A stretch of DNA of 63,751 bases, filler included, from Dugesia japonica (taxonomy: Eukaryota), in assembly GCA_001938525.1 (NCBI GenBank). It is 6 parts of 6 records of this genome, joined end to end, with 100 filler letters (N's around TTAATTAATTAA, not from the genome) between each part and the next. Parts side by side here need not be neighbours in the genome. Positions count along the whole stretch, not along the records: positions 11,435 to 22,206 come from MQRL01505650.1; 5 more parts are not named here. One strand, written 5' to 3'. Below the pieces are notes generated by a model, which worked only from the letters and a program-made list of their open reading frames with translations, searched no databases and had not been told where the DNA came from. Positions 1 to 63,751 of this stretch are shown here, in pieces. Positions within the stretch are counted from its first letter, which is position 1. Each line of letters opens with the position of its first letter. The position numbers and the translations under genes are program-made.

Positions 1-930
1 CTTGAAATTTAAAAAATTTCGGTAAACTATTCAAAAATTTGAGGAAAATTTATGTAATACACATAAATGTGTGCTACCGCCTATTTACATTAGAAAATTT
101 TGAAACATTTATGTAATAATTTTTACACACGATGGATGGTTATTGTGCTGTTTCAGTGCGCCAGTGTCTCCTTACTATCATACAAGCCAATTAGATTGGA
201 TTATATTCGAAAATCTGAAAGAAAAAATCTTAGACGGAAAATACTGTTGAAGATCTCAAGTTGCATAAAAACGTAATCATAGAAGAAGTTAATGTTTTTC
301 TGAAGCTCGTCAAACAAATACTTTTTATAATCAATTAAATCGATAACGTCTTTCTTTGGATTTAACATTTTGACTTTGACAACTCTTTTTTATGTTTTGT
401 TTAAAGATTTGAATTTTATAAACTAAATATATTGTGTGTGTATGTGTGCCTTAAATAGGATATCGATGTGGTCTGGNNNNNNNNNNNNNNNNNNNNNNNN
501 NNNNNNNNNNNNNNNNNNNNNNNNNNNNNNNNNNNNNNNNNNNNNNNNNNNNNNNNNNNNNNNNNNNNNNNNNAATTAGAAATAGTTTTAAAAAAACTTT
601 GCTTAAAAATAAGGATAAATTAATAAAAATAAATTAAATATTTCTGTTCTTTGTTGAAAAACATGATCAAATATAAATAAATAAATAAATATAAAAGTTC
701 ATGAAAATGTTTTACTATAATAAAAATCCAGAATCAAATCGAGAGATGAATCATAAGAGTTATTCATTTCTGAATATAAAAATAAAATTATAAATAATAA
801 TATAAAATATTTTATAAATTCAAATAAATATTCTTTGTTAAAATGATAAATGTTGAATCAAAAGAATAAATTACAAATTGCTAGCGTATCGTTATTTGAT
901 TATTATAAAATATTATATATTATATTATAT

Positions 931-1850
931 AGGGTTATCAAATTACAGCTATACCATATTTTTAAAATGAAATAAAAAGAAAACTGTATAAGATATCAAT
1001 GTGATTTATATTTATATTAAATATTGGTTCATAACATTTTTATTAAAAATTGATTTCTTGCAAATGATCATCTGTGAATGTTTTTGGAAATGCGATTCTG
1101 GTATACCAATTTTCGGCAAATTCTTTACACAAGTAAGCATTAATTCCACAAAAGACGCGATTAATGTTGGTTTTCAGGTCATGCGTGTTTGTGGTTTCTT
1201 GGTGTAAACAAATGATTTAACGTAACCCCAGAGAAAGTAGTCTATTGAATTAGATCGCATGATCTTTGTGGCTAGTTCACATTGGCATTTCTTTAGATAA
1301 TTCGTCCAGGAAACTTTTTTCTTAATAAATTGATTGTGACACCATCTTTTTGAAATCACATTTTTTCCAGATCAAAATCTTGTAATTCATGCCATAAAAA
1401 TCGGTAATCATGTTCATTTAGCATTCTTCATCCACATTAACTGCGTCGCCATTTTTATTTTCAAAGGATTGCGGGCCAATTACACCTCCAGATTATAAAG
1501 CACGTCAAACTGTTACTTTTTGGTTATGTAAAATTTTTTCAAGAATGGAATGTGGGTTTTACGTACTCCAAATTTGACAATTCCGTTAATTTAACTCGAA
1601 TCGTTGAATAGGATTTCTTTCAATGAAATAGTGAATTTCTTTAAAGTTGCTCTAAAGAACAATCTGCAAAATTTCTACGCAGTAAATAGTCATCTGGTGT
1701 AAATTTCTTGAGTTAACTGAATCTATGACGCCTTGAAATTCAGATCTTTATGAATAATATACCATGTTGTGCCATACTAAAGTCCAAGTTTTTCAAAACA
1801 ATATGGAATTGATTGTTCCGGTTTTTCATCCAAACTCTTATTTACAGAAT
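931..1850 (-). pseudogene. Tc1/mariner-superfamily transposase remnant
   Basis: Minus-strand fragments GGVIGP.., ..FQKDG.., RSNSIDYFLWGYVKSFVYTKKP match the mariner/Tc1 C-terminal 'SPDL.P.D.FLWG.VK..VY' block. Multiple stops and frameshifts; boundaries approximate. Confidence 0.75.
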
Positions 1851-3799
1851 TTATTTAAATAAAAGCTTCGATCAAAATTTTTTTTTTTGGTCTTTGATAA
1901 TAATTCGATTTTTTCGACTTTGTTTTCTTCAGGAATCGACTTTTTGATTCATTCAATATTAATTTTTATAATAGTATGTTTTCTATGAATTAATTTATTT
2001 TTACTAAATTTTAATTGGGTAATTTTAATTTTTTTAATTTAATTATTTATTTAAAAATTTGATTATTTATTTAATTAAAATTTTAATTAAATTACATAGA
2101 TTTTATGATTGTCTTCTTTAATTAGTAGTTCTTCATGTTTTAGTGTAGAAATGTAGCCTGTTTCTAGTGTTTTTCTTTATTTAAAGCACCAATATTTACA
2201 ACAAAACGCTTAATTTTTAGACGAATTGGATTTTTCACATCACAAGCAATACTATTTGATTCGAATCCTTTAATTTCATTACAAATAGTAAGCTCTGTAG
2301 GTCGATTATTTTTACCACAAATTTTACGACATGAACGAAACGTAACTTTCTTGATTATATCATTTTCTTCAAAAATCTTTGATTGATCTTTTTTTCTATT
2401 TCAATTGTGTTCAATACTCTTGTTTTAATCTTTCCTTTTTAGCATCTGATTGTGACATTTGACATTGTACAAATACCTCACATCTTGGTCTAGATAACAT
2501 ATCTGCATTACCGTATTGAATTCTTTATCTATATTCCAAAACCATGTCTAAACTACTCAGATAATTAATCCATGTCTGGAATTGTGACGTAATTCGTTTC
2601 TTCGTCCTAATCATGAAAATTAGAGCTATATGATCTGTTCTAAGAGTAAATCTTCTACCGTACAAGTAATGTTTGAAATGCATACNGAAATAATAAACAG
2701 CCAATAATTCCTTTCTTGTGTTGCAATATCCCTTTTCATGACTCATCATCGAGTGTGATCCATAAGCAACAACTCTTTCTCTTCCTTCTTTATCTCTCTA
2801 TGACAATACTGCTCCCATTGTATCAAAACTAACATCTGCATATAATATAAATTATTTTTTTATGTCTGGAAAACACAATATTGTTGTAGTCATTAGAGTT
2901 TTCTTCAGATCCTCAAAAGTATCGTTTATTTCATCTGTCCATTCTAATTTCTTGTTGATTGGTGAGCTACACAACTCTTCTAAGATTCTTGATTTTCTTC
3001 TGTCGTTTTTTTATAAACTTCTCGTAGTAATTACAAATTCCTAAGAAACTTCGTAACTTCTTCACACAGTTAGGTTTGCCAAATGTTTTTATTGCTTCTA
3101 TTTTAGACGGATAAGTTCTGTTACTGTCCCTGTTAATTATGTGTCCAAGAAATTTTATTTATCTTTGAAGAAACTGACACGTTTCTGGATTAATTCTTAA
3201 ACCAACCTTCATTATTTCCGTCAATACTTTGTCGATTACTTCATAGTGTTGATGTTTATTGTTCGTAAATATCAAAATTCATCGAGATAAACTATGGCTC
3301 CATTGATTTCGCTTACCAATTTGTCATCATCTCGTGAAATGTAGCTGAAATATTTGGCTCCATCTAACTTTTCCAGCTTTTCATTGACATTAGCATCGAA
3401 AAGGCTTGTCTCTTCGTTACTGCATTCAATTGTTTGAAATCCAAACATATTCTTATGTCTTTTTTTTCCTTTTTTCAATCACAGATCAGTGAGATATTTC
3501 ATGGAGAGCTGCATTTCCGGGTAATATTTCTCAAACAGGTTCTGGATGGCTTCTTCAATTTTAGATTCTAAATTCATTGGTTGCCTGTACAGTTTTAAAT
3601 TGATTGGTTTACCATTTGTGATTTTTTTGTGTCATGTTAGATGTGTGCATCCTACATCCCATTTATCTGCCATAAAAGCATCTTCTTTACTTTCAATTAT
3701 TTTCAATAACCGTTGATCCAATTTAATCTTCAAAGTATTTAAGGCTCTTGTCAATTGCATTTCTTTTTTAATTTGCATCTTATAATTTGTTTTTCCCAA

Positions 3800-5050
3800 C
3801 AGCTGGAAAACTTTCAAAACAATTCTTATACCGAAACCAGGTAAAGAAGGTCAATATGAAAACATCTCATCAGGGAGACCAATTTCACTACTCTCTGTCA
3901 TTTATAAACTATTTGCTGTTATTTTAACAAGATGACTAAGCTGCTGGGTAAATTATAACAATCTCTTACACCTCAATCAGACGGGAGGTTCAGAATTTGA
4001 GGGGTGCATTGAACACAACTCAATTCTAATAGCTGCCTTAGAGCACTCTAAATCTAGTAAAAATCGCCCAATTGCGATTGCATGGCTTGACAAAAAGGAT
4101 GCTTTTGGTAGTGTTCCACACTGTTATTTATGAGCATTGCTACAATATCTTAGGGTTTAAAATGACTTTGTTAACATTCTAGAACTTCTATACTTTGATA
4201 CATCCTCATTTTATACTTGTAGTTCAATAGTTACAACAAACATTCCGATCAGAGAGGAGTCAAGCAGTCAAACCTATTATCTATGATCTTATTAAATTTG
4301 GCGATCAATCCAGTTCTCCAATCAATTAATGCATCCGACACAAAACCTTTTATGATGAGTTCATCAAAAATTCAGACTCTTGCATATACAGATGATTTGG
4401 CACTCGTTGCAACTAATACTGAAGACCTTTATAAATAATAAATATAGCAATAGAAACTGCAAGAATTATTGGATTTGAATTTTGTCCTGATAAATGCGCT
4501 TATCTTTAACTACCTCAAACCAACTTTGTCAGCGAAATCTCTATAAATGATAAAAAAATTAAAACATTAGCTACAAAAAAATTTTTATCAATATCTTGGC
4601 GTTCCGGTCAGAGATAGAAATGACAAAAGTCTTTAAGAGACGATACAACAAGTCATTGATGATTTAACAAAAATTGCTGATACAGACTTATTAGAACGGC
4701 AGAAGCTAAATGAATACAAATTATTCCTACATTCTAGACTCACATTTGCATTCCAAACGCGCGAAATCAAAATAAGCGCCCTTAGCAATCCTCAGAATAT
4801 TCCAAATGTCAGTAACAACAATACCAGTAAAGTTCGTTTCCAACTTAGATGTATATTATATCTTCCAAAACGATTTGAAATTATTTACTTCTACAATTCA
4901 ACCGAAAATGAAGGAGCTGCTTGCGTCGATCTGTTGGATGAATATCGAACTCCATGTGTTGTGCAATATTTTAAATTACTCACCTCAAGAAGCATGTACA
5001 CAAACAAAATCAATATAGACTCCTTGTGTCTCACAGCAAGTCCAAGAATA
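3800..5050 (+). pseudogene. Non-LTR retrotransposon reverse transcriptase fragment (NeSL/Utopia/R2-like RLE clade)
   Basis: Manual translation: WKTFKTILIPKPGK..RPISLLSVIYKLF..EGCIEHN..IAWLDKKDAFGSVPH..RGVKQ..LAYTDDLALV..YQYLGVP. Contains stops and frameshifts. Confidence 0.8.
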
Positions 5051-5593
5051 AACAAATTAATTTGTCTAATAAATTTTGCTTCAATATTACAAAGGTCATT
5101 TTCAATATTTTTAACCTTTTGCATAAGCTGATATCCAAAGTTCTTCTGCCTATTTTTTCCTTCTATCAGACCTGGTGTCACTATTCGACAACTAAGAAAG
5201 TAATCTCTTTNNAAACTTCATCAATTATCACTCCAGTTCTAACTTTCCCGACAATTTCAAGTGTACTATTTTTGCACAAAGCAATCTTTCATCACTCATT
5301 TCTAAATGTAGTTCTCGTAATTTATTAAAACAAATCAAACTCATAACGTTAATTTGAGCCCCTGTATCTAATAAACATTTGACTTTATTTCCTTAAATTG
5401 ATAAATAAACACTTGTTCTGCTTTGCAATTTATGATACTAAATATTTTTTTCTGTTCTGCTTCAATTTTTCAAACCCATTCTACTGTTATATTGTCCACA
5501 AAATTTTTCCTTTTTATGAACCTGTATACTTTTTCTGTAACTTTCCCTATATCATCCACTTTTTGACTCCTTGAAGATAATTACTAACTTCAT

Positions 5594-6004
5594 TTAACAA
5601 TGGATGGTTCCAACCAACTCCTCTACTGGTGGAGCCCCGTCTTTTGGGTACTGCTTTTCGGAATCACTTTCATATGCTTCCTCATATCCATAGTTGGTAT
5701 TGCCATCTTCATCTTCAATCGCATGTACTCGATTATATCGGTTTCTTGATTTTTCTGCAGTTGTAAATGTCTCATTTGTTCTTTTCATTTTTAAATTTGT
5801 GTAGCACTCTTCTGCTCTGTGTCCATCATTACCACATCGCTTACACCTCACTTCTTGACATAACCTTCTAATATGACCAACCTTTCCACAACCAAAACAT
5901 TTTGTTGGTTTCTTGTTTGGATAATCTTGACTTATATGTCCGGGTTTATGACAACTCCAACACTCTACCACTATTTTTGTCGAAAAATCTTTTAGCATGA
6001 CCAA
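5594..6004 (-). pseudogene. gag: Gypsy Gag nucleocapsid region with three CCHC zinc knuckles
   Basis: CWSCHKPGHISQDY (degenerate), CFGCGKVGHIRRLC, CKRCGNDGHRAEEC. Confidence 0.8.
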
Positions 6005-6659
6005 TCTTGTGACATAATCAATATTCGATATTTTGTTTTTCCTTTCTTTGTTCCTTATGTCTATTCACTGTATGATTTACAGGTTTCTGATAATTTTGAT
6101 TTGTAACTCTCGCGTAATTTATAACTACATAAACTCGATCTCGGTTTTTCTCTACTCGATCTACTAATGTCATTGTTTCTTCAATTTCTTCTGTATTCTC
6201 TTGTTTCCGCAAAGTCACTTCTTCTTTAACTTTTCTGTTATCTGAACATTATACTAGCATCTTTGCTACTATTATTTCTTCAGTAAAATCTTTATTTGTA
6301 AATTAATATATTAAAAACTCAGTGGTGTGTGTTTGTTTCTTTGTTTGCTTTTATTGCAAAATTTATTAAAGTTTGAAAGATTTGAAAAATTTAATGAAAA
6401 TATTTCAGAAAACGAACAAGAAAGTATTCAAAAATGATTAAATTTCAAGATACATTTAAAATAAAAGCTTCGATTAAAAGTTTGATTTTTTATTGAAATT
6501 TGATAAAAATTCGATATTTTGACCTTGTTTTCGTCAGGAATTGATTTTTTTCAAATTCAATGATTTTAATTTTAAAAATTTTAATGAAAATTTTAAAACT
6601 TTCAATGAAAAATATTTTCAAAAAGAACAGTAAAAATTGATGAAAGCTGATAACTTAAA

Positions 6660-8879
6660 AACCGAGAGCTTTGGACCATACAGCGTCAGTAATCCTCACT
6701 CTCCATGCATAAAGAACAGTGTTTGCAAAAGTAAATTTCCGAAAGACTTCAGCGAAGTTTCAATACCAAATGTCAGCGGCTATGATGTCACCGAAGTGAA
6801 CGAGCTTTAGTCTGAGATGTATGCATAGGCAACTATTCTGTCGTAGCGTACATCCCTAATCTCTTGCTGAAGTACAACGAGTAAATAAACGTTGAGGTCT
6901 GCATATCTTTGTTAGCCATTAAGTGCATTTAGAATCACATTTCAAAGGCTTCTAATGCGCAAACTTTGCAGTTACTTCAGATGGAAACCAGTTGCTTAAA
7001 TACGACGAAATCACCATTTTTCTTAACTACCGTTTGCTTCAATCACCCTGTAAGTTCTATTGATCTGTTGGAGCAGTTCAACGATGCCTTTATTCTTGAC
7101 TTTTTGCTATCAATGTCAGATGAGATGGCTTTAAATCATACATTGCACGCTATCAAAAATACTCTCAAACAGATTGGCGTCATGTTTGATGTCAACATTA
7201 TTTAGTGAAATGCTCTAGTTGAAAGGGCGCTTATGACATTGTACAAGAGGCATATATTGCGCAAATCATCATCAATAGACTGAACGACAGGCAGAGACAG
7301 GCTTTCGACACGATTCAACATGCTCTCGATTTTGAAGATTAACTAGCTCATTGCTTCTATCTTGACAGGCCAGATATGACGCTTTTATGATTCTTGCGAA
7401 GTCTTGATCATATGTAAATTCATTTGCGACAACCGGCATTGCAGCAACGCTTTTGAAAGAAGATAGAACAGTTAATACATTCCGTTCTTTTTCTGGACAC
7501 TTCTTTTTCCTCGATGCGTTCGGCATCAAGTGATGCTTCAGTTTTGCATGATGCAACGCTTGTCAAAATTGATGAAGTCATGATATTTCCTATGAAAGGT
7601 CTTAGATGCATCGATTTCTTGCTTCACGAGATAATGCAGAACGATTGGGCATTTATTGGCAAAGTAATTATTGTTGGTGATGATTTTCGTCAGACTTTGC
7701 CTGCTTTTCCATGAGGTACCTGAGATGACATCATTGATTGTTGTATTAAGTCAAGTTCATTATTGTACCACATGCAGCGCAAAGATCAGCAAGAGCCTAA
7801 TGAGTGGCTTTTTGAGGTTGATAAAGAAACTCTTTTTAAATTTATTGCTCTTTGGGATCCAGAACTCATCCAAGTTTTTCCAGCTATGATTGCAAATGGT
7901 AGCTTAATCGATAATATTTTTGGCAAAAGTCTTTGAAACCTAAGTCATAACCAGTTGTTGAACAGAGTAATCATCGCTCTAACTAATTGTGCAAACTCTA
8001 GAGATGAATTGCCAAATAATTTACCAACTTCCATGAGAGCCTGCAATTTAATACGGGGCTGATTCATTCATATTTGAAGATCCTGTCGATGCTATGAATT
8101 TCACTACCGAACTTCTCAACAAGGTGACTCCATCCATAAGAATGGAACTATTATTATGCTGTTGAAAATTTTGAATCCGAAGAAGAGTTTATCTCGGAAT
8201 GCAATCACTAGACAAATTATTTTTAAGTGTAATCGGGGTAATGTAGTCATAGTTCCTACAATTATTCTTGCACCCTCCGACACTTTCTTGCCATTTGACT
8301 TACGTTGAGGTCAATTTACGGTGACTCCCGCGTTCTGAATTACCATAAACAAATCCCAATGCCAAATATATGACATGGTGTGAATTGACCCGCAACTTCC
8401 GGTATTCAGCTACGGCCAACTTTATCTTGCTTTTTCACGTGATCGCAACGGCGACCATATTAAAATTAAAATTTTACAATCATAGGAGCAAGGCCAGTTG
8501 CTGAAAGACGATCGAGAATTCATTCGCAACATAGTCTATAAGAAGTCTTCTACATATAACTTCAGATATATGACTTCAAAAAGATTTCAATAAAATGATC
8601 AAAACAAGAGCAGACTGAATGTCGAAGAATATCAATAAATGGTGGTGAACATGATCAAGCGACTTTCTGAAGAAATCGAAGTCAAATAAGGTAAATGGCT
8701 GATGGGAATATNAACGCTGACATGAGATCCGTTGGACAACAAGAAAAAGAGCAAAGAAAAACGAATTAGATAAAAATTATGTGCATAAATAAAATTTAAT
8801 TCAAAAATATTTCTGCAAATGTTTTTTTCTACATACTTTCTTTGATCACGCGGCGCCTTGCCGCTCAGAAAATACCTAG
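6660..8879 (+). mobile_element. Helitron remnant (PIF1-like helicase pseudogene) with intact 3' end
   Basis: Fragments ATTGIAATLL, IDEV, GDDFRQTLP, ITINKSQ.Q, VFSYGQLYLAFSR. Subterminal hairpin GCGGC-GCCTT-GCCGC (8850-8864), then CTAG|T terminus (8876-8879). Confidence 0.88.
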
Positions 8880-10099
8880 TTATAATTAGTTATATAATAT
8901 ATTGATAATTTATCTGATTTTAGTTAAATTGCGCTCTTTAATTATTTTATTATTTGGATTTCCAGCGTAGTTATAAACTATAAATATAAAATTATGGAAA
9001 TAATGAATTATAAACTATAAATATGAAATTATGGAAATAATGAATTATAACTGGGAATCCATTTGGTAAATTTAGTGAACTAATGGTCGAATCTTTATTT
9101 AAAAAATAATATTTTAAATTTCAAATTTCTTCATTTAAAAACGCATAATTTGACTCTATTTACAAGTTTATATTCATTTGAATTGATACATTTAAACAAT
9201 TAAATATTTTAATAAATACTTATTTCAAACTTCTATTATTAAAAGATTCAAAACAATCTTTGAAATAATAATGTCCTTACGGCACGTTTTAACATGTTAA
9301 CTGTCAGTTTTCTAAGAAATGAAAATGAGCTTTTTATTAAAATTCTGATTTCCAGTGGATTATAAATATTGAATTAAGACATAAAATGTCTTATCTGAAC
9401 ATTAATTATTGTAATAATTAATCTAATCATAACACATAACTTTAAATAAACTCTTCATAAATTTTTAAATATTTTTTAATTTGATACTGTGATAATATAT
9501 TCATAAAACAAGTTGTTCTTACAAATGCGGTCTGTAAATATATGAATATTATCAAAATATAAATAATTCATTTAATATCATCATTTTTAAAACCAACAGG
9601 GCTTTCTTTATATACGTTGTTCGTTTCCTAATTATCGGATCATACATTTTTTTATTATGTATGCAAAAGAGTCTCATACTTTAACTACTAGGTAGCACGA
9701 ACTTACTGGCTTTTTTGTCCGAGGATATTGTACGGGGGGATATTGTTCTTATACCATTTTTACTAGTTTGTTTGTAATAAAACATGACTTTTGGATTGTT
9801 TCATAGTTGTACTAAATACTGTGAGAGAAATATCCAGTTTAATACTTATTGATGACATTTTATTCAGAATTGTTATTATTAATACAGAAAGGGTCTCATG
9901 TTTGATTTCTTTCAATGATTTCATTATTTCACCATTTAAATGATCATTTAACTAATTTGACTAGAAGGACTGCTTTTAGCTCAAATTATTTCCATGAGAA
10001 TTTTTGTACTGTTCGATTAACATGTACTGTTTTTGAGTGTCGTGTACTTCTTATTCAGTTTTTACCCAAAATACACATTTCTAGGAAAATTTATAAATA

Positions 10100-10413
10100 C
10101 TAGATGAAATTGGCATGTGTGTACCAGAAACAAATGCAACTTTAGAAAAAATGTTTTCTATGACTAATGATTTCGGGAGAAATGAAATATCTAGATTGAA
10201 TATTCAAATATTATCAGCAGTATCAGCAGTCAAGATCAATTTAAACATTTACTGTGAATTATTATTGAATGTTCTAAGAGAAAATGATAAATTATTATGA
10301 AATGTAAAATATATTTATATAAATAAAATTTATTAATGTTAATTTTTTCTCTTATTATTATATTATCGCCATCAAGAAACGTATTCTTTTACGTTTTCAT
10401 AAAAGTGGTCACT
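10100..10413 (+). pseudogene. hAT transposase C-terminal dimerisation-domain remnant
   Basis: CVPETNATLEKMFSMTNDFGRNEISRL resembles hATC 'P.TNA.VER.FS.M......R.RL'. TIR-like GTGGTCACTCT near 10406. Confidence 0.55.
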
Positions 10414-11269
10414 CTTCTTTAACTGATTCAAATTGATGNNNNNNNNNNNNNNNNNNNNNNNNNNNNNNNNNNNTTGAAATTAAGATTTGAATTATATTGC
10501 GGTCAGAAATGAAAAGAAATCGATTTTAACTTTTTTTTTAAAAAAAACCTTTTTAAATCGTTTCAATTTTCAAAATTTAGTTTAAAATAAAAAATTAAAA
10601 ATTAATTTGTTTTAATTCAGTTTAAGATGAAGCATTTGATAAGAAAGAAAAACTGATAACAAATCCTCATTTGTTGAAAAACCCAAATTCGAATATTTGA
10701 TCATTTATTTAGATTATTCCTAATATTTATTCTTTATCAACTAAACAATAATTACCAATAATTATCAAATTAACTCAAAACCGAATATGATAAAGTCGAA
10801 ATTCTGAATATTTTTCGTTTTAAATAGTTTTAAAAAATTGCAATTTTTTTTAATTTTCTAATAGAAATTTTCTTTTCCAAATTCTTATATTTGTGCAGTT
10901 GTAATAGTTCAATTTATCACAATCGATATTTTATCAATATGGAAATTTTCCCATTTTATCTTGAAATATTATGAATAGACAAAGAGATTTCTCGTAAATT
11001 TATCTTTATTTTCATTTATATTTTTTCAAAAATTTTACCTCATTGCACACGATGTTCCACATGGATAAAGATTCGCACAATAATATTTGTTTGACTTGTA
11101 TCTGGCAAAACAATGCAAATCATGAAAACAGCTAAATTTGGGTGTACAATTTATCGCAGTGTTGTGTACCCACTTTTTCAATCGAGTATTCCATGGCAAT
11201 CCATCTAGGGAAATACCTTTAATGTAAATAATAATTATTGTTCAAGTAATAATGATAAATTTATTATTA

Positions 11270-11277
11270 TTAATAAT

Positions 11278-11334
<57 letters not shown>
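11270..11334. repeat. (AAT)n microsatellite; similar tracts at ~22307-22371, 46180-46236, 50200-50340, 61270-61314, 62613-62897
   Basis: Visible perfect trinucleotide runs, frequently abutting gaps. Confidence 0.95.
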
Positions 11335-11378
11335 NNNNNNNNNNNNNNNNNNNNNNNNNNNNNNNNNNNNNNNNNNNN

Positions 11379-11390
11379 TTAATTAATTAA
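11379..11390. other. Artificial scaffold linker TTAATTAATTAA within 44+44 Ns (also 22251-22262, 37084-37095, 45800-45811, 54737-54748)
   Basis: Identical palindromic 12-mer with stops in all six frames, centred in 100-nt spacers, five times. Confidence 0.95.
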
Positions 11391-11551
11391 NNNNNNNNNN
11401 NNNNNNNNNNNNNNNNNNNNNNNNNNNNNNNNNNAATCTTCACTGGAAAACTAAATATAATTATTTTTATCTTAACAAGGAAACTGATGAATTGTTAGAT
11501 GATCTTTTCTAATGGGTCCCTCTGGGCATATTATGATGAAACTGACCTATT

Positions 11552-12889
11552 CTAAGCTTCGCGTGCCGTTGGTTGTTGAGCCTTTTCTAAGTTTTGTGTA
11601 TAATTATTAAATTCTTCTAGTGTGATTTTTCCTTCTTCAAGTTCTTTTTCCTTTTCATATATTAAATTCATTTTCCTAGNNNNNNNNNNNNNNNNNNNNN
11701 NNNNNNNNNNNNNNNNNNNNNNNNNNNNNNNNNNNNNNNNNNNNNNNNNNNNNNNNNNNNNNNNNNNNNNNNNNNNNNNNNNNNNNNNNNNNNNNNNNNN
11801 NNNNNNNNNNNNNNNNNNNNNNNNNNNNNNNNNNNNNNNNNNNNNNNNNNNNNNNNNNNNNNNNNNNNNNNNNNNNNNNNNNNNNNNNNNNNNNNNNNNN
11901 NNNNNNNNNNNNNNNNNAATTTGTTTTCCAATATATAAATTAGTTTTCCAAATTTTAATATTTTCATTTATATTTTCCAGATTACTATTATCATTTTTAG
12001 GTAACATTATTTCATTTAAATCTAATGAAACTGGCAAATTATTATTTACAAGTGATTTTGAAAATAAACGAAAAAAATCACTATTAACTTCTAACATTAC
12101 ATCTTTAAAATCATCAGGAACATTATTCATATTAAACAATTCATCATCAGTATTTGTTTCCTCTATGGATCTTGTTTCAATTTCAGATATATCATCTAAA
12201 CTTCCATTTAACTCATCTTTTATTGTTAATGTTTCTTCATCTAGTATTTTATTTATCATTTCACTAGTTAATTTTTCACTTTCTTCTCCTTCTGCCTCGT
12301 GGTTTATTATAGCATCTATACATATTTAATCTAATATTTCCCTTATTATTTCCTCGGTTTTAGTTAGACATATTTCATTCTCTCTTCCTTGATATCTCAT
12401 AATTTCTTCATGAGTTTTTCTATATTCATTTTTTTCAAATAATTCAAAATTTTTTCTACAGATTTTACAAGTTATAATCATAGTCTTTTTATTAAATAAA
12501 TTAATATCATGCTTACACTTTTTATCATTTTTGAAATAATATTTTATATCCCATAAATAAGCCCAATAATTATTTTTTCTTTCATATTTTCTATATTTTC
12601 TTATAAATTTTTTATTATACTTTATTTCCGCTAATTCTTTATTTTTAAATTGAATTAATTTTAATAAACATTCTGTTTTAGTTGGTTTTTCACGAAATTC
12701 TAAATTAAAACCTGGTTCAATAACAATATGTAAAAAATCTCCATTTTCAGGATTTATTGTTACAAATAATTTTTTAATTTTTTTTATTAATTTTTCAATT
12801 TTACTATTATATTTTACAATTTTACAATCACACTCATCTTCACTATAATGAGAACATCCACTATCACTATCACTTTCAGATGTAGACAT
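11552..12889 (-). CDS. Hypothetical Polinton protein(s): 187-aa Lys-rich ORF with CxxC plus 235-aa acidic ORF, in frame across a single TAA at 12326-12328
   Basis: ORFs 12326-12889 and 11552-12259 share a frame (..REILD*ICIDAIINHEAEGEESEKLTSEMINK..). No recognisable family; internal gap. Confidence 0.55.
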
Positions 12890-12961
12890 TTTTATATAAT
12901 AATAATTTAATCATACATAACTGTTCGCATGCGAACAATTTCATATTCCAAGTTTCATGTG

Positions 12962-13573
12962 TCATTGTATTCCAAGTTTCAATTTCATTTCATTAATAAC
13001 TTTATTTTGATTTTCAAGTAACAATTTTATATCTTTACTCTGGCTCGCTTCGCTTGCATGTTTATGATTTGATATCAATTCATGTACATCAGAAACCATT
13101 TTCTTAGAAATACTTAACTCTTCATCTGTTAAAATTTCATCATGAACTGCTTTCTGTTGAAATANNNNNNNTTTATTTTTAACACATTCAAGTTTAGTTA
13201 TTAATTTTGAATATTTTTCTTTTCTAGATTTAACAAATGAAGTGTTCATTGTTCCAATTATTGGTAAAACTGAAATTGCACCTGTAATAACTGGTATTCC
13301 AATTCCAGTAATTGCAATTCCAATTGGAGTTATAAATATAATACCAGCCACTCCAATTCCAGCACTTAATAATATTTGTGTATATTTAATTCCAGTATCA
13401 ATTTTATTCCATCTTTTTTCTAATTTCTTATAATGTTTAATTTTATCTTTAATATAATACAAATCATTTTCAAAATCTTTAATTCTAGTTAAAGCAAGTT
13501 TATTTTTTAAATCATGAATAGTATATTCATTGTCATTACTCAGACTAGGATAAATATTTTCTCCTTCAATCAT
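12962..13573 (-). CDS. Putative membrane protein of Polinton/adintovirus type (two hydrophobic Gly-rich segments, C-terminal coiled coil)
   Basis: N-terminal IYPSL, hydrophobic ILLSAGIGVAGIIFITPIGIAITGIGIPVITGAISVLPIIG, and KAVHDEILTDEEL resembling the 'SKAL.DG.IS.EEF' motif recalled from Polinton accessory proteins. Confidence 0.65.
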   Translation of the reverse strand: MIEGENIYPSLSNDNEYTIHDLKNKLALTRIKDFENDLYYIKDKIKHYKKLEKRWNKIDTGIKYTQILLSAGIGVAGIIFITPIGIAITGIGIPVITGAISVLPIIGTMNTSFVKSRKEKYSKLITKLECVKNKXXXFQQKAVHDEILTDEELSISKKMVSDVHELISNHKHASEASQSKDIKLLLENQNKVINEMKLKLGIQ

Positions 13574-13588
13574 GCTTCGCTATTTTCT

Positions 13589-15819
13589 TTAAGATAAAGT
13601 TAAATATTTTAAATTAATTTCTTCTGGTAAAATTATTTGAATGTAAAATATATTTGTAACATTATTTATTTCAGTGCTTTCTTTAAAAATATTAACAGTT
13701 TTATCAGAATATGAATATGATAATTCTTTAAAATTAATTCCAATGGTGTATGTAAAATTTTCTTTTTCACAATAACCATTAATATTTATTTTTACTTTTG
13801 CATCGATTTTTGTAAATAAAAATATTTCTTTTATAAATTTACCATTTCTTATAAATTTTAAATCTTGAACATATTTCTCTAAAATAGAAAATTCTGGAAT
13901 ATTATCCTTAACTTCCCTAATTGAAAATAGTAAATGTGGATTTGAATAATAATGTAAATAATTATCGAATATTTCTCTTAAAGCTTTAAAATTTGAAGTT
14001 TTAAATAAATCATTAATTTTGTTAATATAAATTTTATGAAGTTTTGGTTTTAAACTTTCAAATTCTTTTTTATATTTACCTAAAGTATCAAACTTAATAA
14101 TTACATTTTTCATTTTAAATTTATTTACAAAAATTATTTCAATGTAATTTATTTTTGTTTCTTTGCTTACATAATNAATTTTAATATTTCCATCTTCAGG
14201 TGTAAGATGATCCATTGACACTGCAATATGATTAATTTTAATTATATAAAGAAATTTGTAAATATCACAGGTACCTTCAATATAAATAATAACTTTTTCA
14301 GTGATATTTGTATGTAAAATAATAGAATTTTTTTTAAAATCAAAACCAGTAACATGATCACTAATGTGAAATTTATCATTCAGTGTTTGATTCGCAGCCA
14401 GCAGTGTTTGATTCGCAGCCAGCAGTGTTAATATTGAATTGTCATTTTCTAAATACACATATTCTTTGTAATTATCAAACATTTCTCTTAAAGCTTTGAA
14501 ATTAAATGTTTTAAAATAAACATTAATTCTGTCAACATGTAACCTATGAAACTTTTTATTTTTATATTCTTCTTTTAACTTTTCAAACATTTCTAATTTA
14601 TATAAATTAACACTTATATCTTTTATATAAATATTTTCAGGTAAAATTATTACAATATATTTTATATTTGTATCACTAGTAATTTCAGTATTTTCTCTAT
14701 AAATATTAATATTTCCGGATTCAGGTTTTACATATAAAAATGACACTGCAAGATGATTAATTCTAATGACATATGTAAATTTTTCAATTTCACATTTACC
14801 AATAATACTTATACTAATTTTTTTATTTAATTTTGTGTGTAAATGAATTTCAAAAGGTTTTACAAGCTGAAAATATGTAAGGTCTAATGAAAAGAAATAA
14901 TTTTTTTTTCCTTTTTTAAAATAAAAATCGGTAACATATTTATTCATAATATTAAATTTTCCAAATATATCTTTAACAATAATTGAAAATATCTTATAAG
15001 TATTAGGTGTGTCATTATAATAAACGTGATTATCAAGTAATTCTTTTAAATTATTTAATGTTGAACTTGAAAGTGTTTCTTTATATTTTTTAAATAAAAG
15101 ATTAACTTTATCAGTATATATTTCATGTGAATATATACTCAATATTTCTTCAGTTAATTTTAAAATTATAGGTTTTATTTTTTCTATAAAGATTTTAAGA
15201 TTGTTCACAGAAATAATATAAATATCATATGTTTTCTTGTCTATATCATCATGTAATTTGTTAATTTTTCTTTTTAATATATCAATTTCTTTTTTAATTT
15301 TCAATGAATCAAGAGTATCTAATTTTTCTAAATTAATAATTAAATCACTTCTTTTAAATGGAAATAGTTCTTGTTTTAATCTTTTAATTTCAGTGTTGAT
15401 ATTATCAAATGTTTCTTGGTTACAGTTCTTTGTAATTTTTGAATTTTATTATTAAAACCTGAAATATCAACATTCAATGTTTTTAATTCATTAATTTTAG
15501 ATTCTAAATATAATTTGTTAGCTGTGAAACTGTCAACTTTTAATAATCTATTGAAAATTATTTCATGTTTTTGTAATTTTTCTTCAAGAGACTTTATGTA
15601 TTTTAAATTACTTTCTTCTGATTGTTTTATGTATTTTAAATTAACTGCATCTTGTAAATCTTTAGGGTCATCTGTTATTTTTAGAGAAGTAATTGTGTCA
15701 CCTGTTTCATTTACATATTTATTTTCATTTGTTGCATCTAAGGTTCTAATTTTTGCATTTACATTTTTTAATATTTCTGTTGAATTTACGGTATTAGCAG
15801 TAGCACCAAACTTATTCAT
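13589..15819 (-). pseudogene. Fibre/spike-like protein with three tandem C-terminal modules; apparently one gene frameshifted near 15420
   Basis: N-part MNKFG..YVNETGDTI..PKDLQDAVNLKYI resembles tail-fibre 'GDTM.G' and 'DAATK.YV' motifs. The frame of ORF 13589-15304 is open upstream to ~15445, overlapping ORF 15376-15819. Confidence 0.55.
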
Positions 15820-15845
15820 TTTTTACCTTTATGGATTCGCGTAGC

Positions 15846-16292
15846 TCAGTTCTTTTCTAATATTGAATTATAAAGATCTAACATTTCAGATATTATCATG
15901 TCAAATTTTACATATTGAATTTTTCTTCCTTTATGGATCTTATATAAAAAATAAATACATAAAATGCCACATATTTCAGTGTTAAAATGTTGNNNNNNNN
16001 NNNNNNNNNNNNNNNNNNNNNNNNNNNNNNNNNNNNNNNNNNNNNNNNNNNNNNNNNNNNNNNNNNNNNNNNNNNNNNNNNNNNNNNNNNNNNNNNNNNN
16101 NNNNNNNNNNNNNNNNNNNNNNNNNNNNNNNNNNNNNNNNNNNNNNNNNNNNNNNNNNNNNNNNNNNNNNNNNNNNNNNNNNNNNNNNNNNNNNNTTGAA
16201 TATAAATCAAAATTTGTTGTTGTGTTAATTCCAAATGTTTTTAAAAAATCAATCAATGAATAATCTTGTCCACTATGTTGTGGTTCGTCCAT
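15846..16292 (-). CDS. Adenain-like (adenoviral/Polinton) cysteine maturation protease; centre lost in gap
   Basis: QHFNTEICGILCIYFL matches the Q-x5/6-CG-x2-C-x2-FL catalytic Cys block; N-terminal TTNFDL; adjacent to penton. Confidence 0.82.
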   Translation of the reverse strand: MDEPQHSGQDYSLIDFLKTFGINTTTNFDLYSXXXXXXXXXXXXXXXXXXXXXXXXXXXXXXXXXXXXXXXXXXXXXXXXXXXXXXXXXXXXXXXXXXXXQHFNTEICGILCIYFLYKIHKGRKIQYVKFDMIISEMLDLYNSILEKN

Positions 16293-16309
16293 TTTAATAA
16301 GAAAAGGTT

Positions 16310-16987
16310 TTAAAGTCGATACTTTCTTAAATGTACTAAAATTGTAATTGTTTCATTGTTAAAATCTATTGTGTTAAAATTTTCATCTACNNNNNNNNNN
16401 NNNNNNNNNNNNNNNNNNNNNNNNNNNNNNNNNNNNNNNNNNNNNNNNGATGGTCTTTCTACTATTTTATATCCAAATGGAACTGTGTTTATTGGAAATG
16501 AATATAAAAGATTAATATTTTTTGTTTCTGTGTTATTTGTTACATAGTTACCTTTAACAATGTTACATGTAATATTTATCGCGTTACTATTTATAATGTT
16601 AATTTAAGTATCTGAATAATAATTACCAGGTTCATATTTTCCAGGTTTAAATCCTAGAATTATATGGAAAAATGATTTATTATCAAATGTTAATATGTTT
16701 TTCTGGATCTTCATATTACATTTAGATGTTGCTGTGTCAGGTGTAATTTCTAGATATTTTTCTAAACGATTTGACATTTCTTTTACTTCATATGATCCTG
16801 GTTCTAAACTCATTTGTTTGTTATTGTCTATAATGTATTTATTATTTAAATTGTTAATGTTAAATATAATATTGTAACATGAAAAATATAACATGCCAAG
16901 TTCATATTCTGAATCTAATTTTATAGGATAATCTAAATTTACTTTTAAATCTTGTTCTGTTCCAACTACTAAGAATTTATGAGACAT
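16310..16987 (-). pseudogene. Minor capsid protein (penton, single jelly-roll) with in-frame TAA at 16604-16606
   Basis: YPIKLDSEYELGM..YNIIFNI..GSYEV..ILGF..YSDT*INIINSNAINITCNIVKGNY..VPFGYKIVERP[gap]VDENFNTIDFNNETITILVHLRK. Typical Polinton penton motifs continue past the stop. Confidence 0.85.
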
Positions 16988-16996
16988 TTATTATAT

Positions 16997-17950
16997 TTAA
17001 TTTTTGAAATATTTAGACTTATATTTTTTATAAATAATATCAGATAATAATCCTTGAGATTTTAAATTTTTACACACGGATTTAATTTCTGCATGTAAAT
17101 TGTTATGTCCAGATTTTACAGCTGAAATTAATAATGTTAACTTTTCAAATNATGCAATTGGATTTTTGTTTATTTTCATTCCATCAGCTTTTACTTCTTT
17201 TTTTAAAATTTGTTTAGCATCTTCTATTTCTTGTTGTTTTCTTTTAGCTTTTTCAATATCATCCTGTTCAATTCTACTTTTATTTTTTTGAATTAATGAT
17301 TTTAAATAACCACAATAATTATTTTTCACAGGTATTTTTATTATTTCTGTTAAATATTTATTCACAAAGTTTTTTATAGTAGTGTTATTATAGTAATCAA
17401 CTGCTTCACTTAGATTTCCCATCATTACATCAACAAATTCATTTTGATATTCATCTTCATAAATTTTATTATTTATTGATAAATGTTTTACATCTTTAAT
17501 TGTAAAGAAAAATACTGACGCATCTTTTGATTTAAAATATAATCTTGTATATTTTTTATCTGGTGTTACAGGTATTTCATCAATTTGAGGAACTATTGTT
17601 GGTGATAGATTATCAGTATTAAGTGTTAAATTATCAGGTTTAAATGGAAATACATCTTCAGTCATAAAAAACGTGTTAGTAATTACATCTTTATTGAATA
17701 AATCAATTATGGGTTCTGACTTTATGGGTTCTTTTATGACTTCTTTTATTGGTTCTAATGTGAGTTTTTCTTCCTTGTTACCCTTGTGGTTTTTCATGGT
17801 TTTTTCAATTGCAGAGATTGTTGGTTGTTGTAAAGTTGATAAGTTAGTTTGTAAAGTGTTATAATCATCAACTTGACCAGAATAATAATTATTATATTTT
17901 TCTTGTGCATCAATTAGTGCTTTTAATTCTTTAATTCGTTTTTCTATCAT
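16997..17950 (-). CDS. Conserved uncharacterised Polinton protein (putative structural/core)
   Basis: C-terminal KLTLLISAVKSGHNNLHAEIKSVCKNLKSQGLL resembles the Polinton 'RL.LL.A...AGN.....EI..I...L...G.I' motif; intact 317-aa ORF. Confidence 0.65.
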   Translation of the reverse strand: MIEKRIKELKALIDAQEKYNNYYSGQVDDYNTLQTNLSTLQQPTISAIEKTMKNHKGNKEEKLTLEPIKEVIKEPIKSEPIIDLFNKDVITNTFFMTEDVFPFKPDNLTLNTDNLSPTIVPQIDEIPVTPDKKYTRLYFKSKDASVFFFTIKDVKHLSINNKIYEDEYQNEFVDVMMGNLSEAVDYYNNTTIKNFVNKYLTEIIKIPVKNNYCGYLKSLIQKNKSRIEQDDIEKAKRKQQEIEDAKQILKKEVKADGMKINKNPIAXFEKLTLLISAVKSGHNNLHAEIKSVCKNLKSQGLLSDIIYKKYKSKYFKN

Positions 17951-17971
17951 TTCGCGTGGCTCTTTTATATA

Positions 17972-18520
17972 TTAATAATTTTCATCTTCGGTTTCAGTTT
18001 CAATACCTTTTCCTTTATTTTCTCCTTGGTGGGCTACGCTATATGGATTTAAATATATACCATGACCATGTTGAATTATATGAGTTCCATGTTTAAATTT
18101 TTTTGTTATATGTTTCATGTTAGGATCAATATTTTTTAAATATTTATGTATTGCTGTGCCTTGATATGGATTTAAATATATTCCTTGGCCTGTTGTTGGT
18201 TTTTGTTTGTTGTCGTCCTTTAAGATTTTTTGTTTTTGTAATTCAATTAATTCACCTTCTTTTTGTTTATTTACAGCTTCTCTAGAATTTGCAACTGTTT
18301 TTGCAATTCCAGCTGCAACTCCACCAGCAGATGCTAATGCAGTAACTATTGCTGGGATGGCAGCTAGAAATGCAAATCCACCTTCTTTACTACGAGCTTT
18401 TAATTCATCTTTAATTTTTTTAGAAATATAATAATTTTTACCATTTATTTTTACAGATTTACATTTTTTAGAATTTACAATTTTAATTAATTCTTCTTCT
18501 GTTATATTGCTGTCTGACAT
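17972..18520 (-). CDS. pX/mu-like core protein precursor
   Basis: KEGG|FAFLAAIPAIVTALASAGGVAAGIA resembles adenoviral pX 'GGFLP.LIP.IAAA'; duplicated G.GIYLNPY motif. Confidence 0.7.
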   Translation of the reverse strand: MSDSNITEEELIKIVNSKKCKSVKINGKNYYISKKIKDELKARSKEGGFAFLAAIPAIVTALASAGGVAAGIAKTVANSREAVNKQKEGELIELQKQKILKDDNKQKPTTGQGIYLNPYQGTAIHKYLKNIDPNMKHITKKFKHGTHIIQHGHGIYLNPYSVAHQGENKGKGIETETEDENY

Positions 18521-18528
18521 TATTTCTT

Positions 18529-21500
18529 TTATAGATCTTTATTAATATTATTATTTAAGCATGTTAATGTTCGATTTATTAAATCTAATCTTAAATGCCA
18601 TTGTGAGCATTTTTCACAGAAATATTGATTTCCATATGGCCATGTTCTAGTTGCATCATCTTCTATTATTATTTTATCATCAAATGCCATTAATGCTATT
18701 TTCTTTTGTTTTATTAATTCAATTTCATGACAATCAGATTTTAATGTATAATTTATTCCATAAAATACTTTACTTTTATCTTTTAATACTTCATCAAAAT
18801 CTGACATTAATAATTTATTATTTTTCTTGACACCTTTATTTCTTGAATCATAACTTTGTCCTTTATTTTCAGTGTAAGAATAACTATAAGATTTTGCTTT
18901 TATAAAATTACCTTGAATTATTTCATTGTTAGGTTTTTCATCTTTCATCTGAAATAAATTATCACCAAGTAGGCTTTCTAATTTTATTAAGTTATCTCTA
19001 TGTTTTATTTCAACAAAGATACAATCAGTATTTTTTATTATCAATGGAAATCCACAATTAAATGAGCCATCTTCAGTTTCAATGTCATATACATCTTCTA
19101 GATTTTCTCTTAAAAATCTTACACTTTGAAGATTAGTTTCAATTTCAGTTAAAGTTTCTTTTAATTTGAAGTCTTCTGTAATAATTAAATTCATTCCTAA
19201 AGATGTTCCTAGATAATATGCTTTAGATAAAGATATTTTATCAGTGATTGTTTTATTTAAAATGTCACATGTAATTTGTTTATTTAAAGATATTATTGTT
19301 TTAAATTTATTGTGTAATAATTTAGTTTCATATGTTAAATCTGTTGGTTTTATTTGTTCATTGTTTTCATTTAACAGTGAATGGTCTTCTGTTACATCTA
19401 CAATTCCCATATGAGTTGTTACACGATAAATCTTTTTATTTGTTTTATGTTTAATTACTTTTTTCAATGGAACCCAGTTACTTTTAGTCCAAATTTCATA
19501 ATTTTCTGGATAAGAATAATATTTCCCGTCATAATCATTTTTTGTATAAGATTGATCGATTTCTGAAATCTTTTTAATTTCAACTTTATTATTTTTTCTT
19601 AGAATCACTGGAGTGTCTTTTGTTACACTGTCACTGTAATGAATTTTATAGTTATCATTTCCAATTAAAGGTTGCATTTGATTGTAAATAAAATCATACA
19701 TTACTTCTTTTGCGTGTTCGAGGATTGTGAATCCTATATATGGAAATTTATTATAATTTAATTTACTTTTTATCATATTAATTGCGGCAACATGAGCTTC
19801 ATTTGTATCATTTAAACAGAAGATTTTAGATGATTTAAAAGTTGGTTTTCTTATAAACTTTCGATAATCTTTGTCATTGTCAACAATTTCAATGTTACAT
19901 CGATTTCTGATATTTTCTAGTGTTTTGCCATAGAAAGCATTTAACATTAATTTATAAATATAATCTCCAAAGACATCTTTAATTTTTTTAGATTCTTTTC
20001 TTAGGGATATTAATTTGTGAACATGATCTTTAAACCATGGAGATGTTTTCATTTCAATCATTTTATGTATTTTTACTAAAGACATGCCATGTTTTAAATA
20101 TAGATCTAATGTTGAACCTAGAACAGTATAATTCTTTTTATCGAATTGATTTAATGTTAGTTTAATATTATCATTTGATATTTTCTTATTAAATGATTTT
20201 TGATAATTACTTAACATGCCTTCTGTAATAAGGATTCTTTCTGGTGCTAATGGGAAATATTTTGTTTTTTCATGGATCTCTTTTGGATAATCAAGGTCGA
20301 CTTCATATATAAAATTCATTTTATTTGTGGCTGGTTCATAAGTTAGCTCGTTGGATTCTTTGAATTCACCTGTTGGAAGTGGTCTTGTCATGCATGATGC
20401 ATATAATGAATTTTCGTCTATATATTTTATAAATGTTTCTTCTTTCCAATCTACTGGTGGAGTTTTATTTTTTATTAATGAATATAATATCTCGCCAACT
20501 TGTGTTTTATTTAATTGTCTTGATATTCCAAATCTAGGATTTGAGATTTTATTATTTGAAAATACTTGACGTTCACCTAGAACACCAGAATAGCCACCAC
20601 GTATTCCAGATTCAATTAATAAGAAAATATCATAGGTTTCAGGTTTAGCATATTTTAAGTAAATATTTGCATTTAACATTCCAGTTTCCCATGAATATCC
20701 TGGTGCAGAATATGAATAACATGGATCTAGTTTTAGGATATTATTTAAACATGAAACTCTAAAGTTTTCAAGGAAATCTGTTAAAATTAATACATCAAGT
20801 TTCATGTAATGTAACATGTAATCCCAGAGATTTTTATAATCTAAAAAATCTATTAAAAAATTATCATATTCTTGATCAGATATTTCTTTTTGTGTTAGTG
20901 TATTAAAGAAATCTTTTCTAGTTGGTGTTCGTTTTGATTTTAATAATTTCATGACTTCTGTGACATTTTTACCTTTTACACATTCATATGGAAACACGAT
21001 TTTTTTAGGTTTTAAATTGTGGGATTTTAATATTGGATAATTATTAGATTGTGTTAATAAATTACCCATTACTTCTACGGATGTAAATGGAAGTAATCTA
21101 GCTGAATCTAAGAATCTAATATCTTCATATTGAAATGAAATATAATTTTCTGAACTGTGGGGTATTATTTTTTTAATTTTTCGTGTAAATTTTGTTATTA
21201 ATTCTTTGAAAAATAAATGATTATCATAGCCGGATGCGTTATGAAAATAAAATGGGATGAATAGATTCTTGATACTTCTATCATTAATATTACAAGTGTT
21301 ACATGAATATCCACGAGGTTCACCTGTGAAATGATTATGATCTAAAACTGGTTCTTTCAGGATCGGTTTTTCACAATAATAACAATTTTCATTTTTAAAA
21401 TCGCTATGCTGGCCTGTAGATGTTTTTATTAATTTATTTTCTTTTATATCTTGTAATTTATTATTAATGTCATCTAAAAATTCAAAGAATTCAAGATAAA

Positions 21501-22206
21501 TATTTTCACCTGTGAATTGATAATATTTTGATTCTAGGAGATGTTGGTGTTCACTGTGAAGATAAACACCTAAAGATATAGCTTTTTGTTTTTTAGTGTT
21601 AATATTTGTGTAAGCTTCAAAATCACCTATTAATATGAAAGGTATTTTATTTTTCATGTAAAATTTATTAAATGAATAATAACTTTTAAATGGAAATACA
21701 ATATTGTTTGGTTTGTGTCTAATACATGCATCTTGATGTTTAATTAATATTTCTTCAGATGAATAAGAATTCATACATCTTATGCATGGAAAAATTTTAT
21801 TTCCATTTTTTGAAAAGAATACAGATAGATCTCGACATAGAATATAATGATTTTTATATATCAAGAGATTACATTTATTTTCTTCTGGATTTGGTTTTAT
21901 TGTATGATGTGAAATGTAAAGTGGTTCAAGTTTTTTAGAATCATTAACACCGAAAACATTTATATTATAATCATTTAATTTCTCAAATTTGGGAATATCA
22001 GTTATTTTCATTGGAAATTCAAAATCTGATTTTAATTCTGATAAATGTGGAATGTAATTATTTACACGTGTTGGATGATCAAGTAGATGTTTATGTGCTA
22101 AGATTGAATATAAGAAGCATTTGTCATTTGTGTTTTCTATGTTGATTACACCTGGTTTTGAAAATGGTAATTTAATAAATGTTGCTCCATTTTTTGAATC
22201 ATATTT
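18529..22206 (-). CDS. polB: Protein-primed family B DNA polymerase (pPolB) with vOTU-like, Zn-finger, endonuclease-VII-like and intein domains; 5' end lost in gap
   Basis: Frame open for 65 more codons upstream of 22011 to the gap. ExoI IGDFEAY, ExoII FHNASGYD, ExoIII YMKLDV, motif A YIDENSLYASCM, motif B KLMLNAFYGK, motif C YSD|TDC split by the intein. Confidence 0.95.
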   Translation of the reverse strand, partial: KYDSKNGATFIKLPFSKPGVINIENTNDKCFLYSILAHKHLLDHPTRVNNYIPHLSELKSDFEFPMKITDIPKFEKLNDYNINVFGVNDSKKLEPLYISHHTIKPNPEENKCNLLIYKNHYILCRDLSVFFSKNGNKIFPCIRCMNSYSSEEILIKHQDACIRHKPNNIVFPFKSYYSFNKFYMKNKIPFILIGDFEAYTNINTKKQKAISLGVYLHSEHQHLLESKYYQFTGENIYLEFFEFLDDINNKLQDIKENKLIKTSTGQHSDFKNENCYYCEKPILKEPVLDHNHFTGEPRGYSCNTCNINDRSIKNLFIPFYFHNASGYDNHLFFKELITKFTRKIKKIIPHSSENYISFQYEDIRFLDSARLLPFTSVEVMGNLLTQSNNYPILKSHNLKPKKIVFPYECVKGKNVTEVMKLLKSKRTPTRKDFFNTLTQKEISDQEYDNFLIDFLDYKNLWDYMLHYMKLDVLILTDFLENFRVSCLNNILKLDPCYSYSAPGYSWETGMLNANIYLKYAKPETYDIFLLIESGIRGGYSGVLGERQVFSNNKISNPRFGISRQLNKTQVGEILYSLIKNKTPPVDWKEETFIKYIDENSLYASCMTRPLPTGEFKESNELTYEPATNKMNFIYEVDLDYPKEIHEKTKYFPLAPERILITEGMLSNYQKSFNKKISNDNIKLTLNQFDKKNYTVLGSTLDLYLKHGMSLVKIHKMIEMKTSPWFKDHVHKLISLRKESKKIKDVFGDYIYKLMLNAFYGKTLENIRNRCNIEIVDNDKDYRKFIRKPTFKSSKIFCLNDTNEAHVAAINMIKSKLNYNKFPYIGFTILEHAKEVMYDFIYNQMQPLIGNDNYKIHYSDSVTKDTPVILRKNNKVEIKKISEIDQSYTKNDYDGKYYSYPENYEIWTKSNWVPLKKVIKHKTNKKIYRVTTHMGIVDVTEDHSLLNENNEQIKPTDLTYETKLLHNKFKTIISLNKQITCDILNKTITDKISLSKAYYLGTSLGMNLIITEDFKLKETLTEIETNLQSVRFLRENLEDVYDIETEDGSFNCGFPLIIKNTDCIFVEIKHRDNLIKLESLLGDNLFQMKDEKPNNEIIQGNFIKAKSYSYSYTENKGQSYDSRNKGVKKNNKLLMSDFDEVLKDKSKVFYGINYTLKSDCHEIELIKQKKIALMAFDDKIIIEDDATRTWPYGNQYFCEKCSQWHLRLDLINRTLTCLNNNINKDL
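19030..19629 (-). mobile_element. Mini-intein (200 aa) in pPolB motif C (Pol-c site)
   Basis: Block A SVTKDTPVILR, block B VDVTEDHSLL (TxxH), block F VYDIETEDGSF, block G LIIKN followed by Thr+1. Excision restores YSDTDCIF. Confidence 0.93.
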
Positions 22207-22306
22207 NNNNNNNNNNNNNNNNNNNNNNNNNNNNNNNNNNNNNNNNNNNNTTAATTAATTAANNNNNNNNNNNNNNNNNNNNNNNNNNNNNNNNNNNNNN
22301 NNNNNN

Positions 22307-22372
<66 letters not shown>

Positions 22373-23433
22373 TGAAAAGCTTAGTACATGCATGATGCTC
22401 TACATTATATTTCAAGAAATTTTAAAATAATTACGAAAATACAATAATATCAAGGAATTTAAAGAGAAAATAATAATACCAATCGGTAACAAATGAATAA
22501 AATACAAAATATAATGATATCTCGAAAGAAAATAATTGAAGAAGAATTGATAATCAAAATATAAATAGTGCTGAAAGAAATAATAACTATCAGACGAAAC
22601 AAAACTTGAGTTCGCACTGTTTATGACATCTATAATTAAAATAAGAAGAAAACAAGGGAGGTCAAAATAAACACTGGCTGAAGACACAGAAAAGAATGTA
22701 AAACAGATAATTGAAAAACTGACATGAACACAAAATGTCAAAATCCTGGTGCCAGAGCACGGCCTATATAAAGAAAGAAATAATATATTTTATAAAGAGA
22801 CAAACGAGATTTGAAAATTAAAATTTAATTGATGCATTTAAAAGAGAATTTATTTGGAGATATTTCCAAAGCTTCTTTGGGTTCAAGGGTATAGCTGGAT
22901 CTCCTACTAATTGATATTTGTGCCTTTCTATCAAATCTGGTTTGAAAACATTAAGTTTATCCCTCCAAATGCTACTATCATTAAACAGATTCTCTCTATT
23001 CTCTCTTTTTTTAGCACCAGTTTCAGCACCAGTTTCAGCACTCTGTTTCAGATCTAAAGAAATTAGAGCGATGAAAAGTGATATCTTGAAAAAGTGACAA
23101 AGAGAATAAAAGTTGACCCTACAGAATAACGTTTTGTATCAGAATAAAACTGCTAACAATGAACTAAAGAATTTGGCGTCAAGTGAATTGTAATTTTGAG
23201 TCTTTAGCGGAATCCGATTAATTGAGTTTTCACTCTTTGAGTTCAAAGAAAAATAAAAAAACAATTATTGTTATTTAATCTGGATTTATTTATTATTGTT
23301 GCTATCCGTGAATAAAACTTAATATATTGTTGGGACCTGATTACTAATTCAAACGCTATATTTTTGAGTCAGAGTAGTTAATAAATTTATATTTATTCAT
23401 TAAAACCTCAACAGACACACACACATACATATA

Positions 23434-25150
23434 TACAATGAAATCTCCAAAGCTGAAAACTAGATAAGTTGAAAACCTCTTCAACTTGAAAGACAGGTCA
23501 GAAAAGGTCACACAAGCGAAAAAAAGCAACATAAAATCTCTATAAATTGAAAACCTCTCTATCTTTTAAGTTGAAACAATTTACAATATCAATTCATACA
23601 AGAATGATTTGTAGATTGCGTAGTGAAGAATTGTTCTCTATAACTTACCAGATCGCTATAGTATGAATAAGACAAAAGAGAATATCATTTTCGCGTTCAC
23701 TTGGGCTACTAGTTCAATTTTATACTGGAGAAATGTACAAATGAGAAGTATGGAGTAGGACGGATTTATCAACATAACAAATTAGTGTTAATGCCATAAA
23801 AGATTTTAACAAGACAAATTAAAAAAATTAATTTATTGAAAAAATCTCAGATAGTTTTAAATACTTACTTATTGATTACACTCAAACCCCGTTTTAACGA
23901 AAGCCCCGTTTTAGTCAATGTATTTCATAGTCCCCGCAACGATAAAGCCCCTCATATATAAAGAAACTCCTACTTTAACGAAAACCTCGATTTAGCGAAG
24001 AGATTTGTCTAACATTTCTGTAAATTAACCCTTAACATGAACATTAGTCCTCAAAGCATGTGCGACACTTGGATAGCAACACTTGAATATCATCATATGC
24101 ACTTTTTAATACAATTAACGTCTCTTTATTTATATCTTCTATTTAATGAAACCTATACAATCGTAAACTGTTGTTTATTCAATTTGGTCTTCTTTCAGTA
24201 ATTCTGTATATTATAAAATGAATTTTTAATTAAAATGTTATGGCAGAATAAAAGAAGATTTGTTGTAGAACCAATAAAAAATTAATTTAAATTGATATTC
24301 AACTGCCTAATGTCCAACTATTCTTCCTCCCGCCTAATATGACCTCTGCCACTCAACTTCTTGATCAAAGAATAATACAAAATTTCAAGATCAACTATCG
24401 CAAATTCTTTTTTCGGAAATTGGTCTTAGAAGCAGAATCATGCACTTCTGTGAGTGATTTTACACGTCGTGCGACCGTCTTGGATGCAATACGGTGGATT
24501 GTATGTTTATGGAATGCTCTTAAGACAGAAACTATTATGAAATGCTTTCATGCAGCAGGATTCTATCAAATTTCAGGTAATATTTATTTTTTTCTTTCAT
24601 TTGACCAGCCAAACTTTACAGATCCCATGAACACGTGTGATTATGTTGAAGAATCAGACAACTACGATGGGTTTCTTCAACAACTGATAGAAGTTCCATA
24701 GCTTGAAGATGTTTGCACGTTCTCAGACTTTGTCAGATGTGATGACAACGTTCTAACTTACTACTATGGTAGTGACTCATCAGATGGTATTCTTCAGGAA
24801 CATTTAAATGTGAATGTGTCTGACAGTGATGTAATGGTAGACTAAAAAGAAGCAATAACAGATCTCACAATGCCCGAAGCTCTTATTAACTTGACTTATT
24901 AAGCTCTTATTATTTTGACTCAAAAATTAAGAAATTTTGTACTGCAACATACTTCAACGTTGTCGAAGGGTATGATGGCGTTAGAGGCAAATCTTGAAAG
25001 AAGTAGAGATTTCTAACTAAGATGAAGATTCTCAGGATATGTACAATATACAAAATGGAAGATACAAAATTTATTCTACTTTCAATCAAAGCTATACATT
25101 GAATAATCCTTACTACATAAAATAACTGGTTTAACTATTTCAGTTTTTGT
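23434..25150 (+). mobile_element. pogo/Tigger-like DNA transposon remnants
   Basis: VQLFFLPPNMTSATQLLDQRIIQNFKINYRK..TVLDAIRWI..WNALKTETIMKCFHAAGF (DDE_1 C-terminus, ~24310-24700). pogo-like end motifs near 23434 and 23877. Confidence 0.75.
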
Positions 25151-25939
25151 TGTTGATAGACAGTAAGTGCAATAATTCTGTATGCTTTCCTTGTTTACAA
25201 GAAGTTTCATTCATTAGGTACTTCGCCGTATCAAAAAAATTTATTGTCTTTGCATTTGTATCTGTTTTTATTCTGAGTATGGAACCATTCTTTCAATTCC
25301 AAAGCTACCACGGCTTCTGATAGCATTATTTTGTCTCGAAAAACAATATTACATTGTTAGCAATCAAGGCATGATGTTCTTTGATCTATTAGTATTGTTC
25401 TTTTACATATGACACCACATTTTCTAAAAAACTTTGTTTCGGATGTTTTGCTTACTTGTAGCATACAAATTTGTTCGAACTGAGATTTAAAATGGTAATC
25501 TTTAATTTCTGTTGGTGGCTGGATTCGTATTTCTCGTGGTTTTCGTACACGTTTACATCCTTTATAATGCAACTTTTGTTCATCTGTATTGTGATCAAAG
25601 CAGAAAATACTATTAATCCAATGACATAAATATCTAACAATGAAATATTATTATATCAATGTAAGTTGGAGAAGAAATGACATAAATGTGATGATAGATA
25701 TTCAATTTTTTGATAGTCTAATTGCCTAACGAAAAAATCAAAGTGCGAAAAACTTAAATTCAATCCAAAAGAACTAGAAAAAATGAAATTCTTAATAAAG
25801 AATTTAGTAAGGTTTTTTCATCTTAACCCTTTATAAAAGTAATAAAAAGTAAAAAATGAAATATTAAATAAAAGCTCAGATTAAAAAACATTTATTACAT
25901 TAAACCAGCAAATTTCCAAATTTAATTTACTCATAGAAA

Positions 25940-27823
<1,884 letters not shown>

Positions 27824-28699
27824 ATCTAGATATAAGGTATACAAAAGTTTTCATATTTTCCTTTTTAATATTGAACAATTTCTAAAAGATTTGACTTGTA
27901 TATACAAAAAACAAATTTTAAAAATTTGAAAAAATTACATTAGTTTCAAAATATCAATCAAAACAAGATATATGTAAAATGCTAATACGATTAATAATTT
28001 TAATTAAAAGGAATTAAATATATGTATCTATAGTATGCTTGTTTCTGAAATATGACATTTAAGTTTTAAATACTCTATTGTCAAGAATCGATGGCTTGTA
28101 TCCATCAAACAAATATGAGTAACAATATTTATTAATCTAAAAGAAAACAAATGCATGATTACAATGAAAATCTGTGATGTAGGTAAATAGAGTATGAAAT
28201 ATTTTCTCACCGCATAACAATTTATGACTTTTGAGAAATTTTGGCTAACTTTCCATGACTACTATGAAATTTTGAATAATTTTCCAACACTTCTTAGAAA
28301 TGCTGTGTAAATTTCCAATACTTCCCGGAAATTCTGTATAGAATGACTTCTGTATAATGCTTATTAAATTTGAATAACAATTATATTCTGGTAACTTATT
28401 TGATTTAACTAGAATGAATTTATTAATATCTAAAAAACCCTAATCCTCTTGGGCATATTTTAGTTATAATTTCCAATAATTAGTTTATCGACTGCATTTA
28501 GTTTTATAAGGTTTAATAAATTAGTCTGTATACTCCAAGTTCTGTATACGTGCATATATTGGAGTAGACCTATTAGAATTTGTAACAAACGAGTATATAT
28601 CTTATTGAAATTTATGCTTAATTCCATAAGATGAGTAACACACTAAATGAAAATACTGTTTACTTAAGAAATCAATGTGTATAATCTATTGACACAATA

Positions 28700-29545
28700 A
28701 TTATATATATATAAGTAACGCCATTTAAAATAAAACTTTATTGTTATATATTTCGACGGATTAACCGTCACCATCAAACAAAAATGAAATAAATGAGTTT
28801 ATTCAGCCTGTATTATTTAAACAAAGATTTGTGCGATTATACATAGTATAAGACGGCTATAATTCTTACTTTTTTAATTTTTTAAATAAAATTCTTAATT
28901 TTTTAAATTTTTTAAAACTTATGAAAATTGAAATTTATTTCAAAAAATAAAATAGAAAACCTATAAAAAAAATTTTTGAAAATAAATTAAGATTTCAATA
29001 AAAATTGAAAAATTACTGTATATCCGAAAGAGTTTTAAAATCTTTTTAATTAAATTAGTAGAATAAGCTGCCTGTACATTAATGCTTGGATTATGAAATC
29101 TAATCATTAACGCCTCATACAACACTCTCTTGCAGTAATTCTTAAATTGCTTAGACAAAATTTTAAAATTTAAAATTTCCACATTTGCATTGCAATTACT
29201 TTTATTTTTATATTTATGCTCAGGAATATTACTACCACCCCCAAAACGATTATGCTCTTGAATTCTTGTACATATATAATGGACAGTCTCTCCAATGTAT
29301 GTGGCATTGGATTTAAATTCATAATTACATTTAAATTCATAAACAAGGTTAGAACACAAACCAATTGGCGTATGGGATTTATTAACAAAGCTATTAACAA
29401 TCTTATGTGAAAGAGAGACAATTTTCAATAAAGGAAGATCCGTAGCAGCTTGGAGAATCCAATTCTTAAACTTTTTAAAACCCTCAGAATATGGAATCGA
29501 TAAAACAAATGGCCCAATACAATTTGATAAAATGCCACCAGGTTC
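28700..29545 (-). mobile_element. Penelope-like retroelement 3' fragment (GIY-YIG endonuclease)
   Basis: NLVYEFKC..ATYIGET..TRIQEH..FKILSK..RVLYEALMIRFHNPSINVQ in ORF 28961-29614. Confidence 0.85.
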
Positions 29546-29599
29546 CGAATTATTCAAAACAGTTTCAGTTTTTTTTATCGAAATCAATATTATTATCAA

Positions 29600-30420
29600 C
29601 CAATATTTTGTCAATTGTCTGCGAAGTTAATGAATGTTTATCACTCCAATTGCTGTCGAGAGTTTTGATTAATAAAGAAGCTGATATCTTGGATATTCTG
29701 TCTTGATCACCAATTTTATATTTCTATTTTTTATTGTTTTTGATTGTTGCCTTGACAATCACAACGTTAATTTATTGTTTGAATCTACATCGATTGGTCT
29801 TGCTACATTTAGTCCTTTATGAGATGAATGATTATAACTATGAATGAGTTTCGCTAATACATTTATCCATGTTTTATTATCAGTATGTAGAAAATATTTC
29901 TTCAAAGCATCTCTCAACGTACTAATGAATCTCTAGACGTGCCTCCTTATATTCAGAGAATACAGAACTATGGTCAATTTTTAGATGTTTCTTAAGATTT
30001 TTGGCTTTGGTGTTGTAAAATCTTTTGCCCAGATCTGTTTGTCAAGTATCTGGATGTCTATCTTTAAACATTAACTTAATTGCTGGCTCCATATCATTAG
30101 CAGACTTTGATTTGACTGAAATAGCTTTTGCAAATCTACTAAATACATTGATACATGTCAAAATTTATTTAAATCCTTTATTAATCTTTGAATATGGGAT
30201 CATCCCCATCAATTCCATTTGCCATAAATCATCAATACTATATGTTTAATACGCTCTTGTTGAAAATCTTTTCAACATTGGCTTGTTAAGACTGTACGCT
30301 AGTTGACTCGATTACCACTTTTTGGTTTTTTCCTGGTTTTTGTGTGCTGCTTTTATCAACTTTTCTACGGCACAAAACCTGTGAGATTTTTTGTATCCGT
30401 TCATATTGTCTGTAGTTTGA
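29600..30420 (-). pseudogene. Polinton retroviral-like integrase pseudogene
   Basis: Manual translation across stops: QLAYSLNKPMLKRF..IDDLWQMELMGMIPYSKINKGFK*ILTCINVFSRFAKAISVKSKS..QTDLGK..ERFISTLR..WINVLAKLIHSYNHSSH..RISK..NWSD. Confidence 0.85.
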
Positions 30421-30505
30421 CCATTACAACAATTAGATGAAAATTTTAAATCAAAAATTTGGTAAAGATTGTATACTGCTCCTTTTTTTCTAAAATAAGA
30501 TAAGC

Positions 30506-30710
30506 CTAATGGTGCATCAATGAATGATTCAATAAGAAATTGTCTTTTATTGCCTGCTTTGCTAAAAATTCAACAACTGTTTGATCCCTCAAATTCTTAA
30601 ATATAAACAGGTATTGTACATTTAAATTAAGCGTTCTATGACTTCCTTCTTGATGAAAGAGATTTTGAGTAATAAATATCACAGTCACACCAAAATGTCT
30701 TGATATTGTT
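30506..30710 (-). pseudogene. Polinton A32/FtsK-like packaging ATPase, C-terminal fragment
   Basis: ISRHFGVTVIFITQNLFHQEGSHRTLNLNVQYLFIFKNLRD matches the 'SHH.N.SVI...QNLF......RTISLN..Y...FKNPRD' block; immediately upstream of the integrase. Confidence 0.82.
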
Positions 30711-33700
30711 ATACATAATAATCCATATAAAACTATACAAAACCAAATCATATTTCAACTCTCAATTTTGCATAGTAATCAATAATTTGCTTTGTTCTAG
30801 TTGCATTTTTATTGTACAAATATGACTCATACTTGTATGAACCAATCAAAATCATGCAAACTAAACATTAGCGTGTATAAATATACTATAATTTACATTT
30901 CAATTTCATTAATTTTGAAAATGACAAAGGTTTTATCGTTAAAACAAATGTGAAATTGTTCATTATCTAAACTGTAAAGAAAGCTTATTAATTTATCTAA
31001 AGATAATGTCTTAACAGTTACTTTTGACTTTTGCAAACCAAATATGATGTATTCTTTTAAGAAGCCACTAATATATTCATTTCAAGTACTAATATTTACT
31101 ATTTAATTTAATTATTACTTTGTTTTAGGAACCTTTTAAGATGAAAAGATGCCCTTATAGTATGCTTGTATCAGAAATAAATTCCAATGATATGATGATA
31201 TTAAATCAACTCTTACAAAGATCTAACTCATCAATTGTAATAAAAAATGAGGTTTTTATTAATTCAAAGAATGTTCCTGAAAATACATATGATGTTGGAT
31301 ATCAAAACTTTTATAAATGGATGATTAAAATTGAAATCCAAGGATATAAAAAATTTGACATTATTATTGAACCAATCTGGAGTATAAAATGTGTGTACAA
31401 CGTTGATTAAAATGTGTTTATTAATAAAAGGTTGATATATATGTATTTTGTTATTTCTTAATAAAAACTAAATAAAAACAAAATAAGAAATATATTTATA
31501 CAACATAATTATTTTACAAAGTTCATATTTATAAAAATCAACTATTTACATTGCTTGTTGACACAGGATAGCATTTGTATTGCATTTTATCAATGAAATT
31601 ATATAAATCTGTAATAATGTTGTCAACATATCCATGATAATGTAAATTCTTTAGTGCAACTAGAACAAAGACATTGCAACAAGAGTGAAACTAGAACAAA
31701 GAACATGAGTCATACTTTTATTTTACGAAATAATATCATACAATACATACAATACGCCCAATAATGTCAAATAATATACACAATAAACCTTATAAAATTA
31801 TATAATGCATACATAATGTACTCTATATATTAACATCATACATACAATATACACTATAATACCCAATATATACGAAATAATATCATATAATACGCATAAT
31901 ACACGAAATAATGTGATAAATTGCATCCAATAATGTCTTATAATACATATATTTAACTAAATAAAATCATTTAAATACACACAATATACCTTATAGTTAT
32001 ATTATACATACAATTAACTCGATATGGTTATATAATATATACAAAAAAATCTAATAATTTCATATAATACACTCACAATAAACTTAATAACATTAAATAC
32101 ATACAAATACATCAATTGAACTAGTTAAAACATACAACAAATCCTATAAATACAGATAAATACATACAATAAACCAAATACACATACATCAAATAAACTC
32201 ATCTATTTAAAATATTAATATTAAATGTTCCCGAAAAAATATAAAAATTTTATACATATGAGTCATATTTGTGCAACATTAATGCAATGGAAACAATGAA
32301 AATGCACGATAAATCAAAGTTTTAATAAGGTNNNNNNNNNNNNNNNNNNNNNNNNNNNNNNNNNNNNNNNNNNNNNNNNNNATATTTGTGCAACATTAAT
32401 GCAATGGAAACAATGAAAATGCACGATAAATCAAAGTTTTAATAAGGTTTATTTATTATATTATGGAATTTGTAGGTTATCTATATAGTTTTATATATTC
32501 TTAAAAAGTATTAAGATTTAATTGGTTTGAAAATGTTTATAAAGTTCATAAGATTTTAATTAATAAGTTTTTAATTAGTAAATTTAAATTATTATTAAAT
32601 TAGTTTTTGTTTAAGTATATTAAATTAAAAATGATTGATAATTAATTATTATTATGATATGGAAATTTTATTTATTTATTTTTGTTTAACTGAGTTAAAT
32701 AAATAAAACGGTAGATGACCTTGAACAATCAATTATAAAATTAGTGAATATTTATTTGTTAATTTATTTTAATGATTTTTATTTATTTTAGATATTAACA
32801 GAATGAATTCAAGGAAAAATATTTCCACAAATATGGCAAGTTTAACTAATTAATTTATTGTTATTGATTTATATTTTAAACTGAAAACATAAATGAGTGT
32901 CTACGGAATTTTATTACAAAGGAATTTATGAATAGAGGTTAAATTCATTAATATTAAATTTAAGGCTAATGACTTTGTTTAATAATTATAAGTTAATGAT
33001 TTTTTTTAATAAATTTAAGTTAATGATTTTATTTTAATTGGATTATAATTTCATTTCAATTTTTAATGTAATGATTTAAACTTTACATTATATTATCAAG
33101 TTTAACTTAATAATTTTTATTTAATTTAGAGATTTTAATAGAACTTAATGATATAACTTAATTATTATGAAAAAGAAGCACATTTACAGGTAATTTATTT
33201 TGTTATTTAAACTAATTAATTTGTACTATTAAAATCTAATTTATAATTAAGATCTAGATTTAAACAATTTACATAATGATTGTAAATATCCATGTTTTAT
33301 CAATAATAAATTTTATGATTTGATTTCTCTTTTCATTTGTTTTTTATATATTAGTTTTAACATTGTTTGAGAAGCATCTAATCTTAATATTGCTCGGGCA
33401 AAATTCATTTCAAAATTTGAAAATTTAAACAAAATAAGTTTTCCCATCAATTTTCTATGAAAAATCCATAAAATCACCTAATTTAAATAAAAATCTCAAA
33501 AAATCAGTAAATTTAAACAAGTTATAAAAAATCAATTAATTTATAAAAAAATTTAAACATTGAAACAAAAATATTAAGTCTGCGTGGGAAATTTAAATAT
33601 GAAGTCTGCCCAGATGGTAGTTGCCATGAAAATAACCTTGACCTACTTTCATTTAACATTGAACTACATCTATTCGGCCTTGAAATATTACACCAATTTA

Positions 33701-33720
33701 AATTGAGTGAACTGTACCAC

Positions 33721-34057
33721 AGAACTTGAAAATTTTGACCAATCAAAATCGAGTATACTTTACCATTGACCTTCAACTAATATGACCTTGAAAATTTCGA
33801 CCAATCAGAATAGTGTATACTATGTACCAGTGACCTTAAAAAAATTTTCAACCAATCAGAATCAAGTATACGTAACCACTTTGACCTTGAAAATGTTTCT
33901 ACCTCGGCGGGGGCGGGGGTGTTTACAATCGCTACTATTTATCTACTTACATAGAAGTCATTATAATGTTTCAATAAATTACATAGAAGTCACCAAACTT
34001 TTTCAAAAATTACGTAGAAGTCGGTGACATTTTACAAAGATTACATAGAAGTCAATG
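33721..34057 (+). repeat. Two short repeat arrays separated by a GC box
   Basis: TGACCTTGAAAATTT..ACCAATCAGAAT..GTATAC units at ~33721, 33783, 33831 (partial 33882). GGGGCGGGG at ~33910. TTACRTAGAAGTC at 33947, 33979, 34010, 34041. Confidence 0.8.
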
Positions 34058-36734
34058 AAAATCTTACAAAGTATTTGTATATATATGTGTATGTGTTCAA
34101 TTTTATTAAATAATACATATACAACACAGAATGCTACATAAAGGCAACATAAGTACATTTTTAAAATTTTCATAATCATTTTTTTAATAAATTTTATTTA
34201 ATTTATACATTTTTTATTCATGTTTAAATTTTAGATGTCGATTATCTCGCTACCTATTAGTCAAACTGGAATAAAATTACAAAATATGTATTTGTCATCT
34301 CATTTACACTCCCATGATATCAAGTTTGATGTATGTTAATTAAGAAATGGTACCAAAAATCCATTTTTAAAATATTTTTTAAAAGTCATTTGTTCTTTCT
34401 TATATATTTTCTTGTAAACCATACATTTCCCTATACTAATACTTTAGACAAAATTTTGATAGTTTTAATTGTCTACCCGTTAGTATCAAATTCAAGTCTA
34501 GATGATAAGGGTTTGAGTCTGCAAGCGCTTTTTAAACTTTAACATTTTAAATCTTTAATAACTCGCCGCAAATACTTCAGATTAAATTTCCAAGATAACG
34601 CTTATGTTCCTAAAGCTTTTACGAGTCCAACGGTACCAAGGTTTATCATTATAACATGCATATACTCGTTTTAACGATGATTTTAAAATATTTGATTTTA
34701 AATGGTGTCATGCTGACATGTCTCACTACTCTACTGTACATCATTTTTCATTGTAAGTACTTTAGGAAATGGTTTTCAATTTTCATCCCGTTGATGATGG
34801 CTTCAACTAAAAAATAATTGAAATAGAATTTGGTTCGCCACATTTGGCGGAGTGTTTTCGTCCATTTCTAAATGCTAGAGATTAATTCATTTTTAATCTG
34901 CGTTTTTCTTTATTCGCTAAAGAAACGGTATCAGATCATTTCCCGCGTATGGTGGTGGTGATTTGTGATTTGTTTTGGTACTGATAAGTATTTTATGGCT
35001 ATAGTCTTGGATCACTGCGGACACTAATGTAATGCTAGTGAAATGGAATATGCGACAAGTACTCGTTTGATAATAATAGCTAAATGATAGGCAAAGTAGG
35101 TGAAAGTAGTAGAAAGAAGATATCATAATAGCACAGGAATACTTGTGATAATCTCGGCAATAATAATAGTATTGGTGGATAGTGCAGATATGTATATGTG
35201 GTATTAGTTGGAAGTAGTATATCAGGTTATTAATGGTTAACATAATGGTATTCCTGTATAAATAATAATTGTGTTAATGGTAATGCCAATAATAATTGTG
35301 AAAATAATTACGCTAGTAAAGTTAATAGTAAAAATGGTTAATTCTGAATCTATTAATGATAATGTTAATAATGGTAGTCTAAATATTAATAATAGTAAGG
35401 CTGGAATAAAAATTAATAGTAATGACAACCCGGATAACATTAGTAAAATTGATAATATTCCCAATGAAAGTGATAATATTAAATAATAGCAACATTAATA
35501 ACCGTATTAGTTATTGAGAATAATATCAATAATGGTAGAAATTAATAATTGGCAATAGTAACTGTAAAGTCTAATCCAACTATATTATAGAGATATATGA
35601 TAGCTTTATTTAAATTATTGTTTTTTTCCAAAACGAAACGTATTGATTTATTCTAATTTCTTTTAATTATTCTAGCCTACATAATTTATTTTTATTATTA
35701 TTAATTAAGGTCATTTTTTGTGTGTGGAAGATTTTGTGGGCTCCAAGAGAGTCAACAAAAAAGTGTTGAGGGACACTTGGAGTGTATTTTATTTTATTTT
35801 AAAATATTTTATTTATACTACTGAATTTATTAAAAAATAAAAAATAACACGTATAACAAACTGGTAAAGAATAAATAATTTCATTAACAAAACTGTATAT
35901 AAATTTACTGTTTTAAACTATTTCTTTAGGCAAGAGAATCAACTGTCAAATCGCGATGATTAGTTCATATGTCGTCATCGAGATTCTTAAATTCTTTACC
36001 AATATATATGATGATCCAAAAAATTTTTTCTTGATGGTATTTCCTCAACGGTCAACAAATTATATAATATATTCTTTCGATTTTAAATACTGAAGTTTAA
36101 TCTACTGTCTGCCTAATGTCAAGAAAATGTATTTGAATTGTTTTTGTATTTGTATTTTAATTCCAATTTGAATTTCTGTGCTTTCTTTATTTCTTTTGGC
36201 GGTTGCCAAGTATTTGTTTAATTTTTTTGGATTTATTACATTTAACTGTAAAAGAATTTTAAAATGTACTAAATATTTACAAGAAAAAAATTTTATGTAT
36301 GTCTATATATTTTTGTATAGGGAAGTTTGTAATGTTTAAGGGTTTTTCTTTGTATATTAGGGTTTTGAGAACTGCATTCATTTTCATTTTCGTTACTCTG
36401 TATGAAAGAGATATTTACAACACAATAAAAATACTTTAACAACACAATATGTCTGTATTGGCTTGATATTTCATTTGTTATTTGTTTGTATTGCTTGTGT
36501 TTTTTATGAAAAACTTAGTTTCATTTTGTGTGTTGAATGTTACATATTTGTTTGCTTTTGGTATGCGATATAGTTTGGTTCTGTCGATTTTATTTTTACT
36601 TCTTTTTCATCGATAATTAGGGTAACGACATTTATTTCGACTTTGATTAATTTATATGGACATGAGTATTTTGTTTCAAAGCCTATTGTGAGGGCTTTTT
36701 CGCTAATGCGTAGTCTGTCGTTAGTAGTTGATAA

Positions 36735-37039
36735 ATGACGGCTTCTCGACAAGGTTGTGACCTTTTTTCACATACATATACACACAAAGTAAATACCTTT
36801 GATTCAAAGTTGTTAAATAAATCTCAAAAGATTTGTTTAGCAGCAAAATATCAAGAACTTGTTTTTAAAGAACCAAATTTAAAAAATTCAATGATAGCTA
36901 AAGAAATGGGGATATCTGTTCAAACAATAAATAAACCTTTAAGAGAATTAAATTTAAAACCTGAAAGAAAAAGATATGCAAGAGTAAAATATTCTTTTGA
37001 TGATAAATCACATCAATATATTAAAAATAATTATGGTGA
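36735..37039 (+). CDS. Helix-turn-helix protein fragment, truncated by gap
   Basis: EPNLKNSMIAKEMGISVQTINKPLREL fits an HTH pattern; start uncertain. Confidence 0.5.
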
Positions 37040-38164
37040 NNNNNNNNNNNNNNNNNNNNNNNNNNNNNNNNNNNNNNNNNNNNTTAATTAATTAANNNNN
37101 NNNNNNNNNNNNNNNNNNNNNNNNNNNNNNNNNNNNNNNTTAAATGAATTCTATAAAACGATCAATGGTTAAGTCCAACAATTATTCTCGCAATAATTGC
37201 AATTTTAAAACAAATATTTTAGAAATTGGATTTTTTTCTCGAGATACGGGAAGTCGATTTTCTTAATTTTCTTTAGAAATTCTCGAGAAAAAATACTATT
37301 TGCAATAGAGTTAAACCAAACAAAGAATGGAAGTCATTTTTGAAATGTTTAAAGAAAGCGTAAAAAAGAGTTTTGTAAATTCATAAACAATAGCATACGA
37401 AGAATAATAGAATCATATCATGAGTGTTCATGTAAAGATATGATTATAGATACCTTCGATGTTGAGTTTCCAACTGTGTATTCTGCTATCATTATTGGTT
37501 TCATGAAAGAAAAGCAAATCAAGCACTAACTAAAATAAAGAGCAAATATAATTTATAAAGGAAAAGATTAAAGTTTGTGGTAGAATGTATTATTTAAACA
37601 AATATTTTTAGATTTCCGACAATGATTTGTAGATTATTTGATATCGAATTTTTTAACAATTAATAATAATTGATTCTTGATAAATTCATTAAAACAAATC
37701 TAAAATAATAATTTTAGTTTTATGAAACAATCAAAACTATATAAATATTAAATAAAATGTACAAATTAATTATGTAAGCTCTAAAATTGGTTGTTGAATT
37801 TTTCGAAAGTGATTTGTGAAACCCGATAAATAGAAAACGTTAATTGAGGAATCGCAAACAAGGTTTATTACAATCGCACCCAAAATTGTTATTCTCTTTA
37901 ATTTAGCAATGACATACTATTATTTGTGCTACAACCTGACATTTCAATTCAAATATTTCGATTTGAACTTTTGATTAAATAATTGTGAAATTCTAAAGGT
38001 CAGTAATAAACAATCGAATAACTTACAGATCACAGTTAGAGGAATTGCATTCTGCTTGTAATAAATTGGCTGTGGAGATATTTGGCGAGGATTTGTTAGA
38101 ATATCGATGGTTACAGTTACCAAGGTTCTGGAAATGATCACCATTAAAGCATTAATAGTTACGA

Positions 38165-38851
38165 TTAATACCTTTTATCTCTATTTGTATGCTGTTTGTG
38201 CACGACAGAAGATATTATATCAGCAGATGTATTCCTGAGTGTGATCAATCCTGACTGAAGATTGTAACAATTCAAAGAATAATCGGCTAAACTCGAACTG
38301 GAAAAAATAATTTCCTGGGAGTAAAACTCTCCCATTTTTTGTATGATGGAATTAAAACAATTCACTGGCGATGTTCTAGTTTTGAATTCTAAGTTTAATA
38401 ATGATAATTCATTCATTTTCTGTTTAAATAAATGATCATGAAACGATATTTCTTTATGAGAAAACATTAGTTCAATGACAGCAAGCTCAAAATAACCTGA
38501 GATATGCAGTTTTGATTTACATTTTGACAATGAATAATTATTTTCAAAATGATTATCATCAAATAAATTACAAGTTCTATTTAATTGGTCTAATAGATTC
38601 GGTAAATCACATAAATTCGAATCGTCTCTGATATGTTTTAATCTGGTAAGATCTGATGATATGTGATGCTGGAGTTTGCGAATGAAAGAAAACAATTGAG
38701 TTTGGCGAGACTGGATTGCGCGCAATCCATTTGACAATTTGACCATTTGTAAAAACAGTTCAGGATTTACAAATTTCAACACTGCTCTCCATTGGATAAG
38801 AGACGGAATGAGATTATCACAGATGGAATAATTTTGTTTATTTGACTGCAT
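38165..38851 (-). CDS. Uncharacterised 228-codon open frame, possibly a host exon
   Basis: Long stop-free non-repetitive frame in AT-rich DNA; possible splice donor AG|GTATTA near 38170; no recognisable domain. Confidence 0.4.
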   Translation of the reverse strand: MQSNKQNYSICDNLIPSLIQWRAVLKFVNPELFLQMVKLSNGLRAIQSRQTQLFSFIRKLQHHISSDLTRLKHIRDDSNLCDLPNLLDQLNRTCNLFDDNHFENNYSLSKCKSKLHISGYFELAVIELMFSHKEISFHDHLFKQKMNELSLLNLEFKTRTSPVNCFNSIIQKMGEFYSQEIIFSSSSLADYSLNCYNLQSGLITLRNTSADIISSVVHKQHTNRDKRY

Positions 38852-39312
38852 TTTGAATAGATGACTGAAAAATGGAGAAGGTGCTGCTTGTAAATTTGTA
38901 GAAATGTGATATGAGAAGTGACAATATTTGAGGTATTTATTACAAGAACAATTGACCGCTAATAAAATAATATTATTATTAATAATAATAGTGATAATAA
39001 TAATATTAATAATTGTTAAGTGTTGGGCCTACATATCCGTCATTTAAAATTAAATTATTCTCTGCTAACATTTATTAAAATGAAATTATAACAATAAAAT
39101 ATTAAAATATTACTCTTCAGCTAAAATCTCAATTAATCGATAATTACCAAAATTATAAAGGTTTATAAGAATAAATACAATAATCAAAGTTAACTGAATA
39201 CAAAAAGATAATATTAAAAACCTACGTATCCAAAAATTTAAAAATATAAAGTTCAATGCACAATAACGTATTAATACAGTTTCAAATTTCAGAATGAAAA
39301 TAGCCATAATTA

Positions 39313-40390
39313 CACTGCCTGGGGTCCAAATTATTTTCTTAGTTCACAGAAACATTTTATTATGCATCTCAAGACGCTGATCACAAAAATGTATACTTTT
39401 AATAGTTCATCACGTCCGGTTTTTGAGTATTTGGTATTTATANNNNNTTTGGTATTTATAGTAATTTAAATTAATTTATATTAATTAAAAATCATATCAT
39501 TTAAAAATTGCATATTTGAGGTATTTTAAATGAAATGGCACACCGGCGATTCATCAATGACCCAAACCATTTCTGTGTGGGAATATGTTTTCAAAGATTA
39601 AAGGATAAGCATTACACCTGAAATAAAGAACAGATTTAGAACATATTTCAAAATGAAATTAGGTGACCAGGATACGCCTTTTGCTCCTCAAATTGTATGC
39701 AGAAAATGTTCTTAATATATTGTCCATGTTTTCAGCAGGTAAAATAAGTAACTTACCGTTTATTACACCGATGGCTTGGAGAAAGCAAAAATATCTTTAT
39801 GACGATTTCTATTTTTGCCAAACCAGGGTGCCGTGTTTTAAGAAGAGATCAGCGAAGCATATTAATTATCCAGATTTTCTATAAGCAATAAGACCGACAC
39901 CATATAACAAGGATGATGATACTATGGTTACTTATCCATACAGTGATATATCTGCAATGATTATTTAACGCATGATGATAACAATGATGCATGGTAAAAT
40001 GATAATTTCAATCAAATCAGGCAACATCAATTGGATGCCTTTGTTCGTGGACTAGGGTTATTAAAGAAAGATGCTATTAAAGCTGGATTAATGCTAAAGA
40101 GTTTCGGTGTTCTTGCCCATGAAACCAGATTTTACTCGTATAAAGGAAGAGATAAGCGGTATGTTGAGTTTTTTCAAAAAAGTGAACTGTATGGATTTAT
40201 GTACTGTCACGATATTCCAGGTTTGCTGAATAAGTTTAATATAATATCTATTGTCATCACGGATTGGTGACTATTTATTGATGGCAGCACAACTAGTGTA
40301 AAGGCTGTTTTCCTACANAANGAAAACGAATTTCCTGCCATTCCGATTGCGTATTCCAGGGTGGCAGAGGAAAAATATGACAATATGAAA
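39313..40390 (+). mobile_element. Chapaev3-like DNA transposon 5' fragment (pseudogenised)
   Basis: YFKMKLGDQDTPFAPQIVC, LPFITPMAWR..DDFYFC..YPD, MYCHDIPGLL..DW*LFIDGSTTSVKAVFL..PAIPIAYS. CACTG start at ~39313. Confidence 0.7.
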
Positions 40391-43300
40391 TAATAATTAT
40401 TATAATAATTGTTATAATAATAATTACAATAATAATTAATTAATTAATAATAATAATAATTAATAATAGTTATAATAATCATAATTATAATAATAATTAT
40501 AATAATAATAAATAATAATTATTTAATAATTATTAAATAAACTTGCTAAAAATTTCTGCCGAACACAAACCAATATTCAAACAAAGATTGTTTTATATTA
40601 AAACCATCTTTAAAAAAATTTACATAATTATAATCATTAAAAATAATTATAGATTTACAAAATAACAATGAGAATATTCTAAAATACATACACGACTTCT
40701 AATAACAATGATAATTATTCAAGTGTTAATGATAATTAATATAATTTGATAAGTTTATTTAAAAATTAACTTTATTGTGGATTTTTAGTTTCTTTATTTA
40801 TCTAATTATCCGGTGATGGTAAAAATAAATAATTTTTTCATTTTATATATTTCAAATTATAATTGAGATTTATTTCGTATTTATTCATGATGTCATCATT
40901 TGTTATATTTTTGACAGTTGTTGATGCGTGTGCAATATCTGCATTGAATAATCAATCAAATGGTACAATTCATTCATTGGCTACTCTAAAATTTTCTATT
41001 TTATTTCGATTTTCTATGAAACCTTTCAGAGCATATTGATTTGTGTTTAGTCGATTTTATCTATAAGTAAATTAGACTGCCCACCAACACATTTGCAGAA
41101 ATTTGATATTTCCATACCGAATTTTGAGTTGCGCGTTAAATACTACTCTAATGAAGTTAAGAATTCACAACGGAATGACTTGTTTTCTACAGTCAATAAA
41201 TGATGTGATTCTAATAAAAACACAATAGTTTAGAAATTTATTAAATTATTACTATTTATTAACTTGGTTAGTGTAGTCCGTAAATGGACGGTTCTTAAAG
41301 AGGTTTATCTCACAGTTAAAATAATCCATAAATGTCTAAAATGGTCCAGTTAAATCCGGAATGATAAATCTATTGACTGATTTGGGGAATCCCACAGTTG
41401 AATGCAATTTTGCATCAAACGAGAAAAGTTTGAGTTGCGATTTTTACAATTTATTTATTTTTAATTTTTATTTTCAGTTCTTTACTGATATTTGCTTACT
41501 AAATCGGAACTAGTTCTCGCCTGAGAGAAAAATTTGGCGTAGAAGAGATACGAGAAAAATTAAATATTGGCAAAACATTTGTGTTGATAAGATAATTTTT
41601 GTAAAATAAGTAACAATTAAAGTGATTATGAAATAAGTAGACTCCTACACACTAGCACAGCGTGGTTTAGTTTGATTGTTTACTGATTAATCATGGTAAA
41701 CAAATCTGTCTAGAATTTATAAATCGAGTTGTGTAAGAACGGTATTGCAAATGGTTAAATGGATGAACTCGCCGTTTTATCTGGATCTTCTTCATTATCT
41801 AATGTTTTCATCCTTTCCTTTAAATACATCAAACAAGAACTGCTTTACTAATAACAATTCAGAATATGCTGTCACCAAACATTTACTAAAGCTTGTTCAA
41901 GAAGTAACAAAAACAATTATCAATGATTACCAAACTAAGTACAAAATGGTCATTAAAACTTATATTATACTAATAATTAGTAACTTAAATGTAGATATTT
42001 CACAAGCCAACTACAACAATTACAAAACAAATCTGTAAATCCTTCCCCTCTGATAATTAATCTCCATATAATGCATTATCTTCACAGATATACAAGGTGA
42101 TTTCTTTGTGGATCATTCATAGGAACAATGCTTACATAACTAATGGTTACAATAGTTACATAAGCTGATAAAATCTCATCATGTAACACTATCAAAATTG
42201 TTTTTATTTAGAGTTTATTTCAATAAAACAAATTTTTAACAATAATTTAATTGGATGGAAATTGACTTTTTACTATTTTTCGGTATTTTAATGGGATTTT
42301 GCCGTATCATTCAAGGTAAATAGAAATGTGTGTATCAGTTTTCATAAAGTGAGCGGGATGCCAGGATTGATAGATTTATGATCCTGAAATCATGGGATGC
42401 AATAAACGTCACTACTTTCAATATATACTGCTGATTATGTTATTTGGTTGGTTAGAACGACATCAAGATATGAGTGGAGGTATTAAATGAAATTTTATCG
42501 ATTTTTGTTTTGTAAATTTGACATAAAAACATAAATTTCTTTACAACCGAAATAAAATCTTTCTACCTGAATATTCAATACATTTCGAGCGACATTCATC
42601 GAATATCCGAAGATCACAAAGTGAATCATCTCCTATCTAAACAAAGAAATATTATTATTTAATGAAATAAATCCTCTATTTTCATTTATTACAATAATTT
42701 TTGTAAATTATTTATTAGAAAATATTTAAGAAATTTATTTATCGATTTTCAATAATTTTCTTATTTTAATATTTATTTCATTGTTTTACTGCACAAATAA
42801 ATTATTAATTACAATTTGAATTTTTAGCTAGAAATATCCAATCTGCCGATAAATTTTGGAAATTTTTAGAAAATGAAACATGATAAAATTGGAAATTTTG
42901 ATTGATTATTTTATTTTGTAACAATACGTAACACGAAATAATATTTATCAAATGATTTTCTTTACAGATCGCTGATAGAATCTAATTGATTTCAACAAAT
43001 ATTTCACATCTCAACAGATTTCATTGTCAGATTTCGTAAAATAAAATTATGTCAGACGATAATCCGAGAATTATGTCTATTGATATTGTGCTAACATAAT
43101 TGATTTACATCTTGGCTATATAATCATGAGAATTTACTGTTCCATACCACGCTATTTTACTAATTATTAGACCTTGCNNNNNNNNNNNNNNNNNNNNNNN
43201 NNNNNNNNNNNNNNNNNNNNNNNNNNNNNNNNNNNNNNNNNNNNNNNNNNNNNNNNNNNNNNNNNNNNNNNNNNNNNNNNNNNNNNNNNNNNNNNNNNNN

Positions 43301-44178
43301 NNNNNNNNNNNNNNNNNNNNNNNNNNNNNNNNNNNNNNNNNNNNNNNNNNNNNNNNNNNNNNNNNNNNNNNNNNNNNNNNNNNNNNNNNNNNNNNNNNNN
43401 NNNNNNNNNNNNNNNNNNNNNNNNNNNNNNNNNNNNNNNNNNNNNNNNNNNNNNNNNNNNNNNNNNNNNNNNNNNNNNNNNNNNNNNNNNNNNNNTACCT
43501 ACATTATTATTTTGTAAATTCTTGGGGCATATAATATATCTTCAACAAATTAATTCTAGGAAAACAAAAAACACAAATTATGCACCCCAAAGAATATATC
43601 TTTGCAAAATTTATTTTTAGTAAATTTGGTGACTTCGTAAATTTATAAAAATTGAAACTTGAAATTACTGAGATTTTGTAGACATATTTATTTCAAAACG
43701 CATATTTATGAGAACAATGAGAGTCTAACTAAAGGTTGGTTATAACTTCATTTAAAATATTCTATCTGAGCAATAAGATATTGCGATATGAATTTATCCG
43801 AGAGATTTGCCAATGTGAGAAAATATTAAAACTCAAAAATATAATTAATAATTAATATAAAAAATTATACACTAAACACTGTTTATGTGTGGTATCTGAA
43901 AATTTCATATATTCATTTACTGCGGAAAAACAGGTTTGAGTGTATATCAATTATGATTTGTGAAAATTTTTGGAATATTCGTGCTAGAACTTTTAATAAA
44001 CACACATGTGGACGATGTTTAGCAAACAGCATAACATTGCATATATTTTTGTATTTATTATGTTTTCAATATTCAGTATAAATAGTAAAGAATGATGTAT
44101 AATACAATTCAAAATGTAGTTATTCTGGAAGAACAAAAAATAAGAAAATACAACCAATCGCTAATACTTATAATGCAT

Positions 44179-44630
44179 CATGATTCATTCAATTGATAAT
44201 ATTGATTATGCAACATGATTCATTCAATTGATTATACTGATTATGCAACATGATTCATTCAATTGATTATACTGATTATGTAACATGATTCAATCAACTG
44301 ATTATACTGATTATGCAAGATGATTCATTCAATGGATTATACTGATTATGCACCATGATTCATTCAATTGATTAAATTAATTATTCATCATGATTCATTC
44401 AATTGATTATACTGATTATGCAACATGATTCATTCAATTGATTATACTGATTATGTAACATGATTCAATCAACTGATTATACTGATTATGCAAGATGATT
44501 CATTCAATTGATTATACTGATTATGCAACATGATTCATTCAATTGATTATACTGATTATGCACCATGATTCATTCAATTGATTAAATTAATTATTCATCA
44601 TGATTCATTCAATTGATTCAATTGATTATA
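44179..44630. repeat. 35-bp minisatellite, ~13 units (CATGATTCATTCAATTGATTATACTGATTATGCAA)
   Basis: Units begin every 35 nt from 44179 to 44599. Confidence 0.95.
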
Positions 44631-46176
44631 TTCTATTTAAGTCTTACGCTGAAAACCTAATTCAAATAGTAGTTCATCCTTTTTCTATATTAATATCGCA
44701 TTTAAACAAATTTTAAATTTATAATTCTGGCAGAATTGTATTTAGTCGAGCTCCCTGGAGTAAATGCTACCATAAATTATCAGTGGAATGTTTAAGCTGG
44801 ACACATTAAACGAATTTTATTTGATATTTTATCAGGCACATCAGTGAAAACATGAAAATATTTGTCAACTATTTTGGATTTTTATTTTGCGATTTGTTAG
44901 TTTTTGTAAAATTGAAATATAATTTGTAAATATAATTATAATATATTATTGGGAAATATAAATTAGGGCTTTATTTTGTGGATTGTTGAAAGAGAATCAG
45001 ATGAAAATTTAGTCGAACAGAAACACGAACTGTTCCACCTGACAAAACAGAAGACAGCTGTTATTTATTGGAACGCTAGTTGATATTTGTTTAAATATAA
45101 TAGAATGCGTGAAACTGCAGAATAAACTCGATACGCTGGATTTCTGTCCGAAATAACACATTTCTGTTATTTGACAAGCAATTTTTTACCAAATCATTAA
45201 AACAAAATGTATAAAATAAATTTCTATTTTGTGATTATATTTTATCTGAATTGATGCTTTTCAATTTTATATTTTTATGTGTTTTACAGTTTGCATTTAC
45301 TTTTATCATCGTCTACCTTTACTTTTTATCATACCCTACAACTGATTTCAATGAATCCTTAACTGTGATAGCAGTTGACATCTCCTATATTGTTAAAGAA
45401 TGAAAAATAAGAATTTATTTGGGTAAATTTTATTAATAATCACAATAACATTAACATAAATCTTCGGCAAATCTGCAATTTCATGCAAAACAGAAACTAT
45501 ATTTAGAGTATATTTTACGCACACGTACATATTGACTTTTCAAAATTCACACAAAAAAATATTACAACAACAAATAAAATCTTAGCATACTCAATGTTGA
45601 CTTTTAAAAAAGTCCTCCAATGAAATACTCTGTCAAATAAAATTCATAAAGCAAATTTCTAATCAAATGATTTGGTCACATCGAAATAACATTGGTCGCA
45701 CATCAACTTTTGAATTTTCGCTATCAACAGAGGGTTTGGGATCGAATCCCTTAAANNNNNNNNNNNNNNNNNNNNNNNNNNNNNNNNNNNNNNNNNNNNT
45801 TAATTAATTAANNNNNNNNNNNNNNNNNNNNNNNNNNNNNNNNNNNNNNNNNNNNCATGTTTGAATGTTTTCATATTATGTTTGAATGTTACATGTCACA
45901 TTTTTATGTTTTCATATTATGTTTGTTTCTTTAATATCAAAATTAGATATGTTTTCATGTGAAATATTGCATTTTACATTTTATGTTTGTATCTTACATG
46001 TCACATTTGTTTCTTTAATATCAAAATTAGATATGTTTTTATGCAAAATATTACATTTTTTATGCAAAATATTACATTTTACATTTTACACCAAAATTTG
46101 ACCTAACTGTGGGCTAATTTAAGGTCTTTTCTCACTACTCATATTGTATGTAAAATGTTAAATTATTATTAAATTA

Positions 46177-46238
<62 letters not shown>

Positions 46239-48149
46239 TATGAATATGATTTATCCAATACACAATTTAAGTACTACTACAATTTATTAAAACGTTTTGT
46301 TTCAAACATTTGTATAATTAATTAATTAATCTTATTAATAACGCAATTGGATACAAATGTAAATATAAATATGGCTGTGTTTGTGTTGTCATTTATATTT
46401 AGCAATAAATTGGATTTTTTTTCCTTGTATTATAAATCAGAAAATGTCATTTGAAATACAAAGCAAATAATATTTTATATTTCTCATTAATAAGTAATGA
46501 CTCCAAACAAATATTTATCGTGTTATCATGTCACATTTTTATTGATTAATTATAATATAATATAAACTGAAATCTTCACCAGAAAATCTTGGCACATTTG
46601 TTTGTATTTTAATTTTGATTTTTTTATTAAATTTAAATAATTTAAAAATCCAAAAAGATTTAACCAAATAATCTAATTATAAAAATAAATTTTATGTTGT
46701 TGAGCAAAACATCATTCAATACTAGATTTTTACAATTTATATTAAATAATATTAAAAGTTTTTAACTTTTTGTAAAGAAGTCTATGAATTATAACGTCAC
46801 ACAAATTTTAGGTAACAATTATCCCCACCCTCCCTCGTGGCAATTCTATTCATCCCCTTTAAAACGATACCATATTCGTCCGACTTCTCTCTCCATACAT
46901 GCTATTGCTGGTCAAAGGTATGCTGCTAGATATTCTATTTTTTCATAATTCCTTTCTTTAAAATTCTTTTGACCAAGAAATGTTTGAAAATTTCATATTT
47001 GCAAATGCAGGTAAATAGAAATAGAAGTATCAAAGATGCGATTTAATAACATTGTTGCACAGTTAATTTGGCTGCTGAAGCTGATCTGAAATTAGTCTTA
47101 ATTTGGAATTTTTTGAATCCACTGCACAAACAAACAAAAAATATGATAAAAAAAGTAAAAATTATAAATATAAATATAAAAAAAATATGTATTTACATGT
47201 CTAAAAAATTCATAAAAGTTCCTGGTAAACTATTTTAAAATCAAGAAATATGATTTTGAATAAAGATAATTTATTTGTTCGCAAGTTAAACTACCAAAAT
47301 ACTGCAAATATTGTCAATTATTGTATACAGTTCTCTTGGAGTTGCTACGATATCAAAATGTGAGTAAATGAAATATTGCGTTTAGGAAACACCAAACCTG
47401 TTAATTCTATTTCATTAAAATAAAGAAAAAAAAATGTATCGATCAAAAAAAATGTATTTTTATAGAAATTCAAATTTTCGACATTTGTCTTCTTCAGGAA
47501 CATGATGGTGACTTTTTGATAGATTCAAACGATAATAGATCTTTGTTACAAAATTCTTTATATTTTATCAAAATTTTATTGGTCTAAAATTATTATCTAA
47601 TTATTATTATTTAATTATCTATAAAATTATATTAGTTTTTTTTCTGGGGTACTTTCTAATATCTATGATTACACCGAGTTTTCATTCAAATCCACTTCTT
47701 ATATCAAGATACACTGATAAGATAGTAACATGATATTTTTTAGGTTTAAACAAAAAGTTGTAAAAAACGATTGAAACTTCTGTGCACTTTCGTCTCTGCT
47801 TTGCTGGTACTTTTAAACCACCATTTGTTTGTTGAAGAAGTTGAAGAAACCTGTAAGACACCAAAAAAAGAGAATGAATTTCTTGGATTACTGCAGTGCT
47901 TGCCATACTTGCATTTCACAATTTGTGTTAGATATTGGCTTGAATTTACATGTACATCCCACCATTTTTTATCTTTGCTAATCTTGTCGTCATCAATAAG
48001 TTCCGAATCTGCTGATTCAACATATCGACTAACATTTGAATAGCCAACAATAACCATTTCTGATCATATTTCAATTTAGGTTCAATTGGATTCAATTTGG
48101 GTTAGCTACTGCACTGGCAACGTATCAAAGGTTGATGCTTGATATGTTG

Positions 48150-49750
48150 GCAGGGGTAATTTTTAAAAGTGTCATCGTATATCTAGATGATATATTAGTG
48201 AATGGAAGGACATTTGAAGATCATAATGAAATTTTGAAAGAAGCTGAATAAGAGAATCAGGATTGTGAATAAATCCAAAAAAATGTAAATTTTATCAAAA
48301 TCAACTGGTCTTTTTGGTACACTCAAAAAGTGCAGAAGGAGTAAAAACAAACAATACTAAGATAAAGGAAAAAAATGCCAAAGAACCAAAATGTTCATCT
48401 AAACTCAGGTCTTTTCTTGGTTTAACGAATTCCTACTGACGTTTTATCAAGGATTACGCCAGAATTGCAACACAGTTATATGAAGCTATTTCAGGATGCG
48501 ACAAAACCTTGATATGGACAGAAGCATACAGAAAAACTTTGAAAACTTAAAAGACAAGTTATGTAATGCACCAAAAGAAAATAGAATGTTTATCCTGGAT
48601 ACAGATGCTAGTTTCGGAGCTATTAGTGCAGTGTGGAGTCAAAGAACAGAAGATAGTGTAAAGGTGGTGATAGCATATAGATCCGGGCACCTCACTGTTT
48701 GCGAAAAGAGCTACTGCGGTACAAAAAATTAATTTCTGGCATTACATGAATGTGGTACATTTCAAGCAATATCAATATAGAAAGAGATTTTTAGCAAGAA
48801 AAGATTACAAAGCACTGATATTTATGAATAACACAAAAAATTCAATAAGCCCACATTTTCAGACGTGGATGGAAAATCTGGGAGAATATGATTTTGAGTT
48901 GAAATATCAAAAAGCGAGAGAACAACAACAAATCTGATGGATTATCGTGAATAAATGAGTGTCTATGCTTACAATGCCAAACAGTTAATTTGGATGCCAA
49001 GAAAGAAAAATCAAGAGTAAAATATATTAATTGCATACAACAGATTGAAAACAGCATTGAAAAAATTAGGAATACACAGAAAGATGATCAAATAATACAA
49101 AGTATTCAAATCATGCAAAACGAAGTACGACTAACAGAAAATATCATGGATAAACTTGATTGCGAATTGAAAATTGATGATGGATTATTAGTCGTAGAAA
49201 GAGAAAATAAAAATTTGATAATGATATCAAATAGTATAACCAACGAAATAATCAGACATATTCATGAAGAATTATGTCATTTAGAAATAAAGAAGATATT
49301 TTCATATTTAGAGAATAATTATTACTGGCCTGCAATGATAGAGACTATTAAAAATAACTTGAATAAATGTGTGATTTGTGCAAAAAGGAAAATTGTTCAA
49401 GGAAGAACGAAAGAGTTGCTGTTACCTAGAAAGTGTCAAGATATTTTTGAACAAATTGTAATAAGTATTGCTCAAATAGAACCAGTTGCATCAGGAAAAA
49501 AGTATATAGTGGTGATTATCGGTTTAGCAAACTGGTCAATGGAAGAAACACTTACAAAAAGATAATTTCATGTGGGAGACGAAGTATTGATAAAACTAGA
49601 AACTAGAACAAAAGACAATTAAAGATACGCTGATCAATATAAGATTACGGAGAAAGTACATGAGAGAAAATATCGTATACAAAATGAAAATGGAAAAGAG
49701 CTAGAAAGAAACGTAAAAAAGCTTATAAAATTCTTTTAATCGCGAAGATG
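48150..49750 (+). pseudogene. Ty3/gypsy pol remnant (RT-RNase H-integrase)
   Basis: YLDDILV, FILDTDASFGAISAVWSQ, integrase Zn-binding HEELCH..YYWP..CVIC; integrase core deleted. Confidence 0.85.
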
Positions 49751-50199
49751 TAAGGATTAAAAATTGAAAATTGCAATTTAAAGTTTAAAGAAGAAAATGT
49801 TAAAAAAGATTTCAAGAAATTTTTGAAATATTTAAAAAACATTGTTTAAATATTCATAATTAAATATAAATATAATATTTTTTTAATGCTAAAATTAATG
49901 TACAAAAATAAACGAAATAAAAATGCTTTAAAACAAATATTATTTCATGATCAACCAGATTAACATAATTTCAACAAATCTAGTGGAATTGAATTGGTTA
50001 AATTTTCGAAATATCTACCTGATCAAATGTGCTTCGATGATTTTTCTACTAAAGAAAACTCTTTGAAATTAAATTACCGTCTGAGATTCTGTTACATTTG
50101 ATTCTAGTTTTACATTGAAAATATCTTTGAAATTAAATTTAGTTATTTTCAAAAGAATGAAAATATTCGGCAAAGTTTTCTCTACCATAATGTTGTTAA

Positions 50200-50263
<64 letters not shown>

Positions 50264-51499
50264 NNNNNNNNNNNNNNNNNNNNNNNNNNNNNNNNNNNNN
50301 NNNNNNNNNNNNNTTATTATTATTGTTATTATTATTATTATTAATTTTTCATTATTATTAACTTAATTTCTGCAGTTTTTGAATCAAATACTCTATGAAT
50401 GACAGTGAATTTTAAATATATCATCGTTGATAATATGTTTTCTTACATCGTATTAGTGAGCAAATTCTTCAATTTAACTTAGCGCACTGAGCCATCCCCC
50501 CACCAGCAAAGTGGTTAACGATTTCGTTTGCTGAAAAATTTTTAAACTGACTAACAATTTCATTGGTTGAATTTATTTAGAAAATTCTTTTCAATTTCAG
50601 TTCAAAATTGTCGAAAAATAGCTCGGTAAACTTTCAAAATTTTGGTTTATAAGTTTTTTGGTCAGATTTTATCGTATGATTCTTTTTTTGCATTGATCGT
50701 CTTAGAATTGAAAGGTGAACTTTTTTTTTTATGCTTGGTTCCTTGGGAAAGGACGCTGGTGCACGGAACACTTTGACTTGTTTTTTGAACTTTCTCAACC
50801 AAATCTTATTGAATCGCTTTGTAAATGGTACTATTCAATTTATTATAACATTTTGAACATATTTTGTATAGGGTTTGCTGTATAAATATGCTTGTTTCAA
50901 AATATTGAAAATTTCCGGTTACCATGCCCATCTTGGATAAAAGAAAATATTTGCTCTAGAAATACATATGATAATCAAACAAATTTAGCATACCTTATTT
51001 CAGATGTATGTGGCATTTCAATCATTACACTCATATTTATAAATAGGATTAGAAGGCAATCCATAAGGAGTCTTACACTTATTACTGAACGCAATTAAAA
51101 GACCGAGACACAATCTTAAAATTTGGAAGAATATTTTAGCAACCCAGTTTTAAAATCTTTAAAGCCTGTGAATACGGAATATTAAAAAACATAACAAAGT
51201 TTATCGATTTTATTAGATTAGATTTTAATAAAATTTTCATAATTTAAATTATTATTCGTTTTAGGTATAATTTTATCAATCGTTTCTTACGTTAATATTC
51301 CTAAAATTGATTTAGAATATCCATTTTTATTTAACAAAACACTCAAAACTTGTATCCAATTATTTAAAATTGTAACCCAATTTCAGTATTAGAAAATGAA
51401 TTGATAAATTTCAATTCCAATCAAAAATCGAGTCATTTTTTACCTTTTATTTGATTAAATGTTCTAGTTATTATGATTTCTATTTGGGGAATTTAAAAC

Positions 51500-52291
51500 A
51501 TGATTTTATAAAATATTAAAAATTCTTTCAAGAAAGCTTATTAAAATTTGTAAATTTGATAAGGGTAATGGTCTTGTTATACTAAATGACTTTGATTATA
51601 TAAACAAAGTCGAGAATGTTTTAAAAGGACATGAATTTAGTAAAATAGATAAATTCAGAAAAAATGGCAAATTACCTCCTATAAAAGATGAAGAATTTTT
51701 AAATTATTTACTTACGCAATTAATTTATGAAAATCATCTTAATGTTGAGTAGTAAAAACTTCTTAACTCTGTTGGTTCTCAGCGAGCGAAGTTATATGGT
51801 CTTCCGAAAGTTAAGAAAATTATCCAATGAAACTTGTTTTATCTATNATTAACATGGCTCAGTACAAAGTTGCTAAATTTTTTGATCAAATAATTAAATC
51901 GTTAATTTCCTCTAAATATGAATGTACGGATAGTTTTGAATGTTGAAGTTTCATTTATAACCTCGATTTTACCAATGCAATAGATTGCGTGATGTATTTT
52001 GATATTGTGAATTTATTTACTAATGTTCCGTTAAATGAAATTATAAATCAGTGTTGGGAATTGTGGGAAAGTAATTTGGTGGAACATTGTATGGTAAACG
52101 TCACAGGATTTAGAAAACTGTTGACCTTTGGTACTTCATATATTCTTTTTCTGTTAAATGATGAATGGTATAAGCAAATCGATAGAGTTGCTATGGGTTC
52201 AACTCTTGCGCCTACTCTTGCTTCATTATTTCTTTCAAATATTGAAAATAAGATTGAGTTATTTGTATATGTGGTTACAGTTTTCAAATAA
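51500..52291 (+). pseudogene. Penelope-like reverse transcriptase remnant
   Basis: KFDKGNGLVILN, LYGLPKV, FDIVNLFTNVPLNE, WYKQIDRVAMGSTLAPTLASLFL. Confidence 0.85.
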
Positions 52292-52582
52292 CTTAATGAA
52301 ATTGGTGTATAAATGATTGGACTTGATNAATTGATAATTGTATATGAATTGGAGAAATTAGTAATAAGTCAAATAATTTACTTGAATAAATTTGATTCAA
52401 TCAGATACTGTCATAAAATACTACATGTCTATCGTTTAATTGTAACATATTAGGTTTTTGTATCATATAAGGTTTATCAGTGCTTGTTTCATGTCTGCGA
52501 AAGCTTTCTCACATCCATCTGACCATATTAGTTTGCTGCTGTTGCTTGCACATAATTCTTCTAGGGTTTTTGATTTCTTTGA

Positions 52583-52617
<35 letters not shown>

Positions 52618-52829
52618 TATATTTAAAAACAGTATATTAAATTAAAGTTATTTTTCAATTAAATTTTCATAAAAATTAACAATCTTCTTTCAGAATTCAT
52701 TTAAAATAAAAGCTTCGATCAAAGGTTTTGACTTTTTTATTGATATTTGATAAAAATTCGATATTTCGACTTAGTCTTCTTCAGAAATTGACTTTTCCAT
52801 TCCTGGTAAAAAATTAAAAATATTATTCT

Positions 52830-53560
52830 ATCAGTGCTTGTTTCATTTCTGCAAAAGCTTTCTCTCATCCATCTGAACATATTTGTTTGGCGCTGTTGCT
52901 TCAACATAATTCTTCAAGGGATCTTGATTTTTCTGAACAATTTTTAATAAATCTTCTGTAATAATTCATAATCCAAGGAAGCTTCTCAGACTCTTTAAAC
53001 ATTTGGATTTCTCAAATTTCTTGATAGCTTCAACCTTCAATGGATCCATTCGAATTTCTTCTTTAAATATTATGTAACCAAAAAATTTCACTTCTTTGCA
53101 TAATAGATTACATTTTACTGGATTCACTTGCAGCCCTGCCTCTTGGATCCGCTCTAATACCTGACATAGAGTTATAAAATGATCTTTTAGTCCTTCTGAG
53201 AATGCTATTATGTTATCCATATACATCAATGCTCCATACACACCTTCCAATACTTTCGTCATAAGTTCTTGGAATGTTTTTGGGGTTGTTGCTATGCTAA
53301 TTGGCATTCTTATAAAGCAGTTTTGACCATTTTTTGTCGAAAAGGCTGTTTTCTCTTGTGACTCTTTTTCTAATGGTACCTGGTAATACGCGTTTCCAAA
53401 TTTTATGGTACTGAAAAATTTGGTCCCATACAAATTGTCTAACATTTCTTAAACGTTTAGCATCATGAAAACTCTGTCGTTCCGTAACTGCGTTCAGTTT
53501 CTTGAAGTCCAAGCAAAGTCTCACATCATTTCTTTCTTTCTTCCAGACGCATATTAGTGG
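52830..53560 (-). pseudogene. Ty3/gypsy reverse transcriptase remnant
   Basis: RLCLDFKKLN, NAYYQVPL..KTAFST, YMDN (YxDD degenerate), LRSFLGL. Confidence 0.85.
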
Positions 53561-55440
53561 TTAAAACAGACTACAAAGGTTTCAATTAAAAATATGTATA
53601 CTTGAGAATGATGAAAAATTATTTTAATATGCGTACAATTAATATTTCTGTTTGATTTCAGAAATCAAATCAAAACATAGAAGAAAACTCAAAAAGAAGA
53701 CCATAAAGCAGAATCAAGAAATTTGAAGANNNNNNNNNNNNNNNNNNNNNNNNNNNNNNNNNNNNNNNNNNNNNNNNNNNNNNNNNNNNNNNNNNNNNAG
53801 AATAACAAATAAATACCTAAAGAATTGTATTGGAAAAGTGCACAAAAAAGGATGTATCAAATCAACTAATAAACAGAAATTGAATTAGGAAATAAACGCT
53901 CAAAGGAATAAACCATCCAGTGAATCAATTTTCTACTTTAAAAGTAACGCTGGAAAACACAACTAGCACAAATACTGAAAAGCATGAAAACTTGTGCCAA
54001 AAAGCGAAACAAAATGTCAGAAAGTTAACAAATTTAGAGACGCAAATGTTTGAAATTCCTAAAAATTCAGGAAAGCCACTTCATGATTAGAATACCTGAT
54101 AAAGTTAAAAGGATGACAGTGAGATACGAAAATAGCTTATGAAAATTGCTTATAACACCTATGAAGTCACCAGTAAACACACAATATTATCAAGAGAGAT
54201 GCAAAAGCGCGGAAAATCCACACGATTTATTATAAAAGAAGATTTCAACGAGGAATTCGGGGAAACTCAAAGATTAGTCAAAGCAAAGAAAGTTTAAACA
54301 GTCAGCAGGCGATAACTTAGAAAGAGGAATGTAACAAAACAGATAAAGTGATTCAAGGACGTAAGCTGAAAATTACGAGGAAAGTATGACAAAAATACGT
54401 AAAAGTCACCCAATAACTTGAAACTATCTCACAATGAGAAAGAACTCTGAGGAGTAAATAGCGTAAAAAAGAANNNNNNNAAAAAGAAATTCAAGAAAGG
54501 GTAATTAAACCACAAATGGTAGTCAAAACATTCGTAATGGTCAAAAGATAAATGCTCTATTGGATCAAACGACAAACATCCAGAATGGAAATCGAAGAAG
54601 ATTTCATTAAAGGTAACAAATTACTTTCTCAATTTATTACAAGCTGCTTCCAAGTAATGAACTCAAATTATAACTGAAGAAAGCTGTTGCGANNNNNNNN
54701 NNNNNNNNNNNNNNNNNNNNNNNNNNNNNNNNNNNNTTAATTAATTAANNNNNNNNNNNNNNNNNNNNNNNNNNNNNNNNNNNNNNNNNNNNTATTACTT
54801 GATATCAAAAATTTAATTTTATGTTTCTTAGATGCGATAAGTCTTTTTTTCTTTTAAATTAATACGCTGTTTTTAAAACTTACATTCCAAAGATTTTCTG
54901 GACAAAAATATAGATGTAAATTTAGTAAAAAGATTTTGAGTACCATGTTGCAATCAAGTTTTTCGAACTAGTGAATACACTCCTGGCCTTCATCTTTGTA
55001 ACTTGCGCATTTGCTATTTACGATAAAATTTCTAACAATGTATTTGAACTACAGACGAGTATCTAGATGACTATCATTCAGTAGTCTGTCAAAATGATTA
55101 ACTAAAAAAAGTTGCCAACTTTGAGGCCCCAAGCCTTTTGACTTGTTCTCGTTATATGATTGGGTCACCAAACAACATTGATTTATGTTTAGATGAATGA
55201 CTTAGCCAATCTGCGAATTTATTAGCACAGATTGCGCACGCAAAAGTTGGTTTCCATGATTTATTTACATCATCCACTTTTGAATTGAAATACATGTCAT
55301 ACACCTTCATTATAAAGTATAAAACAAATAAATTAAGCTGTATATTCTTTTGAATAATCTTTTTTATGAACTGAAAAAATATGCTAATATAGAAGGTTTC
55401 AAATCTTTAAAATATTATATTAGAGTATTACCATCTAAAA

Positions 55441-55457
55441 AAGGTTGAGAACCACTG
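55441..55457 (+). repeat. Buster/Charlie-type hAT terminal inverted repeat
   Basis: AAGGTTGAGAACCACTG, the typical Charlie/MER5-like terminus. Confidence 0.55.
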
Positions 55458-57356
55458 AATTATACATTGATATTGAAATCTAATTAATCATCCTACAAAC
55501 ACTTTCAATGATTTGCGAAGATACTACATAAAATTTTAAAATTATTGTTATATAATATTTTATATATGATATTGTGTAATATTTTGACGAAATATGATCT
55601 TTATCTGTCTTCAATAGAACCACTTTGAGCTCAAGTATAAAAATAATTTTCGGAAATTGATTCCTCTCTTCGTCTTCAATTGTGATTCAGTTTGGATTAG
55701 AGACATTATATATTTGCTGCACATTTGTTGTTTCTTGTTAACTTTCTTGAGATATTCTAATTTTATTTTTGACTTGTCTTTTATTGAGGCATCTATACAT
55801 CCATTTGTTATTTGTCGTCTTTTAAAGCTTTTCATGAACTCATAGTTGGTGTTGTAGATCTTATAAAGAAAATGCTTAATTTAATTCCATCTCACAAAAT
55901 TGTGAAATTGATTCTGATTGGCATTTAGTCGATATTTAAGTATGAACAATCAATACTACAAGGATACACATAAATGTTAAAGATCCAAACAGAGTTATCA
56001 GCAGAAGACTATGTATATACGACAAATAAAATAAACTAATAATATATAATAACATGAGCAAAGTAAAACTTTAAATAAAATTAAATAATAATAATCGGGG
56101 GAAGCCAAAATAAAACACGAAATAATAAATACAATTCATAGGGGAAAAAGAGGTAATTTGTAAATGAATTTTAAAATCAGTAAAGTTATAATATTCGTAA
56201 TGAATGCAGCAATTACCTAATTTGTATTTAAGTTGTTTTATGAATAGAAAATTATAGAAATATGTATTATCGGTGAAGTTGTAAAAATGTATACAATAAA
56301 CATTTGTTGTCATCATAGAATCTGCCATTTGTTTTAACATTTACAATTGTATCTATAAGACCAATATTATTATTAATTTCATTTACATCACAGACATTTC
56401 TATGAGTTTTATTTGTAGAAAACAACATTAATATTAACCTTTCTTTCCAAGCACGTTTTTTAAAATTTATTAGAATTTCAATTCCCTGAAAAACCAGAAT
56501 TTGTGTAAACCTCATCATTGCAAGTTTGTGTCTTGTCAACAAAGGCTTTAACATTAATTTCTTTGTGGCACCATTATCTTGATTTTGCTTCACGAAAGTA
56601 CATATATTTGATTTTTTTCGATTTTTATTGTAGTTATTTTTGTATAGTCACTGCATTCAACCATCTTGAACTTCCGCTCTTATCCTTTGTAACCTTTAGT
56701 AGTCTCAACTCATTCAGCGCTTTTCTTTTATCAACAGGCGCCCCTGTATATAATCCACTTCAGATTTTCTAAAAGTCTTATTATTTGCTTGAGTAACTGA
56801 TAAATCTCAAAACTTATCATTATGATGTTATTCATTTTTTAAATTTAGAAGAAATCCTAGCAATCTCTGGAATATCATGATTAGATTTAAATTTGAAGAA
56901 TGATTTCATTATGTAATGAAGTGTGCGAGATAATCCTTGACATTGAAGTTATATAGCAATTTTTATATTTTTTAATAATTTAATTATAAAAAAATAAATA
57001 GTTATTATTTTATATTTGGAGAAATAATTTCAAAATTTTAAAATGGACGAGTGTTTATCTTTTTCACATTTAGATTTTTAGAAATCTTTATAATAAAAAA
57101 AACTAAATAATGAACTAATTGTTATTGATTGATCTCAAATATTCATTTTCATGTATTGAAAAAATCACAATCTGAATAAAAACTAAAAATTGATAAATTA
57201 TCAAAAAATATTAAAAAAATTAAAAAACCTTTATTTATTTATTATTTGAAAAATACATATTTTATAAAGTTAAGACCTTCTTTTAAAAATATGAAAGTTA
57301 AATAAATTTTCATTTTATTATATATAATATTAGAATAGTATTTATATATAGATTAT

Positions 57357-60300
57357 TAGAAACAGGCCAAACGTGCTCATTCAGAAAAGAGTCCGTCATC
57401 ATATAAAATACTTATTTCACAAAAAGATAATAAATTCTGGCTATTAATAATTATCTCTTTCTCTTTGATTTCTTGATCTTCTGCCAAGCACTCTAACTAT
57501 TCAAATAACTTCTTTATTTATTCAAATTAATTTCTAATTAATTTCTAAAATTAAAATTTAAAATATTCATTTACTCATCCTGACACCCCCCTCCTTCCAG
57601 AATGTTTTAGGTTTTTCAATGTTCCGCGACAATCTTTTTCCATCTTTCCTTTCTACTACATACGGGCCATCATACCGATCTTGGTTTTTTCTCAAAATTC
57701 TACTTCTATGAGTACTTCCTCACCTATTTGAAAATATATTTTTCTCTGTCTTTTTTTTATNATCAGCCATATCTGTTACCTGATTTTTGTTCGTCTTTTC
57801 TTTTGACCACCACTTTTCCCTGTACAACTGTCTCCAAAATACTAACTCTGCTGGACTAAATTATTTAATTTTTTGTATAGTCGCATTAAGCGTAAACTCT
57901 ACTTCCGGCAAGATGTCTGCCAAATCCGAAGTTCCCAATCTCGCATTGATGCGTTCAACAGATCCCCAATCGTCCGAAATTGGCGTTCGATTATACCGTT
58001 TGTCCTATGATGATATGAACTCGACAATTGCCACGATATCTTTACTTTATCTGCAAACTCTTGCATCTCTTTTCCTTCAAAGACCCTCCAGCAATCAGAA
58101 TGTATGACTCATGGATATCCAAATTTCAGAGTCCAATGCTTCCAAATACAATCTCGAATAGTACCTTTCTTCTGTCTAGTTTAACTCAATAAAATTATAA
58201 ACTTTGTACATTGGTCGATCATGCCAAGAATTTATTTCTTCCTATTCTTCGTATCTTTTAATGGGCCACAAATATCTATAAACATCACTTCAAACGAAGC
58301 GTAACTGTCTGTTTTTTTTACTTATTTCGCGTCTTGTACTTGTCGAAACTTTGACTTTTTAACAGCAAATACAGCTTTTTATAATATATCTAATTCTTAA
58401 TCTTAACTGTCTCCCATCGTATTTTGAGCAGATATATTTATTCAATTTCTCTATTCCTGCATGACATAATGATTTATGAATCTGCACAATCCACTGCTTC
58501 GTTGTCTCCTCTGATAGCCAAATTTTCTCCAACATTCTATTTCCGCTTATGTCAATATCCAAATCGTTTATTCCCTCAGCGTCTCCAAGTCTCCTCGTCT
58601 AGAATGTTCCCATCTTTGCATCCTCATGTATCAATTGGCACTGTACTCATTTATAACAATTCAATTTACTTAATGCATCTGTATTGCTGCGATTTTCACC
58701 TTTTACTGAAGTTCAATTTCATGTCCAAACTACTTAGAAAACTAATCCAGATTTAAAACATTGCTATGATTGGTTTTTTCGTATGCAACATGAACGTGAT
58801 TGCTTTTTGATCTGTTCTTAAATAAATTGTCGACCATATAAATAATTTTAAAGTTTAAACAAAAGTAATATACTGCCAGAAGTTCCTTGCAAGTTAAGCA
58901 GTATCCTTGTTTATGGGTAGACATTGCGTGAGACCCGTACGCTATCACTCTTTCGTTTCCGTCTTNATCCCTCTGCGACAGCACCGCACCAATCGTTCTA
59001 AAGCTAGCATGAGTGTCTAGAATAAAATCCTCATTCAGACTCTGATATCCTAAAATTGGTGTAGAAATTAACGCTTTTTTCATTTCTTTAAACACATCTG
59101 ATAACTCTAAAGACCAAACTATAACCTTAACTATTTAATAGCTACTCCAAATCTCTAGCTTTATTTGCATAACCACGAATAAATTTACTATAATAATTAA
59201 AGATGCCTAGGAAGCTACGCAATTTCTTCGCACATGATGGTTCCCCAAAAGCTTGAATAGCTTCTATTTTTATCAGAGCTGCGCGAATTCCTTCTGAACT
59301 GATAATGTGTACTGAGAATAAATTTTCTTTCTGAAGGAAAATGCACTTTTCTGGGTTAATACGTAGACCTGTTTCACTAATGCTGTCCAACACTCTTTAT
59401 ACAATTCCATAATGTTCCTCTCGTGTCCTAGAGAAAATTAATATATCATTTTGTCACCTTTACCATCAGGTCTTAAAACGTACCTGGTGCTGCTGCTATG
59501 TCAAACGGACTTCTGTTGAAACAGTACTGGCCATGTTTAGTTGAGAATGCTGTTTTTTCCTGCGATTCGCTATCTAACTCTACTTGGTAATAAGCATTAC
59601 CAAGATCTATCGTGCTGAAGTAAATCATCTCATTCAACATATATAGCATCTCTTCGATATTTGGCATTGGAAACGCTTGTCTCTCTTTTCTTCCTTTTTA
59701 TTGCACCACAATCTAACTGTACCTAATGTATCTTATAAACTGTCGTTTTCACACCAACGTTTTGTCCCGCAACATTCTAATGCCACTTTTTTCAACTTCG
59801 TCCAGCATTGTCCACTATTTACGTTTACTTTTGTTCTCAAATCTATCAAACAGTCCAACTACTGATCTCCCATCCTATCTTTACGCTCTACCCTAAAATA
59901 CATCATACTCACTTACTGCCTCTGTTTGTCACTTTGTCTCCAACATTTTTTCATCTATCTTATCTACTTCTACTAACTCCTTTTTCATAAAATTAAATAC
60001 CTTCTCTCCAAATGCATTCACATCTTCCCACTTATCCACTCCCTGAGGATATACCATTGAACTTCCAGTTAATATACGGCTTCAACTAGCTCCTCTTCTG
60101 TCGGAACCTCTTCATTTGAGAATCTTTTTATCTCCTTTTCTCCATCCTTTTCATAACTTAATTCTTGCTCGTAGTCATCCTGAATCACATGTAATGGTGC
60201 ATATCTATTATTTTTAAATTCATTATTTCTCTTGTTGTCATAATAAGTTTGATTTATTCCGTCATTATAGTTCAACATATTTGATCTAACCTCGTTCTTT

Positions 60301-61140
60301 GTCTGACTCCTGGTAGTTTCTTGACATTCTCTCCAGATGTGTCCCTTTAATCTACATCCCAAGCATCGTCTCATCTGATTTTCTCTACAGTCTCGACTAA
60401 TATGACCTCTTTCTTTACATGTCCCGAATCTCACTTGCTTTCTCATGGGACATTCTCTGGAAATTTGGCCTTCTTTATCACATTCCCAACATTTAAATAT
60501 TTTATTAGACTTTACCCAACTATCTTGTGGTTTTCTATCCACGTTTCGAGCTGTATGCTTAAATTTTACCGTTTTTTTGGACTACTTCGCAATACATTAA
60601 GTTGTTCTCTTTTATTCTTCAGTTTATCTAACGATCGCAAAGTTTATTTATTGACATTAACTTCATTTATTTTCCTTAAGAGTACTTCTTCTACTGTACA
60701 TCTATCCCCTGCCCAGTGAATCAACATCTTTGCCACCATGTTTTCCTGTGAAAAATTTTGATTTGAAATTAAGTTATTTATCAGTTCTTCTACTTTGGTA
60801 ATATATGTATCATGCTTCTTTCCTTTCCAAATGCTATGAGATGTCGATCCTGGAATCCTTCTGTCTTTTTAAATGTTTCAACATACTTCCTAACTAGTTC
60901 CTCTTCTATTAGACACGTTAACAAACGCTCTAGATCTCTTTATTTTTAATTCCTTTGACACTGAAATATTTTTTGCACTTGTATATAAATTTTTCTATGT
61001 TATCGTGTCTTCTGTAGATATCAGGCATAAGACGATCTGTAATACTATCAGTATTAACCACTGCCACCATACTAGAAACAGAGCATACGTGCTCATTCAG
61101 AAAAGAGTCTGTCATCATATAAAATATTTATTTCACAAAA
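57357..61140 (-). mobile_element. Near full-length degenerate Ty3/gypsy element with partial LTR pair
   Basis: Direct repeat ACGTGCTCATTCAGAAAAGAGTCYGTCATCATATAAAATAYTTATTTCACAAAA at ~57371 and ~61087. PPT GGAGGGGGG before TG at 57585. PBS-like TGGTGGCAG at ~61061-61069. gag with three CCHC-like knuckles (60069-60542), plus RT, RNase H and integrase fragments. Confidence 0.88.
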
Positions 61141-61266
61141 ACTTAATAAATTCATGACTTGACCTCACAATAGAAATGATTTTTAAGTTTTAAAAAAATA
61201 TAAAATATAGATTTAGAATAACAATATATTAATAATGCTTATAATAATATTAATAATAATAATATA

Positions 61267-61314
<48 letters not shown>

Positions 61315-62611
61315 NNNNNNNNNNNNNNNNNNNNNNNNNNNNNNNNNNNNNNNNNNNNNNNNNNNNNNNNNAAGAAGAAGAAGAAGAAGAAGAAGAAGAA
61401 GAAGAAGAATTCTAATAATAAGAGCGTGTGGGTTCCATTTAGAACTAAAAACAATTTATTATGCAAATTAAAACTTGCAATTTATAGTAAATTTTATATT
61501 ATAAATTAATCAACAGTAATATTACAGTTTATAGAATACATGTAACAAGAAAAGTTTTCCCTATCAGGTTATTTACAAAATCTAGAAAATATCAACAACA
61601 TTGTATGTGTGCACTAAATATATAATTCACGGAGTATTGAAAAATATAATTTATAGCGCTTCTATTAAATTGTCTTCACAATTCAACTTTTTTTCATGTA
61701 AATTTACAACTAGTAAGATTTAATAATTTACTAAAGTCAGACACACTTAGCATGTCAGGTTCAACTGAATTATTATCCCATCAATTACAAGAAAAACCTA
61801 GAATTTCATCTATAGTTTCAAATATTTTAAGAAATATTTATGAATAAACACATAGAAACAAATCTCAGAACAATTCATGCATTCATATTTAAAATACACC
61901 AGAGATTTAATGTTTTTATCAAAAATTCAGAGAGCACATATAGATTTGTCAGAACAATTGGAACAGCATTCTCATGAATTTTAGAACGCCATACAACTTT
62001 AACACAAAAAAACAACATTAAATTCACAATGAAAATAATACAATACAACATTTTGCGTTGAGTTTAAAATTATGTATTTAAATATAAATAATATTTTTAA
62101 ATAATTCTTTGAGGTTGCTTATTTAGATAACAAAAGATAAAATAACAGTTGGAGATTATATTTGTTTTATTTTAAATAAGTTGAAAATTGGTTTTAATTA
62201 ATTTTAATAAATAAAATTTGTTAATGTTGGATATCAAAAAAAAATAAATGAAATAAATTTAAAACTGATAAAAATAAAAATATATTTTTAATTATATTAA
62301 TGAATAAATTCAAAAAATATAACATGCTTCAATAACATCCAATAAAAAATTAGTTATTTATTTATGCCATTCTAAGACGTCTACATTTGTCATTTAAAGG
62401 TAATGTTTATGACAGTAAATATATTTGAAAAAACACCTAAAAATGATGAAATATTTTTTAAAAATATTTTCTAAAACAGAATTATACATTTAATTTAAAA
62501 GCATTGCATATTTTTAAATTATACTAAAAAGAGAAATATTTTTGTCTAAAACTATATTAAAATGGAAATTATAAATATGTTGCACTAATATACGCGTATG
62601 TGTGCCTGCAT

Positions 62612-62680
<69 letters not shown>

Positions 62681-62830
62681 NNNNNNNNNNNNNNNNNNNN
62701 NNNNNNNNNNNNNNNNNNNNNNNNNNNNNNNNNNNNNNNNNNNNNNNNNNNNNNNNNNNNNNNNNNNNNNNNNNNNNNNNNNNNNNNNNNNNNNNNNNNN
62801 NNNNNNNNNNNNNNNNNNNNNNNNNNNNNN

Positions 62831-62899
<69 letters not shown>

Positions 62900-62900
<1 letters not shown>

Positions 62901-63400
62901 AGCAGAAAATTTACTGTCGAAAAATGTAAGCAACGTTGGTAATTTAGATATGTTCATCAGACAATGTGAACTATATTTTGAAACAAGGGAAATTAAATCA
63001 CAGAGCGAACAAGAAAAGTTAGTAACCTGTTTGATATATATTGAATTGATAGAGAAATATCTGAGCACAGTGTGTAAAGTAATAGATTTTTAAGCGCGTT
63101 TGCGGTTCGTATTTCAAAAAGAAACGAGAATTATTGGATGAAATGAAGATACTTTTGATGTTTAGATGGGGTAATGTGGAATAACACACATTTGTTAAAA
63201 AGCAGAGACCCTAATTGACAATGTTTTTGGTTGTAAAGATTTTAAGAGAAAAAGAGTATTAGCAAAAATATTAGTAAATGCATCGAAGAGTGNAAAACTA
63301 CAAGATAAAGTAATACTCAGGAATCGATTCTCAGTATCACAGACACTAGTATTGCTAGATAAAATTGAGGAAAGGAGAAAAAATATTTTTATAATTATTA
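62900..63400 (+). pseudogene. Gypsy gag N-terminal remnant
   Basis: NLDMFIRQCELYFETREIK resembles DNIEKFIYKCKKYFSVKGIK of the gag start at 60930-61118. Confidence 0.5.
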
Positions 63401-63751
63401 GGTATATAAACGGAGATTGTGTATCCAGATTTTATTGGTGGCATAAACTTTCAACATATTTTTGGGTTTTATCTGAAGAGAAAAAGCAAAATAGGTAGAA
63501 AGATTAGTAGAAGAGAATTGATAGAAAATATTAAAGCAAGATTGGGTCTGAAAGCTGTAGAAGTAGATAGATGGGAAGTTAATGATAAGCAATTTGTAAG
63601 AGAAGAGTAAATGTGTTTATGGGATCGAAACGGGATGTGAGATGAACTCATTTGGCAAAACATAGAATTGTGACAGTGGAGAACGAATTTAAGTTAAGTC
63701 ATATAGAATTCCATTACACTTAGTAAGTCATGCTGAGAAGAATCTGGTGGA

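Follow-up and report, generated by a model that had tools for sequence, protein, structure and literature searches.

Inteins inserted at the pol-c site of DNA polymerases are a known kind, and a close described case is the intein in the PolB of APMV (R322), which is 351 aa long, carries a LAGLIDADG endonuclease and occupies the site YGD/TDS, the slash marking the point of insertion (Ogata et al. 2005, PMC549080, in the portion of the text available). The same portion, which does not give the penultimate residue of this Mimivirus intein, argues for a stepwise transfer of it in a situation like the present one. Inteins are also described from algae and labyrinthulids, where they lie in DNA polymerases of endogenous giant viruses (Gallot-Lavallee et al. 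2023, PMC10710043, available part), and the same part sets out how inteins in general home, by cutting empty sites that are then filled when repair copies the intein in.

In the protein-primed polymerases (pPolBs) of Polintons, HNH and VSR nuclease insertions have been reported without the word 'intein' being used in the text available (Jeong et al. 2023, PMC10748475), and it has been suggested, in the accessible part of a later paper, that invading inteins gave rise to such nuclease inserts (Krupovic et al. 2024, PMC11161782). A census of eukaryotic and viral inteins does not use the word 'Polinton' in its available text (PMC5784728), and according to a review, in the part available, metazoan genomes have no inteins (PMC8529194). 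In the available parts of this literature, PMC5871332, PMC12220804, PMC5718144, PMC13768754 and PMC3671162 included, no intein with a splicing domain was found in a Polinton polymerase; the search covered main texts rather than supplements, subscription journals or Repbase, and a Polinton might yet appear in the intein lists of PMC10710043 and PMC5784728. The intein described here, from the planarian Dugesia japonica, is therefore of a known kind in a host class for which no earlier report was found, and it belongs to a lineage of its own that is apparently undescribed.

When set beside these systems the D. japonica intein is like that of APMV R322 in its site within motif C, in having Ser first, Asn last and Thr at +1, and in belonging to the same broad giant-virus family, but it is 200 aa long and lies in a protein-primed polymerase, whereas the APMV intein has its endonuclease and an RNA-primed PolB as host. 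It shares with the inteins of algae and labyrinthulids that they are viral polymerase inteins on nuclear scaffolds and have spread between barely similar proteins; those, however, are in giant-virus inserts of non-animals, and the available main text of that study mentions neither Polintons nor animals. The HNH and VSR inserts are likewise extra domains within Polinton polymerases, but no splicing domain has been described for them, whereas in D. japonica there is a complete intein of predicted HINT fold with LAGLIDADG relatives.

The intein and the element that carries it

The window, meaning the whole stretch of 63,751 nucleotides that was analysed, holds on its minus strand an ORF for a protein-primed family B DNA polymerase, 1160 aa from the first Met (18529..22011; PF03175, E=2.5e-17), in which exonuclease and polymerase motifs are recognised. 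No stop interrupts the frame, which runs on into the assembly gap at 22207 and may therefore lack its true start. Positions 19030..19629 of the minus strand translate to exactly 200 aa, from Ser-Val-Thr to Ile-Lys-Asn, in frame within this ORF and splitting motif C as YSD/TDC. The residues of a class 1 intein are found, namely Ser1, Thr80 and His83 of block B, Asp182 of block F, Asn200 and Thr+1, the penultimate residue being Lys199, so that the common but non-obligatory penultimate His is absent. Blocks A and B lie in the N-terminal splicing region (19309..19629, minus strand, with Thr80-x-x-His83 at 19381-19392), and blocks F and G at 19030..19092 (minus strand) have the 20-residue spacing of Polinton and ChoanoV1-type giant-virus inteins. 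The 42-residue block singled out in the initial annotation is at residues 45-86 (19372-19497).

The match of the intein to Pfam is weak (Intein_splicing, E=0.03) and a search of Rfam gave no match, while 1205 homologues were found at E<=0.001. An AlphaFold model made from a 7-row alignment has a mean pLDDT of 80.2, with a disordered stretch at residues 110-129 (pLDDT<50) and a helix at 131-143; the top Foldseek matches to the model are solved inteins, the best at E=5e-7, and a HINT fold is predicted. The 200-aa segment is confirmed by its sequence features as a real intein, predicted to be self-splicing, which is how it had first been read.

Where relatives have their LAGLIDADG endonuclease (blocks C-E) there is a short linker of low model confidence (19240..19308, minus strand), and when aligned to endonuclease-bearing relatives both LAGLIDADG motifs, the pair that marks a mobile intein, are gone. 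About 159 residues (112-270) of P0003, the best-matching relative among those listed, correspond to about 19 in D. japonica. The helix at 131-143 matches block H of the relatives, and the linker segment singled out in the initial annotation, at residues 131-147 (19189..19239, minus strand), is a remnant of the lost endonuclease; the absence of LAGLIDADG blocks, the short linker and the block-H remnant were all rightly recognised in the initial annotation, as was the loss of the endonuclease core. A contrast in GC was considered as a mark of recent arrival and rejected, with the intein at 0.237 and the extein at 0.248 there being no foreign signature.

The intein is not the only addition to this polymerase. 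An Endonuclease VII (His-Me finger) domain (21286..21405, minus strand; PF02945, E=1.6e-6) is found at residues 203-242 in the N-extein, outside the intein. Other genes of a Polinton were sought with profiles from 29 Polinton-like loci. Two adjacent frames at 16313..16987 (minus strand) are a likely penton (minor capsid) gene, matched by a profile from 14 Polinton-like loci at E of about 1e-12 per part; the penton and capsid family labels are ones we assume. A frame at 15846..16352 (minus strand), which has an N gap inside, may encode a maturation protease on the strength of a motif that we take to be that of the protease, and it has no database match. Broken pieces of a Polinton-type rve integrase (29762..30245, minus strand) and a piece of a packaging ATPase of A32/IVa2-like type (30506..30754, minus strand) were matched by profile 7.5-8.5 kb away and beyond a gap, so they perhaps belong to another element. 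The likely major capsid family had no match in the window with the profiles from the 29 loci. Of 194 inverted pairs in positions 1-40000 the 25 longest are gap linkers, microsatellites and short matches, with no terminal inverted repeats of the kind that in Polintons go with a 6-bp target duplication, the contig ending at gaps. With the protein-primed PolB expected of Polintons/Mavericks present, the element is a fragmented Polinton, and the relatives of its polymerase that carry eukaryote names come from mussel, wasps and fly.

Unnamed ORFs run in the direction of the polymerase at 11552-15819 and 16997-18520 (minus strand) with no Pfam or PHROG name; those at 12962-13573 and 17972-18520 have hydrophobic helices, and one ORF of 571 aa has an internal repeat. 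AT-rich overall, the window abounds in fragments of eukaryotic transposons. Those at 24291-24701, 26481-26900, 48951-49565, 52966-53448 and 58742-59134 are host-side repeats, of pogo-type DDE, FAM200/ZBED5-like hAT, LTR integrase, reverse transcriptase and RNase H types, the hAT piece resembling animal FAM200/ZBED5 proteins with look-alikes in arthropods, molluscs and chordates. This resemblance, the oligo-dT RNA runs of the species and the mussel, wasp and fly relatives of the polymerase point to a host that is probably an invertebrate animal. The N runs at 11335-11434, 22207-22306, 37040-37139, 45756-45855 and 54693-54792 are contig joins, paired and of equal length, and three of them hold a short palindromic linker; the sequences on either side may not truly adjoin.

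Relatives of the intein and their phylogeny

Relatives were drawn from the best 120 of the 1205 matches plus further listings (347 listed proteins), and the best match among those listed, P0003, is a protein-primed polymerase whose copy of the intein also has a LAGLIDADG domain. Polinton-type polymerases account for 10 of the 347 (8 by profile, P0003 and P0025 by reading), and one more that bears the intein, P0286, was found among the relatives of the polymerase. Both LAGLIDADG motifs are present in all 12 Polinton rows other than that of D. japonica, and the endonuclease-bearing alleles for which a search of related Polintons had been proposed do exist. The record of P0286 is in a bacterial bin assigned to a clam symbiont, but as its exteins fall with polymerases of Mytilus it is probably host DNA.

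The remaining relatives are mostly RNA-primed PolBs, with 297 rows at the same site, 37 at the Pol-b site and 20 in apparent topoisomerases. In a separate set of 160 loci from alignment scans every extractable Pol-c intein (138, the other 22 loci not being parsed) was in a giant-virus-type PolB; viral contigs scanned with single proteins gave nothing, and there was 1 weak match among 50,697 phage records. The Lys-Asn ending of the D. japonica intein had been noted as non-canonical; it is indeed present, but as a sign of mimivirus origin it was rejected, being the majority ending (198 of 297 Pol-c inteins).

Two side observations concern the wider family. In the 20 rows with a D-x-D/T-D-G motif, P0140, P0145, P0146, P0169 and P0342 among them, inteins of this family lie in what appear to be type II topoisomerases, P0342 having topoisomerase Pfam domains; these appear to reflect a move into a non-homologous protein whose motif resembles the usual one, of which the literature consulted held no obvious report. 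Three bacterial bins (L190-L192) hold polymerases with giant-virus-type Pol-c inteins and are probably mis-binned viral contigs.

A FastTree phylogeny of 367 rows, made without 12 near-duplicate Polinton members and without partial inteins, unites the 13 Polinton rows (SH support 99) within a clade of 107 rows (99) that includes ChoanoV1. IQ-TREE was run on three subsets of 82, 79 and 34 rows, with a mixture model among the runs, and returned the Polinton clade at 100/99 each time; within it the inteins of D. japonica and P0003 are sisters (87/87, 69/93 and 94/90). The clade is nested among giant-virus inteins in the maximum likelihood trees (97/94, 93/87 and 98/92), and its sister link to the ChoanoV1-type clade has support of 91/93 and 68/89 in two runs and no resolution in the third. 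The archaeal Pol-c inteins (16 rows, from 22 archaeal loci examined), which include the split intein NEQ068 of Nanoarchaeum equitans and share the site and a weak match (E=0.0012), differ in falling on a separate side of the tree (100/99). By these placements the intein groups with giant-virus inteins rather than with archaeal or phage ones; a grouping with archaeal or phage inteins had been named beforehand as an outcome that would tell against a giant-virus source.

The mimivirus-type intein to which the initial annotation likened that of D. japonica was represented by L035, presumably mimivirus-type from its neighbouring genes, the gene order being as we assume it, the APMV sequence not being among the rows. 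L035 lies outside the Polinton clade and, over the splicing columns, is 51% identical to the D. japonica intein, compared with 65.5% for P0003, no giant-virus row exceeding 54%, so that the supposed near-identity was overstated. A spacing of 20 aa from block F to the end is found in 13/13 Polinton and 94/94 ChoanoV1-type rows, and a spacing of 21 in the other Pol-c (203/203), Pol-b (37/37) and topoisomerase-site (20/20) inteins and in L035, that is in all 261 other viral rows; as archaeal rows have 22 or 20 the indel gives no direction. The nearest giant-virus lineage is thus that containing ChoanoV1 and not the mimivirus type.

The ChoanoV1-type (Imitervirales) Pol-c inteins, such as P0348, resemble the Polinton ones in the 20-residue spacing, an ending of G-F/Y-P-L type, the final Lys-Asn (94/94) and an alignable endonuclease. 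They differ in an N-terminal insertion of roughly 10 residues, the lack of which makes the Polinton inteins sister to the ChoanoV1-type clade and not part of it, and their host polymerases have no BLAST match to the D. japonica exteins at E<0.01. Several are on GVMAG contigs, and 90 of 97 interrupt PolBs that share a clade with ChoanoV1 and L035 (support 97). The other 7, P0162, P0210, P0372 and P0182 among them, are in PolBs outside this Imitervirales-like clade, which indicates that the lineage moves among giant-virus groups as well. That a mini-intein was captured directly from a giant virus was considered and rejected, since the mini forms of giant viruses have different linkers, keep the N-terminal insertion and branch elsewhere.

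Polymerase phylogeny and filled and empty alleles

The extein tree rests on the uninterrupted segment that precedes motif C and covers 68 rows, with 12 left out for want of a detectable motif, and in it the D. japonica extein groups with four empty polymerases (96). The intein is patchy, being present in 2 of 66 related polymerases and in none of the 29 Polinton-like loci, and its label needs 8 changes on the extein tree. Among the carriers of the D. japonica polymerase class the branching of the inteins is the branching of the polymerases. The class of P0003 is only 16-21% identical to the rest in its polymerase, but 49-65% in its intein; between D. japonica and P0003 the values are 18% for the extein and about 65% for the intein, and BLAST of the D. 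japonica exteins against P0003 and four giant-virus PolBs gave no match at E<0.01. It is probable from these identities that the intein has jumped between polymerase classes only 18% identical.

Separate trees of intein and extein had been proposed at the outset, an ancient Polinton-specific clade congruent with the extein tree being the result that would count against transfer from a giant virus. The outcome comes near to this, as the intein is in a Polinton-only clade congruent with the polymerase tree within the D. japonica class; in the maximum likelihood trees that clade is nested among giant-virus inteins. It could be that the intein is native to Polintons and older than the split of the polymerase classes, with giant viruses having obtained it from them or from a common source. 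The mirrored branching fits this, as does the correlation of intein with extein identity (Spearman 0.62, from non-independent pairs), and AU tests allow the Polinton inteins to be sister to all giant-virus inteins with an archaeal outgroup (p=0.447; p=0.049 with a Pol-b outgroup) and P0003 to be basal (p=0.257). Yet giant-virus members are far more numerous and diverse, with three sites and several lineages, compared with 10 of the 347 listed matches for Polintons, the intein of P0003 is as close to the others as they are mutually despite its distant polymerase, and the maximum likelihood trees nest the Polinton clade. A Polinton-native intein is on this evidence unlikely. A giant-virus donor is favoured instead because of that nesting, common to all of those trees, and because of the much greater size and variety of the family among giant viruses.

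Whether the Polinton alleles still home can be judged from families with both filled and empty copies. Of the 136 members of the cluster of P0037, the 15 listed (P0037 and P0449-P0462) comprise 7 filled copies, 6 empty ones and 2 that do not reach across the site, at 94-99% identity. Set against P0037, the empty copies have changes at 8-9 of the 20 residues next to the site, compared with 1-5% far from it, and fall into three site variants. This divergence may be escape of the target site or a co-converted tract; its sharpness at the target site suggests ongoing homing. In the cluster of P0009 an empty copy is 99% identical to a filled one, with 0/90 differences in the flanks.

Such patterns could also arise if the intein came from a giant virus but no longer homes in Polintons, filled and empty copies resulting from loss and from recombination between Polinton families, and a recombined tract would leave the 8-9 of 20 differences of P0037 just as well. 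Against this, LAGLIDADG is intact in 12/12 rows whose polymerases are 39-85% identical, which implies lasting selection, the filled and empty flanks of P0009 are identical, and pairs of empty copies from P0037 also disagree at the site (by 3-5 of 20 in three of the four pairs compared), so that an end to homing is very unlikely. Continued homing between Polintons, at least by endonuclease-bearing alleles, is the reading retained here.

In D. japonica the Polinton family is very high-copy, with about 23,500 contigs per DNA run on positions 18000-22000, most of them 90-95% alike. In three of four runs of the species (X1, X2 and X8) there are contig joints from which a net 600 nt is missing at the intein, so that filled and empty alleles are found together in this host too; X1 or X2 may be the source of the sequence studied, and that X8 is RNA is a guess. 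Contigs of about 90% identity cross the shortened linker, and the mini form is therefore common to diverged copies. One raw RNA run gave 1 read in 10.5 million, again with the status of X8 as RNA guessed.

Origin, spread and significance

This endonuclease-less intein is one of a Polinton-only clade that we consider probably goes back to one old transfer from a giant virus, followed in all likelihood by homing between Polintons. That single transfer is itself likely on the phylogenetic placements. A direct and fairly recent move from a mimivirus-like PolB during co-infection, with a virophage-like past for the element, shares with it the site, the Lys-Asn end and strong block similarity, and AU tests do not reject joining the D. 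japonica intein to L035 (p=0.153 and 0.065) or to the ChoanoV1-type clade (p=0.196), but it is very unlikely given the Polinton-only clade at 100/99, the 65.5% identity to P0003 as against 51% to L035, the 21-aa spacing of L035 and the even GC. Of the transfer first proposed, then, the giant-virus family of the Pol-c mini-intein stands, and its passage straight from a mimivirus into this element does not, the trees and the indel being against a grouping with mimivirus-type inteins that the AU tests do not formally reject. Recent co-infection or a virophage history for the D. japonica element is unsupported, and as contact with a giant virus is needed once only it says little about the element's way of life.

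Under the old transfer favoured here, an endonuclease-bearing Pol-c intein of a mainly Imitervirales lineage would have entered a Polinton polymerase by way of the short common D-T-D motif, which is the only alignable sequence. The target sites of D. japonica and 11 giant-virus loci match at 11-14 of 18 nt, so the first jump is not explained by ordinary homing. Endonuclease-bearing alleles would then cut empty sites in co-resident Polintons, repair copying the intein in, and with most polymerases remaining empty the intein would have lasted by homing again and again into near relatives. Homing of this kind, largely confined to kin, would account for the apparent co-descent and the scattered presence alike. 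One jump would have crossed the two deeply split polymerase classes of the D. japonica lineage and of P0003, and for this crossing, as for the initial entry from a giant virus, repair would have had to work with very short stretches of homology.

In the D. japonica family the endonuclease would have been deleted, leaving a mini form that multiplies only as a passenger of its element. Splicing would proceed as in class 1 inteins, with an acyl shift at Ser1 aided by Thr80 and His83, attack by Thr+1 and cyclisation of Asn200, Lys taking the place of the penultimate His. As the intein separates the two aspartates of motif C the polymerase needs splicing, by established intein chemistry, and the splicing domain would therefore be kept under selection after the endonuclease was lost.

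There is probably a Polinton intein lineage in animal genomes. More tentatively, and at somewhat less than an even chance, animal genomes may harbour still-mobile inteins derived from giant viruses that jump between polymerase classes through D-T-D, with an arms race of homing and escape in the germline that leaves resistant empty sites. Polinton polymerases were previously only suspected of intein invasions (PMC11161782, in its available part), and there is now a complete intein together with an endonuclease-bearing clade. The intein would record contact at the level of DNA between giant viruses and Polintons, and it has probably crossed between polymerases with almost no sequence in common. 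With filled, empty and endonuclease-less copies in single families, these elements offer a system in which the homing cycle can be counted inside eukaryotic genomes.

What the first reader, a model, noticed from the sequence alone, without database searches (positions are those of the whole stretch)
19030..19629. Apparently splicing-competent mini-intein splitting the active site of a protein-primed Polinton DNA polymerase in an animal-like assembly
Seen: pPolB motif C reads YSD-[SVTKDTPV...VDVTEDHSLL...VYDIETEDGSFNCGFPLIIKN]-TDCIF. The in-frame insert is exactly 600 nt (aa 795-994 of the listed ORF), with Ser1, block B TxxH, block F Asp, terminal Asn and Thr+1. Established: the D|T position in YGDTDS is the Pol-c intein site of archaeal and giant-virus RNA-primed PolBs, and true inteins are not known from animal nuclear genes. 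I know of no report in Polinton pPolBs, but could not check the literature. Inference: the polymerase can only work after protein splicing, so this Polinton lineage carries an obligatory splicing element. If integrated, it has put a true intein into an animal genome.
Basis: partly seen in the sequence, partly recalled or inferred. Interest (0 to 1): 0.95.

Follow-up and report, generated by a model that had tools for sequence, protein, structure and literature searches.

The report
Mini-intein in a Polinton-type DNA polymerase
A 200-residue self-splicing protein element (a mini-intein related to those in giant-virus DNA polymerases) sits exactly inside the catalytic motif of the protein-primed DNA polymerase of a virus-like transposon, which I found no paper describing, but nothing in this piece shows that the host is an animal.

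Summary
Window 19030-19629 (minus strand) encodes an in-frame 200-residue insert between the two catalytic aspartates of motif C (YSD|TDC) of a protein-primed family B polymerase (pPolB). Seven intein-less relatives have no residues at that point. Four others carry 337-354 residues there, with a LAGLIDADG nuclease.

The insert folds confidently as a HINT domain (pLDDT 91). It keeps Ser1, TxxH, the block F Asp, the terminal Asn and Thr+1. It aligns end to end (42% identity, E 6e-40) with mini-inteins at YGD|TDS in Pol-delta-like polymerases of giant viruses. It is therefore a true pol-c-type intein that has crossed into the pPolB branch and lost its homing nuclease.

Relatives of this pPolB lie in Polintons (integrase, A32 ATPase, double jelly-roll capsid gene) on contigs of up to 8.4 Mb. 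In one assembly, copies 98.5-99.9% identical differ only by a precise 1017-nt intein.

No paper in the searchable library reports HINT inteins in Polinton pPolBs, but public sequence data hold at least seven such protein clusters.

The animal-host and integration claims cannot be tested. The piece contains only element-like genes, has 20% GC, and cuts the polymerase gene at its edge. Splicing is inferred, not shown.

The parts
18529..22206 (-). Protein-primed family B DNA polymerase (pPolB) gene. It is intact up to its stop codon but is cut at its 5' end by the edge of the piece.
   Evidence: ORF 18529..22011. The frame stays open to 22206 and matches the N-terminal region of relatives. Pfam DNA_pol_B_2 scores E 2.5e-17, above the curated cut-off. 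The columns that are invariant among relatives for the Exo, motif A, B, C and KxY regions are all kept.
19630..22206 (-). N-extein, ending in ...HYSD (first motif C aspartate, D794 of the listed ORF).
   Evidence: It is 30-40% identical over 97-100% of its length to more than 100 pPolBs.
19030..19629 (-). Mini-intein of 200 residues (Ser1 ... Lys199-Asn200).
   Evidence: Clean indel. AF2 pLDDT 91.4 and pTM 0.88. The top 50 Foldseek PDB hits are all intein, intein-like or Hedgehog autoprocessing (HINT) structures. The top BFVD hits are PolBs of giant viruses. It is 42% identical end to end to the P0017 mini-intein.
19309..19629 (-). Intein residues 1-107: the N-terminal splicing lobe, with block A (Ser1) and block B (T80-x-x-H83).
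   Evidence: Invariant columns S1, T6, P7, W47, W52, H61, D78, E81, D82 and H83 in 24 sequences. Counts over 87 inteins are. phmmer finds the N. equitans NEQ068 intein half at E 0.0012.
19252..19308 (-). Intein residues 108-126: the linker at the position where full-length relatives carry the LAGLIDADG nuclease core.
   Evidence: These are the only window intein residues outside the columns shared by at least 80% of 87 inteins. This is the lowest-confidence stretch of the model, with block pLDDT 63. The window has no LAGLIDADG Pfam hit, whereas P0001, P0003 and P0012 do.
19030..19251 (-). Intein residues 127-200: a helix-strand remnant shared with full-length relatives, followed by the C-terminal splicing lobe with block F (D182) and block G (K199-N200).
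18529..19029 (-). C-extein, beginning with Thr+1-Asp-Cys (second motif C aspartate, D996) and running to the stop codon.
   Evidence: T995 and D996 are invariant in A1. 'SDTDC' also occurs contiguously in 5 intein-less relatives.
21286..21405 (-). Endonuclease VII / HNH-type zinc-binding domain inside the pPolB (aa 203-242). It is a feature of the whole pPolB family and is not part of the intein.
   Evidence: Pfam PF02945 scores E 1.6e-06, above the cut-off. The same domain is found in most relatives.
15846..16292 (-). 148-codon ORF whose middle is masked with N. It is a possible adenain-type maturation protease of the element.
   Evidence: The evidence is weak and indirect. Its C-terminal part hits small genes of three Polinton loci by tblastn (E 0.002-0.23), and those genes have sub-threshold Peptidase_C5 hits (E 0.006-0.04).

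Best explanation
Window 19030-19629 encodes a canonical class 1 mini-intein. It lies between the two metal-binding aspartates of motif C of the pPolB of a Polinton/Maverick-type virus-like element. The intein belongs by descent to the family that occupies the same position (YGD|TDS, the 'pol-c' site) in Pol-delta-like polymerases of giant viruses. It entered the pPolB branch by cross-family invasion of the conserved DTD-coding site. It spread among Polinton pPolBs as a full-length intein of 337-354 residues with a LAGLIDADG nuclease. In the window's lineage it then lost the nuclease core. The expected mechanism (inferred) has four steps. Ser1 makes an N-O acyl shift, helped by T80/H83. Thr+1 attacks the resulting ester. 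Asn200 cyclises and releases the intein. An O-N shift then restores YSD-TDC and brings the two catalytic aspartates together. The unspliced precursor should be inactive, so splicing is obligatory for the element's replication enzyme. Without a nuclease, the intein is now inherited passively with its host gene.
For: Shown by tools. (1) The insert is a precise 200-residue indel against 7 aligned relatives, and it is absent from 118 further extein homologues and from 29 IMG/VR pPolB loci. (2) The model is a confident HINT fold (pLDDT 91.4, pTM 0.88). All 50 best PDB matches are intein, intein-like or Hedgehog autoprocessing (HINT) structures, the best at E 8.6e-8. (3) The catalytic positions agree with the family. 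Over 87 inteins the counts are S1 87, T80 86, H83 87, D182 87, N200 87 and penultimate Lys 80, so the Lys that replaces the usual His is the family norm. (4) Homology: 42% identity end to end with the P0017 mini-intein (E 6e-40). About 76 Pol-delta-like PolBs carry relatives at YGD|S...KN|TDS, and one is named Mimiviridae sp. ChoanoV1. BFVD hits include Megavirus, Klosneuvirus and Heterosigma akashiwo virus 01 PolBs at TM 0.73-0.86. (5) Seven clusters of pPolBs carry the intein at the same site with a LAGLIDADG domain. In a neighbour-joining (NJ) tree all pPolB inteins form one clade nested among the giant-virus inteins. (6) The polymerase looks functional: the frame is open over at least 1225 codons at GC3 of about 0.1-0.15, and all family-invariant residues are present. 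(7) Related Polinton copies in one assembly differ by a precise 1017-nt intein within flanks 98.5-99.9% identical. This shows the lineage has been gained or lost precisely and recently. From the literature: the D|T site is the pol-c site (position III) of Mimivirus and archaeal PolBs and of the N. equitans split (PMC549080).
Against: Splicing itself is not shown, and there are no expression or protein data. The Pfam Intein_splicing model scores only 14.6 bits against a cut-off of 35.8; relatives also fall below that cut-off. The penultimate residue is Lys, not His. Bootstrap support for one pPolB-intein clade is weak (95 of 200), and for the window plus P0012 it is moderate (130 of 200), so the number and direction of transfers are not settled. 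The 5' end of the gene is missing, so I cannot certify that the whole polymerase is intact. No integrase, capsid or ATPase gene and no element end lies in the piece, so 'Polinton' rests on the genomic context of relatives.
Confidence: 0.8

Rival explanations
1. The insert is a true intein by descent but no longer splices. On this reading it is a relic in a dead, non-replicating copy of the element, and the polymerase is never made in active form.
For: The homing nuclease has been lost. Only one copy is visible. In relatives several intein-bearing pPolBs are called as two genes, meaning each is broken at least once (L001, L007). There are no expression data. The intein's composition is fully assimilated to the gene, which points to long residence.
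Against: Every catalytic position that is invariant in 87 relatives is retained. The frame is open for at least 1225 codons in DNA where about one random codon in ten would be a stop. All family-invariant polymerase residues are present. Neighbouring ORFs are also open and tightly packed.
Confidence: 0.15
2. The piece does not come from an animal chromosome. It belongs to a protist or fungal genome, or to a free or episomal virus-like element (possibly one associated with a giant virus) that was sequenced together with the nominal organism. On this reading no intein has entered an animal genome.
For: GC is 16-30% across the piece, about 20% on average. The piece has no host gene, intron, tRNA or Rfam match. 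All ORFs are compact and lie on one strand. The intein's relatives are in giant-virus polymerases. The exact protein and all close relatives are absent from the public collections; the best extein match is 40% identical and comes from an environmental assembly. The accessory ORFs are orphans.
Against: Related pPolBs are multi-copy on contigs of 0.1-8.4 Mb, next to retroelement and mariner-type transposase genes. Integration in eukaryotic chromosomes is therefore normal for this family. Polintons and HNH-bearing pPolBs are documented in animals (PMC10748475).
Confidence: 0.5
3. The insert is not an intein. It would instead be a permanently retained accessory domain, like the HNH or VSR nuclease insertions described in other Polinton pPolBs.
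For: Insertions of nuclease domains in Polinton pPolBs are known (PMC10748475). The Pfam intein model is below its threshold.
Against: The HINT fold is confident and finds only HINT matches. All the intein nucleophiles are present. The insert lies between the two catalytic aspartates, where a permanent 200-residue domain would split the active site. It has no nuclease motif.
Confidence: 0.02

Closest known systems
PolB inteins of giant viruses at YGD|TDS (Mimivirus R322 intein, PMC549080; Heterosigma akashiwo virus 01, Megavirus and Klosneuvirus PolBs found)
   Same: The insertion point is the same, between the D and the T of motif C. Both are Ser1 / terminal Asn / Thr+1 'asparagine-type' inteins with a HINT fold. 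The sequences are clearly homologous: 40-50% identity to metagenomic members and 22-35% in the structural alignments with the named viruses. Mini forms of 192-271 residues also occur in that family (27 of 76).
   Different: The host protein here is a protein-primed PolB (Pfam DNA_pol_B_2), not a Pol-delta-like RNA-primed PolB (DNA_pol_B plus exo1). The host element is a Polinton-type element, not a giant virus. The Mimivirus intein has 351 residues with a LAGLIDADG nuclease, whereas the window's has 200 and none.
Archaeal pol-c inteins and the Nanoarchaeum equitans split PolB intein (NEQ068/NEQ528)
   Same: The same allelic site, position III (PMC549080). NEQ068 is the only significant sequence match in the PDB (E 0.0012), and the NeqN/NeqC complex is also a structural match.
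   Different: These are archaeal and thermophilic, and the N. equitans intein is split into two genes. The similarity is much lower than to the giant-virus inteins.
Intein-bearing pPolBs in public sequence data (P0001, P0002, P0003, P0004/P0007, the P0009 cluster, P0012)
   Same: The same site (SD|S...N|TDS), the same intein family (46-61% identity in the N-terminal lobe) and the same pPolB family. The loci carry rve integrase, A32 ATPase and a double jelly-roll capsid gene.
   Different: All ten are full length (337-354 residues) with a LAGLIDADG domain. The window's is the only mini form seen in a pPolB. None of them has a name, and I found no publication about them.
HNH and VSR nuclease insertions in Polinton pPolB2 (Jeong et al. 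2023, PMC10748475; read as possible intein invasions in PMC11161782)
   Same: A domain derived from a mobile element is inserted into a Polinton polymerase. The window's pPolB also carries an Endonuclease VII/HNH-type domain.
   Different: Those insertions are nuclease domains retained in the mature protein. They sit at other positions and have no HINT splicing domain. The paper does not use the word intein.
Nuclear inteins of fungi and algae (PRP8, VMA1 and others; PMC5784728)
   Same: They are inteins encoded in eukaryotic nuclear DNA.
   Different: Those sit in cellular housekeeping genes and belong to unrelated intein families. That survey states that inteins are absent from metazoan genomes and lists no transposon-borne intein.

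Membership tests
Intein (HINT superfamily, class 1) | In-frame insertion that is absent from orthologues, with the host motif contiguous in them | tested here: met
   200 residues against 0 in 7 relatives; 116 of 118 contiguous; 29 IMG/VR loci without it.
Intein (HINT superfamily, class 1) | HINT fold | tested here: met
   AF2 pLDDT 91.4. Foldseek PDB: 28 hits at E<=0.001 and all 50 best hits are intein, intein-like or Hedgehog HINT structures. BFVD hits reach TM 0.86.
Intein (HINT superfamily, class 1) | Block A N-terminal Ser/Cys; block B TxxH; block F Asp; block G terminal Asn; +1 Ser/Thr/Cys | tested here: met
   S1, T80/H83, D182, N200 and T995.
Intein (HINT superfamily, class 1) | Penultimate His in block G | tested here: not met
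   The residue is Lys199. Lys holds this position in 80 of 87 family members, His in 5 and Ser in 2. From general knowledge, some inteins splice without this His.
Intein (HINT superfamily, class 1) | Pfam Intein_splicing (PF14890) at or above its gathering score | tested here: not met
   14.6 bits against a cut-off of 35.8. Relatives that clearly carry inteins also score below it, at 21.9-30.2 bits.
Intein (HINT superfamily, class 1) | Autocatalytic protein splicing | not testable with these tools
   Inferred from residues, fold and homology only.
pol-c (position III) allelic intein family of family B polymerases | Insertion between the D and the T of motif C (YGD|TDS) | tested here: met
   YSD|TDC in the window. 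The site is defined in PMC549080.
pol-c (position III) allelic intein family of family B polymerases | Closer in sequence to inteins at that site than to other inteins | tested here: met
   (about 76 PolBs with YGD|S...KN|TDS). NEQ068 is the only PDB sequence hit. One member of the family sits in a topoisomerase II, so the family is not strictly tied to this site.
pol-c (position III) allelic intein family of family B polymerases | Host is an RNA-primed (Pol-delta-like or archaeal) PolB | tested here: not met
   The host is DNA_pol_B_2, a pPolB. The giant-virus hosts are DNA_pol_B plus exo1, and the A2 profile hits Pol delta at E 7e-199.
LAGLIDADG homing endonuclease-containing (full-length) intein | LAGLIDADG domain between the splicing lobes | tested here: not met
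   The window has no LAGLIDADG hit. The region is reduced to residues 108-126 plus a short helix-strand remnant. The domain is present in P0001, P0003 and P0012.
Polinton / Maverick | Protein-primed PolB | tested here: met
   The pPolB family's members lie in Polinton loci.
Polinton / Maverick | rve-type integrase, A32/FtsK packaging ATPase, double jelly-roll major capsid protein and penton protein in the same element | tested here: inconclusive
   None was found among the 9 other ORFs of the piece (Pfam, PHROGs, tblastn). The piece is only 10.8 kb and is cut at both ends. In relatives these genes lie 5-13 kb from the polymerase.
Polinton / Maverick | Adenain-type cysteine protease | tested here: inconclusive
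   ORF 15846-16292 is half masked. It has weak indirect links to sub-threshold Peptidase_C5 genes of three Polintons.
Polinton / Maverick | Terminal inverted repeats and target-site duplication; integration in a host chromosome | not testable with these tools
   No element end lies in the piece. Inverted repeats are only short, chance-like AT-rich matches.
Animal nuclear gene / animal host | Physical linkage to animal sequence | not testable with these tools
   There is no host sequence in the piece and the exact protein is not on record.

The most novel reading that the evidence does not exclude
Polinton pPolB inteins are a living intein lineage that homes among transposon copies inside eukaryotic nuclear genomes. 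The lineage was seeded by transfer from a giant-virus polymerase at the shared DTD-coding site. If the window's piece is truly part of an animal chromosome, it would be the first true intein found in metazoan nuclear DNA and the first in a eukaryotic transposon's replicase.
Probability: 0.2. Interest if true: 0.85.

Novelty: new variant of a known kind. Interest (0 to 1): 0.62.

Why it matters
Inteins are known in RNA-primed family B polymerases of archaea and giant viruses. They are thought to be absent from animals (PMC5784728). Here the same intein family sits at the same catalytic site in the other great branch of family B polymerases, the protein-primed enzymes, inside a Polinton-type element.

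This gives a three-level nesting of selfish elements: an intein in a virus-like transposon in a eukaryotic genome. It also gives a concrete case of an intein crossing between polymerases that share little beyond the motif it targets. That links giant viruses and Polintons, which meet in the same cells.

The near-identical intein-plus and intein-minus Polinton copies in one assembly suggest this lineage has moved recently within a nuclear genome. For annotation, pPolBs that look 'too long' or 'split' at motif C should be checked for inteins before they are called broken.

If an animal host were shown, the statement that metazoan genomes lack inteins would need revising.

Tried and rejected
1. 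Exact look-up of the window's pPolB found nothing on record.

2. A single-protein pattern scan of IMG/VR gave no relatives. The alignment-based scan gave 29 pPolB loci, none with the intein.

3. tblastn of the nine other window ORFs against six relatives' loci gave only marginal hits. Pfam and PHROGs gave nothing usable. The word-based search for the 127-aa ORF found nothing. The exhaustive HMMER search for the 571-aa ORF found zero hits in 1.84 billion representatives.

4. AF2 of one repeat unit of the 571-aa ORF, aligned with its two sister units, gave pLDDT 56. That is too poor for a fold search, so none was run.

5. The Mimivirus-type early promoter octamer is not enriched (2 found, 6.3 expected). 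The sigma-70 promoter and terminator scans are at chance level. No tRNA or Rfam family was found. No terminal inverted repeat was found.

6. Sequence searches of the N-extein and of the pPolB alignment against the PDB found no solved pPolB, only zinc-finger noise. The pPolB assignment therefore rests on Pfam.

7. The PDB search with alignment A2 was dominated by the full-length polymerases in that alignment. It is useful only for showing that those hosts are Pol-delta-like.

8. Kapitonov & Jurka 2006 could not be opened by PMC id or by DOI.

9. I rejected the reading that the intein is a recent arrival. Its GC and GC3 match the exteins.

10. I rejected the idea that the penultimate Lys marks decay. 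It is the family norm.
Full report
**What is in the piece.** The usable piece is 11435-22206. It is very AT-rich, with 12-30% GC per 500 nt and about 20% overall. All sizeable ORFs lie on the minus strand and are closely packed.

The largest ORF is 18529..22011 (1160 aa). It matches Pfam DNA_pol_B_2, the protein-primed 'organellar and viral' family B polymerases, at E 2.5e-17, above the curated cut-off. It also has an Endonuclease VII/HNH-type domain at aa 203-242.

The frame stays open for 65 more codons upstream of the listed Met, up to the edge of the piece. That stretch matches the conserved N-terminal region of relatives.

**The observation.** Residues 795-994 map exactly to 19030-19629. 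The context reads HYSD | S-V-T-K-D-T ... I-I-K-N | T-D-C-I-F.

- In MAFFT alignment A1, seven intein-less relatives (P0133, P0005, P0006, P0008, P0010, P0011, P0078) have no residue between the columns of D794 and T995. They show a contiguous [TS]DTDS.
- The window has exactly 200 residues there.
- P0001, P0002, P0003 and P0012 have 337-354 residues there.

A second search restricted to the N-extein gave 118 further pPolBs at 30-40% identity. None has the insert, and 116 have a contiguous motif C. The two closest (P0141 and P0142, 40% and 38% identical) read NYK[LI]HFSD|TDS[VI]FLEL against the window's NYKIHYSD|TDCIFVEI. 'SDTDC' occurs contiguously in five relatives, so the Cys is not unusual. 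Twenty-nine pPolB loci from IMG/VR also lack the insert.

**Is it an intein?** The sequence models are weak on this family:
- Pfam Intein_splicing scores only 14.6 bits against a cut-off of 35.8.
- Clear relatives also score below that cut-off.
- phmmer against the PDB finds one family only: NEQ068, the N-terminal half of the Nanoarchaeum equitans split PolB intein (E 0.0012).

Homology and structure are decisive:
- The 200 residues align end to end with a 218-residue insert of P0017, a Pol-delta-like PolB, at 42% identity and E 6e-40.
- With an alignment of 23 such proteins (A2), AlphaFold2 gives pLDDT 91.4 and pTM 0.88.
- Foldseek against the PDB returns intein, intein-like or Hedgehog autoprocessing (HINT) structures for all 50 best matches. 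These include the TFIIB and RadA mini-inteins, the cysteine-less Aes123 PolB1 intein and NeqN/NeqC.
- Against BFVD, the best matches are PolBs of giant viruses (Pithovirus LCPAC302, Megavirus courdo11, Marseillevirus LCMAC201, Heterosigma akashiwo virus 01, Klosneuvirus KNV1) at TM 0.73-0.86.

**Catalytic residues.** I cut 87 non-identical inteins out of the hits and counted residues at the window's positions:

| Position | Count over 87 inteins |
|---|---|
| S1 | 87 |
| T80 | 86 |
| H83 | 87 |
| D182 | 87 |
| G193 | 87 |
| N200 | 87 |
| Penultimate residue | Lys 80, His 5, Ser 2 |

S1 and N200 were partly enforced by my filter, which dropped three sequences with misplaced ends. The +1 residue is Thr in all of them. 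The window's Lys199 is therefore the family norm, not a defect. All nucleophiles of a class 1 intein are present.

**Family and history.** About 76 of the inteins sit at YGD|S...KN|TDS in proteins with DNA_pol_B plus exo1 domains. One of these is named Mimiviridae sp. ChoanoV1 and others 'viral metagenome'. One lies on a JGI contig (L009) and another on a giant-virus MAG (L036). The A2 profile hits Pol delta at E 7e-199.

This is the site that Ogata et al. described for Mimivirus ('YGD|TDS'). It is position III, the pol-c allele, shared with archaeal PolBs and with the N. equitans split (PMC549080).

In this family both full-length forms (318-413 residues, with LAGLIDADG) and mini forms (192-271 residues) occur, 49 and 27 respectively. 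Ten pPolB inteins in seven 90% clusters are all full length, at 337-354 residues. The window's is the only mini form found in a pPolB.

The nuclease core of full-length members lies where the window has residues 108-126. That is the only stretch outside the shared columns, and it is the least confident part of the model. Residues 127-165 are a helix-strand remnant shared with the full-length forms.

In a neighbour-joining (NJ) tree on 181 shared columns, all pPolB inteins form one clade nested among the giant-virus inteins, and the window is sister to P0012 (58% identity). Bootstrap support is only 95 of 200 for the clade and 130 of 200 for the sister pair. A single transfer from giant-virus PolB to pPolB is therefore the simplest reading, not a demonstrated one.

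The same family also occurs in a type II topoisomerase (P0120, 50% identity in the N-terminal lobe), so it has changed host genes before. The window's intein has the same base composition as its exteins: GC 0.237 and GC3 0.12, against 0.253/0.152 and 0.224/0.102. It is not a recent arrival in this lineage.

**What kind of element.** Relatives of this pPolB lie in Polintons:
- L003 has an rve-chromo integrase, an A32 ATPase and an intein-bearing pPolB.
- L001, on a 760-kb contig, has a double jelly-roll capsid gene, rve, and an intein-bearing pPolB called as two genes.
- L004, on an 8.45-Mb contig, has A32, rve-chromo, Bro-N and the pPolB.
- L002 has a double jelly-roll gene and an AAA ATPase.

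Most of the 118 relatives are multi-copy on contigs of 0.1-8.4 Mb.

In the window itself I found none of the other hallmark genes. The nine other ORFs have no Pfam or PHROGs family. One has no word-based homologue. The 571-aa ORF has no homologue at all in 1.84 billion representatives. There are two weak hints. ORF 15846-16292, half of which is masked, resembles small genes of three Polintons that have sub-threshold adenovirus-protease hits. ORF 17972-18520 weakly resembles a gene next to the capsid gene in L002. 'Polinton' is thus well supported for the polymerase family and only by inference for this piece.

**Mobility in relatives.** In assembly ERZ25070786 the same Polinton family occurs without the intein (P0133, L002) and with a 339-residue intein (P0130 in L008, P0135 in L007). 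The exteins are 98-99% identical. At the DNA level, L002 and L008 are 98.5% identical over 3281 nt upstream and 99.9% over 2153 nt downstream, and they differ by a precise 1017-nt insertion. The 36 nt around the site differ at one synonymous base. The neighbours are reverse-transcriptase, mariner-type transposase, RING and ankyrin genes, which indicates a repeat-rich eukaryotic genome. This shows recent precise gain (homing) or precise loss of the intein among nuclear Polinton copies. In L001 and L007 the intein-bearing polymerase is called as two genes, so each is broken at least once.

**Mechanism (inferred).** Ser1 undergoes an N-O acyl shift, assisted by T80/H83. Thr+1 attacks the ester. 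Asn200 cyclises and frees the intein. The peptide bond then reforms to give YSD-TDC. The two aspartates of this motif are invariant in the family (D794 and D996). By established knowledge of family B polymerases, they bind the catalytic metals. They are 200 residues apart in the precursor, so activity should require splicing. Without a nuclease, the intein can no longer home and persists because imprecise loss would destroy the active site.

**Host claim.** Nothing in the piece is host sequence, no element end is present, and the exact protein is not on record. The low GC and the giant-virus affinity of the intein fit a protist- or virus-associated element at least as well as an animal chromosome. 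On the other side, integration in large eukaryotic contigs is normal for the family, and Polintons with HNH-bearing pPolBs occur in animals (PMC10748475). I cannot tell.

**Literature.** Full-text searches combined intein with polinton, protein-primed, maverick, pPolB, adintovirus and the title of Kapitonov & Jurka. They found no report of a HINT intein in a Polinton pPolB.

The nearest statements are two. HNH and VSR nuclease insertions occur in Polinton pPolB2 (PMC10748475). A remark in another paper says that such insertions may 'result from intein invasions' (PMC11161782). A survey of eukaryotic inteins states that inteins are absent from metazoan genomes and lists viral DNA polymerases as common hosts (PMC5784728). 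Kapitonov & Jurka 2006 is not held. I have a vague, unverifiable memory that it may mention inteins, so I cannot exclude priority.

**Verdict.** This is a real intein of a known family at a known site, in a new branch of host proteins and a new kind of host element. It is the first mini form seen there. Splicing competence is likely (about 0.7). Membership in the intein family is near certain. The animal claim is open.

None was entered into a tool, a note or this report, and no conclusion rests on them. The protease suggestion rests only.

Noticed in passing
L002, L007 and L008 (ENA assembly ERZ25070786): Copies of one related Polinton family are 98.5-99.9% identical in DNA and differ by a precise 1017-nt (339-codon) intein with LAGLIDADG at SD|TD. 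The flank downstream of the site is more similar (99.9%) than the upstream flank (98.5%). That could be a co-conversion tract or chance.
   Followed up: partly
P0120 (1595 aa, topoisomerase II domains, on a 319-kb contig): The same intein family (50% identity over the N-terminal splicing lobe, E 5e-33) sits in a type II topoisomerase. The family is therefore not confined to polymerase motif C.
   Followed up: partly
window 13589-15304 (minus strand): This 571-aa ORF is built of three tandem units of about 170 aa (39-47% identical in protein; DNA repeats spaced 501-525 nt). It has no homologue in 1.84 billion representative proteins. AF2 of one unit gave only pLDDT 56, with a helical N-terminal part and a beta-rich C-terminal part.
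   Followed up: yes
window 14381-14422: A perfect 21-nt tandem duplication lies inside the 571-aa ORF and repeats seven residues in frame.
   Followed up: no
window 21286-21405 (pPolB aa 203-242) and about aa 69-107: The polymerase carries an Endonuclease VII/HNH-type domain between the exonuclease motifs, and a C2H2-like zinc finger near the N-terminus. Most relatives share the HNH domain. This recalls the HNH-bearing pPolB2 class described in nematode and oomycete Polintons (PMC10748475).
   Followed up: partly
window 22012-22206: The polymerase reading frame continues open to the edge of the piece and matches the conserved N-terminal region of relatives. The true start of the gene lies outside the piece.
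   Followed up: yes
window 15846-16292 and 17972-18520: There are weak, indirect hints of an adenain-type protease (its ORF is half masked by N) and of a small membrane or core protein. The latter's counterpart in L002 has a sub-threshold Adeno_PX hit and sits next to the capsid gene. ORF 17972-18520 also has a 27-nt internal repeat at 18041 and 18164.
   Followed up: partly
window 11680-11950, about 15996-16196, about 16389-16450, and single positions in three ORFs: Runs of N and single N interrupt several ORFs (11552-12259, 15846-16292, 12962-13573, 13589-15304, 16997-17950).
   Followed up: no
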